Assembly (NCBI GenBank): GCA_965224025.1
Contig: OZ245033.1
Location: forward strand, 3,776,001-3,840,000
Direction of reading: 5' to 3'
DNA: 64,000 nucleotides
DNA from: Candidatus Multivorans sp.
Lineage (GTDB): Bacteria > Acidobacteriota > Thermoanaerobaculia > Multivoradales > Multivoraceae
A program made the position numbers and the translations under genes. Within the stretch, counting starts at the first letter, position 1; the number at the start of each line of letters is the position of its first letter. Of this stretch, positions 1-64,000 are shown piece by piece. The notes under the pieces are model-generated. The model saw nothing but the letters and a program-made list of their open reading frames with translations. It was not told the origin of the DNA and made no database searches.

Positions 1-1214
1 ACTTCGCCGACCGCTCGGAACTCTCCACCGACCAGTGCCGGAACGTGATCGACGACATCCGCGAGTTCGCGCCCGAGGCCCTGGTCATCCTTACCGGCGG
101 CGAGCCGCTGCTGCGGCGCGACATCCTTGACATCGTCCGCTACGCCGCCGAGCGCGAGCTGTGGGTCGTGGTGGGCAGCAACGGCGTCCGGATCACCGAG
201 AACCTGGCCCGCATCCTGGCGGGCGAAGGAGTCCGCGGTCTCGCTCTGTCGCTGGACGCACTGGACGCGTCGGTCCACGACGGCTTCCGCCGCGTGCGCG
301 GCGCCTGGCAGAACACGGTCGACGGCGCCAAACACCTGGCCGCGGCCGGTCTTCCCTTCATCATTCAGACCACCGCCGGGGCGCACAACCGCGGGGAACT
401 GGAGGAAATCGCCGCGTTCGCCTACACCGAACTCCAGGCCCGGGTCTGGAACCTCTACTTCCTGGTGCCCACCGGCCGCGGCCAGTTCGTCTCCGATCTC
501 TCGCCGTCGGACTACGACGACGTCCTCGCCTCCCTGGAACAGATTCAACGCGACTACCGCGGCCGCATGGTGGTCAACGCGAAGTGCGCGCCCCACTACG
601 TTCGTCAACTGCTGTCCGGCGATCCCGACTCGCCCTTCCTCAAGGCCTTCGACGGCGGCGCCGGCGGCTGCCCGGCCGGAACGCACTACATGGGGATCCG
701 CCCGAACGGCGATGTCACTCCGTGCCCCTACCTGCCCGTCTTCGGCGGCAACCTGAAGCGTTCGACGCTGTCCGCGGTCTGGAACGACTCCTACCTGTTC
801 CAGGACATCCGGCGCCGCAAGGACCTCGGCGGGCGCTGCGGTTCCTGCGAGCTGCAGTCGGTCTGCGGCGGCTGCCGCGCCCGCGCCTACGGCATGACCG
901 GCGACCTGATGGCGGAGGATCCGCTATGCACCCACGACCCCGGGGCCTTCTCGCCGCAGCAACTCGCGGCGCTCGGGGACCGAACCGGGCTGGCGTCCCT
1001 TTCCCGCTACGGCGAGGACACGTCGACCACCATCGCCTGGGAACCCGAGGCGGAAGCGCGGATGAAGCGGGTGCCGGCCTTCGTCCGCGGCATGGTCGTC
1101 CGCTCGGTGGAATCCCACTGCCGCAAGAACGGCATTCCGACCGTGACCGTCGAGGAACTCGACGCGATCCGCGCCCGGATGCCGACGCCCAAGGTCTTCG
1201 GCCGACCCTCCTGA
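1..1214 (+). CDS. Radical SAM/SPASM protein (AhbC/AhbD/NirJ-like), 5'-partial, with C-terminal PCP_red-like domain
   Basis: LTGGEPLLR, SPASM cysteines (GCPAG...PCPY...CGSC...CGGCRARAY...DPLC), C-terminal WEPEAEARMKRVPAFVRGMV; frame is open to the left edge. Confidence 0.85.
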   Translation, partial: FADRSELSTDQCRNVIDDIREFAPEALVILTGGEPLLRRDILDIVRYAAERELWVVVGSNGVRITENLARILAGEGVRGLALSLDALDASVHDGFRRVRGAWQNTVDGAKHLAAAGLPFIIQTTAGAHNRGELEEIAAFAYTELQARVWNLYFLVPTGRGQFVSDLSPSDYDDVLASLEQIQRDYRGRMVVNAKCAPHYVRQLLSGDPDSPFLKAFDGGAGGCPAGTHYMGIRPNGDVTPCPYLPVFGGNLKRSTLSAVWNDSYLFQDIRRRKDLGGRCGSCELQSVCGGCRARAYGMTGDLMAEDPLCTHDPGAFSPQQLAALGDRTGLASLSRYGEDTSTTIAWEPEAEARMKRVPAFVRGMVVRSVESHCRKNGIPTVTVEELDAIRARMPTPKVFGRPS

Positions 1215-1227
1215 CTCCGCTAGTCCC

Positions 1228-1896
1228 GTGGCCAGCACCGCGCGCCGACCGCTGCCCCGCTCCTACGCCCACGTTCCGCGAACCATCCTGTGGTTGATCC
1301 CGCGTGGCGAGATCGAGATCGAGGGGCGCGCGGAGCCGGTCGAGCCCTTCTACCTCGGCAAGTGGCCGGTCACGAACGAACAGTTCGAGGCATTCGACCC
1401 GGACTACCAGCGGTCAACGCTCTCCCCCGGCGACCGGGATCTCGCCGTCGGGGTCAGCTTCGAGCAGGCGCACGCCTACTGCCGCTGGTACGCCGAGGTG
1501 TCGCGCAAACCAATGCGACTGCCGACCGAAGTCGAGTGGCGCTATGCCTGCCGCGGCACTTCCGCGGCCGACGAAGTTCCGTCATGGTGCGCTACGCCGG
1601 CGTCGGTCGACCGATGTTGCTGGCACGCCGACAACTCGGACGGGCTTGTTCAGCCTCCCGAGCACCTGGCCGCGAACGATTTCGGCCTCCACGGCATGCT
1701 GGGCAGTGTCTGGGAGTGGGCCGCACCGCACGACCCGGGTCGAGACCGCGACAAACAGCGCCGGACTCTCTGCGGCGGTTCCTTCCGTACCGAAGCCAAC
1801 GAACTCCACTGCGACCTGATCAGGTGCGGCGCCCCCGATTTTGCTGCCGACGACACCGGCTTCCGCGTCGCCCGCTCGTTCCGCGTCCGCGGCTAG
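1228..1896 (+). CDS. Formylglycine-generating enzyme (SUMF1/FGE-sulfatase) fold protein
   Basis: PVTNEQF, RLPTEVEWRYACRG, NDFGLHGMLGSVWEW, GFRVAR motifs. Confidence 0.85.
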   Translation: MASTARRPLPRSYAHVPRTILWLIPRGEIEIEGRAEPVEPFYLGKWPVTNEQFEAFDPDYQRSTLSPGDRDLAVGVSFEQAHAYCRWYAEVSRKPMRLPTEVEWRYACRGTSAADEVPSWCATPASVDRCCWHADNSDGLVQPPEHLAANDFGLHGMLGSVWEWAAPHDPGRDRDKQRRTLCGGSFRTEANELHCDLIRCGAPDFAADDTGFRVARSFRVRG

Positions 1897-1899
1897 CTG

Positions 1900-2517
1900 C
1901 TAGACGCCGTGATCGTAATGCCGGTGGTCGCTGCGCCCCTGGTGGAAGACCACGTGCAGTAGTGAACCGGCGACGAAGGCCTGGTACAGCTCCACGCCCA
2001 TGCCATCCTCTGCGAGCGAAACGCCTCCTCCGCCAAGCGCTCCCGCCAGGGTCGCCACCACGACGACGCCGATGCCGATGGACGCGGCCATCATTCCGTG
2101 CCGAGGACGGATCAACCACCAGATCACGAATCCGATCGGAAACCGGTGCAGGACGACGGCATGGACGAAGAACGCGTCCGAGTCCGTCCCTGGCGCCAGG
2201 GCCGCACCCTCGAGGAACGCATGCAGCACGAGGCCCGAGAGGGCAACCAGGATCGCGAGATTGTCCGCCTGCGCGGAAAGCACCCTCGACATTCGCTCGA
2301 GGACGAAGTAGAGGCCGGCGCCCACACCCGCCGCCACCACATTCAGCAGTTCTTCGGCGTTCAAGGTTTGTGGAAACACCTGCAGGGCGACCAGAATCGG
2401 TACCGCCAAGTACACAAGACCGTCTACAAGCCGGGTGGCCGCCGGCCGGTCGTGCAGCGCCCCGTAGAACAACGCCCCTAGAACCGGCGCCGCGAGCGCT
2501 GCCCCCAGCGGAACCAC
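1900..2517 (-). CDS. Membrane protein, ZIP-like metal permease domain
   Basis: Hydrophobic helices with LHAFLEG and VLHRFP motifs, His-rich tail. Confidence 0.6.
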   Translation of the reverse strand: MVPLGAALAAPVLGALFYGALHDRPAATRLVDGLVYLAVPILVALQVFPQTLNAEELLNVVAAGVGAGLYFVLERMSRVLSAQADNLAILVALSGLVLHAFLEGAALAPGTDSDAFFVHAVVLHRFPIGFVIWWLIRPRHGMMAASIGIGVVVVATLAGALGGGGVSLAEDGMGVELYQAFVAGSLLHVVFHQGRSDHRHYDHGV

Positions 2518-2521
2518 AACC

Positions 2522-3489
2522 TCAACGGGTGCCGCGGACGACCGGCGTCGGCGGGGCGTCGCCGCGGTGAAGGGCCAGGATGTTTGATGCGGCGAGTTCG
2601 GCCATCGCCAGACGGGTCGGGATCGAGGCGCTCGCTATGTGCGGCAGCAGGACCGCGTTGTCGAGCTCGAGCAGGTCCGGGTGGACCTCCGGTTCGCGTT
2701 CGAAGACGTCGAGGCCAGCCGCCCAGATGGCGCCTGAGCGGAGCGCCGCGGCCAACGCGGCTTCGTCGACGATCGGACCGCGGGCGGTGTTGACGAGCAC
2801 CGCGGTCGGTTTCATCCGCGCGAGCCGTTCGGCGTTGATCAGACCGGCCGTTCCCTCGCTGAGCGGCAGGTGGATGGAGACGAAGTCCGCGGCGCCGAGG
2901 AGTGCGTCGAGATCCGTCCTGCGAACGCCGAGTTCCCGCTCCAGGCAGGGGCGGCCCCGCTCGTCCCAGTAGAGGATCTCCATGCCGAACCCGAGCCGGG
3001 CACGGCGGGCGACCGCCTCGCCGATGCGGCCCATGCCGAGGATGCCGAGCGTGCGGCCGTGGACCTCCTGACCGCACAAGAGTATCGGTCCCCAGCGCTT
3101 GTACCGCCCGGCACGCAGAAAACGCTCGGCTTCCGGCAGACGCCGTGCGGCCGCCAGCAACAGCGCCATCGCCAGGTCCGCGGTGGCGCCGTCGAGCACT
3201 CCCGGCGTGTTCGTGACCCAGATTCCGCGCGCGGCCGCGGCGTCGATGTCGACGTTGTCGAAGCCGACCGCCATGTTCGCCACCATGCGCAGATTCGGCG
3301 AGCGATCGAAGAGTTCCGCGTCCATGCCTTCCGTGAGCAGGGCCAGGATCACATCCGCGCGCGAGGCCGCCTCGAGGAGCACCGCCCGGTCCATGGCAAC
3401 GTCCTCTTCGAGCACCGTCGTTTCCACCCCCGGCTCGGCGCGCAACCGCGCCACCGCCTGCTCCGGAATCGGTCGGGTCACGAGCAGCT

Positions 3490-3493
<4 letters not shown>
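2522..3493 (-). CDS. D-glycerate dehydrogenase / glyoxylate reductase (2-hydroxyacid dehydrogenase)
   Basis: GMGRIG, VNTARGPIVDE, GLDVFEREP, LPHIAS; ATG overlaps the upstream stop. Confidence 0.92.
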
Positions 3494-4704
<1,211 letters not shown>

Positions 4705-4708
4705 GCGC

Positions 4709-6364
4709 TCACCCGGCGTCCCCCTCACCCGAGGCGGCGATCATCGCGGCCACCTGCTCCGGCTGCACCCGCGTGATCAGGGGCTTGAAGGGCAGGATCT
4801 CGTGGTCCACCAAGGGCGTGTGGACATCGTCCCAGACCAGGGGGTCGATGCCCAGAAAGGTCTCCGCCCGGGCCGCGATCGTCGGCACGACAGGCTTGAG
4901 ATAGACGATCAACTGACGGAACAACTCGATGCCCGTGGTGCATACCGCCTGGACCTCGGCTGCGCGCTCCGGATCGCGCGCCAGTTCCCAGGGCCGCCGG
5001 TCGTCGATGTAGCGGTTCGCCCGGTCCGCCATGGCGATGACACGCCGCAGGGCCCGGTTGTAGTCGCGGCCCTCGTAGAGTTCCGCGATCTCCTCCGCCT
5101 GGGAAGCGGCCGCCGCCGCGAGTTCGGGGGCGTCCAGCGACGCCGCCATCCGACCGTCGAACTGCCTGTGCAAGAACCCGGCGCAGCGGCTGGCGATGTT
5201 GACCACCTTGCCGACCAGATCCGAGTTGACGCGCAGAACGAAGTCCTCGAGGTTGATGTCGATGTCGGCCAAGCCGTTGCTGAACTTCGCCGCGATGTAG
5301 TAGCGGAAGGCCTCTGGATCGAGATGCTCCAGGTACGTGCGCGCCATCACGAAGGTGCCCCGCGACTTGGACATCTTGGCGCCGTCGACGGTCAGGAAGC
5401 CGTGAACGAAGACAGAGGAGGGCGTCCGGTAGCCGCCGCCGTGAAGCATGGCCGGCCAGAACAGGCAGTGGAAGTAGAGGATGTCCTTGCCGATGAAGTG
5501 GTACAGCTCGGCGTCGCTGTCCGCACCCCAGAAGTCGTCGAAGACGATGTCCTCGCGGTCGCAGAACTGGCGGAAGCTCGCCATGTAGCCGATCGGCGCG
5601 TCGACCCAGACGTAGAAGTACTTGTTCGGCGCGTCCGGGATCTCGAAGCCGAAGTACGGCGCGTCGCGCGAGATGTCCCAGTCACGCAATCCGTCGTCGA
5701 ACCACTCGCGGAGCTTGTTGACCACCTCGCTCTGCAGGCGGCCGTCCCCGACCCACTCCAGGAGCAGTTCCCGGTAGTCGGAGAGCCGCAGGAAGAGGTG
5801 CTCGGACTCCCGCTCGACCGGCAGCGCGCCGGTGACGATCGAGCGCGGGTCGATCAGGTCCGCCGGCGTGTAGGTCGAGCCGCACTCGTCGCAACTGTCG
5901 CCGTTCTGGTCCTTCGCCCCGCACCGCGGGCAGGCGCCCTTGATGAAGCGATCCGGCAGGAACATCTCCCGTTCCGGGTCGTAGAACTGCCGCACCGTCC
6001 GGCGGTCGATGGAACCCCGGTCGCGCAGGCGGCCGTAGATTCCCTCCACCAACTCCCGGTTCTCCGGAGAGTGGGTGGTGTAGAAACTGTCGAAGTGGAC
6101 TTGGAAGGCCCCGTAGTCCTCCAGGTGCTCGTCCGCCAGCCGGACGATCAGCTCCTCCGGCGTGATTCCTTCCCTCTCGGCGCGCAGCATGATCGGTGTG
6201 CCGTGCGCGTCCTCGGCGCAGACGTAGTAGCACTCGTGACCACGCATCCGTTGCACCCGGCACCAGATGTCCGTCTGGACCGCCTCCACCAGATGGCCCA
6301 TGTGGATCGGGCCGTTGGCGTAGGGCAGGCCGCTGGTGACCAGGATGCGTCGTCGTTTCTGCAT
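4709..6364 (-). CDS. metG: Methionine--tRNA ligase (short form lacking the C-terminal tRNA-binding domain)
   Basis: [12 protein letters not shown], zinc knuckle CPRC...CDEC, KMSKS; GGAGG RBS before ATG 6364. Confidence 0.97.
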
Positions 6365-6472
6365 GGCGATTCCTCCGAGGCGCCCGGCGCCCGGCGGACC
6401 GGGATTATGCAGCATCCGCGTGGTTGCCACCCGCGTGGCGCGATCCGTCCGCCCGTCATCGGGCGCGTAGAT

Positions 6473-6498
6473 GCAACCCCGGCGTGCCGGCATACGTC
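6473..6498 (+). promoter_or_regulatory. Candidate ECF-sigma autoregulatory promoter GCAACC-N16-CGTC
   Basis: AAC...CGT consensus with 16-nt spacer directly upstream of the ECF sigma gene. Confidence 0.6.
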
Positions 6499-6515
6499 TT
6501 CCTGATCAGACGCCG

Positions 6516-7133
6516 ATGACGACTTCGCCACAGCCTCCGGGCCCGAATCCCGACCTGTTCCTGGCGCGGCGCGCCGCCGCCGGTCATGCCGACGCCTGGA
6601 CCGAGCTGATCGAACGCTACGGCCGTCGCATCTACAACATCGCCTTCCAGTTCGCCGGGCATACCGCCGAGGCCGAGGATCTGACCCAGGAGATCTTCCT
6701 GAAGCTCTACCGCAACCTGGGCCGATACCGGGGCGACGTGCCGCTCGCCGGCTGGACGCTTCGGCTATCCCGGAACCTGTGCGTGGACCACTATCGCCGG
6801 ACGCGCACCGAGCGCCGGACCGTGGTCGTCTCGGAGGAGTTGTTGAAGCGCCACGCCGGCGGCATGGACACGGCGGCCCGCGCCGAACGCCGCGAACGGC
6901 TGCGCATGGTCTACCAGGCGCTCGAGGAGATGTCGGGGGCGTTCGCCGAGATCCTCATGCTGCGGGATCTCCAGGGGTTGAGCTACGCCGACATCTGCGC
7001 CTTCCTCGACCTGCCGGAGGGAACGATGAAGTCCCGCCTGAGGCGCGCGCGCCTGGAACTCATGCGGCGGATCGACCGCAGGCGGCAGGCCCTTGGCGAT
7101 TCCACGCCGACACGCAGCGGGGCCTACAAGTGA
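6516..7133 (+). CDS. ECF-family RNA polymerase sigma factor
   Basis: AEDLTQEIFLK, region 4 LSYADIC...LPEGTMKSRLRRAR. Confidence 0.93.
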   Translation: MTTSPQPPGPNPDLFLARRAAAGHADAWTELIERYGRRIYNIAFQFAGHTAEAEDLTQEIFLKLYRNLGRYRGDVPLAGWTLRLSRNLCVDHYRRTRTERRTVVVSEELLKRHAGGMDTAARAERRERLRMVYQALEEMSGAFAEILMLRDLQGLSYADICAFLDLPEGTMKSRLRRARLELMRRIDRRRQALGDSTPTRSGAYK

Positions 7134-7828
7134 ACCGCCAGCGCCAGCACACGGATACCCGTCCGGGAACGACGAACCCGGAACGGATGCCAGGCATCGG
7201 CGAACTCGGCGCCGACCTCCCGATCTCCGACGAACTCCGCGCGGGGCTGCTCGAGATCGCTGTCGGCCCGTCCTACGACCGCGACGGCGAGGCGCGCGCC
7301 CCGGAGCTGGAATCGCTGGTCTGGTCCGAACTCGAACCGTCACCCTCCCTGATGCAGCGGCTGCGCGAGATCCCCGCGCGCAGCCCGGCTCGCCGGACCG
7401 CGGTCCTGGCCGCCCGGCCCGGAACCGGCATGGTGCTTGCGGCCAGCTACCTGCTCGCGGTCGCCCTGACCCTCGTCCTCGGCGACCCGGTCGCCGCCGG
7501 CCGCAAGGCCGCGACGAACCTGGGCGCAACGGCTGGTGAGCATCTCATCAAACCGGCGACGGAAGCCGGCGCATCGGTGCAGGCGGGGGTAGGCCGGCGC
7601 CTTGGCGCCCTCCAGGGACTCTGGCGCTCGGCCGGGTTCTTCGCCGAACCGCTGGATCTGCCCACCGACCGCGTCAGGGCCTGGTTCCAGGGCACCGTCG
7701 ACTCGTCGTCCGAGGCCTTCCGTGAGCTGGCCGGCCTGTGGCCGCTCAGCGACTCCGGCAGCAACGACAAACCACCGCCAACGACTCGAAACCGCTCGCA
7801 GACCCACCAGGAGAGGAGTTCCGCATGA
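7130..7828 (+). CDS. Putative single-pass anti-sigma factor
   Basis: GTGA overlap with sigma gene; one TM helix (MVLAASYLLAVALTLVLG). Confidence 0.55.
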   Translation: MNRQRQHTDTRPGTTNPERMPGIGELGADLPISDELRAGLLEIAVGPSYDRDGEARAPELESLVWSELEPSPSLMQRLREIPARSPARRTAVLAARPGTGMVLAASYLLAVALTLVLGDPVAAGRKAATNLGATAGEHLIKPATEAGASVQAGVGRRLGALQGLWRSAGFFAEPLDLPTDRVRAWFQGTVDSSSEAFRELAGLWPLSDSGSNDKPPPTTRNRSQTHQERSSA

Positions 7829-8445
7829 ACGCCGAACGCGAACAGGACCCGTCGCAGACCGAGGACACGGAGACTGCCGCCCACGAGCCGGCGCCGGCCG
7901 CTCCGCCGCCTCCACCGCCGCAGGCCGCCTCCCAGCAGGCGCCGCCACCAGCACCGCCGACGCCCGCCCAGGGAGGCCTCACTGCCCGCCACGTCGTCAG
8001 CGTGATCCTCGCCCTCTTCCCCGGGCTCGGCCACATCTACAACGGCCTCTACCAGCGCGGCATCGTGCTCTTCCTGCTTGCGGTCGGCTCCATCTACCTC
8101 GCCACCGAGGAGGGCGTGATGGGCATGGTCGTGGCCTTCGTATGGCTCTTCAACATCATCGACGCCTACCGGCAGGCCAATCTGATCGAACTCGGCCACG
8201 GCACCGATCTGGGTCTGCGGGACACCCCGAAGCCGCCCGCCAACGGCCAGCTCGGTCTGCTGGCCGGCGCCGGTCTGTTCGTCATCGGCTTCCTGGCGCT
8301 GCTCGACCACACGTTCGGATACGACATCGACCGCGTGTGGGAGTTCTGGCCCCTCGGCCTGCTGGCGGCCGGTGCCTGGCTGATGATCGGCGCCTACCGG
8401 CAGTGGCGGCGGAACCGGACCAACGCGGAGTCTGGGGCCGACTGA
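7825..8445 (+). CDS. Membrane protein with LiaI/LiaF-like (DUF5668-type) C-terminal helices
   Basis: FPGLGHIYNGLYQRG, FWPLGLL; ATGA overlap, GGAG RBS. Confidence 0.7.
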   Translation: MNAEREQDPSQTEDTETAAHEPAPAAPPPPPPQAASQQAPPPAPPTPAQGGLTARHVVSVILALFPGLGHIYNGLYQRGIVLFLLAVGSIYLATEEGVMGMVVAFVWLFNIIDAYRQANLIELGHGTDLGLRDTPKPPANGQLGLLAGAGLFVIGFLALLDHTFGYDIDRVWEFWPLGLLAAGAWLMIGAYRQWRRNRTNAESGAD

Positions 8446-8482
8446 AGCAAGCGCCGGATCCGCGGACTCGGCGGAGCCGTCA

Positions 8483-11242
8483 TCAGTTGCTGCACGCAAA
8501 CGCCTTGATAGCGCTCTTCGCCTCGGCAGTCCGGTTCAGGCGGTTCGCGTGCGTCCAGACCTCGCCATCCGGGGACTCGACCGTCAGGTTGAACGCCAGG
8601 CTTGTCATGGGCGCCACAAACACCCACCGGTGCTCGTTGAAGGCGCAGCCGTCAAGCACCTTGATCAACACCTCCGCGTTGTTCCGGTCGAAGAAATACA
8701 GGATGGCGGATTGCTCCGAGTCCAGCTCGTAGTCCTTCGCACCCACCACGACCGCCTCACCGTCCTTGAGGTACTCAACGCACATGCTCACGGTGTAGCC
8801 GCCGCTCAGGCGCAGGACCGGCTCCGGTTCGCAGGCCGTCGCTTCCCCGGCGGCGATCGGCTGGGCAACGGTCGCCGGCTGGAGCAAAAGCGCGGCCAGC
8901 GCCGACGAAGACACCGCCGAGAAGCCCGTGTTGACCAGGTCCACGTCGCGGACGCCATCGCCGCCGGCGGCCACGGCGACCGATGAAGTATCCGCGCCGC
9001 AGGGGAAAGCCTCCAGGTCGCTGTTCGTCGTCGCGGTGCCTCCGCCCCTGGGGTTGCGATGTGTCCAGCGCTTGCCGGTCGCCGTCTCGTCGACGTGCAG
9101 GTTGAAAGCCAGGGTCGTCACAGGCGCCACGAACACCCACCGGTGGCCATTCTCGGCGCAGGCGTCGAGCACCTTGATCAGGACCTCGGAATTGTCCCGA
9201 TCGAAGAAGTACAGAAGACCCGACTCGCGGGAGTCGAGACCATAGTCCAGAGCGTCCTTCTCCACGATCGGGCCCTCGCCGTTCTCCTGGTATTCGAAGC
9301 ACATGCTGACGGTGTACCCGTGGTCGAAGAAGATTTGCGGGGCCGAGGGCACGCAGTCCGAGTACTCCACGGCCGGCAGGACAATCGTCGCCGTGTTGCT
9401 GGGAGAGCAGCCACGAGCGTTGCAGGCGCGCACCCGGAACGTGTAATGGCCGCCCGGCACAAGTCCTGCCACGTCCGCGCTCTCGGTGTCGGCGGCGACC
9501 CTCCTCGACGTCCGCCAGCCGCCACCTCGAGGGCGGAACTGGACGTCGAAGCCGTCCTCGTCGTCCGAGTTGTCGACCCACTGCAGACGCACGCTCGTGT
9601 TGTCCACTGCCGCGGCCGTGAGTCCACTCGGAGCCGCCGGCTTCTTGGGCGCCGGCAGTTGGACAGTGACCCGCTCGCCGAACGAGATGTTGTTGGTCTC
9701 GTTGTTGTTGAATGCCCCGACGGAAAATTCGTAGCTGCGACCGGCGAGGAGTCGGGTCACGTGCTCTTCCTCGCTATCGGCGGGCAGCACCGAGAACCGC
9801 TCCCATTCGCCGTTGACGATCCGGCGCCAGACCTCGAAACCGGCCTCATTGTGCGCGTCGTCGACCCAGGTCAGATGCACGCTGCGACTGCTCGTCGCCC
9901 GCCCCTTGATGTCGACCGGCGGCCAGGGCGGCGGCGGTCCCAGTTCGGCCGGCACGTAGTCGCTGAGCCGGACCACGTCGTGAACCGTCTGCTGTACGGC
10001 CCGTTCGTTCTCCCGCTCGCCGGCCACGCCGATCGTCCAGCCGGCCGGCATATGCCGCACCGAAGAGAAGAACGGTTGCCATTCCGTATTCGTACCCACC
10101 CCATAGCTCATCAGCGTGGCGATGAAGGGAAACCGTGTCGAATCGGTGTGGCCGTAGGCGAACCGCGTCACCGCGGCCGCCGGATCGATGTTCGAATTCT
10201 CCGGATCGTGGTTGGCGCCGAGGTTGTGGCCAACCTCGTGGGCGAAGGTGTGGAGTGACCACTGGTAACCGCAATCCGTGGCGTTCGAGGTCCAGCCATA
10301 CCCATACTGCGCGAAGCTCTCCGCGGTGTCGCCTTTCAAGAGAACGTAGGCGCGTCCACAACCTCCGGCGGCTTCAAACGGCTCGGCGTGGAAGAGATGG
10401 ACCAGATCCGCCCGGTGCTGATGCCGCGCCCTCGCGGCCCGCCCGTTCCATTGCAGCTTCAGCAGCGTCGTTGCCGGAGTGCCCAGTTCGACAGGCGCCA
10501 CCTCCGAATGGACCAGGTTCGCCGTGATCGGGATCTCGCCATTCCGCAGCACCCTGTTCAGGTAATCGAAGGCGGCCTGAATCGCCGGCGCCGAGCCGCC
10601 GACGCTGCCCCAGTTCGCCAGCGCCCCGTTGGTGTAGAAGACGGCGATGTCCAAGCGGTCGTGACTCGATGCGCTTCCCACCCGCCCCGGACGGTTCGTC
10701 GACCTCCGTGGCCACGCCGGCCTCTCCAGATCCGAGGACGCCCCGCGGGCTGGCGGAACGACGGTGCCGGGGCAGTAGCCCGGGGGTGGTCCACCAGCGG
10801 GGGCCAGCCGCCCGCGACCGTCAGGCCGAGCCTGGAGATGGAACCTGGAGCCGCCCGGTTCCCCGAGCCACGCGATCAGGTAGCCGTCGTGCAGGGTGAG
10901 TTGAACGCCCTCGTAGTCCACGCCCGCTACGCGGCCGGTCCACATCACGTTCCCGTCGCCGCGATCTTCGAACATCGCGCGCTCCGCCACCACCGCCCGC
11001 CCGTCGGGCCGAGTCAGTACCAGCCGCTCGGGGCCGGAACGAATCAGGTCCAGGTCAACTTCTGCCGGCACCGCTCCGGCGCCCATCTGCGCGACGTAGG
11101 GCGCGAATTCGTCGGACACCGTCCGCGGCAGGGAGAGCAGGTCCTGTCCTTGCAGTGCCGCGGCGCCCCAGAGCGCCAAGACAGCCAGAGCAACTGCCCG
11201 GGGCAGCGATCCTACGCTGCCCGATGGGATCCTTCTCACCAA
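8483..11242 (-). CDS. Secreted M12/reprolysin-like zinc metalloprotease with FN3 repeats and duplicated C-terminal domain
   Basis: Signal peptide, HEVGHNLGANH, Met-turn TLMSY, two FN3 domains. Confidence 0.88.
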   Translation of the reverse strand: MVRRIPSGSVGSLPRAVALAVLALWGAAALQGQDLLSLPRTVSDEFAPYVAQMGAGAVPAEVDLDLIRSGPERLVLTRPDGRAVVAERAMFEDRGDGNVMWTGRVAGVDYEGVQLTLHDGYLIAWLGEPGGSRFHLQARPDGRGRLAPAGGPPPGYCPGTVVPPARGASSDLERPAWPRRSTNRPGRVGSASSHDRLDIAVFYTNGALANWGSVGGSAPAIQAAFDYLNRVLRNGEIPITANLVHSEVAPVELGTPATTLLKLQWNGRAARARHQHRADLVHLFHAEPFEAAGGCGRAYVLLKGDTAESFAQYGYGWTSNATDCGYQWSLHTFAHEVGHNLGANHDPENSNIDPAAAVTRFAYGHTDSTRFPFIATLMSYGVGTNTEWQPFFSSVRHMPAGWTIGVAGERENERAVQQTVHDVVRLSDYVPAELGPPPPWPPVDIKGRATSSRSVHLTWVDDAHNEAGFEVWRRIVNGEWERFSVLPADSEEEHVTRLLAGRSYEFSVGAFNNNETNNISFGERVTVQLPAPKKPAAPSGLTAAAVDNTSVRLQWVDNSDDEDGFDVQFRPRGGGWRTSRRVAADTESADVAGLVPGGHYTFRVRACNARGCSPSNTATIVLPAVEYSDCVPSAPQIFFDHGYTVSMCFEYQENGEGPIVEKDALDYGLDSRESGLLYFFDRDNSEVLIKVLDACAENGHRWVFVAPVTTLAFNLHVDETATGKRWTHRNPRGGGTATTNSDLEAFPCGADTSSVAVAAGGDGVRDVDLVNTGFSAVSSSALAALLLQPATVAQPIAAGEATACEPEPVLRLSGGYTVSMCVEYLKDGEAVVVGAKDYELDSEQSAILYFFDRNNAEVLIKVLDGCAFNEHRWVFVAPMTSLAFNLTVESPDGEVWTHANRLNRTAEAKSAIKAFACSN

Positions 11243-11353
11243 CGGTCTTCCCGGTCCTGCCCGCGTCCGCTTGGAGTCACTCTCACCAGAACCTCCGAAC
11301 TATAGTCGCAGAATCCTACAGCCTCCGCCTGCTCCGGAAGCGGCGACTACGGC

Positions 11354-12277
11354 TTAACCCACCTCGGCTCGCAGCTTATCGTGCAAGGCGCCCGCGCCGT
11401 CGATCATCGCATCGACGCCGCGGGCGCCGGCCAGGAAGAGGCCGGTCAGGTTGAGCGCCACGCCGTCGAACCCCAGGTCGCCCAGCTTCGAGGCCGCCGC
11501 GGCGACGCGGTCCGGCTCGGTGTAGAAGGTGCGGTCTCCCTCGTTCCCCGGTCGCGGCGGTGGCGAGACCTGGGCCTGGAACTCGAGCGCCTCTGGATCG
11601 CGACCGGCCTTCTCCGCGTGGCCGCAGATCGAGGCGATCGCCTGGTCTCCGCTCTCGAACAGCTCCTCCGAGGCGACACCCATCCAGCCGTCGCCGAGCC
11701 GGCCCGCGCGGCGGAAAGCCGCTTCGCTGTGGCCTCCGATCCAGACGGGTATGTCCGCTCCGCGCGGCGGCTTCGGCTCCATCGCCATCGCTTCCACGCA
11801 GTAGAACTCACCCTCGAAGTCGATCGGGTCCTGACCCCAGCAGGCGCGGAGCACCGCGATCGCCTCGTCCATGCGCCGCCCGCGGTTGTGGAAATCCTGG
11901 CCCATCGCCTCGTACTCCGATTCCTGCCAACCGACTCCGAGACCCAGACGCAGCCGGCCGCCGGAAAGCGTGTCCAGGGTCGACGCCTGCTTCGCGGTCA
12001 AGACCGGATCGCGTTGCGGCAGGACCAGCACCTCGGTGCCGAGCCCGATCCGCGAGGTGCAGGCCGCCATGTATCCGAGGGTGGCCAGCGCCTCCATGAT
12101 CGGCATCTTGGCCGGGTAGCGGTTCTTCTCCCGGCCCTCGGTGTCGTGGCCCATCACCACATGATCGAAGATGTCCAGTTGATCGAAACCGATCTCGTCC
12201 ATCGCCCCGGCCAGACGGGCAACGGCCTCCGGCCCCTCCCGGTAGACGACACTCGGGAACTCAACGGCGATCTTCAT
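11354..12277 (-). CDS. LLM-class (luciferase-like, possibly F420-dependent) oxidoreductase
   Basis: FDHVV, LDTLSGGRLRLGLGVGW, PVWIGG. Confidence 0.88.
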   Translation of the reverse strand: MKIAVEFPSVVYREGPEAVARLAGAMDEIGFDQLDIFDHVVMGHDTEGREKNRYPAKMPIMEALATLGYMAACTSRIGLGTEVLVLPQRDPVLTAKQASTLDTLSGGRLRLGLGVGWQESEYEAMGQDFHNRGRRMDEAIAVLRACWGQDPIDFEGEFYCVEAMAMEPKPPRGADIPVWIGGHSEAAFRRAGRLGDGWMGVASEELFESGDQAIASICGHAEKAGRDPEALEFQAQVSPPPRPGNEGDRTFYTEPDRVAAAASKLGDLGFDGVALNLTGLFLAGARGVDAMIDGAGALHDKLRAEVG

Positions 12278-12392
12278 CTGTCGCACTCCTTGGACTCTGG
12301 CTATGAGCCGGGCAGTATAGTCATCACTCGCCCGAGCGTTATGGAATCCTGCCGGTTGCCAGAAACCTCAGCGGCAAGGAGCAACGAAAGGC

Positions 12393-12791
12393 ATGCTGAG
12401 AACCATCCTCGCCGTACCCGCCGGCCTGATCGTCGGCGGCATCGTGATCAGCATCGTTCAGATCGCGGCGATCACCCTGCTTCCGGTGCCCGAAGGGATG
12501 CCAGCCGACCGGGCGTTGATCGAACCGGGCGACATCCCGGCCGTGAACATGGCCTTCGTCCTCATCGCCTGGGCCGCCGGCGCGTTCTTCGGCGGCGGCA
12601 CGGCGGCGCGCATCGCACGGCAGGCAAAGCGGCGACTGGCCCTGATCGTCGGCGCCTTCTTTCTCATCGCCGGGATCTACAACATGGCCACGATCTCGTC
12701 CCCGCTCTGGTTCTGGGTCGTGGGCATCCTCCTCTTCCTGCCCAGCGCCCACCTGGGCGCCAGCCTGCTCGGCGGCTCGGAAGAGCAGTAG
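12393..12791 (+). CDS. Small 4-TM membrane protein
   Basis: Hydrophobic pattern, GC3-rich codons, RBS. Confidence 0.7.
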   Translation: MLRTILAVPAGLIVGGIVISIVQIAAITLLPVPEGMPADRALIEPGDIPAVNMAFVLIAWAAGAFFGGGTAARIARQAKRRLALIVGAFFLIAGIYNMATISSPLWFWVVGILLFLPSAHLGASLLGGSEEQ

Positions 12792-12822
12792 CGGCCTTCT
12801 GTCGGAGCCCTCGCGGAAGGCC

Positions 12823-13034
12823 CTACGATCCGGCGACGAATCGCTCCCGCAGCCGCCTCATTCCGCTGAGCCAGCGGTCGTAGTCCGCGGTCTTGCGCCG
12901 CATGTACTCCAGGACTTCTGGGTGCGGAAGGATCAGGAAGCGCTCCTGCTCCATAGCTCGTGCGACCATTTCCTGGACCTGCTCCTCCACTGCCACGTCG
13001 CCGGTGACAACGCAGTTCCTGCCTTGGATTTCAT
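12823..13034 (-). pseudogene. Collapsed short-chain dehydrogenase remnant
   Basis: Reads EIQGRNCVVTG / DVAVEEQVQEMVARA / MEQERFLILPHPEVLEYMRRKTADYDRWLSGMRRL: start, middle and end of an SDR joined; ATG out of frame. Confidence 0.7.
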
Positions 13035-13164
13035 GCGAGCGATCGTAGCAACGGCGATACGCCTCCCCACGAATTGCTAGAATCGCGCCTCAACCGGCGC
13101 CGCGGCACCTCCGTCGCTCAGCGCTTCACGGATCGGCCAAGCCCGTGCCGCGCCTGAGTTCTAC

Positions 13165-14319
13165 ATGACCGCCGACCATCATCCGCTGCACCGTCAGTTG
13201 CTGAAAGGCCTCGAGGAAGAGGTCTACACCGGCACCTCCGACGGCCACGTGCTACCGCTCTCGCCCCATGTGAAGGCCGCCATGGACGGCTACACAACAG
13301 AGCCGGACGGCCGCAACGTGGAGTTCACGACCGCTCCCTACCGCAGCTACCAGGTCCTCGTCGACCGCCTGATGGCGAAGCGGTGCGCTCTCCGGCGCTA
13401 CCTGGAGGCGAAACATGGCTGCACCTTGGTGCCGGGGGGCACGCTGTCGCTAGCCGATCCCGACTCCTTCTACATCTCGGACCTGGAGAACCCGTACTAC
13501 CGCTACATCCGCGACACCTACGGCACCCGGGTCGTCACCGCTTCCACCCACATCAACTTGGGCGTAGACGACCCGGAGGAACTGCTGCGCGCCTACCGGG
13601 TCCTGCGGCTCGAGGCCTCGGTGTTCCTCGCCCTGACGGCCGCGTCGCCCTTCCTGGCGGGTGAGACGACCGGCCAGCACTCGGCGCGCTGGCTGCACTT
13701 CCCCCTGACCCCGGAGCGGGTTCCCTTCTTCCCCGACGCCGCCTCGTTCGCGATCTGGATGGACGAACAGCTCGAGACCGGCGCGATGCAGAATCGACGT
13801 CACTTCTGGCTCGGCATCCGGCCGAACGGACCCGCAACTCCCAGGGTTCTGGATCGCCTGGAACTCCGGATCTGCGACCGGATCAGCGAGCCGGACATCC
13901 TGCAGGCGGTCACCGCTCTCTACGAGGCACGGGTGTGGCAGGTCCTGGAGCGGCCGGAACTCGATCCCCTGCGCGAACGATCGTCGCTCGAACTGGAAGA
14001 ACTCGCCGCCACCAACGAACGCGCCGCGGGCGCCGCGAGCCTCGAAGCGGAGGGCACGAACTGGGTCGACGGCAGCACCGTCACGTTCCGGGACTGGGCC
14101 GCATCGATGCTCGAGAGCGCCCGCGAGACCGCCCACCGCCACGGCTTCGGCGCCCTTCTCGGCCCGATCGAGGAGATCCTGGAACAGGGCAACCCGGCGA
14201 TGCAGTGGCTGCGCCGCATGGAGCAGGGCGCGACGCCCCGCGAGGTGATCGGCGAGGCGATCGTCGACTTGGCCGCGGTCGATCGAGCGTTCGACCCGAG
14301 CTGTCCGCTCGTCGCCTGA
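13165..14319 (+). CDS. gshA: Glutamate--cysteine ligase, cyanobacterial type
   Basis: LLKGLEEEVYTG, EPDGRNVEF, VVTASTHINLG, RPNGP...LDRLELRICD. Confidence 0.85.
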   Translation: MTADHHPLHRQLLKGLEEEVYTGTSDGHVLPLSPHVKAAMDGYTTEPDGRNVEFTTAPYRSYQVLVDRLMAKRCALRRYLEAKHGCTLVPGGTLSLADPDSFYISDLENPYYRYIRDTYGTRVVTASTHINLGVDDPEELLRAYRVLRLEASVFLALTAASPFLAGETTGQHSARWLHFPLTPERVPFFPDAASFAIWMDEQLETGAMQNRRHFWLGIRPNGPATPRVLDRLELRICDRISEPDILQAVTALYEARVWQVLERPELDPLRERSSLELEELAATNERAAGAASLEAEGTNWVDGSTVTFRDWAASMLESARETAHRHGFGALLGPIEEILEQGNPAMQWLRRMEQGATPREVIGEAIVDLAAVDRAFDPSCPLVA

Positions 14320-14327
14320 CCTGCCTC

Positions 14328-14807
14328 TCAGTCTTGGAGTCGCGCATAGCGGCCGCCATAGAACAGGAGCGGCTCGGCGTCGCGCACGTTCGCTCCCGCC
14401 ACCGCGTCGCCAATCACGATGACGTGATCGCCACCGTCGAGGCGCTCCGCGATGCGGCATTCGACGTGCGCCAGAGCATTCTCGATCAGGGGTTCTCCCA
14501 GGCTGCCGATTCTGTAGTCGACACCCAGCAAGGAGCCTTCCGCGGGCGCGGTCGTGCGTGCGAACAGGTTGGAGATCTCCTCTTGGTCGGACGCCAGGAT
14601 GCTGATGCCGAAGGCTTCCGCCTCCAGAATCTGCTTGTAACAGTTCGACTCCTTGTCGACACAGACGAGCAACTGCAACGGCTCGAGAGACAGCGAACAC
14701 ACGGCGTTCGCCGTCATGCCGTGGAGCCGGCCGCGAACGCTCGTCGTCACCACGGTGACGCCGGTGGCGAAACGGCCGATCAGGCCTCTGTACGTGTCTC
14801 GGTTCAT
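14328..14807 (-). CDS. Flavin reductase family protein
   Basis: FATGVTVVT, GMTANAVCSLSLEP, GGDHVIVIG. Confidence 0.92.
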   Translation of the reverse strand: MNRDTYRGLIGRFATGVTVVTTSVRGRLHGMTANAVCSLSLEPLQLLVCVDKESNCYKQILEAEAFGISILASDQEEISNLFARTTAPAEGSLLGVDYRIGSLGEPLIENALAHVECRIAERLDGGDHVIVIGDAVAGANVRDAEPLLFYGGRYARLQD

Positions 14808-14916
14808 CCTTTCCAGGAGCTTGCGCCGCAGAACGTAGCGAAGCGAGTGTCGCGGCGCAAGGTTCCAGGGAGGTGGGGCCTGGGGCCCAACATGGAGCCT
14901 GCGACAGGTTGCCGCC

Positions 14917-17900
14917 CTAGAAAGCCTCGATGTCGATCTGGCCGCAGATGCTGCCCGGCTCGTTGCGGTAGGTCGAAACCCCACCGGTAATTGTATCCGT
15001 AGCCGTGACCTCGTACTCGACATCCGACAGGCCCCCGTACAGCAGCCAGAAGTGGCCGTTCAGGGCGCGGCCGTCCAGCATCTTCACTGCGAGCTCGATG
15101 TTGGAGGGGTTGAAGAACCAGAAGAAGCCCGTCTTCCCCATCGTGAGCGACGGAGTCACCTGGGCCGATTCCTCCAGGCCGGTGCCGGCGTTCGGATCGA
15201 CGAAGCCAACCTCGACAGAGAAGCGATCGCCCAGCAGGCACAGCCGATCTCCGGCTGTCTCGCACCGACCGCCGCCGTCACTCGAACGGCCAATGCCGCG
15301 CACGTCGAGCGCCACAGCGCTCATCGGCACGAGGTCGATCCCCGGTCCACCCGGACCCTCGCCACCCACGGCCCATCCCGTCGACGCCACGCTCGGATCG
15401 CCGAATGCATCGAGGTCCTTCTGCCCGCAGACGTCGCGCGGAGGGTTGTGGTACGTCTGACGTTCGCCCGTTTCGACATCTCTCACCGTGATCCAGTACT
15501 CGACGTCCGACAGTGCGCCGAAGAACACCCAGTAGCGGTCATTGAGCGCCCGGCCGTCCAGAACCTTGACCACCAACTCGATGTTCTCGGGTTCGAAGAA
15601 CCAGAACAGTCCGGACTCGTCCGAAACGTCCACCGGCACGGCGGTACTCGAACCGTACTCGCCAGCGCTGTCCGGCTTGCTCCAGTGTGCCCACACCTCG
15701 AAACGCCCGTCGCGCAAGCAGAGATACTCGGAACCCTCCCGGCAAGCACCCTCGAAGGCGCCGGTCGTCACACTGACCTCTTCGGAGTAGTCCGCCCGGC
15801 CGGCACGAAGCCGGAACGTGTAGGGCGTCTCCGCCTTCAGACCCGCGACAAGGGTGCTTCCGAGCGTCGGCGCGGCAGCCGCCACTTCGACCCAGCCGCT
15901 GGCCGGGTTGCGCGCCTCGATAGAGAGCGTGCCCCGAGCCGCCCGAGTCCACCTGCCCGTCCAGGACAGCTCCACCGAGGTTTCGCCGGATGGAATCGCC
16001 GTCAGCCGGCCGTCCTCCGCCGGCGGCGGGTCGGGGTCCTGAAACGGGTTCCCTCTGACCGTGTTGCTGCTCCGGGAGAAACCGGTCCCGTTGTAGGCAA
16101 AGACGCGGTAGTCGACTTCCTCGCCGCGATCCAAGTCGAACGACCTGGCGCCAGTGGGCGCCATCGCCACCCGGGTCCAGCGGCCGCCCCCGACGACGAC
16201 GGTGTCCTGAGCCTCGTAGTCGGGACGCGACTGAATCTCGAATCCCGTCTCGTCGCGCGAGTTGTCGTCCCAGGTGAGACGGGCAACGCCACCAGAGACA
16301 CCCCAGCGAAGCTTCGTCGGCGCGGCGGGACCTCGCCCGGCGGTCTCCAGCGGCAGGGCGACCCCGATGCGATCGCCAGGGCCCGCATCGTTGTACGGCC
16401 ACACATAGAAGACGTAGCTGCCGCCGCGCGCGAGCCCATCGATCTCGATCGACTCGCTGCCGGCTTCCGCCTCGAACAGACCGAACCAGCCCGAGACCAA
16501 GGCCAGGACCCGGAAGCCGCGTTCGTCGTCGGAGTTGTCGGTCCAGGTCAGACGAACCGACGAGGCGCTACCGGCACTCGCTGTCAGGTTCGTGACCGGC
16601 CTCGGTCCGGGCGCGGCGGGCGACAGGAGAGCCAATAACTCGCTGCTGCGGGAGATGCCCCCCGGACCAAGGGCATACACGCGCACCTGGTAGCGGCGGC
16701 CGGGCGCCAGCCGCGAGATCACGGTCGAATCCGCGTTCCCTGACACGTAACTGCGCCGCAATAGCTGCCCGTCAGACAGCAGTTGTACTTCGAACAAGTA
16801 GGCGTCGTCGTCCGAGTCGTCCACCCAAGTCACCCGCGCGCTGTTCGTTCCCATCCGGGCCGGATCCTCCACAGGCACCGGTTGCCACATGAGACCGGAC
16901 GGTGCCGCTGGCTCAGCGCCCGGAGTCACGAGTGTGACGATGCTTGAGCTCGCGGACTCGGTTTCGCCCCTTACCGCATTGACCCCGAAGAAGTACCGAG
17001 TACCGGCATCGGCCACGGGAAGGCCGACCACCGCGGTCGTGCGACCTTCCAACGGCCTCGTGGCCTCATCCTGTCCTGGACGCCAGAACGTCACCTCATA
17101 GCCATCCTCGTCGGTCGCGTTGTCCCGCCAGTTGAGCCGAACCGAGGTTTCGCTCTCCATCGCCACCCGCAGACTCGTCGGCGCCGCCGGCGCATCGGGC
17201 GGCAGCCGAGCGACCGAATCGCTGTAATGGACGCCGATGTGAATCGTCTCCTGCAGGGCGCGTTCGTTCTCGCGCTCGCCGGCGACACCGATGACCCGAC
17301 CCTGGGGCTTGACCCGGACACTCGAAAGGTACGGCTCGCCCTGGCCGGTGTAGCTCATGATCGTGCCGACGTTCGGAATGTGATCGTGATTGCCGTGACC
17401 GAAGGCATAAGGCCTGAACGCGAACACCGGAGGGGGGCCGTTTGCCGGGTCGTGGTGGGCGCCCAGACCGTGGCCCACTTCGTGGGCGAAGATCGGTCCG
17501 TCGCCCGAGCACGCGTTCGACGTCCAGCCGTAGGCCAGCTCCGAGAAGTCTTCGGCGGTCTGATCGCGACTAAGGACGTAGTGCTGGCCGCAGGCTTCGA
17601 ACAACCACGGAGACTCACCGGTGAACAGGTGGACCAGGTCGGCTCTGTGCTCTCTTCGCAGTCGGAGCGCTTCCCCGTGGAAGCCGAGCTGATCGATGAG
17701 CGAGGCGCCGTACAGACCACTCCCATTCCTACCCACCCGATCGATGCCGGAAATCTGGGCGCTATGAACGATGTTCTCGCTCACATCCACGCGGCCATTT
17801 CGCAGAACCATGTTCAGGTAGTCGCCGGCATTGCGAATCGCCGCTTGCGCGCCGCCGCGATTCGCCCAATTCCGCGCCGCCTCGGGGGTGTAGACGACAA

Positions 17901-18558
17901 CGATGTCGAGCGCGTCGTGATTCTGCGCGGCGCCCGCTCGCGTGGGCGGATCGTGGAGCAGCGCCCCAGCCATACGCACCGGAGCGACCGGTGGTTGCCG
18001 GTCGGCGCCGTTGCCTACCGCACAGAACGCCTCCGGCTCCCGACCCGGCAGAGCAAAGCCGGATTCCATTCGACCGACGCCGTCAGGACGGGCGCTGATC
18101 CGGTACCTCACCCCCCCGGGCTCATGGAACCAACCCACGAAGCGGCCACCTTCCAACGTGAGTACGACGCTGTCGTAGCCCGCGCCCGGTAGACCGCCGG
18201 ACCACATCAGGTCTCCGCCGCCGCGATCCTCGAACACGTTGAGCTCCGCGACCAGAACGCGGCCGTCCGGCGTCGGCAGCTCCAGCCGCGGTGACCCGCT
18301 GCGAAGCAGGTCCAGATCGACTTGCGCGGAGAACGAAGGGATAGCGAACGTCAGGTCCGGAGCGCCAGCGGATGCGGGCTGCGCCGCCTGCGCAACCAGA
18401 CTCAACAGACGTTGGCCCTGGACCGGCGCCGCAACCAGCATGATCGCCGTCATCGCCAGTAGACCCACTCGCGATGTACCCAAGAGATACTCATGGATGC
18501 CGGCGATCCGCCGCGCCGCGCTGCGCGACATCGAGAAACAAGACATGAGAGCCTCCAC
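14917..18558 (-). CDS. Secreted M12/reprolysin-like zinc metalloprotease with ~5 FN3 repeats and duplicated C-terminal domain (start uncertain)
   Basis: HEVGHGLGAHH, TIMSY, repeated WxDNSxDExGF; paralogue of 8483..11242. Confidence 0.88.
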   Translation of the reverse strand: MEALMSCFSMSRSAARRIAGIHEYLLGTSRVGLLAMTAIMLVAAPVQGQRLLSLVAQAAQPASAGAPDLTFAIPSFSAQVDLDLLRSGSPRLELPTPDGRVLVAELNVFEDRGGGDLMWSGGLPGAGYDSVVLTLEGGRFVGWFHEPGGVRYRISARPDGVGRMESGFALPGREPEAFCAVGNGADRQPPVAPVRMAGALLHDPPTRAGAAQNHDALDIVVVYTPEAARNWANRGGAQAAIRNAGDYLNMVLRNGRVDVSENIVHSAQISGIDRVGRNGSGLYGASLIDQLGFHGEALRLRREHRADLVHLFTGESPWLFEACGQHYVLSRDQTAEDFSELAYGWTSNACSGDGPIFAHEVGHGLGAHHDPANGPPPVFAFRPYAFGHGNHDHIPNVGTIMSYTGQGEPYLSSVRVKPQGRVIGVAGERENERALQETIHIGVHYSDSVARLPPDAPAAPTSLRVAMESETSVRLNWRDNATDEDGYEVTFWRPGQDEATRPLEGRTTAVVGLPVADAGTRYFFGVNAVRGETESASSSIVTLVTPGAEPAAPSGLMWQPVPVEDPARMGTNSARVTWVDDSDDDAYLFEVQLLSDGQLLRRSYVSGNADSTVISRLAPGRRYQVRVYALGPGGISRSSELLALLSPAAPGPRPVTNLTASAGSASSVRLTWTDNSDDERGFRVLALVSGWFGLFEAEAGSESIEIDGLARGGSYVFYVWPYNDAGPGDRIGVALPLETAGRGPAAPTKLRWGVSGGVARLTWDDNSRDETGFEIQSRPDYEAQDTVVVGGGRWTRVAMAPTGARSFDLDRGEEVDYRVFAYNGTGFSRSSNTVRGNPFQDPDPPPAEDGRLTAIPSGETSVELSWTGRWTRAARGTLSIEARNPASGWVEVAAAAPTLGSTLVAGLKAETPYTFRLRAGRADYSEEVSVTTGAFEGACREGSEYLCLRDGRFEVWAHWSKPDSAGEYGSSTAVPVDVSDESGLFWFFEPENIELVVKVLDGRALNDRYWVFFGALSDVEYWITVRDVETGERQTYHNPPRDVCGQKDLDAFGDPSVASTGWAVGGEGPGGPGIDLVPMSAVALDVRGIGRSSDGGGRCETAGDRLCLLGDRFSVEVGFVDPNAGTGLEESAQVTPSLTMGKTGFFWFFNPSNIELAVKMLDGRALNGHFWLLYGGLSDVEYEVTATDTITGGVSTYRNEPGSICGQIDIEAF

Positions 18559-18609
18559 TCACAGGGGCCGTCGATCAATAGGAGTCGGTGAGCCGGGAAC
18601 CTGTGACTC

Positions 18610-18963
18610 GTCCGGAGCCCCTCATCCCCCAGCCTTCCAGCATCCTAGCGGCCAGTTCGAGATTGAGCGCCGGGCGGTTTGCCGGGTCGGTCAGGGAACA
18701 GGCTGCTCGCCGAGCGGGACTCCCGGGTGCCGGCCTGGGACGACCTGCCGGACGAGGAACGGCCCTGGTTCGAGCGCGCGATGGAGGTGTACGCCGCCCG
18801 GACCGACCGCATGGACCGCGGCATCGGCGAGGTTGTGGCAGCACTCGCCGCGCTGTGGGACGACTGGGCCGCCCGCACGGGCGTCGTCCCGTGGGCGCAA
18901 CTCATCGAGCGGCGAAGAGCCACGCGGGAAGCAAACCAGGGCTCTCGACACCGGCCCGCGTGA
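18610..18963 (+). pseudogene. Arylsulfatase remnant with internal deletions
   Basis: Fragments APHP, GRFAG, VPAWDDL...RAMEVYAA..DRMDRGIGEVVAAL joined directly to C-terminal LWDDWAARTGVVPW. Confidence 0.7.
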
Positions 18964-18976
18964 TACTCTGCCGGCC

Positions 18977-19603
18977 ATGCGAACCACGACTTTCCTAGCC
19001 GGCGCGGCCCTTGTCTGCGCTACCGTTTCTTCCGCTCGCGCCGCCGACGTTCCGGCCTCGGCGGAGAACATCCGGCCGCTCCTGGTCGGCAGCGCCGTAC
19101 CGGACGTCCTGCTTCCCACCGCCGACGGCGGCGAGGTCAATCTGCTCACCGAGGCGCAAGCCAAGCCGACGATCCTGATCTTCTACCGCGGCGGCTGGTG
19201 ACCGTACTGCAATACGCAACTGGGTCAGTTGCAAGAAATCGAGCAGGATCTGATCAACCTCGGCTACCAGTTGTTCGCCATCTCCCCCGACATCGCGGAC
19301 CAACTGCAGGCCACCGTCGACAAGAACGAGCTGCAGTACCGGCTGCTCTCCGACCGGGGCATGAAAGCCTCGCAGGCGTTCGGGATCGCCTTCCGCGACG
19401 AGGAGATCGTCCGGACCTACCGGGAGTCCTACCGGCTCGACCTCGAGGAGTACGCCGGGGACGATCACCACATGTTGCCCGTGCCAGCCGTCTTCGTGCT
19501 CGACACGAATGGGCGGATCGCCTTCCACTACGTGAATCCGGACTACCGGGTACGTCTGCCCGAAACCGTCCTGCTCGAGGCCGCCAAGGCGGCAGTCCAG
19601 TAG
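18977..19603 (+). CDS. Secreted peroxiredoxin-like (AhpC/TSA) selenoprotein, Sec at TGA 19199-19201
   Basis: Signal peptide then FYRGGW-TGA-PYC, continuing in frame into AISPD...LPVPAVFV. Confidence 0.88.
19216..19232 (+). promoter_or_regulatory. Candidate bacterial SECIS hairpin
   Basis: GCAACTG-GGT-CAGTTGC; G-initiated apical loop 21 nt after the UGA. Confidence 0.7.
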
Positions 19604-19648
19604 CCGTCCGGGCCCAGTTGAGCCCGGCGCAGGCCTGAGTCAAGCGCG

Positions 19649-20911
19649 ATGGAAGCGAACCGGCAGGCGCTGGCGCGCAACGATCCCGCCGTCTGGGCGG
19701 CAATCGTCGGCGAGGAAGAGCGCGAACGGCGCGGCATCGAGCTGATTCCGTCCGAGAACTACACCTACCCCGAGGTGTTCGCGGCGAACGGCTCGGTGCT
19801 GACGAATAAGTATGCCGAGGGCTACCCCGGCCGCCGGTACTACGGCGGGCAGGAGTTTACCGATGCGGTCGAGCGGCTGGCGATCGAGCGCGCCTGCCGG
19901 GTGTTCCGATCCGAACACGCCAACGTGCAGGCGCTGTCCGGCTCGCCGATGAACCAGGCGGCCTACTTCGCTTTCCTGGATCCGGGCGACACGGTACTGG
20001 CGATGGACCTGTCGCACGGGGGCCACCTGACGCACGGCGCGCCGGTGTCCCATATGGGCAGAGTGTTCAACTTCATTCGCTACAAGACCGATCCCGACAA
20101 CGCCGGCGCGATCGACTTCCACGCCATGCTCGCTCAGGCCCGCGAACACCAGCCCAAGATGATCCTCTGCGGCTACTCCTCCTACCCGCGGGACTACGAC
20201 TACCGCGAGTTCAAGCGGATCGCGGACGACATCGGCGCGCTCACCATGGCGGATGTATCGCACATCGGCGGCCTGATCGCCGGCAACGCGATGTCCAACC
20301 CGATGGACCACGGTTTCGACGTGATGACCACGACCGGCCACAAGACCCTGCGCGGTCCCCGCAGCGGCCTGATTCTGTGCCGCGCCGAACACCGCCGGAA
20401 GATCGACAAGGCGGTCTTCCCGGGCCTCCAGGGCGGGCCGCACATGAACGCCGTGGCGGCGCTGGCAATCACCCTCGGCAAGGCGTTGGAACCCGACTTC
20501 GCGGTCTACGCCCGGCAGGTGCTGACCAACGCGAAGGTGCTGGCCGAGGAACTGCTCGACCGGGGCGCCGAACTGGTGACGGGCGGCACGGACAACCACA
20601 TGATGGTGCTCGACACCCAGGAGAGTTTCGGCATCGACGGACGCGTCGCGGAGGAGACCCTCGACAAGGTCTCGATCACGGTCAACAAGCAACTGATCCC
20701 CGACGACCCCCGGCCACCGCTCAGGCCGAGCGGCATCCGCCTCGGCAGCCCCGCGGCGACCACGCGGGGCATGGAAGAAGCCGAGATGAAGCTGCTCGCC
20801 GAGTGGATCGTTGACGCGCTGCGACGCCACGGCGACGACGAGCGTCTGGACGCCATGCGGCAGGACATCGAGAGATTCTGCCTGCGCTTTCCGGTGCCAG
20901 GCGTCCGGTAG
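19649..20911 (+). CDS. glyA: Serine hydroxymethyltransferase
   Basis: ELIPSEN, NKYAEGYPGRRYYGG, TTTGHKTLRGPR, FPGLQGGP. Confidence 0.97.
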   Translation: MEANRQALARNDPAVWAAIVGEEERERRGIELIPSENYTYPEVFAANGSVLTNKYAEGYPGRRYYGGQEFTDAVERLAIERACRVFRSEHANVQALSGSPMNQAAYFAFLDPGDTVLAMDLSHGGHLTHGAPVSHMGRVFNFIRYKTDPDNAGAIDFHAMLAQAREHQPKMILCGYSSYPRDYDYREFKRIADDIGALTMADVSHIGGLIAGNAMSNPMDHGFDVMTTTGHKTLRGPRSGLILCRAEHRRKIDKAVFPGLQGGPHMNAVAALAITLGKALEPDFAVYARQVLTNAKVLAEELLDRGAELVTGGTDNHMMVLDTQESFGIDGRVAEETLDKVSITVNKQLIPDDPRPPLRPSGIRLGSPAATTRGMEEAEMKLLAEWIVDALRRHGDDERLDAMRQDIERFCLRFPVPGVR

Positions 20912-20938
20912 CGCAACGTAGACAGCAGGAACGAAGCG

Positions 20939-21802
20939 ATGCCCCAGCAACCTACGTACGAGACGGTCCGTTACAACGTCGAAGACGGCGTGCTGGTGAT
21001 GACGCTGAACCGTCCCGAGCGCCTGAACGCCATGGGCGGCCAGATGATGCGGGAGATGATCGACGCTCTCGAACGTGCCGATGGAGACGATTCGGTACGC
21101 GCGGTGATCGTCACCGGCGAAGGACGCGGCTTCTGCGCCGGCGCCGATCTGTCCTCCGGCGGCGACACCTTCTCCCATCCGGAGGCGAACGTCGACACCT
21201 ACCGCGACGGCGGCGGCGTTCTGTCGCTCGCGATCTACAAGGTGCGCAAGCCGGTGATCGCCGCGATCAACGGCCCCGCGGTCGGCATCGGCATCACGAT
21301 GACCCTGCCGATGGACATCCGGCTGGCCTCGGCCGAGGCGCGAATGGGCTTCGTCTTCGTCCGTCGCGGCATGGTGCCCGAGGCCTGCAGCAGCTACTTC
21401 CTGCCCCGCCTGGTGGGAATGGGCCGAGCCTCCGAGTGGGCGCTGACCGGCCGGGTCTTCCCGGCGCGGGAGGCGCTGGAGGCGGGTCTCGTGAGCCGCG
21501 TCCTGCCGCCTGAGGAGTTGGTGCCGGCAGCACGCGAACTCGGCTTGGAGATCGCCGCGAACACTTCGCCGGTGTCGGTCGCGCTCACCCGGCACATGCT
21601 GTGGAAGGGGCTCGACGCCGACTCGCCGATGGCCGCGCACCGGGTCGAGTCGAAGGGCATCTACACGCGCGGCAGGAGCGACGACGCGAGAGAGGGGGTC
21701 ACTTCCTTCCTCGACAAGCGACCGGCCGCGTTTCCGATGAAAGTCAGCTCGGACATGCCGCCCTACTTCCCGTGGTGGGAGGACGAGCCCTTCCAGGAGT
21801 GA
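20939..21802 (+). CDS. Enoyl-CoA hydratase/crotonase family protein
   Basis: GFCAGADL, KPVIAAINGPAVGIG. Confidence 0.93.
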   Translation: MPQQPTYETVRYNVEDGVLVMTLNRPERLNAMGGQMMREMIDALERADGDDSVRAVIVTGEGRGFCAGADLSSGGDTFSHPEANVDTYRDGGGVLSLAIYKVRKPVIAAINGPAVGIGITMTLPMDIRLASAEARMGFVFVRRGMVPEACSSYFLPRLVGMGRASEWALTGRVFPAREALEAGLVSRVLPPEELVPAARELGLEIAANTSPVSVALTRHMLWKGLDADSPMAAHRVESKGIYTRGRSDDAREGVTSFLDKRPAAFPMKVSSDMPPYFPWWEDEPFQE

Positions 21803-21893
21803 GCGCGGCAAGACGCAACGACGTGAGTAGCGACGCGCTCACTCCTGGAGACGTGGGGGCTGGGGCTAAACTCCGATCCGCAAGGAGAGGCGT

Positions 21894-23231
21894 TTGGCGG
21901 CGCTAGAAGGCAACGGCAGCGGGTCGCAACCTGCCGCCCGCTGCGGGGCGGTGGCGTCCTGGTGTCTCTACGACTGGGCCAACTCCGCCTTCACCACCCT
22001 GGTGGTGACCTTCGTCTACGCCACGTACTTCTCGCAGACTTTCGCAGAGGACGCGGACCGGGGCACCGCGCTGTGGTCGCGCGGGATCACGATCAGCTCG
22101 CTGATCATCGCTCTGATCTCACCGATGCTCGGAGCGATGGCGGACCGCTCGGGCCTTCGCCGCCGCTTCCTGATGGTTGCCACCCTGGTCTCGGTCGGGG
22201 CCACCGCCTGGCTGACCTTCATCGTCCCGGGAAGCGGCAACGCCGTCCTCGCGGCTCTCGTCCTGTTCGTGGTCGCGAACGTCGGTTTCGAGGTCGGCAT
22301 GGTGTTCTACAACTCCTTCCTCCCCCAGTTGTCGACGCCTCGGACGATCGGACGGATCTCCGGCTACGCCTGGGGTCTCGGCTACGCCGGCGGCCTGGTC
22401 TGCCTGGTCGTCGCGTTGCTCGGGCTGATCGGTCTCGGCGAGGGCGCGCCCTGGCTTCCACTCAGCACGGAGGACGGCTTCAACGTCCGCGCCTCGAACC
22501 TGCTGGTCGGGCTTTGGTTCCTGATCTTCAGCCTGCCGGCGCTCATTCTTCTGCGCGACGAGGTCACGCCGCGCGCCGCTACGTCCGCCGGCGGCGCGGT
22601 CGCGTCCATTCGCAGGGCCTTCCAGGATCTCCGCCGTACGCTGACCCGCATCCGCGACTTCAAGGACATCGTCCGCTTTCTGGTTGCGCGTCTGATCTAC
22701 AACGACGGCCTGATCACCGTGTTCGCCTTCGGCGGCGTCTACGCCGCGGGCACGTTCGGCATGGACACGAGCGAGGTGATCGTGTTCGGCATCGCGCTGA
22801 ACGTGACGGCCGGGCTGGGCGCGTTCCTGTTCGGCCTCGTTGACGACAGGGTGGGCGGCCGCACCACCGTGCTCTGGAGCCTCGTCGGCCTGTTCGTCTG
22901 CTCCCTGGTCGCGGTGGCGGCGCCGAACCGGACCTGGTTCTGGGCCGCGGCGCTGGTGCTGGGCCTCTTCATGGGCCCCAACCAGTCCGCGAGCCGGTCG
23001 CTGATGGGTCGCTTTGCGCCGAAGCGCTATGAGTCCGAGTTCTTCGGCTTCTTCGCCTTTTCGGGCAAGGCGACGGCATTCCTGGGTCCGATGCTGCTGG
23101 GTCTCATCACCGCCGGCTACGGGCAGCGCGCCGGCATCGCGGTGGTTCTGGCGTTCTTCCTGGTCGGCGGCCTGCTGCTGCTCCGGGTTGATGAGGGGCG
23201 CGGCATCGAACGGGCTGGGAACAGCCCGTAG
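21894..23231 (+). CDS. MFS transporter (UMF1/ATG22-like)
   Basis: WCLYDWANSAF, VFYNSFLP, 12-TM pattern. Confidence 0.9.
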   Translation: MAALEGNGSGSQPAARCGAVASWCLYDWANSAFTTLVVTFVYATYFSQTFAEDADRGTALWSRGITISSLIIALISPMLGAMADRSGLRRRFLMVATLVSVGATAWLTFIVPGSGNAVLAALVLFVVANVGFEVGMVFYNSFLPQLSTPRTIGRISGYAWGLGYAGGLVCLVVALLGLIGLGEGAPWLPLSTEDGFNVRASNLLVGLWFLIFSLPALILLRDEVTPRAATSAGGAVASIRRAFQDLRRTLTRIRDFKDIVRFLVARLIYNDGLITVFAFGGVYAAGTFGMDTSEVIVFGIALNVTAGLGAFLFGLVDDRVGGRTTVLWSLVGLFVCSLVAVAAPNRTWFWAAALVLGLFMGPNQSASRSLMGRFAPKRYESEFFGFFAFSGKATAFLGPMLLGLITAGYGQRAGIAVVLAFFLVGGLLLLRVDEGRGIERAGNSP

Positions 23232-23278
23232 CGTCGTCAACAAACCACGGCGAATCCACGTAGAAGGAGAGGGGAGCG

Positions 23279-23917
23279 ATGGAGGCAGTCAGCAACTGGT
23301 GGGGTTCACTGGAGGGGGCGTACCGCGTCTTCTACGCGCTCGGCATCGTCTCCGCCCTGGCCTTACTGATCCAGGTCGTCCTCACCGTCTTCGGGCTCGA
23401 CGATCTTCTCGACGCCGTCGACGGCGAAGGGACTTCTCTGCTCTCGCTGCGCACCGTCAGCGGTTTTCTGGCCGGCTTCGGCTGGACCGGCGTCGTGATG
23501 ATGCGAGCCGGCTACTCGACCCTGGCCGCGTCGGTCGGCGGCACCGTCGTCGGTCTGCTGTTTGCCGGCATCCTGTTCCTGATCATGCGCGTGCTGATGG
23601 GCCTGCGCCACAGCGGCACGGTCGACTACCGGAACGCGGTCGGCGTGGCGGGCAAGGTCTACGCGCCGATAGGCGCCAGTCTCAGGAAACCCGGCCAGGT
23701 CGAAGTCCTCGTCCAGGGCAGGCTGCGGACAGTCGCCGCGATGACGCGCCACGACACCGACTTGCCCACCCTGACCCGCATTCGCGTGGTCGACATCCTC
23801 GATCCCAACACCCTGCTCGTCGCTCCCCTCGACGCGGAGGCGCACGCCGAACCTGGGAACGCGGGCGTCTCGCCCGCATCCGGCGCCAGCCATGGGCGAG
23901 ATCGGCAAGAGCAATAG
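23279..23917 (+). CDS. NfeD-like membrane protein partner of flotillin
   Basis: TM helices plus C-terminal OB-like GKVYAPI...GQVEV; directly precedes flotillin. Confidence 0.75.
   Translation: MEAVSNWWGSLEGAYRVFYALGIVSALALLIQVVLTVFGLDDLLDAVDGEGTSLLSLRTVSGFLAGFGWTGVVMMRAGYSTLAASVGGTVVGLLFAGILFLIMRVLMGLRHSGTVDYRNAVGVAGKVYAPIGASLRKPGQVEVLVQGRLRTVAAMTRHDTDLPTLTRIRVVDILDPNTLLVAPLDAEAHAEPGNAGVSPASGASHGRDRQEQ
23855..23883 (+). repeat. Palindromic element copy 1 (GGGAACGCGGGCGTCTCGCCCGCATCCGG), in frame within a CDS
   Basis: 29-nt identity with the reverse complement of 39239..39267. Confidence 0.85.
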
Positions 23918-23940
23918 CAATCCCTTAGGAGAACAATCAC

Positions 23941-25368
23941 GTGGACCTGATCATCCTCATCCTGTCCGCCCTGGCGGCGGTCCTGATCCTCATCTTCTCG
24001 CTCTCGAGCCGTTACCGGCGCTGCCCGTCGGACCGCATCCTCGTGGTCTACGGCAAGATCGGCGGCACCGGCTCGGCGAAGTGCTACCACGGCGGCGCCG
24101 CCTTCATCATTCCGATCCTGCAGGCGCACCAGTTCCTCGATCTCGAACCGATGACGATGGACATCAACCTGACCGGCGCCCTGTCGAAGCAGAACATCCG
24201 CGTCAACTGCCCGTCGACGTTCACGGTCGGCATCTCCACCGAATCCGGGGTGATGGAGAACGCCGCCGAGCGGCTGCTGGGCATGCAAATGGAGCGCGTC
24301 TCCGCGCTCGCGCGCGACATCATCTTCGGTCAGATGCGCGTCGTTCTGGCGACGATGCCGATCGAGGAGATCAACGCCGACCGCGACAAGCTGATCGAGA
24401 ACATCTCAAACGGCGTCGAGGTCGAGTTGAAGAAGGTCGGCCTGCGGCTGATCAACGTGAACATCCAGGACATCACGGACGAGTCCGGCTACATCGACGC
24501 GCTCGGCAAGGAAGCGGCCGCGCGCGCGATCAACGAGGCGAAGGTCAAGGTCGCCGAGCAGGAGCGTGACGGCGAAGTCGGCGCCGCGGCCGCCGAGCGC
24601 GACCGGCGCATTCAGGTCGCCCAGTCCCTGGCGACCGCCCAGGAGGGCGAGAACGAATCCGCGGTGCGGGTCGCCCAGTCCGACTCCAGTCGAAGAAAGG
24701 AAGAGGCCGAGGCCGAGCGCGACGCCTCCGCCGCCGAGAAGGTCAAGGCGGCCCAGGCGCTGCAGGAGGCATACGCCGCCCAGGAAGAGTCCGAGGTCGC
24801 TCGCGCCAGCCGCGAACAGGCCACACAGCGCGCCGACGTCGTGGTGCCGGCCGAGATCAAGAAGGAAGAGATCGCCACCCTGGCCGAGGCCGAGGCGGAA
24901 CGCAATCGGCGTCTCAAGAGGGGTGAGGCGGACGGTATCCAGTCTCTGACCGAAGCCGACGCGGACCGCATCCAGCGCCTCCAGGAAGCGGAAGCCGCCG
25001 GTATCGAGGCGGTGCTGTCGAAGAAGGCCCAGGGCTTCGACCGGATCGTCGAAGCGATAGGCGGCGCCGACAACGCGGCCCTGCTGCTGGTCACCGAGCA
25101 GCTCCCGAAGCTGGTCGAAGAGCAGGTCAAGGCGATTGCGGGCCTCAAGATCGACAACGTGACCGTGTGGGACTCGGGCCGCGGCGAGAACGGCAAGACG
25201 GCGACCGCGGACTTCGTCTCCGGCCTCGTCGGCGCCCTGCCGCCGCTGCACGAACTGACGAAGAACGTCGGGATCAAGCTGCCGGAGTACCTGGGCAGCC
25301 GCGACGACGGCGAAGGCGACTCACCCGCTTCGTCACCTGACGAACCAGAGGCCGATCCCGAACCCTGA
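23941..25368 (+). CDS. Flotillin/SPFH domain protein
   Basis: YRRCPSDRILVVYG, NVNIQDITD, AE-rich coiled coil. Confidence 0.92.
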   Translation: MDLIILILSALAAVLILIFSLSSRYRRCPSDRILVVYGKIGGTGSAKCYHGGAAFIIPILQAHQFLDLEPMTMDINLTGALSKQNIRVNCPSTFTVGISTESGVMENAAERLLGMQMERVSALARDIIFGQMRVVLATMPIEEINADRDKLIENISNGVEVELKKVGLRLINVNIQDITDESGYIDALGKEAAARAINEAKVKVAEQERDGEVGAAAAERDRRIQVAQSLATAQEGENESAVRVAQSDSSRRKEEAEAERDASAAEKVKAAQALQEAYAAQEESEVARASREQATQRADVVVPAEIKKEEIATLAEAEAERNRRLKRGEADGIQSLTEADADRIQRLQEAEAAGIEAVLSKKAQGFDRIVEAIGGADNAALLLVTEQLPKLVEEQVKAIAGLKIDNVTVWDSGRGENGKTATADFVSGLVGALPPLHELTKNVGIKLPEYLGSRDDGEGDSPASSPDEPEADPEP

Positions 25369-25402
25369 AACCCCTGCGCGAGAAGCGCAGCCGGCAGAAA
25401 CT

Positions 25403-25434
25403 GGATGCACCGGCCTCTGGCCGGCATCCGGCGC
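25403..25434 (+). repeat. Variant palindromic element between convergent genes
   Basis: GGATGCACCGGCCTCTGGCCGGCATCCGGCGC shares stem-loop layout and the GCATCCGGCGC tail with copy 1. Confidence 0.55.
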
Positions 25435-25464
25435 GAAGCGCCGGCCTCTGGGAATTCTGCCGCG

Positions 25465-25704
25465 CTACGTGATGTCGCGCAGCGTCAGGCCCTGACTCTT
25501 GAGATAGGGCACCAGACCCTTCTTGTCGATCGTCCGCAGTGCGCGCGTCGACACCTTGAGCTTGATCGTCCGCTTGAGCTCGGGGACGTACAGCCGCTTG
25601 GCCTGGATGTTCGGCCGCTGCCACTTGTTCGTGACGTTGTGCGCGTGAGAGATGTTATGGCCGCTGAGCGGCTTCTTGCCGGTGATCTGGCAGGTTCTGG
25701 GCAT
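25465..25704 (-). CDS. rpmB: 50S ribosomal protein L28
   Basis: CQITGKKPLSGHNISHAHN...PNIQ...KVSTRALRTIDK. Confidence 0.97.
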   Translation of the reverse strand: MPRTCQITGKKPLSGHNISHAHNVTNKWQRPNIQAKRLYVPELKRTIKLKVSTRALRTIDKKGLVPYLKSQGLTLRDIT

Positions 25705-25858
25705 GTCGACTCCATCGCCACGGTGTGACCCGCATCCGGCGCCGCGGCGGTCTCGTTGGGCGCGCGATCATAGCAGCGAAAGACGTTTCGTTGCCGAGCG
25801 CCCCGTGCCTGACTGCTACGCTGACACAACCACATCCTGACGACAAGGGAGGCCCACC

Positions 25859-27717
25859 GTGAACGAACTGGTCTACCGTTTCCTCCGCAACGATCTCTCT
25901 CGCCGCGGCTTCATCCAGGCCCTGACGGCGCTCGGTCTGACCGGCACGATTGCCGAGTCCACGGCGAACGCGGCGGCAGCCGCGGCGAACACCGACGCCG
26001 ACTCGGGCAGCCGCACAGCAGCCGGCACCGGCGGCGAGTTGATGGTCGAGCAGATGGCCGCGGCCGGCACCCGCTTCCTGTTCACGAACCCCGGCTCGTT
26101 CGAGGTCGGGTTCTTCGACGCCTTCCTCGACCGCCCGGGCATGCAGCTCATCATGGGGCTGCACGAAGGCATCGTCATCTCGATGGCCGACGGCTACCAC
26201 AAGGCCTCCGGCGAACCCGGCTTCGTCAACGTTCACGTCATCGCCGGTACCGCACAGTCCGCCGGTCAGCTCTACAACTCGAGCCGGGACGGCTCGGCGC
26301 TGATCGTCACCGCCGGCCTGCTCGACAACGAGATGCAGGACGACAACCTGCTGCTGGGGCCCAGGCCCGGCTTCGACCAGAAGGACGTGAACCGCCAATT
26401 CACGAAGATGTCCTGGGAGACCCGCGACCCCGGCTCGATCCCGGTCATGCTCCGCCGGGCCTTCAAAGTGGCGACGACTGCTCCCGGCGGCCCGACCTAC
26501 CTGGCCCTGGCCAACCACGCCCTGGAGGCCAAGGGAGTCAGCGCCGCGATCCACGACCGCGCGTCCTTCATCATCCCGGACGACATTCCGGCCCGCGACG
26601 AGGACATCGAGGCGGTGGCGCGGATGCTGATCGAGGCCGAGGCGCCGATCATCCACGTCGGCGACGAAGTCAGCAAGGCCGGGGCGCAGCCGGCGGCGCT
26701 CGAGCTGGCCGAACTCCTGCAGGTCCCGGTGGGCGACGTGAACTGCCGTTCCACAGCTTCCCGCGCATGCATCCGCTGTATGCCGGCGGCTACAGCAGCC
26801 GCGACCGCGACTTCGTCCTCCGCATCGGCGTCGGCGACATCGGCGGCACCGCCGCCGCCGGCCCTGACGCCGAGGGCTCGCAGAGCGCCTGGATCGGCCT
26901 GAACACGGGCGCGATCGGCGGCGACCGGCCCTTCGGCCGCGCGGTCGTCGCGAACACGAAGCTCGCAACCGAGGCCCTGGTGGAGGCGGTCGAATCGCTC
27001 ACCACCGAAGAGCGGCGGAAGAAGATCCGCGCGTCACGCCCGGAGGCCGCGCGCAAGCCACCCCAGCTCGACCGAGCGAACGTCGGCCGCAGCCCCATCC
27101 ACGCCGACGAGCTGGGCCATGTACTCGAGACGGAACTCGACCCGAACGCGATCATCGTCAGTGAGAACCTGAGCGGCTCGAACCAGTTCTTCTCCACCGG
27201 TCACCGCGACAACGAAAAGACCTGGCTCGCCACTTCCGGCGCCGGGCTCGGCTGGGGCATCGGCGCTTCGACCGGCGCCAAGCTCGGCCAGCCGGATCGC
27301 CAGGTCGTCTGCAACATCGGCGACGGCTCGGTGATGTACAGCGCCTCCGGCTTCTGGACCCAGGCCCGCTACGGAGTTCCGGTCCTGACGGTGGTCACCA
27401 ACAACCGGAACTACCAGACCGTCCGCCTCGCCTACGCCCGCTACGACGGCAAGATGAAGGAGGCGAACCGCTACACCGGCATGCACCTCGGCGATCCCGA
27501 CATCGACTTCGCCGGCCTCGCCCGAAGCCAGGGCGTCGACGGCGTGACCGTCGAGTCGGCGGCAGACATCCGCCCAGCGATCCGCCGCGGCATCGAGGCC
27601 ACCCGCGCCGGCGAACCCTTCCTCGTCGACGCGGTCGTCGACCGCAAGGGCGACGGCGGCGACTCGACCTGGCACCAGGAGTTCCGGCTTGCCGACGAAC
27701 GGACGAAGTCGGTGTAA
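25859..27717 (+). pseudogene. TPP-dependent enzyme (benzoylformate decarboxylase/acetolactate synthase-like) with Tat-like leader; frameshift near 26740
   Basis: SRRGF leader, NPGSFE, LHEG, GDGSVMY...NN; halves in two frames (true pseudogene or sequence error). Confidence 0.8.
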
Positions 27718-28476
27718 CGGTCCGCGGACCGCCGTACTTCTACTCTGCCTCGGCGCCCGCCTGACCGGGCGGGCCGGCGCCTGGAACCTCGGCCTGCTGA
27801 CCGTGGGGACCGAGGCTGTTGCGGCGGGGAATCGGCCCGCGGCAGCCGCCGCCCAGCACAGTGTCGTCCGCCTCAAACGCGATCTCGGGCACCGTTCCAG
27901 TGTCGGCATGATCTACACCGAACGCGATCCGCGCGGCGGTGAACAGAACCGGCTCTACGGCGGCGATCTCGACTACAAGCCGACCCGCCAGTCCACCTTC
28001 TACCTGTTCGGGGCCGCCAGCGAAGATCAGGGGCGGAGCGGAGACACAGGCGCTCTCGGCACCGGGTACAGCTACACATCGCGCAGCCTGCGCGCGAACG
28101 TCGATCTGATGGAGTCCCAGGCCGAGTTCAGTCCCGGCTCCGGTTTTCTCCTGCGTCGCGACTTCCGCCGCTACAATCCGAGGGTGCGCTGGGAACCGCG
28201 GATCAACCGCGGCGGCGTCCGCAGCCTGACGCTGGAGGCTCAACTCGACTCCGGCTCGATGCCGCCTTCAGCCCGGACCTTCGCCTCAATACGCTCGCGC
28301 AGTACAACGACGCGGCGGAGCTGGCCGGCATCAACGTGCGTTTCAACTGGATCTACAAACCCGGCGCCAATCTCTTCGTCGTCTACAACCACAACTGGGA
28401 AGCCCCGACCTTCACCGCCCGGGAAACGGCGCGCCGCGAACTGATCGTCAAGTTCAACTACCTCTGGCAGCCTTGA
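27713..28476 (+). pseudogene. Collapsed outer-membrane beta-barrel (DUF5916-like) remnant
   Basis: Signal-like TAVLLLCL joined to GARLTGRAG..., then a frame change into C-terminal NVRFNWIYKPG...LIVKFNYLWQP*. Confidence 0.65.
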
Positions 28477-28514
28477 ACGACGAAATCGAAGACGCAGGGA
28501 GCTTCCGGAGGATC

Positions 28515-28755
28515 ACGGTCGCTCGCTGCAACGGCACTGTCACTGCAGGTCTGGCCGCTCGTAGCGGTGCTTCTTGGGTCGCCCGACGAGTCGGTCAGAG
28601 CCAGGTCGAGACATAGCCAGCCGAACCCGCGGGGAAAAGGCGCGCTCTCGGCAGCTCGCACTCGATCCGCACAAGGTCAGAATGATAGCCTTCCTGCCCG
28701 GCGCCAGCATCGTGCTGAGCAGTGAGATTCGCGCCGTAGACCTCGCCTGCCCTCG
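28515..28755 (+). pseudogene. Remnant copy 0 of the CxC repeat domain
   Basis: ATALSLQVWPL and HKVRMIAFLPGASIVLSSEIRAVDLACP match the downstream copies. Confidence 0.65.
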
Positions 28756-28801
28756 AACGTGGAACGGTGACGGTCAACCTTGGCTGCCCCAGCTCCGGCA
28801 G

Positions 28802-30646
28802 ATGAACCGAGCCGTTTCCACACCTCGCGGACCACACCCGCTAGCCGTATGGGCGGCGGTTGCCGGCCTGTCGATCGCCCTCTCAGCGTTCGCTCCACGG
28901 AACGCTCAAGCGTGTAGCTGCGTAGACCCCGAACACTGGGGGTTCATCGGTCCCGAGAACGGGCGGCTGCCCGCCAATGCGGCCGGTGTGGTGTGGTTCA
29001 AGCCCAGGGTGTTCGACAGGCGATACGAACTCCAGCAACCTCCTTCCGGGCGGCGGGTCGCTGCGCGGATCAGGGTCGAGCAACGGGTGCAGAATCGGTT
29101 CGTGCGTGTGCCGGCGACCGCTCGGAGCGTCGACGGATTCCGGGGGATCTTCGTCGTCGCGCCGCGGGAAGGACTCGCTGTCGCGGCCACGTATCGATTC
29201 ACGGATCGAGGGTCGACTCTGCACGACGACCATCCGGAATGGGCGGACTCGCGACGTTTCTTGGGCAACGGGCCCCACCGTCAAGTTCAGGTCACCGTGG
29301 ACGCGGACCCACTCCCCGCGAACTCCTCGCTCGCTCTGAAGGCCGGACCCGCGGCTGCGGAGTTGATCAGCGTGGCCTCAGGGGGCGGCATGTGCTCAGT
29401 CCGCGGACAGCCTGTTCCACACGTTTCGATCGAGGCCGGACTGGCTCCAGAGGTTCGGGAGTGGCGCGGGCAGCTTCTCTTTCGAACCCTCGTTGACGAT
29501 GAACCCTGGGCAGGCGCCGAGTCTCTCTGCTCGCTTTACCCAAGCGGACGGAGTTGGCGCCAAATCGCGACCGACAAGGTGTACAGCACGTGCCAGGACC
29601 TCGATGCACGCGGTGAGGCCCCGATCGCCTTCCGCGAACCGAGAGGCCGGTTCCGTGAGCTGGCGCCTACCAAACACAGCGTGAAGATGAAGGCCTTTCT
29701 GCCCGGAACGGACATCGTGCTGGAGAGCGAAGCCCTGACAGTCGACCTGAGTTGCCCTCGGGCGGCTGTAGCGACGTGGATCGACGCTGCCTGGTTCGGC
29801 ATGGGTGCCAGCCATCAACTATGCGAGTGTCCCGGCCCGCTCTACACGACGGGGTTCATCGGTCCAGCAGACGTGCGGCTGCCAGCCAACGCCGCCGGCG
29901 TGCTCTGGCTCCAAGCAACGGAGTGGCAGAGCGCCGAATCGGACAGACCGGATCCCCAGGAAGTGGTCAGATCACGCATCTCCGTGAGAATGCTGGGCAA
30001 GCAAGGCGAGGGCGTCGCGTTGGCGACCATCGCCAAGGCTGTGCCAGACACTTCAGGAGTGTTCGTCGTCGCCCCCGAGGGCGGATTCGTGCCCGGTGCA
30101 CGGTACTTCTTCGTCGACCGCGAACACAACGGTGAATGGTGGCGACCGGGGAACGACCCCTGGGACCTCCGAAAGGGCGTCATCGCGACGATCGACAACC
30201 TGGAGCTTTCCGTCGAAACAACGCTCACCCTGCACAGCACGCCGACAATCGTTGGGACGCTCCGTATTGCTTCAACCTTTCGGTGCGGCAACGTGGAACG
30301 CTTGCCGCACGTTCAGATCGAAGCGCGGCTCGGGGGGAACGGCCAACGGTGGCGGAATCAACTGCTGTATCGAACGTTCGTCGATGGCGAAGGCTGGTAC
30401 GGGGCCAGCAGCACGTGCGCGGGAGAACTACATGTGCTTGGGGCCGCCGGGGCCACTGTAGGCCATGACGTTCTCTACGGCCGGTGCCCAGGAGAGAAGT
30501 CGCCCGAGGACGTCTACTATTGGTTCCCCCCGCTCGAGCCGGCTGCGCACCAAGTCAAGATGCAGGCGTTCCTTCCCGGCACCGACATCGTGCTCGAGAC
30601 CAAGACGGTAACGGTGGACCTGAGCTGCCCCGCGACTGACGAGTGA
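28802..30646 (+). CDS. Secreted hypothetical protein with two tandem six-Cys CxC domains
   Basis: Signal peptide ending AQA-CSC; two ~290-aa repeats (GFIGP..RLPANAAGV, LxRTxVD, AFLPGTDIVLE..VDLSCP). Confidence 0.8.
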   Translation: MNRAVSTPRGPHPLAVWAAVAGLSIALSAFAPRNAQACSCVDPEHWGFIGPENGRLPANAAGVVWFKPRVFDRRYELQQPPSGRRVAARIRVEQRVQNRFVRVPATARSVDGFRGIFVVAPREGLAVAATYRFTDRGSTLHDDHPEWADSRRFLGNGPHRQVQVTVDADPLPANSSLALKAGPAAAELISVASGGGMCSVRGQPVPHVSIEAGLAPEVREWRGQLLFRTLVDDEPWAGAESLCSLYPSGRSWRQIATDKVYSTCQDLDARGEAPIAFREPRGRFRELAPTKHSVKMKAFLPGTDIVLESEALTVDLSCPRAAVATWIDAAWFGMGASHQLCECPGPLYTTGFIGPADVRLPANAAGVLWLQATEWQSAESDRPDPQEVVRSRISVRMLGKQGEGVALATIAKAVPDTSGVFVVAPEGGFVPGARYFFVDREHNGEWWRPGNDPWDLRKGVIATIDNLELSVETTLTLHSTPTIVGTLRIASTFRCGNVERLPHVQIEARLGGNGQRWRNQLLYRTFVDGEGWYGASSTCAGELHVLGAAGATVGHDVLYGRCPGEKSPEDVYYWFPPLEPAAHQVKMQAFLPGTDIVLETKTVTVDLSCPATDE

Positions 30647-31544
30647 GCGAAGCGGCTCCCTACCGAAGAGCGCCTGGTCGCCTCTGCGTATGGACCGCCG
30701 CAGCAGGGCTGTCAATCGCTCTCTTCACAATCGCCGCTCCGGCGGCCAATGCCTGCCTGTGCAAGCAACTGGAAGACTGGGGCTTCCTTGCGCCGCAAAC
30801 CGGGCGCTTACCGGTCAACGCCGCTGGCGTCGCGCGGTACATGCCCGGCGAGTCCCTTTCCGGGGAGGAGATCCTGGCCCAAGTCTCGGTAGAGGCAAAG
30901 CAGGATGGCGTCTTTCAGGAAGTGCCGGCAACAGCAAGGGGCGTTCCAGGCTTCCCGGGCATCTTCGCCATCGGGCCCAAGGGCGGCTTGAAGGCCGGAG
31001 CGACCTACCGCTTCACAGACCGCAGGGATTGACGGCACGGAGTTCCCGCACAGGTGCTCGCGACGATCGACAGCGCCTCGTTGGCGCCGGCAACGCCGCT
31101 AGTCCTGGAGGTCTGGCCGCTCTACTCCGAGACGATCCCGGTGGCTTCCGGCGGCGGGATGTGTTGGGTGGCGCATGGGTCGCCCAGGCGCTGATCGAAA
31201 CCACTCTGCCCGAAGGCGCCGCCCTATGGCGGGATCAACTCCTGTACCGAACGTTGGTCGACGGTGAGGCGTGGTACGGCAAGGAGTCTCTCTGCGACAA
31301 CTACGCGCCGGGACGAAGCTGGAAGGAGATCGGCGAGGACCTTGTCTACGGCGCGTGTCCTGACCCGTCCGGCGCCAGCCACGGTGACGAGGGGTACGCC
31401 TACGGAGAAAACCGGCGCCCACGCCAACTCGAACCCACCCTCCATACCGTCAAGATGCAGGCATTTCTGCCCGGCACCGACATCGTGCTGGAGACGGAGG
31501 CGCTCACCGTGGACCTGAGTTGTCCCGGTCCCGTGGAGGAGTAG
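30643..31544 (+). pseudogene. Further CxC domain gene with in-frame TGA (31030-31032) and a frameshift near 31170
   Basis: ANA-CLC start; homology continues in frame after the TGA, then shifts frame to reach AFLPGTDIVLETEALTVDLSCP. Confidence 0.75.
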
Positions 31545-31657
31545 CTCCTTCGCACGAGTGATCAGCGCGACGCCACGGTCACCAACGAGGGCCGACCGGG
31601 CTCACCGCCGATCGGCCCAGGCTGAACGACACGGTCCACGGTCTCCGCCGCCGCACC

Positions 31658-34600
31658 ATGGGACGTAGACTCGCGGTCATGAGACGTCTACTCCGCTGCC
31701 CCAGTCCTTCGTTCAAGCTCGCTGGCACCCTGCCCAACCGGTTCCCCGAACCGGCTCGCCGCCTGTGCGTGCTTCTACCAGCCCTTGCCTCGTTCCTGGT
31801 CGCCCTCGCCGCCGCCCCGGCCCCGGCCGTCGCCGACGACGACGAGGCGAAGTGGGACGTGAACGACCCTCCCGGCGACGAGTACGAGTTCGAGCTCGAT
31901 GTGACCGAGGGCACCTGGATGAGTCTCGATCTGTCACCGGACGGCGAGCGGATCGCATTCGACCTGCTCGGCGACCTCTACCTGCTGCCGATCGGCGGCG
32001 GCGACGCGGAAGCACTGACGAACGGAATGGCGTGGGACATGATGCCCCGCTTCAGCCCGGACGGCTCCGACATCGCCTTCATCAGCGATCGTAGCGGCGG
32101 CGACAACGTCTGGACGATTCCCGCGGACGGCGGCGAGCCGAAGCAGGTCAGCCGTGAGGACTTCCGCCTGGTCAACAACCCGGTGTGGAGCCCCGACGGG
32201 CGTTTTGTCGCCGCCCGGAAGCACTTCGTCTCGACCCGCTCCCTCGGCAGCGGCGAGATCTGGCTCTACCATGCGAGCGGCGAGGGAGGCGGCCTGCAGT
32301 TGAACGAGAAGCCGAACGATCAGAAAGACTTGGGCGAACCTGCCTTTTCGCCCGATGGGCGATATGTCTACTTCAGCCAGGACACGACGCCTGGCGGCAC
32401 GTTCCAGTACGGCAAGAACTCGGCCGAGGGCATCTACTCCATCCGTCGCATCGACCGGGAGACCGGCGAGATCGAGACGGTGATCTCGGGGCCCGGCGGC
32501 GCCGTGAGGCCGACACCGTCGCCGGACGGGAAATACCTCGCCTTCGTGCGCCGGGTGCGCTTCCAGAGCCATCTGTTCCTGCACGATCTGCAAAGCGGAG
32601 AGAACGTCCCCATCTACGATGCTCTCGACCGCGACATGCAGGAGATCTGGGCGGTTCACGGCGTGTACTCCAGCATGGCCTGGACGCCGGATAGCCGATC
32701 GATCGTCTTCTGGGCCCGCGGCGGCCTGCACCGGATCGACATCGAGAGCCGGGAGGCTCAGGAGATTCCCTTCCGCGTCCGCGCGACCCACCGGATGAAG
32801 GAAGCGCTCGCCTTCGACTTCGAAGCGGCGCCGGAGACCTTCCGGACGAAGATGCTGCGCTGGACCCAGGTCTCCCCCGCCGGCGACCAGGTCATCTTCC
32901 AGACCCTGGGCCGGCTGTGGACGCGCAGCCGCAACCCGGCAACGGGCGAGGTCGGCGAGGCCCGGCGGCTAACCACCCAGGACGATCACTTCGAGTTCTT
33001 CCCGTCCTGGTCCCGCGACGGGAAATGGGTCGTCTATGTGAGCTGGCACGACGAGGACGTCGGCGCGGTCCGGATCGCGCCCGCTTCCGGCGGCGAGGGA
33101 CGGAAGCTCACGCCCGATCCCGGCTTCTACGTCGAACCGGTCTTCTCGCCGGACGGCGGCACGGTCGTCTACCGCAAGAGCCGCGGCGGCGGCATCCTGA
33201 GTCCGTTGTGGTCGAAGGATCCGGGGCTCTACCGAATCCATGCCGGCGGTGAGAGCGCACCAGTGCGCATATCCCGGTCCGGCTCCAGCCCGCACTTCGG
33301 CGCCGACTCGAGCCGCGTCTACTTCACCGCCCCGGAGCGCTGGGACCGGCAGGTACTCCGCAGCGTGCCACTGATGAGTGCCGGCGAAGCAGAGGTGCGC
33401 GATCATGTCGGCAGCAAGGTCGCCACCGAGATGCGGGTCAGCCCCGACGGCCGCTGGCTCGCGTTCGCCGAACGGTTCGATGCCCACGTCGTGCCTTTTG
33501 TGCCCGCCTCGAAGGCGATCGAGGTTGGACCGAGCACGCCCGGACTACCGGTTCGGAACGTCTCCACCGACGACGCCGCCTACCTGCATTTCTCGGGCGA
33601 CAGCTCGACGCTCTACTGGTCACTGGGGCCGGAGTTGTTCGAGAGGCGACTCGCGGACGCCTTTGCGCTCGCGGACGACGAGGATGAAGAGGACGGCGAA
33701 GGCAAGGACGGCGAAGAAGAGGACGGCGAAGGCAACGAGGCGGACAACTCCAGCGACGGGCAGGACGAGCCTGCCGCCGGCCTCGACCTCGGCTTCGAGG
33801 TGGACGCCTACCGTCCAGATGGCGTGACCGCGATCACGAACGCCCGCCTGATCACGATGGCCGGCGAGGACAACATGGAGATCATTCGCCGCGGCACCGT
33901 CATCGTCGACGGCGACCGGATCGCCGCAGTAGGCCCGTCCCGGCAGGTCGACGTGCCGGACGGCGCGACGGTCATCGACGCCTCGGGCCTGACCGTCATG
34001 CCCGGCCTGATCGACGTCCACTGGCACGGGCCGCAGGGCAGCCAGGAGATCATCCCGCAGCAGAACTCGGAGCTCTACGCCTCGCTCACCTTCGGCGTGA
34101 CAACGGCTCACGACCCCTCGACCGACACCAGCACCTTCTTCGCCGCCAGCGAGATGCAGCGCGCCGGCGAGATCGTGGGACCCCGGCTGTTCGCCACCGG
34201 CACGATCCTCTACGGCGCCTTCGGCGCCTTCCGCGCCATTGTCGAGACGCCGGACGACGCGGTCCAGCACCTGCGCCGGTTGCAGAAGGTCGGCGCCGTC
34301 AGCGTCAAGAGCTACAACCAACCGCGCCGCGACCAGCGCCAGAAGATCGTCGCCGCGGCGCAGGATCTCGGCATGCTGGTCGTCAATGAAGGCGGCGCCC
34401 TCTTCCAGCACAACATGACGATGGTCGCCGACGGCCACACCGGCATCGAGCACTCGCTCTCGGTGGGCGCGATCTACGACGACGTGATCCAGTTCTGGGG
34501 CAGCAGCCGGGTCGGCAACACCCCCACCCTCGGCGTCGCCTACGGCGGCATCCAGGGCGAGGACTACTGGTACGAGCACACCGACGTCTGGGCCAACGAA

Positions 34601-35062
34601 CGGCTGCTGAACTATGTACCGCGGGAAGAGATCGATGCCCGCTCCCGCCGCCGGCAGAAGGCGCCGGACGGCGAGTACAACCACATCCTGACCGCTCGCG
34701 TGGTGAACGACCTCGACCAGGCCGGCGTACCGATCATGCTCGGCGCCCACGGCCAGCGCGAGGGCCTCGCCGCCCACTGGGAGATGTGGATGTTCGAGCA
34801 GGGCGGGATGAGCCCGCACCGGGCACTGATTGCCGGGACGATCAACGGCGCCCGCTACCTCGGCATGGAGGCCGACCTCGGCTCCCTCGAAGCCGGCAAG
34901 CTCGCCGACCTGATCGTCCTCGAGCAGAACCCGCTCGAGAACCTGCGAAGCTCGGAACTCGTCCGCTACGTCATGGTCGGCGGCCGGTTGTTCGACGCCC
35001 TGTCGATGAACGAGATCGCGGGCGAGAAGCGGCAGCGCAAGCCGTTCTGGTTCCAGCGGTAG
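31658..35062 (+). CDS. Secreted TolB/PD40-propeller plus amidohydrolase fusion protein (start uncertain)
   Basis: Repeated PxFSPDG, PGLIDVHWH, GSLEAGKLADL. Confidence 0.9.
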   Translation: MGRRLAVMRRLLRCPSPSFKLAGTLPNRFPEPARRLCVLLPALASFLVALAAAPAPAVADDDEAKWDVNDPPGDEYEFELDVTEGTWMSLDLSPDGERIAFDLLGDLYLLPIGGGDAEALTNGMAWDMMPRFSPDGSDIAFISDRSGGDNVWTIPADGGEPKQVSREDFRLVNNPVWSPDGRFVAARKHFVSTRSLGSGEIWLYHASGEGGGLQLNEKPNDQKDLGEPAFSPDGRYVYFSQDTTPGGTFQYGKNSAEGIYSIRRIDRETGEIETVISGPGGAVRPTPSPDGKYLAFVRRVRFQSHLFLHDLQSGENVPIYDALDRDMQEIWAVHGVYSSMAWTPDSRSIVFWARGGLHRIDIESREAQEIPFRVRATHRMKEALAFDFEAAPETFRTKMLRWTQVSPAGDQVIFQTLGRLWTRSRNPATGEVGEARRLTTQDDHFEFFPSWSRDGKWVVYVSWHDEDVGAVRIAPASGGEGRKLTPDPGFYVEPVFSPDGGTVVYRKSRGGGILSPLWSKDPGLYRIHAGGESAPVRISRSGSSPHFGADSSRVYFTAPERWDRQVLRSVPLMSAGEAEVRDHVGSKVATEMRVSPDGRWLAFAERFDAHVVPFVPASKAIEVGPSTPGLPVRNVSTDDAAYLHFSGDSSTLYWSLGPELFERRLADAFALADDEDEEDGEGKDGEEEDGEGNEADNSSDGQDEPAAGLDLGFEVDAYRPDGVTAITNARLITMAGEDNMEIIRRGTVIVDGDRIAAVGPSRQVDVPDGATVIDASGLTVMPGLIDVHWHGPQGSQEIIPQQNSELYASLTFGVTTAHDPSTDTSTFFAASEMQRAGEIVGPRLFATGTILYGAFGAFRAIVETPDDAVQHLRRLQKVGAVSVKSYNQPRRDQRQKIVAAAQDLGMLVVNEGGALFQHNMTMVADGHTGIEHSLSVGAIYDDVIQFWGSSRVGNTPTLGVAYGGIQGEDYWYEHTDVWANERLLNYVPREEIDARSRRRQKAPDGEYNHILTARVVNDLDQAGVPIMLGAHGQREGLAAHWEMWMFEQGGMSPHRALIAGTINGARYLGMEADLGSLEAGKLADLIVLEQNPLENLRSSELVRYVMVGGRLFDALSMNEIAGEKRQRKPFWFQR

Positions 35063-35078
35063 CGGCCTGCCGCACACC

Positions 35079-35543
35079 ATGCAGCGGCTGGAGATCCGCC
35101 CCTACCGCGAATCGGACGAAGATGCCGTGGTCGCGTTGTGGTACGAGTGCGGGTTGGTCAGGCCGTGGAACGATCCGATCAAGGACATCGGACGCAAAGT
35201 GCGGATCCAACGGGATCTGTTTCTGGTCGGATTCATTGACGGCCAGCTCATCGCGACCGTCATGGCGGGCTACGAAGGCCACCGCGGTTGGATCAACTAT
35301 CTGGCGGTTGCCACGGACAGCCGAAAACGGGGATTCGGACGGCTCCTGATGGACAAGGCCGAAGCACGGCTGCGCGAGATGGGCTCTCCCAAGATCAGCC
35401 TGCGGGTCAGGAGGTCGAACGCCGAGGCCGCCGAGTTCTATCGCTCGATCGGATACGCGGAAGACGATGTTCTGAGCATGGGCAAGCGCCTAGTCGAAGA
35501 CGGAGACGCCCAGGCAAACGAGCGACTGCTGAGTTACACGTAG
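35079..35543 (+). CDS. GNAT acetyltransferase (YpeA-like)
   Basis: MAGYEGHRGWINYLAV, RKRGFG. Confidence 0.9.
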   Translation: MQRLEIRPYRESDEDAVVALWYECGLVRPWNDPIKDIGRKVRIQRDLFLVGFIDGQLIATVMAGYEGHRGWINYLAVATDSRKRGFGRLLMDKAEARLREMGSPKISLRVRRSNAEAAEFYRSIGYAEDDVLSMGKRLVEDGDAQANERLLSYT

Positions 35544-35603
35544 CAGGAGGAGGTCGACGCTCGCGCCCACCGCCGCCAGAAAGCGCCGGGAGGCGTTCCG
35601 GCG

Positions 35604-36245
35604 CTAAGGCTGAGCGTCTCCCAGCGCCTCGAGGGCAGCTAGCCAGCCGTCGAACCGAGTGCACTCGCCACGGATGGTCTCCAAGCCGATCTTGCGAGCG
35701 ATGCGCGGACCGTGAACTGCTTTCTGGTAACGGGCCAGGGCCTTCTTGATTCGCTTGCTCGGCGCAGTGGCGGCGCTGTCGTTGATGTCCTCGGGCGAAG
35801 CGAATCGAGCGCGGGCGTCAAGAAGCTCGGCTACGGCGGCCTCCTGCGCAGCGGGCACGGACCTGAACGCCTCAGGGCGCGAGAACAGCAGTCCCTCAAA
35901 CTCGTGGAGTTGCACGTACGGGATGACGCACCGTGCTCGCGGACCGAGCTCTCCTCGAAGCTCCTCGCGCAAATCCGCGACCAACTCGTCCGCCGTCCGG
36001 TCCCGTTTACCGCGAAACCCGTAGAAGTCGACCAGCGATGTCACGGCATCGAAGTTGTGTGACAGGAGCCTCATTTCGGCGATCAGCGCCGATTCGGAAA
36101 CGTTGCCGCCCTTCCATCGGTTGCGGGCGCTACCCACCTGAACCGGCGTCACGTCCACGCCAAACGGCTTGAGGTGCTCCTTGAGAACGTCCTTGGCGAA
36201 CTCTTCCTCAGTCTGTCCCTCTACCGAGATCGCGAGCCGGATCAA
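35604..36245 (-). CDS. DUF4276-like (TOPRIM-fold-like) protein
   Basis: VEGQTEEEF, LVDFYG, HEFEGLLFS, PEDIND, TAPSKRI; TTGA overlap with the ATPase stop. Confidence 0.85.
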   Translation of the reverse strand: MIRLAISVEGQTEEEFAKDVLKEHLKPFGVDVTPVQVGSARNRWKGGNVSESALIAEMRLLSHNFDAVTSLVDFYGFRGKRDRTADELVADLREELRGELGPRARCVIPYVQLHEFEGLLFSRPEAFRSVPAAQEAAVAELLDARARFASPEDINDSAATAPSKRIKKALARYQKAVHGPRIARKIGLETIRGECTRFDGWLAALEALGDAQP

Positions 36246-37375
36246 GGGCGGCCGCCGAGGAGGTTCTTCTGCCACAGCTCACCGGGCGTGAAGTCCTCGT
36301 CGAGCCAGACTCGGTAGTCGTCCGAAGACAACTTGCGAACCTCCGTTCGGCCTTCGCGCAGTTCCAGGACGAAGATCTCCTCGAGATCGAAGGCGTCCAC
36401 GAGCAGGGGTGACTGAGTGGCCAGGATGACCTGTCGCTCTTCCGCCAAGGACCTGATCATCCCGCCCAGGAGAGTGATCGCCGCGGGATGAAGCCCCAGT
36501 TCCGGCTCGTCGAAGAGCAGCACGTTCGGCAGCATCTCGGCCGGCAGATTCAGTAAGGCGACGAGAGCAAAGAACCGCAAAGAGCCATCGGATGTCAGGT
36601 GCGCCCCGAACGTCTTGTCCGCTCCCCTGGCCTTCCACCGCAAAGCCACGCTCCCGTAGCTCTCGTGAAGCTCGAAGTGGTCGAAGCCGGGAAGGATGCG
36701 GCCGATCTGCTCGCAGATCAACTCGTAGCGGTCGAGATCCTCCCGCTCCAGCCGGAGGAGGACCGCGGCGAGGTTGCCGCCGTGGGAGCGAAGGTAGTTG
36801 TTGTCAGTCGCGTCCCACTCCTTCTTGAAGTTCGACTCGTCCGAGGTGTCGTGGAACTGATAGACCGCGCAGCCGCGTAGAAGATGAACGATGACCCGGG
36901 CAGTCCTTTCATTGACGCCCGGGTAGGAACCGGATTGGGCCGCGCGAACGATCTCAGCCTCTCGATTGCCGTTCTCGAGATACTGCCAAGGCGCCTCGCT
37001 CGCCACGTCGCCGCTGCTGAACCGGAAGCCCTCCTCGGAGAAGAAGAGACGGTCGCCTTGGGCGTAGCTGAGCGCGAAACGGTAGTCGTTCCTTCCCGCC
37101 TCCGTCCGAAGCGACAGCTCGGCCTTCATGCGCGGAGTCGTCCGATTGCCTCCGTACAGTTGATCGTCGGCACGGCCGTGCTTCTCGACGAACGCGCCGA
37201 GCCGGCGAGGTCCGAGCATCCAACTCAGCATCTCGAAGAAGCGAATGAAGTTCGACTTGCCGGCACCGTTGGCGCCGATCAGAACCGCCGCTCCGGGCAG
37301 ACCGCGGAGTTCGACATCGGCCAGCGAACGGAAGCCGCGCACTTGAACGCGTTCGATCGGAGCGCCAGCGGCCAT
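36242..37375 (-). CDS. ABC-type AAA ATPase (AAA_21-like)
   Basis: GFRSL, GANGAGKSN, SDGSLR, DEPELGLHP, ATQSP. Confidence 0.92.
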   Translation of the reverse strand: MAAGAPIERVQVRGFRSLADVELRGLPGAAVLIGANGAGKSNFIRFFEMLSWMLGPRRLGAFVEKHGRADDQLYGGNRTTPRMKAELSLRTEAGRNDYRFALSYAQGDRLFFSEEGFRFSSGDVASEAPWQYLENGNREAEIVRAAQSGSYPGVNERTARVIVHLLRGCAVYQFHDTSDESNFKKEWDATDNNYLRSHGGNLAAVLLRLEREDLDRYELICEQIGRILPGFDHFELHESYGSVALRWKARGADKTFGAHLTSDGSLRFFALVALLNLPAEMLPNVLLFDEPELGLHPAAITLLGGMIRSLAEERQVILATQSPLLVDAFDLEEIFVLELREGRTEVRKLSSDDYRVWLDEDFTPGELWQKNLLGGRP

Positions 37376-37696
37376 CAGACGGTGCTCTCTTTCAACTCTA
37401 CAGAGGCTTCTTCAAGCCCCGGACCTTCTCGATGGTCTTGCGCACCGATTCCAGATCGCTCAAGGCCGCGCTCCGGTGTGAAGTGAGGATGATCAACGGA
37501 AGCGGAGAGTATCAAGGCGAAGTTCAGAGGCTTCGCTTCGGCCCACGACAGGATTGCCTCCGGCATCTCACGGATTGCGGGTGCTCATTCCGTGGAACGG
37601 CTCTCGGCGCCGGGATCGAGTGGCCTACTCGTACCGCCTCGAGGTTTGAACCACTCCCGCGCATCCTCTTGGGGGCAAGCGCTCAGGCGGCTTCAT
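37375..37696 (-). pseudogene. HEPN-domain toxin remnant
   Basis: MKPPERLPP / EDAREWF / ATRxPG-like / AILSWAE fragments in shifting frames after the MNT gene. Confidence 0.6.
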
Positions 37697-37997
37697 ACAC
37701 GATCCGTCCCTCGGCCAACGCCGGCTTGTAGACCAAGCCGAGACTGTCCTTGTAGCGCTCCAGGTCCGTGGGCGTAACGAGAATCGCATCGACAGGCACG
37801 CCCACACCTGCCAGCCGCTCGTACACCTGAGCCGCAACGTCTGACCGATCTCCGCCTTCGGCAACGACGAGAAGGTCTACATCGCTCTGCGGGCCATCGT
37901 CACCGCGAGCCGCCGAACCGAACAGGATGACCTTCTCAGGCTCTGCCACGTCGACTACGCGACGGATGATCTCGTCGAGCTCTTCCTGATCGACCAC
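37683..37997 (-). CDS. Minimal nucleotidyltransferase (MNT antitoxin)
   Basis: VILFGSAARG...SDVDLLVV. Confidence 0.9.
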   Translation of the reverse strand: MVDQEELDEIIRRVVDVAEPEKVILFGSAARGDDGPQSDVDLLVVAEGGDRSDVAAQVYERLAGVGVPVDAILVTPTDLERYKDSLGLVYKPALAEGRIVYEAA

Positions 37998-38092
37998 TTC
38001 CAGCGTCTCCCTCGCGAAGCCTACGCCGCTTCAAGACCACGGCTCGACTGCCCTTTCGGACAAGGAACCCGGGCTGCGCGTCGCGGCCCGCT

Positions 38093-39121
38093 TCAGACCC
38101 GTGCCAGCATGTCCGCAACCGCTTGCTCTGTCGTCGAGTCTCCGTCGCGGTCGGGGGTTCGAGGGCCGGCCGCCCGGTGCTCAGCGAGGACCTCCTGGAC
38201 ACGGACTGCGCCGTCGGCAAGACCGACCCGTTGCAGCAAGAGCGCAGCGGCGGCCACGGCGGCGACCGGATTCGCGATCCCCCGTCCCGCAATGTCCGGC
38301 GCACTGCCGTGAACCGGTTCGGCCAGGCAGAAGCGTTCGCCGCAGTTGGCCGAGCCGACGACGCCCAGGCCGCCGACCAGGGCGGCGCCGGCGTCGCTCA
38401 GGATGTCGCCGTACAGGTTCGGCGCGACGATCACGTCGTAGCGCTCCGGCTCCAGGATGAGCCGGTAGACCATGGAGTCGACGAGCTGCTCCTCGACCTC
38501 GATCTCCGGGAAGCCAGCCGCGACATCGAGCGCCGTCTCGCGGAACAGGCCGTCGCTGACGCGAAGCACGTTGGCCTTGTGGATGACGGTGAGGCGGGCT
38601 GAGTTGCCGCGCTGGGCGGCGCGGGACAGCCCCAGCTCGCAGGCGAACCGCGTGATCCGTTCCGTCGCTCGCCGGCTGATCACCCGCTCGGCGATGGCCA
38701 CTTCGCCATCCCGTTCCCAGCGTTCGCGGCCGGCGTAGAGACCTTCCGTGTTCTCACGGACCACAACGGCGTCGACGGCGCCTCCGCGGAGCGGCCGGAC
38801 GTTTGCGTAGAGATCGAGACGACGCCGTAGCTCCACGATCGGACTCCGGTAGCCGTCAACCGCATGGCCCGGTGACGAGACGGCGCCGAACAGCGCGCCG
38901 GCGCAGCCCTCCAGGATCTCGACCGTGGCGTCGGGCAGCGCCGTACCGGTCCGCTCGAAGGTCCGCCAGCCCATCTCGGCTTCGACCCATTCGATCCGGT
39001 CGCCGCAGACGGCGTCGACGACTCGCACGGCGGCGGCGACGACCTCGGGGCCGACGCCGTCGCCGCCGATCCGGGCGAGGCGGACCGGCGCCGTCGTCGA
39101 ATCGTTGGAGCTCCGCGTCAC
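38093..39121 (-). CDS. Homoisocitrate/isopropylmalate dehydrogenase family protein
   Basis: [39 protein letters not shown]. Confidence 0.92.
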
Positions 39122-39714
39122 GGTGCGGCTACCCCTCCCGCCAGACGCAGCTTCGTCTGCTCGATCAGACCGCCGGCGGCGATCATCGACCGGACGGCCG
39201 GACTGAACTCGGCGAAGACGAACTGTTGCGGCGCGGATCCGGATGCGGGCGAGACGCCCGCGTTCCCCGGTCCCGAACCGGCTTTCTCCCCGCCACCGGC
39301 ACAGCGGATCACCGAGCCCTCCAGATCGACCTCCACTTCGGCCCCCTCCTCCAACGCATCGACCGCCTCGGGACAGACAATCGCCAGCAAACCGCTGTTC
39401 AGAGCGTTGCGGTAGAAGATGCGACCGAAGCTGCGGGCGATCACCGCGCCGACGCCGGCGTAGCGGAGGCAGACCGCGGCCTGCTCGCGGCTCGAACCGC
39501 AGCCCCAGTTCCAGCCGGCGACGATCACGTCACCGTGCCGGACCCTTTCGACGAACGTCGGGTCGAGGTCTTCCAGCGCATGGGGGGCGACCTCCTCCGG
39601 CCGGCTCTTCGTGTAGGTGTAGCGGCCCGGGAAGATGACATCCGTGTTCACGTGATCGCCGTAGCGGAAGACCCGGCCGCAGAAGGGCCTGATGACATCG
39701 ACCGGACCGCTCAT
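39118..39714 (-). CDS. Homoaconitase/isopropylmalate isomerase small subunit
   Basis: [31 protein letters not shown]. Confidence 0.92.
39239..39267 (-). repeat. Palindromic element copy 2, in frame within the small-subunit gene
   Basis: Identical to 23855..23883; encodes the same [10 protein letters not shown]. Confidence 0.85.
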
Positions 39715-41066
39715 TCCGCGACCTCCCGCGGGTGGACGATCCGGCCCGCGACCGCGCTCGCCGCGACCACCGCGGGCGACGCCAGGTAGATCTCCGCGCC
39801 ACGGTCGCCCATGCGACCCTGGAAGTTCCGGTTGGCGCTGGAGATGCAGACTTCGCCCGGCGCCAGCACGCCGAGGTGGTTGCCCATGCAGGGGCCGCAG
39901 CCCGGAGTGCCGAAGACGGCGCCGGCGGCGGCGAGGTCGGCCACCCAGCCGCGCGCCAGCGCTTCGTTCCAGACCTCGCTCGAGGCCGGGACGATGACCA
40001 TTCGGGTTCCCCGCGCTAGCCGCCGGCCGGCCATCACTTCCCGAACCGCGCCGAGATCCTCCAGGCGGCCGTTCGTGCACGTGCCGATGAACGCCTGGTC
40101 CACTCGTACCGAATCAAGCTCTCCGACCGCGACGGTGTCGTCCACCTGGTGCGGGCGCGCCACCCGGGGTTCCACCCCGGACAGATCCAGCAGATGCTCG
40201 GCCACGTAGTCAGCGTCTGGATCGGGGTAGAGCGCCCGCTCCTCAAGTCGCGCCGCAACCGCCGCCGCAGTCTCGCCGGGCTCGGCGCCGCGGCCCGGTC
40301 GCCGTCCTGGACGCGCGATGAGCCGCTCGGCCAGGTAGTCGAACACCGCCCCATCCGGCGGCATGTACGCGTTCTTCGCCCCCATCTCGGCCATCATGTT
40401 GACCAGCGCTGCACGGGAGTCGAGGCTCAGAGCCGCGATCCCCGGTCCGCTGAACTCGACGCTCCGGTAGAGCGCGCCGTCGGCGCCCAGGTCGCCGATC
40501 AGCGTCAGCGCCGCGTCCTTCGTCGTGACCCACTCGCCGAGCGCGCCCTCAAGCCCGATTCGCAGCGACTCCGGCACTCGTAGCCAGAGTTCCCCGGTGG
40601 CCCACAACACGGCCATCTCGCTCCGACCGACGCCGGCGCCGAACACCCCCAGCCAGCCGAAGTGCGGGGTATGGGAATCCGAGCCGAGAATCGCGTCTCC
40701 CGGCAGCACGACCGCCTCCTCGCTCAGGACCTGGTGGCAAATGCCGCGACCGACCTCGAAGAAGTGCCCGACGCCCTGCTCGGCGACGAAGGCCCGGACC
40801 TCGGCGTGGTTCCGGGCGTGACGCACGGTCGGCGCCGGCACGGCGTGGTCGAGGGTGACGGCCATCCTCTCCGGGATCGTGACCCGCGGCTGCCCGAACT
40901 GCCGCCAGATCTCGGCGATCGGCGCGGTGTTGTCGTGGCTGAGCACGATGTCGGGCCGCGCGTCGACGATCTCGTCGACCGCGATCGTAGCCTGGCCACT
41001 GGCCCGCGCCAGGGCCTTCTGCGCGAAGGTGTAGGCCGTGTCGGCCGGCCGACAGCGTTCGCTCAC
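39711..41066 (-). CDS. Homoaconitase/isopropylmalate isomerase large subunit
   Basis: [34 protein letters not shown]; GTGA overlap. Confidence 0.93.
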
Positions 41067-42244
41067 CCGGCTGCTCCGGCGACCGCCGGCGCCGGCTGCC
41101 CCGTGTGGTAGCTGCGCAGCAGCGTGTCCACGTCCGAGAGACTGAGCGGCTTCTCGTCCGCCAGCGCCTTGATGTGAGCTGTGATCTCCTTGATCTGCGC
41201 GTCGCCCAGATCGAGACGCAACTGCTCGACACGGGACTTGATCGCGTTCCACCCGGTCAGCCGGTGGGCCACGTGGACGTATCGGTCGAGCCCGAAGTCG
41301 GCCGGATCGAGGATCTCGTAGCTCGAGGGGTGGTTGAGGATCGCCTTCGCGTGAATGCCGGCCTTGTGGGTGAAGGCGGTGTAGCCGGTGATGTAGTTGT
41401 TGAACGGCACGTCGACCTCGACCAGGGAGGCGACGTAGTTCTCGATCTCGCGCAGAAGCGGCAGGTCGTAGCGCGCACGGATCGCTTCCGGATCCTCCGC
41501 GTAGAAGCGCGCCACCAGGCCTCCGAGCGGCGTGATTCCGTTCCGCTCGCCGATCCCGAGCACCGACGTGTCGACGTGTGTCGCCCCCGCCTCCAGAGCG
41601 CAGAACGCGTTGGCTACCGCGCAGCCGGTGTCGTTGTGGCCGTGAAACTCGATGTCGCAGTCCACTTCCTGCCGCAGGCGGCGAACCAGGTCGTAGACCT
41701 GCCTGGGACTCGCCACCCCCACGGTGTCGGCGACGCCGACGCGGTGCACACCGACGGCGTTTACCGCCCGGTAGGCCCGAATCAGGTCCGCCAGATCGCT
41801 GCGGAACGAGTCCTCGGTGCTGAAGCGCACCTCGACATCGTGCGATCGGATGTACTGGACGACCTCGACCGCGGTCTCGATCACCTCGTCCATGCTCTTG
41901 CCGTGCGAGTACTCCCGCAGGTAACGGGAGGTGCCGAACACGACGTCGATGCCGTCGACGCCGGTCTCGAGAGCCAGTTTCGCGTCCTCCAGGTGACAGC
42001 GCGTATGGGTCAGCACCTTGGCCCGCAGGCCCAGCCTCGCCACCCGTTCGCAGTCGTCCCGGCTACGGCGGCTGGCCGCCGGCGAAGTCAGCTCGATGTA
42101 CTCGACCCCGAAGGCGTCCAGCAGACACGCGATCTCCACCTTCTGGTCGCTGTCGAAGAAGGCGTTGGCGAACTGCTCGCCTTCGCGCAGGGTCGATTCG
42201 ATAATCGCGGGTTGAGACTCGATGGTTGCCGGATGAGAGGCCAT
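41063..42244 (-). CDS. Homocitrate synthase (fungal/Thermus type)
   Basis: [48 protein letters not shown]; no LeuA regulatory domain. Confidence 0.92.
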
Positions 42245-42249
42245 GCAGT

Positions 42250-42290
42250 GTTCCTCTGGTTACAGAAGGGTTCCTCTAGTTACAGAAAGG
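42250..42290. repeat. 20-bp tandem duplication containing the homocitrate synthase RBS
   Basis: GTTCCTCTGGTTACAGAAGG followed by GTTCCTCTAGTTACAGAAAG. Confidence 0.85.
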
Positions 42291-42320
42291 CCGGCGCATC
42301 CCAGAACTGGATGGCCGGCC
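42284..42320 (-). terminator. Attenuator-like hairpin in the lysine operon leader
   Basis: GGCCGGCCATCC...GGATG(C)GCCGGCC followed by TTTCT. Confidence 0.6.
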
Positions 42321-42344
42321 GGAAGGTCTTTCGATGAAAGGACT

Positions 42345-42437
42345 CTAGGGGTCGGGCGCCCAGTCCTGAAGCAGGGGCTTCGCGCCCGGCTTGTCGAGCC
42401 GCTTGAGCAGAGACGAGGTGTATGTCGAGTGGATCAT
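42345..42437 (-). CDS. Candidate leader peptide MIHSTYTSSLLKRLDKPGAKPLLQDWAPDP
   Basis: 30-codon ORF between promoter and hairpin; three AAG Lys codons; weak RBS. Confidence 0.45.
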   Translation of the reverse strand: MIHSTYTSSLLKRLDKPGAKPLLQDWAPDP

Positions 42438-42501
42438 GTCGCGGTTGTCGCGCCGCACCGAATCCCCGCCCGCAGACGAGTCAGAAGGAGGGTGAGAGCG
42501 G

Positions 42502-42531
42502 ATTGTGCGCGCTCAGGCTCCGCCATGTCAA
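42502..42531 (-). promoter_or_regulatory. Sigma70-type promoter TTGACA-N18-CACAAT for the lysine operon
   Basis: Perfect -35 and 4/6 -10. Confidence 0.6.
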
Positions 42532-42698
42532 GCCGCGCGGCGGGGTCTGGACATGCGACAGAGCTTTCGGAACAACTCCTGAAGTTCCTTGAAGGCCTGA
42601 CACGCCGTCGTCACGTGGGTATCGGCGTCAGCGCCGAGACCGCCGCCCCCGGACAGCCTCGGGGGCTCGCCGTTCGGATCGCACTGGATCGAAGAGGC

Positions 42699-42727
42699 TT
42701 GACAGGCCAGATCGATCTGGCCAGAAT
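42699..42727 (+). promoter_or_regulatory. TA promoter TTGACA-N17-CAGAAT with 18-bp operator palindrome
   Basis: GGCCAGATCGATCTGGCC (42705-42722) fills the spacer. Confidence 0.8.
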
Positions 42728-42733
42728 GGCCAG

Positions 42734-43033
42734 ATGAAGCGAGCCAGTGTGAGCGAAGCGAAGGACGGATTCAGTGCGCTGCTGAAGGAGGTCCGTCGCG
42801 GCGAGAGCGTGCTGATCACGCACCGCGGCGAGCCCGTGGCCCGGCTGGAGCCTTGCCGGCTGGACGACCTGGGGTTGAGCGAGGCTGCCAAAGCGCTGGT
42901 ACGGCGCGGAGTCGTGACGCCTCCCCGCAAGCGGCTCGATGTGGAGGGCTTTCTGGCCAAGCCGCTCCCCAAGCTGAAGGATGGTCTCAGCGCAAGCGAG
43001 ATCGTCGTGGCCGAACGCAGAGGAAGCCGCTGA
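42734..43033 (+). CDS. Phd/YefM family antitoxin
   Basis: SVSEAKDGFSALLKEVRRGESVLITHRGEPVARL. Confidence 0.92.
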   Translation: MKRASVSEAKDGFSALLKEVRRGESVLITHRGEPVARLEPCRLDDLGLSEAAKALVRRGVVTPPRKRLDVEGFLAKPLPKLKDGLSASEIVVAERRGSR

Positions 43034-43446
43034 AGTACTGGGACTCCTCCGCGCTGGTCTCGTTGCTGGTCAGCGAACCGAGGTCGGGAGAGCGCCAGGC
43101 GATCTTCGACCGGGACCATGAAATTGTCACCTGGTGGGGTTCGGTCGTCGAATGCACGTCCGCCCTGAACCGCATTGACCGGGAAGGCCGCCTTGAGGAA
43201 GGGTTGGTCAGACCCATGGAGCAACTGCGCCGGTTGGCGGAGGACTGGCTGGAAGTCGCTCCCACCAAGGCCGTACGACAACGGGCGACCCTTCTGCTTC
43301 GGCTCCACCCGCTACGCGCCGCCGACGCCTTCCAACTGGGCTCGGCGTTGACCGCGACGGCGGATCATCCGGATGTCATCGACGTCGTCTGCAGCGACGA
43401 GAGGCTCTCGGCGGCCGCACGCCTCGAGGGCTTCCGGGTTCTGTAA
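43030..43446 (+). CDS. VapC/PIN-domain toxin (probable CTG start)
   Basis: KYWDSSALVSLL, LRAADAFQLGSA, SDERLSAAA. Confidence 0.88.
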   Translation: MKYWDSSALVSLLVSEPRSGERQAIFDRDHEIVTWWGSVVECTSALNRIDREGRLEEGLVRPMEQLRRLAEDWLEVAPTKAVRQRATLLLRLHPLRAADAFQLGSALTATADHPDVIDVVCSDERLSAAARLEGFRVL

Positions 43447-43453
43447 CGCCTTC

Positions 43454-43942
43454 ATGACCGACCCGCAGCCCATCTGGACCGGCACGGTCCTGCCCGAGTG
43501 GATCGACCACAACGGCCACATGAACGCCGGCTACTACCTGGTCGTGTTCGACGACGCGACCGGCCCCTGGACCGCGTTCCTGGGTATCGATCAGACCTAC
43601 CGCCGGAAGGACCGGCGCTCCACCTTCTCGATCGACAGTCACCTCACCTGGCTGCGGGAGTTGCCCGAGGGCGCGCCGATCATCGTTGAAGCGGAACTGC
43701 TCGGCTTCGACCACAAGAAGTACCACACCTTCATGCGCATGCTTCACGCCGACGAGGGCTACGTCGCCGCGACCCACGAACTGCTGAGCATCCACATCGA
43801 TCTGGACACACGGCGCAGTACGCCGTTTCCGCCCGAGATCCACGCGCGGATGAACGAGGTTCTGCAGGTTCAGCGCAAGATCGCCAGTACCAGGGACGTT
43901 GGCCGGGTAATCCGCACAAGACCCTGGCCGCCGGGCGCCTGA
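43454..43942 (+). CDS. Hotdog-fold thioesterase
   Basis: WIDHNGHMNAGYY..VFD. Confidence 0.88.
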   Translation: MTDPQPIWTGTVLPEWIDHNGHMNAGYYLVVFDDATGPWTAFLGIDQTYRRKDRRSTFSIDSHLTWLRELPEGAPIIVEAELLGFDHKKYHTFMRMLHADEGYVAATHELLSIHIDLDTRRSTPFPPEIHARMNEVLQVQRKIASTRDVGRVIRTRPWPPGA

Positions 43943-43987
43943 TTCGCACCCAGCCTTCCAGGCAACGCTCCGGTACCATTCCCCGCC

Positions 43988-45094
43988 ATGAGCACCAAGA
44001 ACGACTCCAGCGACTCCGACGCAGCCATGACCCGCCGTACCCTCATCGCCGGTTCGGCCGTAGGCGCCGCCGCGCTCGCCGCGAAGCCGGGCAAGGCAGC
44101 CGCCGCCAAGCAAGAGACCACGGCCTGGCCGGATCCCAGCTACATCCGCACCAATGGCGGCCTCAGAATGGCGGTGTACGAAGCCGGAAACGAGGGCGTG
44201 CCCGTCGTCTTGAGCCACGGCTTCCCCGAACTCGCCTACTCCTGGCGTCACCAGTTGCCGGCGGTGTCGGCTGCAGGCTTCCGCGTTCTGGCGCCCGATC
44301 AGCGGGGCTACGGCCACACGCAACGGCCCCTGACGATCGAGGCCTACAACATCGCCGAACTGTGCGCCGACCTGGTTGGGCTCCTCGACGCCCGGGGCAT
44401 CGACAAGGCGGTCTTCGTCGGCCACGACTGGGGCGGCGGCGTGGTCTGGGCCATGCCTCGGCTGCACTCCGACCGCGTCCTCGGCGTCGTCGGCGTGAAC
44501 ACCCCCACGGGGCCGCAGCCGCCACAGCCGCCGATCGAGATGCTCCGCCGCATGCGGGGCGAGGACAACTACGTCGTCGCTTTCCAGGAACCGTACAGGG
44601 CGGAAGCAGTGCTCGATGCGGACACCGAGAAGACCTTCCGCACCTTCATGCGCCGCGGAACCTGGGATGCCGAGGCCTTTAGCAAACTCCCCGCCGACGC
44701 GCCGGAGCGGAAGTTCCAACTACTGGAGATCATCAAACACGGAACGGCAGCCGACTTGCGCGGCGAGCTTCTGCTCACCGACGAGGAGTTGGCCCACTTC
44801 GTCTCCGTCTACGAACGAACCGGCTTCACAGGCGGCGTCAACTGGTACCGGAACATCGACCGCAACTGGAAGCTGATGAAGGACAAAGGCGAGCGGATCG
44901 AGCAGCCCTGCCTCTACATCGGCGCCGAGAACGACGTCGTCCTGCCTCCCTCCTCCGCCGACGGCATCGAGGCGCTGGCGCCGAACATCGACAAGCACAC
45001 GATCAAGGACTGCGGCCACTGGACCCAGCAGGAAAAGCCCGAGGAGTTCAACCGCGTACTGATCGATTGGCTGACTGCGACGTTCAGCGCGTAG
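43988..45094 (+). CDS. Alpha/beta hydrolase (epoxide hydrolase-like) with Tat signal
   Basis: TRRTLI leader, HGFPELAYSWRHQ, GHDWGG, GHWTQQE. Confidence 0.92.
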   Translation: MSTKNDSSDSDAAMTRRTLIAGSAVGAAALAAKPGKAAAAKQETTAWPDPSYIRTNGGLRMAVYEAGNEGVPVVLSHGFPELAYSWRHQLPAVSAAGFRVLAPDQRGYGHTQRPLTIEAYNIAELCADLVGLLDARGIDKAVFVGHDWGGGVVWAMPRLHSDRVLGVVGVNTPTGPQPPQPPIEMLRRMRGEDNYVVAFQEPYRAEAVLDADTEKTFRTFMRRGTWDAEAFSKLPADAPERKFQLLEIIKHGTAADLRGELLLTDEELAHFVSVYERTGFTGGVNWYRNIDRNWKLMKDKGERIEQPCLYIGAENDVVLPPSSADGIEALAPNIDKHTIKDCGHWTQQEKPEEFNRVLIDWLTATFSA

Positions 45095-45096
45095 GG

Positions 45097-45711
45097 GTGC
45101 CGCCGCCGGGAGTCGATCTCGCCACGATCCGCCGCCGGCTGGCGGCGCACGACGCCCTCATCCGCCCGCCGGCCGAGTTCGAGGCCAGTGTCGCGATGGT
45201 TCTCCGCCCATCGGCGGCGGGCCCGGAGGCGCTGTTCATCGAGCGGGCCCGCAAGCCGTCCGACCCCTGGTCGGGGCAGATGGCGTTTCCCGGCGGCCGG
45301 CATGACGAGACCGACTGCGATCTCCGGCACACCGCGGAACGCGAGGCCGCGGAGGAAGTTGGTCTTTCAATCGAGGGCGCCCACTTGATCGGTCGCCTCG
45401 ACGATCAGACGGGGCAGCGTGCAGGCCAGGGAAGGCAGCTCCGGATCGCGGCCTTCGTCTACGAGGTCGACGCGGGCGCGGGCAACGACCTGGTCCTGAA
45501 CTACGAAGTCGCCGAAGCGTTCTGGGTGCCCCTGGCCTGGTTCGAGGATCCCTCCCGGGTCATCGACTACCGGCATCCGCCCTATCCCGAAGTGAGCTTC
45601 CCCGGCGTCGTCGTCGGTGAACCCGAGCGGCACATCGTCTGGGGCCTGACGTTCCGCTTCCTTGCCGCCTTCTTCGAGATCGTCGGCCATCGCTTCGCCG
45701 CGGGCAGCTAG
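45097..45711 (+). CDS. Nudix hydrolase (CoA pyrophosphatase-like)
   Basis: WSGQMAFPGG...TAEREAAEEVG, VWGLT. Confidence 0.9.
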   Translation: MPPPGVDLATIRRRLAAHDALIRPPAEFEASVAMVLRPSAAGPEALFIERARKPSDPWSGQMAFPGGRHDETDCDLRHTAEREAAEEVGLSIEGAHLIGRLDDQTGQRAGQGRQLRIAAFVYEVDAGAGNDLVLNYEVAEAFWVPLAWFEDPSRVIDYRHPPYPEVSFPGVVVGEPERHIVWGLTFRFLAAFFEIVGHRFAAGS

Positions 45712-45718
45712 TCCGCGC

Positions 45719-46528
45719 TCACTCGACGATCTCCACGTACTCACGCTTCGACCAGCCCCTCTGGCCGTCGGGCAGTTCGACCCGGATCCACTCCGGTCGC
45801 TGTTCGATGACCCGTACTTCGGTGCCGGCATGGAGGCGGAAGCGGACAACCGAACCCTCGCCGGCGGCAGCGTGGAGATTGATCTCCTGCGGCAGGACAA
45901 CGGCGATGGCGGGGTCGAAGGCCCCGTGGGCCACGAGCGAGCCGCCCAGGGCGAGCCCAACCGCCAGCAGACAGACCGCGGACCACCGGAGCACCTCGGA
46001 AGCCGGCCGGTAGAGCCGCAGGGCAAGCACGATCCAGAAACCGAGGCCGACCAGCACCACGCTCCTCACAACTTCATTCGGCGCCAGACTGTAGTGCCAG
46101 AACAGCAGGGTCCGGACCAGCACTGGCGGCGCCGGCGGCGCGATCTCATCGCGGGCGCTGCGGCGAGCGAAGGCCAGATTCGCGTAGGCGTCCTCGTCGC
46201 GCGGCAACAACCGCAGGGAGCGGCGGTAGGAGGCGATGGACCGTCCCAGTTGGCCGGCGCGGAGGTAGGCGTTCCCCAGGTTGTAGTGCACGTGGCCGTT
46301 GTCGACCCCCATCTCCTGCATTTCGCGGTAGAGAGCAACTGCTCGCTCGAAGTCGCCCGCCTCATAGGCGGCGTTGCCGTTCACCCAGAACTCGGCCGGT
46401 TCCGGTGCGGCTGGCGCCTCCTCCGCCGACTGGGCTTCGGTGACGACGGGCAGCTCCTCCTGCCGGCCGAACGAGGATCCCGCCGCGAACACTCCGGCCA
46501 CGAGGAGAATCGCGAAAGCCCGTCTCAT
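45719..46528 (-). CDS. BatE-like TPR + SH3 protein
   Basis: YNLGNAY TPR, LHAGTEVRV...WIRVELPDGQRGW. Confidence 0.85.
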   Translation of the reverse strand: MRRAFAILLVAGVFAAGSSFGRQEELPVVTEAQSAEEAPAAPEPAEFWVNGNAAYEAGDFERAVALYREMQEMGVDNGHVHYNLGNAYLRAGQLGRSIASYRRSLRLLPRDEDAYANLAFARRSARDEIAPPAPPVLVRTLLFWHYSLAPNEVVRSVVLVGLGFWIVLALRLYRPASEVLRWSAVCLLAVGLALGGSLVAHGAFDPAIAVVLPQEINLHAAAGEGSVVRFRLHAGTEVRVIEQRPEWIRVELPDGQRGWSKREYVEIVE

Positions 46529-48420
46529 GGCCTGCGCCCCCGGAGTTGCCGGTCGAGGGTTCGGATCAACTCGCTCAGACCGTCCGTCTCGGTCTCGACA
46601 GCGGCGGACCCGACCGCGACCGACGCCATGCCGTACTGAGCGCCCTCGAATCGTTCGAGCTGTTCACGGCAACTCCTGGCCGCGTTCGAGTCCACACCAG
46701 CCTGCACCAGCGCGGTCTCGGCCTCGGACGGCGTCAGTGCCGCTCCCTCGATGCCCAGCTTGTCCCCCACGTAGCGACGCAGCACGCCGGATGCCTCCGC
46801 AGCGAAAGCAAACCCCGTGCCGCGACCGAGGTTCCGAGCCGCGGACAGCGCCTGACGCAAGGCCCGCTGGCGCCGGCGAAGCGTTCGGTCGGCGGCGTAG
46901 CGACGCTCCCGCCGGTGCTGGGCAAGCAGGGCCAGGTACAGGAGAGCCGGCAGCAGGCCGCCGGCGAGCCAGACCCACAACCGCCAGCCCCGAGGCATCG
47001 CCGAAGTGATGCCGGCGGCCGTTCGACGAATCGGCAGAATGTCGTCGGCAAGGATCCGCACCGCCACCTTGCCCGTGGTCGGCGCCAGGGACTCGGTGAG
47101 CATCAGCTCCTCCTCACCCTCGGCCGGGGTGACATCCAGGTCGATGCGGTCCGTCGAGCGGGTCGCGTACTCGCCAAGCTCGGGATCGAAGTAGACGAGA
47201 TCGATCGGTGGAATGTCGCGGGGTCCAGCGACCAGCGGAACCAGAGCCCGCCGGAAGACCTTGCGTGCGGTCAGTCGGCGGCCGCTGCGGTCGATGCTCG
47301 AGTCGGGTTGGTCCGCGTAGATCTTGAACGCCGGCAGTTCCGGGAATCCGGGCTCGGCGAGCAACTGCACGTTGCCGGCGCCGGCGACCTGTACCTCAAG
47401 GGTGGCCGACTGACCCACCTGCAACTGGCGCCTGCTCAGCGACGCACGGATGTCGAACTCCCCCACCAGACCGTTCCAACCGTCGGGCGCCGGCGGCAGC
47501 GGCCGCACGTCGAGAGTCAACGGCTCCGAAAGCAGGTACTTCGTCGCCCAGCGCCCTCCCCCGCCAAGCAGGCTGTCGAATTCGTCGAAGATGCCGCGCC
47601 TCCGGCTCGGCCCGCGCGTCTGTTCGGCCTGCACGTCCACACGAAGCTGGGTCGGCGGCAGTACGATCTCTCCGGCGCGCTGCGGGAAGAGCGCCTTGCG
47701 CACCTCGTTCACCGAGTACTCGACGCCCTCGATCACGGTCGCGAACTGCCGCACCTCCCCGAGATCCTCGGCCACAACGTCACCGCCGAAGTCCATCGAC
47801 TCGATCGACCCCTGGCCGACCCGCACGCTGCTGTAGAAGCGCCACGTATAGATCACCTGCTGCCCCCGCCATGGCTGGTCGGTGGAGACGGAAGCAGTAA
47901 CGAAGAGTTCCCGGTTCTGCTCATCACCGTCTTCCTCCGCAGCGGTGACTTCGACCGTGAATGGCTGGCTCCTGACCTCCACGCCGTTGACCAGCGCGAC
48001 CGCCGATCCGACCTCGAACGTGCCGGCCCGTACCGGGATCAGCAGGTAGTTGTACGAGGTGCTGTTGCTCACCCGGCCGTTCGTGATCTGGGTCTGTCGC
48101 TGTTGACCACGCGACACGACCCGGAAGTCCGGCAGTTCGGGCAGCCTCGGCGGCTCGTCGGGCGAGCCGTTGAGCCTGATCGTCAGATAGATCTGGGTCC
48201 CGAGAGCGACCTGGTTGCGGTCCACCGTGACCTGCATCGCCCCCGGTTCCTGTGCTCCGACCGCCGTTGCCCCCGGGATGGCCAAGAGCGACGTGCACAG
48301 GACCGCAGACCAGGCGAGAGCGACAGAGCGGCTCCCGGCCGGCCGACGGAACGCTCGTCTCCTGCCATCCATCGACCTACCAGTCCTTCGCCTGACGGCT
48401 GCTACGTCCGCGCTGACCAC
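46525..48420 (-). CDS. BatD family protein (start uncertain)
   Basis: TVDRNQV, ALFPQRAGE, YFDP; operon position. Confidence 0.85.
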   Translation of the reverse strand: MVSADVAAVRRRTGRSMDGRRRAFRRPAGSRSVALAWSAVLCTSLLAIPGATAVGAQEPGAMQVTVDRNQVALGTQIYLTIRLNGSPDEPPRLPELPDFRVVSRGQQRQTQITNGRVSNSTSYNYLLIPVRAGTFEVGSAVALVNGVEVRSQPFTVEVTAAEEDGDEQNRELFVTASVSTDQPWRGQQVIYTWRFYSSVRVGQGSIESMDFGGDVVAEDLGEVRQFATVIEGVEYSVNEVRKALFPQRAGEIVLPPTQLRVDVQAEQTRGPSRRRGIFDEFDSLLGGGGRWATKYLLSEPLTLDVRPLPPAPDGWNGLVGEFDIRASLSRRQLQVGQSATLEVQVAGAGNVQLLAEPGFPELPAFKIYADQPDSSIDRSGRRLTARKVFRRALVPLVAGPRDIPPIDLVYFDPELGEYATRSTDRIDLDVTPAEGEEELMLTESLAPTTGKVAVRILADDILPIRRTAAGITSAMPRGWRLWVWLAGGLLPALLYLALLAQHRRERRYAADRTLRRRQRALRQALSAARNLGRGTGFAFAAEASGVLRRYVGDKLGIEGAALTPSEAETALVQAGVDSNAARSCREQLERFEGAQYGMASVAVGSAAVETETDGLSELIRTLDRQLRGRRP

Positions 48421-49273
48421 GCCGATTCGGGTCGAGGCGTCCCTCCTCCAATGCCTGCAGGTGGCGCTCGGCCTCCTCCGGCGTCATGCCCGGCGACGGT
48501 TCCTGGGGCCCGCCCTGAATGCCGGGGTCCGAGCCATCCTCCTCGGGCGGCGAATCCGCCTCGTCGGGGATGCCGTCACCGTCGCTGTCCCGCGGCGCTT
48601 GGTCCTCCGACTGGTCCTGGCCCTGGGCGCCATGGTCCTGCTGCTGATCGTCCGGCTGCTCGCCTTCGCCCTGGTCGGAATCCTCCGATTGCTGCTCGGC
48701 GCCCTCCTGGCTCTGCTGTTCCTGGTCCTGCTGCTCCTGGTCCTGACCGTCTTGGTTCTGCTGCTGCTGTTGCTGCTTCTTCAGTTCCTCACGCACGAAC
48801 TCCAGATTGAACTTGGTGTCCAGGTCGTCCGGATTCGCCTCCAGAGAGGCCATGTAGAAGTCGATCGCTTCTCCCGGCTTGCCCTGACGGTAGGCGCTGT
48901 TGCCGAGGTTGTAGAGCGACTGGGCCCGCAACTCGTCGCCGCCGGTCGCCGCGGCACGGTAGAACTGGGCGTCCGCGGACTCGAAGTCGTTCAACTTGTA
49001 GTGCGCTGCGCCGACGTTGAGGCTCAGTTCCGGGTCGTCGGGCTGCCTGGTCTGCCGGTCCACGAAGCCGTCGAGGGCCTGGGCGTAGGCGCCGGCGTCG
49101 AACGCATCGTAGGGCGAGGAGAACTCGACCGGCGGCGTTTCGGGCGACGCCTGCGGCTGAAGCGGTTGCGGCGTCCCACTGTCCGGCGGCTGTGCGCCCG
49201 CGGTGAGCGGAAACAACAGCCCCCACGCCAGGAGAACGAGCGGCTCCACGCGCGCTTCACGCGGCGGCCGCAT
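48377..49273 (-). CDS. BatC-like TPR protein with Q/D/E-rich tail
   Basis: YNLGNSAY, KFNLE, C-terminal KDW. Confidence 0.85.
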   Translation of the reverse strand: MRPPREARVEPLVLLAWGLLFPLTAGAQPPDSGTPQPLQPQASPETPPVEFSSPYDAFDAGAYAQALDGFVDRQTRQPDDPELSLNVGAAHYKLNDFESADAQFYRAAATGGDELRAQSLYNLGNSAYRQGKPGEAIDFYMASLEANPDDLDTKFNLEFVREELKKQQQQQQNQDGQDQEQQDQEQQSQEGAEQQSEDSDQGEGEQPDDQQQDHGAQGQDQSEDQAPRDSDGDGIPDEADSPPEEDGSDPGIQGGPQEPSPGMTPEEAERHLQALEEGRLDPNRRGQRGRSSRQAKDW

Positions 49274-50408
49274 GGTCGCCTCCTTCAAGCGTCACGTCGC
49301 GCCGACGCAGCCGGTCGCTGATCAGCGGTTCCAGCATCAGCGCGACCAGGGCGACGACCAGCAGCCACTGGAAGCGCTCCTGCCAGCGCTGGCGACGGCT
49401 GGAACCGAGTTCCTGGTCTTCGAGCTGTGCCTTGATGCCCTGGGCGTAGATCTGCTCCAGGTCCACATCGCCGGTCACCGAACGGACGTAGAGGCCGCCG
49501 GTGGTCAGGGCGATCCGCTGCAGTGCCGCCTCGTCCAGCCGGCTCAGGATGATCTCGCCCCGACGGTCGGTGCGGAAACCGCCGCCCGCCCTGGGGATGG
49601 GCGCGCCCTCGTCGCGCCCGATGCCGATCGCGAACACCCGCACGCCGGCCGCGGCGGCGGCCTCGGCGACTTCCTGCGCCTCGCCCAGATGATCTTCGCC
49701 GTCGGTGATCAGGATCACGGCACGCGACTGCCGCGATCCGACCGCGGCGACACGGTCGAACGCATCGAGCGACACCCGCAGCGCCTCACCGATCGCGGTG
49801 CCCTTGGTTGGAATCAGATCCGGCGCCATGGCGTCCAGAAAGAGAGTGGTCGCCGAGTAGTCGAGCGTCAGCGGCAGCTCGAGGAACGCCGCGCCGGCAA
49901 AGGCCACCAGGGCGATGCGATCGCCCTCCAGGCGCTGGAGCAGGTCGGCGATCTCGCGCTTGGCGCGCTCGAGGCGACTGAGTTCGCCCCCCGCCTCCGC
50001 GTCGCGCACCAGCATCGAGTCCGAGACATCGAGAGCGACCACGATGTCGACGCCTTCGCGGTGAACCTCCTCCCAGACGAAGCCCCAGCGGGGCTGGGCG
50101 AGAGACGCCACCAGGGCGAGCAGTGCCACCAGCACGAGAAACGCCTTCAGACGACGCCGGGGCCTACTGACTCCGGCGACCAGGACGGGCAGCATCTGGC
50201 GCGAGGCAAAGCGGCCGAGCAACCGGGCCCGGGTGCGGAAGGCGTAAACGTAGAAGAGCAGCATGCCCGGCCCCAGCCACAGCAGCCAGAGCGCGTCCGG
50301 GCGTCCCGTGCGGACTTCGCAACCGAGCACGAGGAACGCGACCGGCACAAGCGCCAGCAGCGTTTGCCCCCGGTGCTCACCGCGGCGCCGGGACGATCCT
50401 TGTCTCAT
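49257..50408 (-). CDS. BatB-like VWA protein
   Basis: DVSDSM MIDAS, PLTLDY, ITDGED. Confidence 0.88.
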   Translation of the reverse strand: MRQGSSRRRGEHRGQTLLALVPVAFLVLGCEVRTGRPDALWLLWLGPGMLLFYVYAFRTRARLLGRFASRQMLPVLVAGVSRPRRRLKAFLVLVALLALVASLAQPRWGFVWEEVHREGVDIVVALDVSDSMLVRDAEAGGELSRLERAKREIADLLQRLEGDRIALVAFAGAAFLELPLTLDYSATTLFLDAMAPDLIPTKGTAIGEALRVSLDAFDRVAAVGSRQSRAVILITDGEDHLGEAQEVAEAAAAAGVRVFAIGIGRDEGAPIPRAGGGFRTDRRGEIILSRLDEAALQRIALTTGGLYVRSVTGDVDLEQIYAQGIKAQLEDQELGSSRRQRWQERFQWLLVVALVALMLEPLISDRLRRRDVTLEGGDHAAAA

Positions 50409-50418
50409 CGGAACCGCC

Positions 50419-51492
50419 TCACGGCAACTTCCTCAAGCGGGTGTCGAGCAGCACCACTTCGAGCAGGAGCAGGAACACGGCCGGCGTCACCAGCCAGGCG
50501 AAACGCTCCTCGTACTCCATGTAGGACTCCTGGGTGATCTCGGTCTTCTCGAGCTCGTCGATCTGCTCGTAGATCTCCTCCAGCCCCGCCACGTCTTCGG
50601 CCCGGAAATAGGCGCCGCCGGTGACCGTCGCCATTCGCCGCAGCGTGTCCTCGTCGATCTCCACGTCCTCGTAGACGACGCGCGGCCCGAACCGCGTCTC
50701 GACCACGATGGGCGCCTGACCGCGGGTGCCGACGCCGATCGTGTACAGCTTGACGCCCAGCGCCGCGGCGGCCTCGGCGGCCCGCAGCGGCGTCAGCGCT
50801 CCCGCATTGCTCCGCCCATCCGTCAGCAGGACCGCGACCTTCGATTCGGCCTCCGAGTCCACAAGACGCTTGGTCGCCACCCCGACCGCCGATCCGATCG
50901 CCGTGGCGTCCCCCGCCATGCCGATCTCCAACTGCTCGAGGAAGGTCGCGGCGATGCCGTGGTCGAGCGTCAGCGGACACTGCGTGAAGGCCTCCTCGCC
51001 GAACACGACGAGACCGATGCGGTCGTTCGGCCTACGCCCGATGAACGTCTCGACTACTCCCTTGGCCGCCTCCAGACGGTCCCTCCGGCGACTCAGCGAG
51101 CGCTCGTGCGCGTCGAGGTCGAGCGCCCTCATCGACCCCGAGGTGTCGATCACGAGCACGATGTCGATGCCCTCCGTGCTCACCTCGGTGAGCGCACGCC
51201 CGGTCTGGGGACGCATCACGGCGAGCAGCACCAGGGCGACGACCAGGAGGCGCAGCGCCGACACCAGGCGACGGGCCGTCGGCGTTCCCGATCGTGCCGC
51301 TTGGCGCGCATGCACGAGCGACGAATACGCAACGGCTGTTCTGCCCGCGGCATTCCCTCCGATGGAGAAGCCGCGCCGCGCCGCCAGATGACGCCAGCGC
51401 GGCCGAAGCCACCACAGGAGCGACCAGATCACGTACAGCGGCAGCAGCACCCAGAGCCAGCGGACATCGGCGAACAGGAGTTGCTCGTTCAT
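50419..51492 (-). CDS. BatA-like VWA protein
   Basis: DTSGSM, PLTLDH, TAIG, LLTDG. Confidence 0.9.
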   Translation of the reverse strand: MNEQLLFADVRWLWVLLPLYVIWSLLWWLRPRWRHLAARRGFSIGGNAAGRTAVAYSSLVHARQAARSGTPTARRLVSALRLLVVALVLLAVMRPQTGRALTEVSTEGIDIVLVIDTSGSMRALDLDAHERSLSRRRDRLEAAKGVVETFIGRRPNDRIGLVVFGEEAFTQCPLTLDHGIAATFLEQLEIGMAGDATAIGSAVGVATKRLVDSEAESKVAVLLTDGRSNAGALTPLRAAEAAAALGVKLYTIGVGTRGQAPIVVETRFGPRVVYEDVEIDEDTLRRMATVTGGAYFRAEDVAGLEEIYEQIDELEKTEITQESYMEYEERFAWLVTPAVFLLLLEVVLLDTRLRKLP

Positions 51493-52520
51493 GCCGCCTT
51501 CCCCGCCTGGTCAAACGCCGGCGCGGAGGCCTCTTTGTTGCCGCCGTCCTCGCCGGCATCGTCCTCCACCGGCCGTGTCGCGCGCACGAAGCCCAAGGCC
51601 TGCTCGCAGGTGCGGTCGATCTCCTCGGGCAGGGGCAGGTGGGCCGCGAACTTGACCTGGTCCGTGGCGACCAGGAACCGCTCAAGGCGCCTTGCCTGCA
51701 CCGGATCGAGCCGGATCAGAGCCAGCCGGCTCAGGATCTCCTCCGTCGTCAGATCGGTGGCGTTCATGCCGAAGCGACCCTCGACGTAGGCCCGGACGAC
51801 CGCCGAGACGGCAAAGTAGTAGCGGCGCAGTTCCCGCAGGTCCGAGAAGTCGGTGCGCCGAAGTCGCTCCAACTCCTGCATCGCCAGGTCGTAGGGTGGA
51901 ATCCGGGGCACTTCCGGACCTTCGCCCCCACGCCCGCGCCGCCGGCGCCACCACCACCACCATGCCGCTGCCGCCAGCACGAGAACCGCGGCGGCAAGTC
52001 CTAGCCACAACAGCCACAGCCGGCCGGTCTCGACCCGGCGCAGCGGCTTGATGTCGCGGATGTCCGTCACCTCGGCGCCGTCCGCCGGCAGCACCGACTC
52101 GACTTCGACCGGGATCTCCGGTGTCTGGAGGTCGCCTGCGTCACCGGCAGGACCACCGTACGTAGCGGAGAGCGCCGGCAGCACGTAGGAACCGACCAGA
52201 TCGGCGCGGAGCTGGAACCAGCGGCGCTCCAGGATCCGGCCCGAAGAAAGAGTCTCCGCCTGGTCCTGGCCGAGGTCCACGATCCGGAAGCCCGCGATGT
52301 CGATTCCGGGGTCAGCCAGGTCGACGCTCACCTCCGGCTTGCGCTCGACTACGACTTCGTAGGTGATCAGGTCGCCGGTCGTGGCGGTGGCGCGGTCGAC
52401 CGCGGCCCGCAGCTCCGCCGGCGGCTTCGGCGCCTCCCCGGTGCCGGCCTGTTCCTCGACGGCGCCGCACCCCAGGAGGAAGAGCGCCGCAGCAAGTCCG
52501 GTAGCGAAGCGAACGACCAC
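51489..52520 (-). CDS. Bat-operon membrane protein (possible lipoprotein)
   Basis: LLGC lipobox-like, IRDIKP, LTTEE, DQVKFA. Confidence 0.75.
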   Translation of the reverse strand: MVVRFATGLAAALFLLGCGAVEEQAGTGEAPKPPAELRAAVDRATATTGDLITYEVVVERKPEVSVDLADPGIDIAGFRIVDLGQDQAETLSSGRILERRWFQLRADLVGSYVLPALSATYGGPAGDAGDLQTPEIPVEVESVLPADGAEVTDIRDIKPLRRVETGRLWLLWLGLAAAVLVLAAAAWWWWWRRRRGRGGEGPEVPRIPPYDLAMQELERLRRTDFSDLRELRRYYFAVSAVVRAYVEGRFGMNATDLTTEEILSRLALIRLDPVQARRLERFLVATDQVKFAAHLPLPEEIDRTCEQALGFVRATRPVEDDAGEDGGNKEASAPAFDQAGKAA

Positions 52521-52523
52521 GAC

Positions 52524-53456
52524 CTACACCCGTACCGTCTGTTCGCGCGCCCGCAGGTAGCGGACGACCGGATCGATCCACGGGCGATCGGCCCAGACCT
52601 GGATCTCGCCGACGCCGGCCTGGCGGAACTGCTCGGATCGTCGCGTCAGGTCCTCGCGGGCCACGCGGGCGAAGCTGTCCGACACCCGCCGGCTCGCCGT
52701 GTCGATGACGATCGTCTCCCCGGTCTCCGCGTCCTCGAGTTCGACCAGACCCATCCGCGGCAGGCTGACCTCGCGTTGGTCGAGGACCCGGATCGCGGTC
52801 AGGTCGTGACGGCGAGCAGCCACCCGCAAGCGCTCGGAGAAGCCCTCATCCAGGAAGTCCGAGATGACGAAGCCAACCGACCGGCGCGGCACCACCCGGC
52901 CCAGGTAATCCAGAGCGCCGTCGAGGTCGGTGCCGCGGCCCGTCGGTCGGAAGCTCAGCACCTCCCGAATCACGCGCCAGACGTGGGAGCGCCCCTTCTT
53001 GGGCGGGATGAAATGCTCGATCCGATCCGAGAAGATGATCATGCCTACCCGGTCATTGTTCTGGATCGCGAGGTAGGCGAGCACGGCGGCGACCTCCGCG
53101 ACGACCTCGCGCTTCTGCTTCTGGGCAGTGCCGAAGGCGCCTGAGGAACTGACGTCGACGATCAGCATGACCGTCAGCTCCCGCTCCTCCCGGTGCTCCT
53201 TGACGAAGGGGCTCGACATCCGCGCCGTCACGTTCCAGTCGACGTGGCGGATGTCGTCCCCCGCCGTGTACTCGCGCACCTGCTCGAACTCCATGCCCCG
53301 GCCCTTGAAGGCGCTGTGGTATTCGCCCGCGAGGGCGTCGGTCACCAAGCCCTGGGTGCGAAGCTGGATCGTCTTGATCCGCGCCAGCAGCTCAGGCGAA
53401 AGGGTCGCCTCATGCCGCTGCTGGTTCGCGGTTTCGTGACGCCGGAAGAACCACAT
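52524..53456 (-). CDS. DUF58 family protein
   Basis: GRGMEFEQVREYTAGDDIRHVDWNVTAR, ISDF. Confidence 0.92.
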   Translation of the reverse strand: MWFFRRHETANQQRHEATLSPELLARIKTIQLRTQGLVTDALAGEYHSAFKGRGMEFEQVREYTAGDDIRHVDWNVTARMSSPFVKEHREERELTVMLIVDVSSSGAFGTAQKQKREVVAEVAAVLAYLAIQNNDRVGMIIFSDRIEHFIPPKKGRSHVWRVIREVLSFRPTGRGTDLDGALDYLGRVVPRRSVGFVISDFLDEGFSERLRVAARRHDLTAIRVLDQREVSLPRMGLVELEDAETGETIVIDTASRRVSDSFARVAREDLTRRSEQFRQAGVGEIQVWADRPWIDPVVRYLRAREQTVRV

Positions 53457-53477
53457 CGATCGCGCTCCGAAGCGACG

Positions 53478-54545
<1,068 letters not shown>

Positions 54546-54783
54546 GTCGGTCGGATTCGCTTCGGTCGTTTCCCGGATGTTTGCGCCGGCGGGACGTCCG
54601 GCTGGGAGAGGCCGAGCCTCGGAGCGGCGCACGGACACCCCATTCACGCCTTCTCCAACCCGCCACTCGCCCAGGTTCTTCCCAAGGCCGGCACGGCGGC
54701 ATGACTCTAACCTAGCCGAGCGCCCGCCTCGGTCTGTTGGCGGGAGGCGTATCCCGGTCGAGAGCACGACACCCCCGTCTCCG

Positions 54784-57700
54784 TCACTTCCGTGGCGCCG
54801 CGGGTCCTCCCAACTGCACGAACGACACCAGTCCGGAATCGACTCTTACCGTTCTCGCGAAACCCGGCCAAGCAGCGGCTTCGACGATCCAGGAACCCTC
54901 CGGAACTTGCTCGAATCGGAACTGGCCCATCGAGTCGGCGTGCGTCCGCTGGAGAAGGTCGAAACGCTCCGCCTCGTAGCGCGTCACCTCGCTCGGCCAG
55001 ATCGACACCTCCGCGCCCACAATCGCTTGTAGCGCCCCGGCACCGTGAACCGAACCCTGCACAACCCCACTGGAGAGCGCAATCGTGACGTACTCGTCCC
55101 TCCGCACGGACACTTCCCGAACGCCAGCGCCAACGCCCAAGAAGTAGCTGCCTCGATTCAGATCATCGAAACTAAATGAGCCGTCGAGGCCGGTCCACGT
55201 TCGGCGCACGGAAGTCCAGTCGGCACCCTCGATCAACAGTACCTGGGTTGACTGGAACGGTAGACCATCCAGAAGGACGGCGCCCTCCACTCTAAAGCGA
55301 CGCTTGAACTCAACGACGACGTACGAATCTCCACCAGTGGTTCGGACACGCCGGTCCGCTCGCCGCTCGCTGTGCCCGACTGTAGCGATCACAACCCATA
55401 AGCCTGCATCGATTCCTCCGATCTCGAAACGACCGTCACTGTCGACCTCGGCCACTCGATGGTCGACTTCATCCACGTTGATCGCCTCCACCAGCAGGCG
55501 CTCCATCTCAGCCGAACCTAAGCCCTCGACGCGGCCCGTGATCCTTGAAGCGCGGCGGATTCGGACAACCGCGTCCGACATCGGTCCCGCAACCCGCAAC
55601 CGGCTCAGCGGCCGGTCGCCCGCCGGCACGCACACTGCCCTCGATCACGGCACCGCGCTGGAGCACGACCTCGACTGGCCCGGGCCGCTCGGGCGTCACG
55701 CTCTCGATGACCGTCGCAACAAAACCGGGCGCGTTCACATGAACGTCGACCCGCGCACTCTCAGTCAGTCCGTCGATCCAGAACTCCCCCGTCTCGGTGC
55801 TGCTCGCCTCCATGCCGTTTCTGGAAACGCGCGGCCGTACGGTCCCGGGCCCCGAGCAGCCCGCTTGTTCTGGTACCCACAACCCGAATCCGCGCTCCCG
55901 GAATCGGTCCGCCCGATTCCTCCAGGACCACGCCTGAGAGACGGAATCCGCGACTTAGTGCCACGACGCCTACGTCAACACCTATCCCCCGGATCTCTAC
56001 ACCTCGAAGCTGACGCCGCGCCATGCCGGCGGCGCGCACCAGAACGTCCCATCTGCCGGGCCAAACAGAGAGCTCAAACGAACCGTCAGCGCGAGAGCGA
56101 CCGCGACGGATCCGCCCGAACGGTCCATCGGCGCCATCAGCGAGTGGTCCAAGAACCAAAGGGCGACCGACCGACACGAAGCGGCCGACGCCGATCTCGG
56201 CGCCGGGCACGGAAACACCGGTTCTGCTGTTCACGACCCTGCCCGTCACCAAGGCCCCACGTTCAAGGCGAATCAGGTGGTCATCCCCCCTGTTCACAAA
56301 GGAGTCGATCGACTGACGGCTCACGGGAAGGTATCCGCGGCGGGCCGCGCGAAGTCCGACGAAGTCAAAGACGGAAGCGCTGATCCTCCCTCCCACCCGA
56401 TCGGTGGCGAAACGGCCATTGGCGTCGGAACGGAGCAGGAGCAACGAAGCGCGGGACGAGCCAGGAACATCGCCACGAATGACGGTGACGCCGCCGTTCT
56501 CAGCCGGTTCGACCCAGTCGAGCAGAAGCTCCGCATTGGCCACGGGTCGGCCCTGACCGTCCACCACTGATCCACTGCTTTTGCGTGCAGGCCGCAGGGT
56601 CGGACAGGACAAGCGGCGCCCCGCGCTAACGGAAAACGCGATCCCCTGAGTTTCGAGGCGCCCATCGGTGCAGCGGGCGTAGCCATAGCCTGCGGCCGCG
56701 AACCAAAGCGCCTCTCCTTCGAGAAGCTCCGCATCGTAGGCGCCGAGTGCGGAGCGACCAAGGGGCGCCGCGGCAGGGAAGACACTGGCTCGCCATGGCC
56801 GATCTGATTCTCGCCAGTAGTACGAAGTCGGCAGGTCGGCCGAACCGGTTCGAGCCGGACCGCGCAGCCCGTCAGGGGAGGCGAAATCGATATGGCCTTC
56901 GACCCTTCGAGACAGCTTGCGCGCGGAAATCGCTCCCCCGGCGCCAATGGACGCTTCGTAGACAGCTCCCGAAGACAACTCCACTATCAGTGTCGAAGCT
57001 CTGGTTTCCCCAGGGTCGAGTTGGGATCTGCCCGCGTTCGTCGCTGACGGCGAGTACGCCTCGCGACTGGTCGCGAACGAGAGCTGCTTTCAGGGGCTGG
57101 CCCGATTCATCCCGCAACAGAAAAGAACGCTGCTCACGAGGTTCCAGGACCACAACGGCACGACGGCCGGAAGCGCAGGGCACCGAGGCAACGCGGAAAC
57201 CCGGTGCGCGAACATGGAGTGTCATGGCCGTTGACTCGCGTAGGCGGTAGTCGGTCAGGCCATGACTGTCGGTTCGGGCAGGGCGATACCAAGGGCGCCA
57301 CGATTGGAACACAGCCGGTCGGGCGCCAGCCGGCGTCTCTACCTCCGGCGCGCTCGACGACCCTGGAAACACCAAGGCGCCGGACACGCCGGCGCCAGCA
57401 GTGTCCTGCACAGCGAGCCTGCAGGAGCCCAAGTTCAGAACAGGCACAGGTACGAGATCTCCGCTGGCGATGGCTGGACGCCAGAGCATGGCCATTGGCA
57501 CGCGACCATCGCCGTGAACCACGATCCACCATGCGTCGCGTTCTTCAGGGACCTCGCTCCTGAAGATGCCGCCAGGGCCAAACGACGCCTGAAACGCGGC
57601 GCGACGAATCGGTTGACCCTCCGACTCTGCAAGTCCGCACTTGTACGGGTCGCAGGCATGGTAGAGCGAGACGGTACCGCCCAAGAAAGGCCCTTCGGCT

Positions 57701-57849
57701 TCATCCCAACGGACGGAGTACTCGTTCCCAACCGCATCGAGCCGAACGGACGAAGCCGCAACAAGAACGGTGCTGAGCGCGACGAAACGAACTGCCGACA
57801 CGGAAGTACGCATTCGCGGAAGCCTATCCGCAAGTATAGGTAACAACAT
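54784..57849 (-). pseudogene. Multi-domain carboxypeptidase-regulatory-like (Ig-like repeat) secreted protein, ~3 frameshifts
   Basis: Overlapping ORFs 56872..57849, 55761..56984, 55508..55882 and 54784..55635 with repeated GxVV..G.PxxGA / DGxF motifs. Confidence 0.65.
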
Positions 57850-57967
57850 CCCCCTCGGGAGAAGTGCAAACCAGGGTGGTCCCGTCGATTCTCACTTCCA
57901 CCGCGTTCACGCACCCTGTCGTCGGCGCCCCGAAACAGCGCCGCCGCACCACAGAGCACCCCCATAG

Positions 57968-59020
57968 AGCCAGGTGACGCGGCTGATCCGGCAGCACCGG
58001 GAGACGGGCCGCATTCGTGACCGCCGCGGCCGGACGACGTTCAAGAAGACGCGGGCGACCGCGGTTGGGATCGGAGAACGGCGCAAGCCACGGCCCGAGG
58101 GGAAGCCGGGTTACCTGCGCGTGGACACGGTGCACCAGGGGGACAAAGACGGCGAGAAGGGCGTGTACCACATCAACCTCGTGGACGAGGTGACCCAATG
58201 GGAGCACGTAGCGACGGTGCGGGCCATCTCCCAGCGGTGTCTGGTGCCGGTGCTCAAGGAGCTCATCGAGTCCTGTCCCTTCAAGGTGCTGGGCTTCCAC
58301 GCCGACAACGGCTCCGAGTATATCAACCGCAAGGTCGCGGAGATGCTCAACCAACTGCACGTCCCCGAGTTCACCAAGTCCCGCAGCCGGCACGGCAACG
58401 ACAACGCCCTGGTCGAATCCAGGAACGGCAACGTGATCCGGCGCCAGTTCGGATACCGGCACATCCCCAAGCTGTTCGCCCGCGAGGTCAACGCCTTCGC
58501 CCGCGATGTGCTCACGCCCTTCCTCAGCTTCCACCGCCCGTGCCTGTTTCCCACCGAGGTCACGGACAAGAAGGGCCGCATCAGAAAGCGCTACCGCTAT
58601 CAGGACACCATGACGCCGTTCGAGAAACTCAAGGCCCTGCCTGACGCGCAGCGGTACCTCAGGCCCGGCGTCACCATCGCCGCCCTCGAAGACCAGGCCG
58701 GCGCCACGAACGACCTCGACGCCGCAGTTGCCCTCAAGCTGGCTCGTGCCACACTCTTCCAACTCATCGACCGGGAGTCCGATCCCCACTGGCGCCGAAG
58801 CGCCTGAACCGCAGAACGCCCAGCCCCATGCCATACGCCGCCCACCACCACCGGCCCAGGCCGGAGCACAACCCCTGTAAGCCGCCGCGGCCTCGCAGCG
58901 GCCGCTACCGCAGGCGGCAGACGGTGCAGAACCGTCTGCCGCTCCAGAACTACACCGAGACCGACCACACTCGACTCTCCATGACGGTCCCGTTCACGCT
59001 CATTTCAGGATTGGACTACG
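57968..59020 (+). mobile_element. Truncated IS with integrase-core (DDE) transposase 57974..58807
   Basis: YLRVDTVHQG, FHADNGSEY, NDNALVESRN; N-terminus missing; right end placed near 59015 by inference. Confidence 0.8.
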
Positions 59021-59024
59021 CTGG

Positions 59025-59645
59025 TCAGATGCCGGACATCCGATCGCCGTCCGCCGACGCCGCGTCCAGGTGGTCGCTGCAGTTGATCCGGGTCGCCCTC
59101 CACGGCGCCCGATTCTCGACGTAGGTGACCGAGGTGTTTCCCCAACGATCGGGCTGCTCCACACCGTCGCCAAGATCCAGGCGATGCAGCGCCAGGGAGT
59201 GGCAGACGAGGCCGTGAGTGACGAAGACACTGTCGCCTTCGGTTTCCCGGGCGAGCTCACGCATCCTGCCCCAAGCCTGGTTGACCCGCCGGTGGAACGA
59301 CGGCCAGTCCTCCCCCGCCGGCGGTTCATACCCGGGTTCCATGATGTCGAGACCGATGTCGGCGTACGCCCGACCTCGCAGGTCGCCGAAGTTGCGTTCG
59401 GCGAGCAACGGCTCGATGATGAGCGGCAGCCCCAGGGCCGCGGCCACCGGCTCCGCGGTCATCTCCGCGCGCCGCAGATGGCTGGCCACGATGCACCCGA
59501 TCGGGCGCTCCTGGTGGTGCTTCAGCAGCCGCGTCGCCAACCGCTCCGCCTGCACCATGCCGCGCTCGTTGAGCGGCGTCTCCGGCGCCTGGACGATCCG
59601 GGCGGCGTTCAAGGCAGTCTCGCCGTGACGCACGATGAGCAGCAC
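59025..59645 (-). CDS. Histidine phosphatase family protein
   Basis: VRHGET, ERNFG, VTHG. Confidence 0.9.
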   Translation of the reverse strand: MLLIVRHGETALNAARIVQAPETPLNERGMVQAERLATRLLKHHQERPIGCIVASHLRRAEMTAEPVAAALGLPLIIEPLLAERNFGDLRGRAYADIGLDIMEPGYEPPAGEDWPSFHRRVNQAWGRMRELARETEGDSVFVTHGLVCHSLALHRLDLGDGVEQPDRWGNTSVTYVENRAPWRATRINCSDHLDAASADGDRMSGI

Positions 59646-59786
59646 GGGCGGCAGGGTATCAACGCGTACCGCCGAGAACGTAGAGCAGCTTGACTCAGCC
59701 CGAACAGGACGTATGTGGGCATGTGGCCGGCGGCGCTAGCTCCCCGAAACCCCTCGCACACTCGGTGTTCGGCCCATCCCGTCCTC

Positions 59787-59845
59787 TCCCAGGAGCTTGA
59801 GCCGTAGACTTGCTTCGCTGCGTTCTACGGCTCAAGCTCCTGGGA
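59787..59845. repeat. Perfect 22-bp inverted repeat with 15-nt spacer
   Basis: TCCCAGGAGCTTGAGCCGTAGA ... TCTACGGCTCAAGCTCCTGGGA. Confidence 0.9.
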
Positions 59846-59863
59846 TCGCAACCCGAGGCCGCC

Positions 59864-60616
59864 ATGCCGCCAAGAATCTCGATCGTCGCCCCGGTCTTCA
59901 ACGAAGCGGGCAACCTGAAACGTCTGGCGGCCGAAACGGCAGACGCGATGGCCGCAGCCGGCATCGACTACGAGTTGATCCTCGTCGACGACCTGAGTAC
60001 GGACGGCAGCCGCGAGGAACTTGCTGCCCTGGCAGCGGGCGACGCGAGACTGCGGGTCCTGAGCCTGGACCGTCACGCCGGCCAGTCGGCGGCCCTGTTC
60101 GCGGGGATACGCGCCGCGCGAGCGTCTCTCATCGTGACCATGGACGCCGATCTGCAGAACGACCCCGCCGACATTCCGGCCATCGTCGCCCTGCTCGAAG
60201 ACCACGATGTCGCGTCGGGAGTGCGCGCGAGACGCCAGGACACGCGACTGCGGCGCCTTGCGAGCCGGATCTCGAACCGGGCCCGGCGGTCGGTCCTCGG
60301 GGATCCCTGCACCGACATCGGCTGCGCGCTCAAGGGCTACCGCGCCGACGTTCTCGAAGACCTGCCCGCCTTCGACGGCCTTCACCGCTTCCTGCCGGTA
60401 CTGGCGCTTCGGCACGGAGGAACGTACGCCGAGATCGCGGTCGGACACCGGCCCCGCACCCACGGCAGGAGCAAGTACAACATCCGCGGCCGCTTCCTCC
60501 GCGGAATCCTGGACCTGTTCGGCGTCTCCTGGTACCGCCGGCGCGCCGTCTCCGTCGCTACCCACCCACTGGAGTGCCCGCCATGCCATCACTCAACCCC
60601 GAACACCTCTGGATAG
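59864..60616 (+). CDS. GT2 glycosyltransferase (DPM/ArnC-like)
   Basis: PVFNE, VDDLSTDGS, MDADLQNDP, LHRFLP. Confidence 0.92.
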   Translation: MPPRISIVAPVFNEAGNLKRLAAETADAMAAAGIDYELILVDDLSTDGSREELAALAAGDARLRVLSLDRHAGQSAALFAGIRAARASLIVTMDADLQNDPADIPAIVALLEDHDVASGVRARRQDTRLRRLASRISNRARRSVLGDPCTDIGCALKGYRADVLEDLPAFDGLHRFLPVLALRHGGTYAEIAVGHRPRTHGRSKYNIRGRFLRGILDLFGVSWYRRRAVSVATHPLECPPCHHSTPNTSG

Positions 60617-60867
60617 CCTTCGGTTACGGCGGGCAGGCCCTCTTCGCCTCCCGTTTCCTGGTCCAGTGGATCGCCACGGAGCGCCGCCGGCAGAGCGTCG
60701 TCCCCACCGCCTTCTGGTACCTGAGCCTGGCCGGCGGTCTCGTGCTGTTCACCTACGCCGTGTGGCGGCGGGATCAGGTGTTCATCGTGGGCCAGAGCTT
60801 CGGTCTACTCGTCTACTCCCGCAACCTCTGGTTCGTACACCGGGGCAGGACGGACACGACCGGCTGA
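60583..60867 (+). CDS. LAB_N (lipid A biosynthesis N-terminal) domain membrane protein
   Basis: GQALFASRFLVQW...SVVPTAFWYLSL...YSRNL. Confidence 0.88.
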   Translation: MPSLNPEHLWIAFGYGGQALFASRFLVQWIATERRRQSVVPTAFWYLSLAGGLVLFTYAVWRRDQVFIVGQSFGLLVYSRNLWFVHRGRTDTTG

Positions 60868-60922
60868 GCGCCGGCGAATCGCCCGCACCCCGGGCTTCGG
60901 GATGCGGGCGAGAGCCCCGGCT
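60868..60922. repeat. Inverted pair of degenerate palindromic elements between convergent genes (possible terminator)
   Basis: GGATGCGGGCGAGA at 60900-60913 is identical to 39241-39254 and pairs with TCGCCCGCA upstream. Confidence 0.6.
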
Positions 60923-60924
60923 GA

Positions 60925-63900
60925 TCAGAAGTTGTACTTGACGCCGAGCTGAACGATCCGGCCGTCGCCGTTCGTCGCGGTGATGACGCCGTAGCCGCGG
61001 TCTCCGATCCGGTTGCCCGGCTGAGCGAAGTTGACCCGGTCGAAGACGTTGAAGGCCTCGATCCGAAGCTGCAGCGAACGGTCGCCGCCGCCCAGCGGGA
61101 TGTTCTTGATCAGAGACAGGTCGATCCGCTCGAAGTCCGGCCCGCGGATGACGTTGCGGCCAGCGTTGCCGCGCTGCGTGGCGGTCTCGGCCAGGCTCAG
61201 CCGCACGAAGCACTCCGTGTTGAACCACTGCTCGACGGTGCGCGGCGCACCCTGGTTCGGGTCGCACACCTGGTTCGGCCTGGAGGTGAGGCCGCGGATG
61301 TCGTCGCCGCGGACCCGGATCGGGAACGGATAGCCGGTCTGGTACTGGAGAATCCCGTTCACCTGCCAGTTGCCGAACAGTCCGCGCACGAAGCCGCTGC
61401 TGTTCTCGAGCGACGGCAGGTCGTAGCCGAAGCTGAGCACCAGGCGGTGCCGGACGTCGAACAGCGCATCGCCCCGCTCACGCTCGAGCGCCCGGTCGAT
61501 CGAACTCAGCCGCTCCAGGTCCACCGGAAAAATAGGCCGCTCCTCGCCGCCGATGTTCAAGCCCGAGACGTGATCTTCGGCAGTGCCGTAGGTGTACGAG
61601 AAGAGGAAGTTGAGGCCGCGCGTGGGCCGCATCCGCACACTCGCCTGCAACGCGTCGTACCAGGATTTCGCCACCGTGAAGGTCGGCCGCACCAGGCTGA
61701 AGGCCGGGAACGTGCGCGGCCCGAGCGTTGTCTGGCCGGGTTCGACCACTCGCGGATTGACCTCCATGAAGATCGGCAGGTTCCGGCCCCGTGAACCGAC
61801 GTAGCCAACCTCGAGGCCGATGTTCTGCCCGAGCTGGCGCTGATAAGTGAGGTTGAAGTGCTGGTAGTTCGGCGTCGTGAAGTGAGAACCCCAGCCGATG
61901 AAGATGATCCCCGGCGGGAATCTCGTTGGCCCGCCCACGAGGTTGGCGAGCGGGTCGGCAAGGCTGACCATGGTCGGCGGCGCATCGAGCTGCAGCAGCG
62001 GATTGAAGGGCGGCGCCAGAACCGAGTTCTGGAAGAAATCGCCCTGCCCGGGAATGCTGTCGAAGAACAGCCCCCAGCCGGCGCGGATGCTGCTGCGCCC
62101 GTCACCCTTCGGATCCCAGGCCATCGCCAGCCTCGGCGCGAAGTTGTTCCTGTCCGTGTCATAGGTTCCCTTCGGCACACCTGCGTCGCCGGGGTAGACA
62201 AGACCAGTCGGCGCATCCGGGAACCGGGTCGACTGCTCGCCGGGCCGGAAGCTGTTCAGGCCGTCACCGCTGTCCTCGAACGGCGTCGCGAGTTCGTAGC
62301 GCAGACCGAGATTCAGGGTCATCCGCGGCGTGACCCGGATCTCGTCCTGAACGTAGTACGAGTAGAGCCAGCCGTCGCCCTCGTTGATCGAGTCGGCGCC
62401 GGGAACCGCGGTGCGGAACCTGGAGGGCATGCCGAGCAGGAAGTCCGCCGCGGCGCTGCCCGTGTGGCGTCCGTTGAACGCGTAGTCACCGTTCGGCCGG
62501 TTGATGAAGCCGATGAACATCTTCTCGTTGCGGATGTCGACTCCGGCCTTGATGGTGTGCCGGCCGGCGAGGATGGTGAAGTCGTCGGTGAACTGCTCGA
62601 CCTCGTTCTCGCGCTTGACGAAGGGCTGGTTCCGGTCGCCCATGCTCGAGAAACCCGAGATCGAGAACTGCGGCAGGCCGACGGCCAGATCGTTGATGTT
62701 CGGGATGTTCAGCCCGTACTCGGAGTTCGTGATGCCGCTGGTCACGACCGGTTCCGCGTCGATCATGCTCGACAGGACGCGCGCCTGGTTGAAGGCGTTC
62801 GAACCGATCGCGGACGTGTGCGAGAGCATGTAGTCGTCGAGGGTCGACGCGGACGTGTTGCCGATCGGCCGCACCGTGGGCGGCTCGAAGCGGTCCGACG
62901 AACTGCGCAGAATCCGCAGCAACACGTTCTGCGCGTCGGTGATCCGGTAGTCGAGGCGCAATCCGAACTGGTCCCGGTCATCCGTGACGTCCGGCGACGC
63001 GATGTACCGGCCGCCGACGTTCGGCAGCGGCATGAAGTCGTTGATCAGCCGCACCGCGATCGGACTCAGCCGGTCGGCGGGAATCACGTTTCCCGGGAAC
63101 GGCTCACCGGTCATCGGATCGACGATCGTCGACCCGCCGGAGAAGTCCCCCATTCGCTGGGCGGCGCTCATCACCGCGATGTTCTGGGTCGTGCCGCGCG
63201 TGTTGCGGAAGCCCTCGTAGTAGCCGAAGCCGAACAGCCGGTCGGTCATCATCGGACCGCCGAGGCTGCCGCCGAACTGGTCCTGCGCCAATGTCGGCTT
63301 GTCCTGGTCCGGCGGCGAGAAGTAGTTGCGGGACTCGAACGAGTCGTCGCGGTTGAACTCCCAGACGCTCCCCCGCACGCTGTTGCCGCCCGACTTGGTC
63401 ACCACGTTGACGATCGAGCCGGCACTCTTTCCGAACTCCGCGGTGTAGGAGTGGGTCAGGATCTTGAACTCCTCGATCGCATCGGGCGGCGGCCGCACGA
63501 CGAAGCCGGTGTTGAACGTGTCGTTGTTCGCGGCGCCATCGAGCAGGAAGTTGTTCGACTGGTTGCGGACGCCGTTGACGCTGAAGCCCGCGGTCGCCGC
63601 GCCGAAGCCATGGATGGCCGCGTCCGCGTCGCCCCGCGCGCCCCCGAGCCGGGCCGGCGGCTCGACCACGCCCGGAATCAGCGTGCCCAACTGGGTGAAG
63701 TTCCGGCCGTTGAGCGGCAACTGGACGATCTTCACTTCGTCGACCACGATGCCCAGGGTCGCGTTGGAGGTCTCGATCAGGGGCGCCTCGCCGGTCACCG
63801 TCATCGTCTCCGAGAACTCGCCCACAGCCATCGCCATGCTGATCCTCGCGGTCTCAGCGGCACTGACGCGGACGCCTTCCCGGCTCAACTGGACGAAGCC

Positions 63901-64000
63901 CTCGAGCGCCGCCGTCACGTTGTAATCGCCGGGGGGCAGGAGCGGCGCCGCGAAGTAACCGTCCTGGCCGCTCATCACCTGTCGGGACTGATTCGTCGCG
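60925..64000 (-). CDS. Oar-type TonB-dependent receptor, 5'-partial
   Basis: LPLNGRNF, NFAPRL, C-terminal RIVQLGVKYNF. Confidence 0.93.
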   Translation of the reverse strand, partial: ATNQSRQVMSGQDGYFAAPLLPPGDYNVTAALEGFVQLSREGVRVSAAETARISMAMAVGEFSETMTVTGEAPLIETSNATLGIVVDEVKIVQLPLNGRNFTQLGTLIPGVVEPPARLGGARGDADAAIHGFGAATAGFSVNGVRNQSNNFLLDGAANNDTFNTGFVVRPPPDAIEEFKILTHSYTAEFGKSAGSIVNVVTKSGGNSVRGSVWEFNRDDSFESRNYFSPPDQDKPTLAQDQFGGSLGGPMMTDRLFGFGYYEGFRNTRGTTQNIAVMSAAQRMGDFSGGSTIVDPMTGEPFPGNVIPADRLSPIAVRLINDFMPLPNVGGRYIASPDVTDDRDQFGLRLDYRITDAQNVLLRILRSSSDRFEPPTVRPIGNTSASTLDDYMLSHTSAIGSNAFNQARVLSSMIDAEPVVTSGITNSEYGLNIPNINDLAVGLPQFSISGFSSMGDRNQPFVKRENEVEQFTDDFTILAGRHTIKAGVDIRNEKMFIGFINRPNGDYAFNGRHTGSAAADFLLGMPSRFRTAVPGADSINEGDGWLYSYYVQDEIRVTPRMTLNLGLRYELATPFEDSGDGLNSFRPGEQSTRFPDAPTGLVYPGDAGVPKGTYDTDRNNFAPRLAMAWDPKGDGRSSIRAGWGLFFDSIPGQGDFFQNSVLAPPFNPLLQLDAPPTMVSLADPLANLVGGPTRFPPGIIFIGWGSHFTTPNYQHFNLTYQRQLGQNIGLEVGYVGSRGRNLPIFMEVNPRVVEPGQTTLGPRTFPAFSLVRPTFTVAKSWYDALQASVRMRPTRGLNFLFSYTYGTAEDHVSGLNIGGEERPIFPVDLERLSSIDRALERERGDALFDVRHRLVLSFGYDLPSLENSSGFVRGLFGNWQVNGILQYQTGYPFPIRVRGDDIRGLTSRPNQVCDPNQGAPRTVEQWFNTECFVRLSLAETATQRGNAGRNVIRGPDFERIDLSLIKNIPLGGGDRSLQLRIEAFNVFDRVNFAQPGNRIGDRGYGVITATNGDGRIVQLGVKYNF

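Follow-up and report, generated by a model that had tools for sequence, protein, structure and literature searches.

What do the repeated cysteine-rich domains encoded at 28528-31544 (+) of the DNA analysed here do once exported, and does their Cys-x-Cys start make them inhibitors of metalloproteases? A preliminary description of this 64 kb stretch (hereafter the window) had presented them as a diversifying family with a TIMP-like N-terminus, possibly partnered with two M12 proteases encoded upstream. The array consists of one remnant and three copies of a domain of ~280 residues with six cysteines, an arrangement far beyond chance. The reading we favour, which we give about an even chance of being right, is that this is a decaying array of anciently diverged paralogues from a large, uncurated family of Sec-exported proteins, and that its product is a rigid extracellular binding module.

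Organization of the array

A regular-expression search of the six-frame translation of the window for HxVxMxAFLPGxxIVLxxxxxxVDLxCP returned exactly four matches, all on the plus strand, at 28670-28753, 29675-29758, 30548-30631 and 31443-31526. This recovered, at the same coordinates, the four C-terminal motif copies first described. The array and its flanks are organized as follows:

27689..28476, plus strand: upstream flank, the frameshifted C-terminus left from a DUF5916/CBM9 protein that the syntenic genome L002 has intact (762 aa)
28528..28757, plus strand: copy 0, collapsed remnant from a copy-3-like paralogue
28802..28912, plus strand: signal peptide of the copy1-copy2 protein by the -3/-1 rule, from ATG 28802 and ending ...NAQA
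28913..29761, plus strand: copy 1 mature domain, 283 aa, CSC start, LSCP end at 29758
29762..29821, plus strand: linker between copies 1 and 2, 20 residues, of degenerate signal peptide origin (AAVATWIDAAWFGMGASHQL)
29822..30646, plus strand: copy 2 domain, internal CEC start, stop codon at 30644-30646
30643..31544, plus strand: copy 3 pseudogene, GTG start overlapping the copy 2 stop (GTGA)
31658..35062, plus strand: downstream flank, a PD40 repeat/amidohydrolase protein found in syntenic position in both L001 and L002

Copies 1 and 2 are both intact and share one ORF, in frame with no intervening stop, which is open over 614 codons and has all conserved residues present. The six cysteines of copy 1 are C1, C3, C161, C206, C227 and C281. 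The linker between the two domains (AAVATWIDAAWFGMGASHQL) has no AxA site and is conserved in other two-domain proteins. The copy 3 signal peptide ends in ANA, with CLC at 30754; its frame is broken by an in-frame TGA at 31030-31032, where the L001 orthologue has CGA, and, again compared with that orthologue, by the loss of 1 bp near 31174/31175. We regard copy 0 as a collapsed copy because it keeps the C-terminal motif (~28640-28757) and a middle fragment, which lies in another frame at 28528-28560 and is 79% identical to copy 3 at 31090-31122. These boundaries confirm the earlier account of signal peptides running directly into CSC and CLC in copies 1 and 3, a copy 2 fused in frame with CEC, a collapsed copy 0 and a disrupted copy 3. 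The three long copies also share the features attributed to them, namely six Cys, GF..P...LPxNAAGV and QLLxRTxVD, with mature-domain identities of 42% (copies 1 and 2), 52% (1 and 3) and 41% (2 and 3). Nothing promoter-like emerged from a promoter and terminator scan, and terminator-like sites were no commoner than chance predicts. Frameshifts were also noted at ~26.8 kb and ~28.3 kb.

A large family absent from the catalogues searched

The domain had been called unrecognised, and it was without a match in Pfam, NCBIfam, PADLOC and PDB sequences. Pfam gave no family match in the window copies or, with the threshold at E<=1, in 29 close members, and none for 87 of 90 further members, the other three showing a TPR tail, an FGE-sulfatase tail and one marginal match. 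A weak match of a window copy to DUF7152 (E 0.023) was absent from the 29 members, and this assignment was rejected. NCBIfam held no model of the domain for the window copies or 40 members scanned, and none of the four family ORFs matched a PADLOC anti-phage model. PDB searches returned nothing relevant either by sequence (only alpha-crystallin, E 0.36) or by profile (eIF4E-3, E 0.09). In the literature library searched, no description of the family turned up under TIMP-like bacterial inhibitors, 'Candidatus Multivorans' or 'Multivoraceae'.

The family profile search that the preliminary description had proposed revealed a large family, with 1134 clusters at E<=1e-3, 808 at 1e-10 and 160 at 1e-30; 39 database homologues have the same architecture. 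More than 1000 clusters at 50% identity stand without a model in the copies of Pfam, NCBIfam and PADLOC searched, or a close solved structure, and a family definition would give an annotation to many 'hypothetical proteins' of Acidobacteriota, Myxococcota and other phyla. Some distant members carry MYXO-CTERM-type tails at their C-terminus, which points to an extracellular site. Among 40 members scanned, two exceeded the TIGR03901 cut-off, P0151 with 21.8 bits and P0057 with 22.2 bits, and four more came just below; the tail (GC...hydrophobic...RRR) is absent from the window copies. In a tree of 18 rows the Acidobacteriota sequences group together (87/87). This tree omits L003, L009, L012 and L016, which are split or partial, and the broken copy 3 of the window, for which L001 copy 3 stands in. 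Horizontal transfer is not required by it.

Turnover and probable relaxed selection at the locus

Related loci differ in the state of their copies. All three copies at L001 are damaged, by lesions independent of those in the window, L002 carries just one copy at the syntenic site, and L003 and L009 have split copies. The differing lesions in L001, those of the window and the single copy in L002 bear out the gene turnover that had been suggested, and the locus is a record of paralogue birth-and-death among genomes that are close relatives. Assembly error is an unlikely source of the TGA at 31030 and of the large deletions.

The dN/dS values, calculated with our own Nei-Gojobori script, ranged from 0.21 to 0.70. 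All are below 1, which fits a relaxation of selection better than positive selection, and the earlier description of the family as diversifying is not supported. The values of 0.42 and 0.70 are raised in comparison with the 0.19 of the flanking gene. The fused copy1-copy2 protein is the one product predicted to be still makeable in this genome, copies 0 and 3 being dead as judged by their reading frames.

Decay might have gone further, leaving the whole array, copy1-copy2 included, as a non-functional relic in this genome. A run of four disrupted genes between 25.8 and 31.5 kb, the disruption of all three copies in L001, the raised dN/dS and a GC3 of 0.74 against 0.83-0.91 in neighbouring genes all fit such a relic. 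We nevertheless hold it to be quite improbable: the 614-codon ORF is open with its conserved residues complete, its dN/dS is below 1, and five other clusters conserve the fused form at 64-69% identity.

Export and the Cys-x-Cys N-terminus

CxC was present near the start of 143 of 179 sequences, and these formed the set for cleavage-site counts. By the -3/-1 rule the cleavage site lies directly before Cys1 in at least 141/143 members, residue -1 being A, G or S in 141 and residue -3 small or aliphatic in 142. The same rule predicts the cleavage exposing Cys1 that had been supposed for copies 1 (AQA/CSC) and 3 (ANA/CLC). Signal peptidase I would cut after A-x-A, and the mature chain would therefore begin at Cys1. 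Position 2 is Ser in 115 and Thr in 9 of these members (Ser or Thr in 124/143). For an exported protein, the placing of Cys-Ser-Cys precisely where signal peptidase cuts is unusually constant.

A lipoprotein, in which acylation of Cys1 follows cleavage by signal peptidase II and anchors the protein to a membrane, would likewise be expected to have an invariant Cys right behind the signal peptide, with A, G or S at -1. However, the lipobox core fits only 18/143 members, H, R, Q, E or D frequently occupy position -2, position -3 has A rather than L, and many distant members are already anchored at the C-terminus by MYXO-CTERM. We therefore consider a lipoprotein extremely improbable.

A role for the free N-terminus itself is known from TIMP-2. 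TIMP-2 begins Cys1-Ser2-Cys3, with the amine and carbonyl of Cys1 binding zinc and Ser2 filling S1' (PMC3779175; PMC4860685), and this segment is disulfide-linked to two loops (PMC3779175). The present domain, where it stands first or alone, could be a convergent inhibitor of this kind, in which the Cys1 alpha-amine and carbonyl chelate a metzincin zinc, Ser2 enters S1' and two disulfides hold Cys1 rigid. Its targets would be the M12 proteases of the window or foreign metzincins, and in Myxococcota a surface-anchored protein would provide self-protection. The predicted Cys-Ser-Cys start, the Ser or Thr at position 2 and the cleavage directly before Cys1 favour this explanation, as does a difference within fused proteins: the internal second domain has CEC in 6/8, whereas the first domain, where present, has CSC in 6/6. 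This split would be expected if only a free N-terminus were so constrained. Against it, all 8/8 fused second domains keep CxC and every other feature in an internal, uncleavable position, so that neither copy 2 nor any of these eight domains has its CxC at an N-terminus. This argues against the need for a free N-terminus assumed earlier. On balance we judge the convergent inhibitor to be unlikely, and slightly more doubtful still the broader proposal of a widespread bacterial TIMP counterpart on an Ig-like scaffold, with arrays expanded in M12-fn3-rich Acidobacteriota and surface-anchored in Myxococcota. Even so, the all but constant position of Cys1 exactly at the cleavage site, together with the frequent Ser/Thr at position 2, is unexplained by a purely structural staple and hints that the free N-terminus may itself matter.

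Fold and cysteine pairing

AlphaFold2 modelled the full mature copy 1 as two beta-sandwich (Ig/fn3-like) domains (pTM 0.79, pLDDT 78), and the model of domain 2 reached pLDDT 89 and pTM 0.84. Foldseek searches of the PDB with the copy 1 model returned tandem Ig/fn3 proteins only, at TM 0.2-0.3, and domain 2 had no PDB match at E<=1e-3. Secondary structure and Foldseek agree on a beta-sandwich topology, an assignment at the level of fold class (TM<=0.37). Kinship with TIMPs is not supported by these models, which are two beta-sandwiches rather than an OB barrel. No TIMP/NTR sequence match was found by Pfam in the window copies, 29 close and 90 distant members, or by PDB sequence and profile searches. 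The resemblance to TIMPs is limited to the first three residues.

Cysteine counts and predicted cleavage agree with the original designation of a secreted six-cysteine domain, and all six Cys are present in 110/130 aligned rows. The eight rows that lack C3 all lack C206 as well, and have two new Cys at ~+6 and ~100; these are eight sequences of one subfamily and may reflect few independent events. This co-loss suggests the disulfides C1-C161, C3-C206 and C227-C281. Through the first two, CxC would therefore fasten domain 1, at its Cys-Ser-Cys N-terminus, to two loops of domain 2, and the third would close the conserved C-terminal hairpin H.V.M.A.LPGT...VDL.CP. No conserved catalytic-looking residues were seen beyond Cys, Gly, Pro and Trp. 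The mature unit of ~280 residues, modelled as two beta-sandwiches, would thus be a rigid, protease-resistant, non-enzymatic module, with a putative ligand, probably a protein, bound in the periplasm or at the cell surface. The term 'binding module' is in part the default reading that a modelled non-enzymatic Ig-like fold would receive.

The same cysteines could instead bind metal, with C1, C3, C161, C206 and possibly the N-terminal amine forming a periplasmic Cu/Zn/Ni thiolate site. All four lie in low-confidence segments of the first copy 1 model, as if something were absent from it, a point that also counts against the disulfide staple, and the H.V.M strand has His255 conserved in 83% and Met259 in 63% of rows. 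Two further leads are a Big_5 cluster in the Atlas (weak, score 0.80), of which 26% also have CopC, and a non-significant Foldseek row for the copper protein CrdA (E 0.11). However, every lead is below significance, the cysteines are lost and replaced in pairs, as disulfides are, the location is extracellular and oxidising, and no metal-handling neighbours were found at 20 loci. Metal binding thus appears very improbable, and we retain the disulfide-stapled binding module as the preferred reading.

Genomic neighbourhood and the M12 proteases

Both reprolysin-like proteases noted earlier were found in the window:

8483..11299, minus strand: reprolysin-like M12 protease with fn3 (HEVGHNLGANHD), the partner candidate first proposed
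14917..18558, minus strand: second reprolysin-like M12 protease, with fn3 repeats

The presence of two secreted M12 proteases in the window and the abundance of the M12-fn3 family in related genomes (179 matches at E<=1e-10) would suit a TIMP-like inhibitor. However, the two genes lie 10-20 kb from the array on the opposite strand, with SHMT, L28 and other housekeeping genes between, and no M12 gene was detected within the fetched flanks (~10 kb) at any of 20 related loci by a profile that detects both window genes. The suggested partnership is not borne out by this distribution. Mature copy 1 was also co-folded, in the presence of Zn, with the catalytic domain of the M12 protease encoded at 8483-11299 (residues 205-450); the score, 0.03 against a mark of 0.32, speaks neither for nor against binding.

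No recurrent partner gene was found among the 87 and 83 flanking ORFs scanned at 20 loci. FGE-sulfatase proteins adjoin L020, lie 2.6 kb from L013 and are fused to the domain in P0173; since FGE-sulfatase domains are common in these phyla, the cases are too few to weigh. Ankyrin proteins occur near three loci.

Comparison with known systems

AprI/Inh serralysin inhibitors and chagasin-type inhibitors are small exported bacterial proteins in which an N-terminal segment or beta-fold loops block proteases. The serralysin inhibitors are single beta-barrels of ~100 aa whose gene adjoins the protease gene, whereas the present family has no linked protease in 20 loci by the M12 profile and no sequence match. 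Distant family members share their sorting tail with the MYXO-CTERM surface proteins of Myxococcota, but the copies in the window lack it, ending just beyond ...SCP.

Bacterial Ig-like/fn3-like modules such as Big_5 are likewise exported beta-sandwiches; Foldseek returns fn3/Ig tandems, and Big_5 clusters are the nearest named Atlas neighbours (score 0.80-0.81, a lead only). The present domains differ from these in having no Pfam Ig-family match, a fixed six-Cys pattern with CxC at the cleavage site, and a domain 2 with no PDB neighbour at E<=1e-3.

TIMPs are similarly secreted, with a signal peptide followed directly by Cys-Ser/Thr-Cys, and both Cys would tie the N-terminus to two distant loops here as they do in TIMP-2 (PMC3779175). 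They differ in being five-stranded OB barrels rather than two beta-sandwiches of ~280 aa, and have no sequence similarity to the present proteins, which are bacterial, carry CxC in internal domains also and are at most candidate inhibitors. If the N-terminus is functional, evolution would have arrived at the TIMP mechanism twice, independently; if it is not, the family offers a tidy case of a disulfide staple locking two Ig-like domains.

Organization of the array

Four successive units (copies 0 to 3) of a six-cysteine domain occupy 28528-31544 (+) of the window, whose GC content is high (~0.67). Six-frame translation of the whole window recovered exactly four occurrences of the C-terminal motif, at all four positions noted in the preliminary description.

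28574-30646, +, frame-2 ORF (ORF scan)
28802, +, copy 1 start (ATG); signal peptide AQA directly before CSC, Cys1 at 28913
29758, +, copy 1 end (...LSCP)
29822, +, copy 2 domain start (CEC)
30643-31544, +, copy 3; GTG start, signal peptide ANA before CLC (30754)

The first element within the long ORF is the remaining tail of a defunct copy, HKVRMIAFLPGASIVLSSEIRAVDLACP (28670-28753). Copy 1 is joined to copy 2 in an open frame by a hydrophobic linker of 20 residues, with no intervening stop, and the copy 3 GTG overlaps the copy 2 stop (GTGA, 30643-30646). The reported layout was borne out in each respect: copy 0 is collapsed to the C-terminal motif and a middle fragment (28528-28560, resembling copy 3 31090-31122), copy 2 is fused in frame to copy 1 in an ORF continuous to 30646, copies 1 and 3 have a signal peptide ending AxA immediately before CSC or CLC, and copy 3 is disrupted. 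The lesions of copy 3 are a TGA in frame at 31030 and, near 31175, a frameshift. Pairwise identity between mature copies is 41-52%, which marks them as paralogues of long standing rather than recent duplicates.

A widespread family of hypothetical proteins

The window copies had no match in Pfam or NCBIfam. A word-indexed search with copy 1 matched 39 proteins, all unnamed or 'hypothetical', the few with titles coming from Acidobacteria or Holophagales MAGs. A profile search, as had been proposed, showed the domain to be widespread: searched exhaustively, an alignment of 29 sequences matched 1134 representative clusters at E<=1e-3, and at the stricter thresholds of 1e-10 and 1e-30 it matched 808 and 160. 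Pfam families were absent from 87 of 90 distant members and confined to add-on tails in the remainder, and PADLOC, PDB sequence and PDB profile searches with the family were empty or irrelevant. Its Atlas neighbours are 'hypothetical protein' clusters, most frequent in Myxococcota and Bacteroidota, and no description of the family was found in the literature searched.

A genome scan with a single peptide pattern, which for that reason samples nearer subfamilies only, identified 20 related loci (L001-L020) in Candidatus Multivorans and other Acidobacteriota, Alpha- and Gammaproteobacteria, Nitrospinaceae, Chloroflexi and Myxococcota MAGs. Three family copies occur in L015 (1-2166), one of them in opposite orientation, and copies in L003 (2457-4108) and L009 (9941-10872) are split between two frames, so that the window is not the only site with arrays or broken copies.

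Export and anchoring

CxC lies near the start of 143 of 179 family sequences. Of these, 141 have A, G or S immediately before Cys1 and 142 a small or aliphatic residue at -3; position -2 is frequently H, R, Q, E or D, and the lipobox core fits only 18. By rule, a signal peptidase I site exposing Cys1 is predicted. At position 2 of CxC, 115 members have Ser and 9 have Thr. Distant members carry C-terminal GC-hydrophobic-RRR tails (MYXO-CTERM model: 2 of 40 scanned members above cut-off, 4 nearly), and further tails comprise MORN repeats, TPR and one FGE-sulfatase domain. Together, export signals and tails point to action in the periplasm or at the cell surface. FGE-sulfatase (SUMF1-like) domains adjoin (L020 6748-7926), lie near (L013 3173-5401) or are fused to (protein P0173) family members; caspase-like, papain-like, M23 and trypsin-like genes surround the L013 family gene.

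Turnover of the array

L002 and the window share 85-90% identity in their flanking DNA and a common gene order (SPFH, L28, ThDP enzyme, DUF5916/CBM9, family gene(s), PD40/amidohydrolase, DUF4276, AAA_21); L002 has a single family gene, only 67% identical to copy 1 in DNA. L001 (87-91% identical to the window) carries the three-copy array, each copy damaged in its own way: loss of signal peptide and CxC in copy 1, an internal deletion and frameshift in copy 2, and Cys1 to Phe plus a 1-bp deletion in copy 3. These two loci support the suggested birth-and-death turnover. In an 18-row tree, copy 1 clusters with L002 and L004 (support 100/98) and the copy-3 type with a Holophagales protein (also 100/98). 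This places the origin of the paralogues before these lineages.

The description of the family as diversifying was not supported. dN/dS between window and L001 was 0.42 for copy 1 and, for copy 2 taken in two parts, 0.21 and 0.70, with 0.19 for the PD40 gene alongside, which indicates relaxed constraint on the array rather than demonstrated positive selection. Array dS (29045-30535 versus L001) was 0.09-0.18, against 0.44 in the adjacent PD40 gene, and GC3 was 0.74 against 0.83-0.91 in neighbouring genes; recent exchange of the segment or different codon usage could account for this.

Four damaged genes lie in a row: a ThDP-dependent enzyme gene, a DUF5916/CBM9 gene, copy 0 and copy 3. The first (25841-27717, +) is one intact ORF of 619 aa in its L002 orthologue but here consists of two ORFs that overlap, 25841-26902 and 26767-27717; the break is due to a frameshift or to an error in assembly. 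The second (27689-28476, +; 762 aa in L002) retains frameshifted C-terminal pieces only, with ~1050 and ~390 bp stretches missing relative to L002.

Downstream, a DUF4276 protein and an AAA_21 ATPase (35604-37411, -), syntenic in L002, match as a pair a PADLOC candidate defence system (HEC-01B, E 4e-60; HEC-01A, E 2e-114). An adjoining small nucleotidyltransferase gene (NTP_transf_2/Polbeta; 37683-38030, -) may be of toxin-antitoxin type.

Neighbouring proteases

The two upstream reprolysin-like M12 proteases proposed as partners of the family are real, both with HExxHxxGxxH.

8483-11299, -, reprolysin-like M12 protease
14917-18558, -, second reprolysin-like M12 protease

A genomic partnership found no support: an M12 catalytic-domain profile recovered the two window genes but had no match in any of the 20 related loci, and several genes (SHMT, enoyl-CoA hydratase, MFS transporter, SPFH protein, ribosomal protein L28 and ThDP enzyme) separate proteases from array. 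No neighbour of the family gene is conserved across the 20 loci. Both proteases contain fn3 repeats, and their Cys-containing C-terminal domain (...FWFF..N.EL.VKVLDG...) is duplicated; their relatives are numerous (179 matches at E<=1e-10) and may number several per genome. The family gene has a large ankyrin-repeat protein encoded within a few kb at three loci in different phyla (L005 11367-12881, L007 9936-11837, L008 4635-6542), and is bordered by transposase or integrase genes in L005 and L009.

Fold, cysteines and comparison with TIMPs

The AlphaFold2 model of mature copy 1 shows two all-beta, sandwich-like domains (pTM 0.79, mean pLDDT 78), and its Foldseek matches in the PDB were confined to proteins with Ig/fn3 domains in tandem (EpoR, growth hormone receptor, Fab light chains; TM 0.2-0.3). 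Domain 2 alone, modelled from 104 aligned sequences (pLDDT 89, pTM 0.84), had no PDB match at E<=1e-3, its best rows being fn3 or Ig domains at TM<=0.37.

All six Cys columns are occupied in 110 of 130 aligned rows. The eight rows without C3 all lack C206 as well, and have replacement cysteines at ~+6 and where domain 1 ends. From this co-loss, confined to one subfamily, we infer disulfides C1-C161, C3-C206 and C227-C281, which would staple the domain 1 N-terminus to two domain 2 loops; C1, C3, C161 and C206 fall in low-confidence segments of the copy 1 model. The preferred, tentative reading is that the family acts outside the cytoplasm as a rigid binding module in the periplasm or at the cell surface.

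When longer relatives were sought, the window's own protein and five other two-domain proteins (613-653 aa, 64-69% identity) were recovered. CxC and six Cys are kept in 8/8 second domains, including those of P0007 and the L001 protein, and the conserved linker before the internal CxC ends in H, Y, F, P or L in 8/8, uncuttable by signal peptidase. This retention of CxC without a free N-terminus favours a structural role. The internal motif is CEC in 6/8 and CSC in 2/8, and the Ser to Glu switch is compatible with an additional role for the free N-terminus of first domains. Such a role could be a convergent, TIMP-like use of Cys-Ser-Cys, which is identical to the first three residues of TIMP-2 (PMC3779175); we consider this unlikely.

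Homology with TIMPs was not supported: the copies had no Pfam or relevant PDB sequence match, and there was no OB barrel in the models. The predicted mature N-terminus of the family resembles that of TIMP-2, whereas the TIMP N-domain is an OB barrel (PMC3779175) and the family is modelled as two Ig/fn3-like beta domains.
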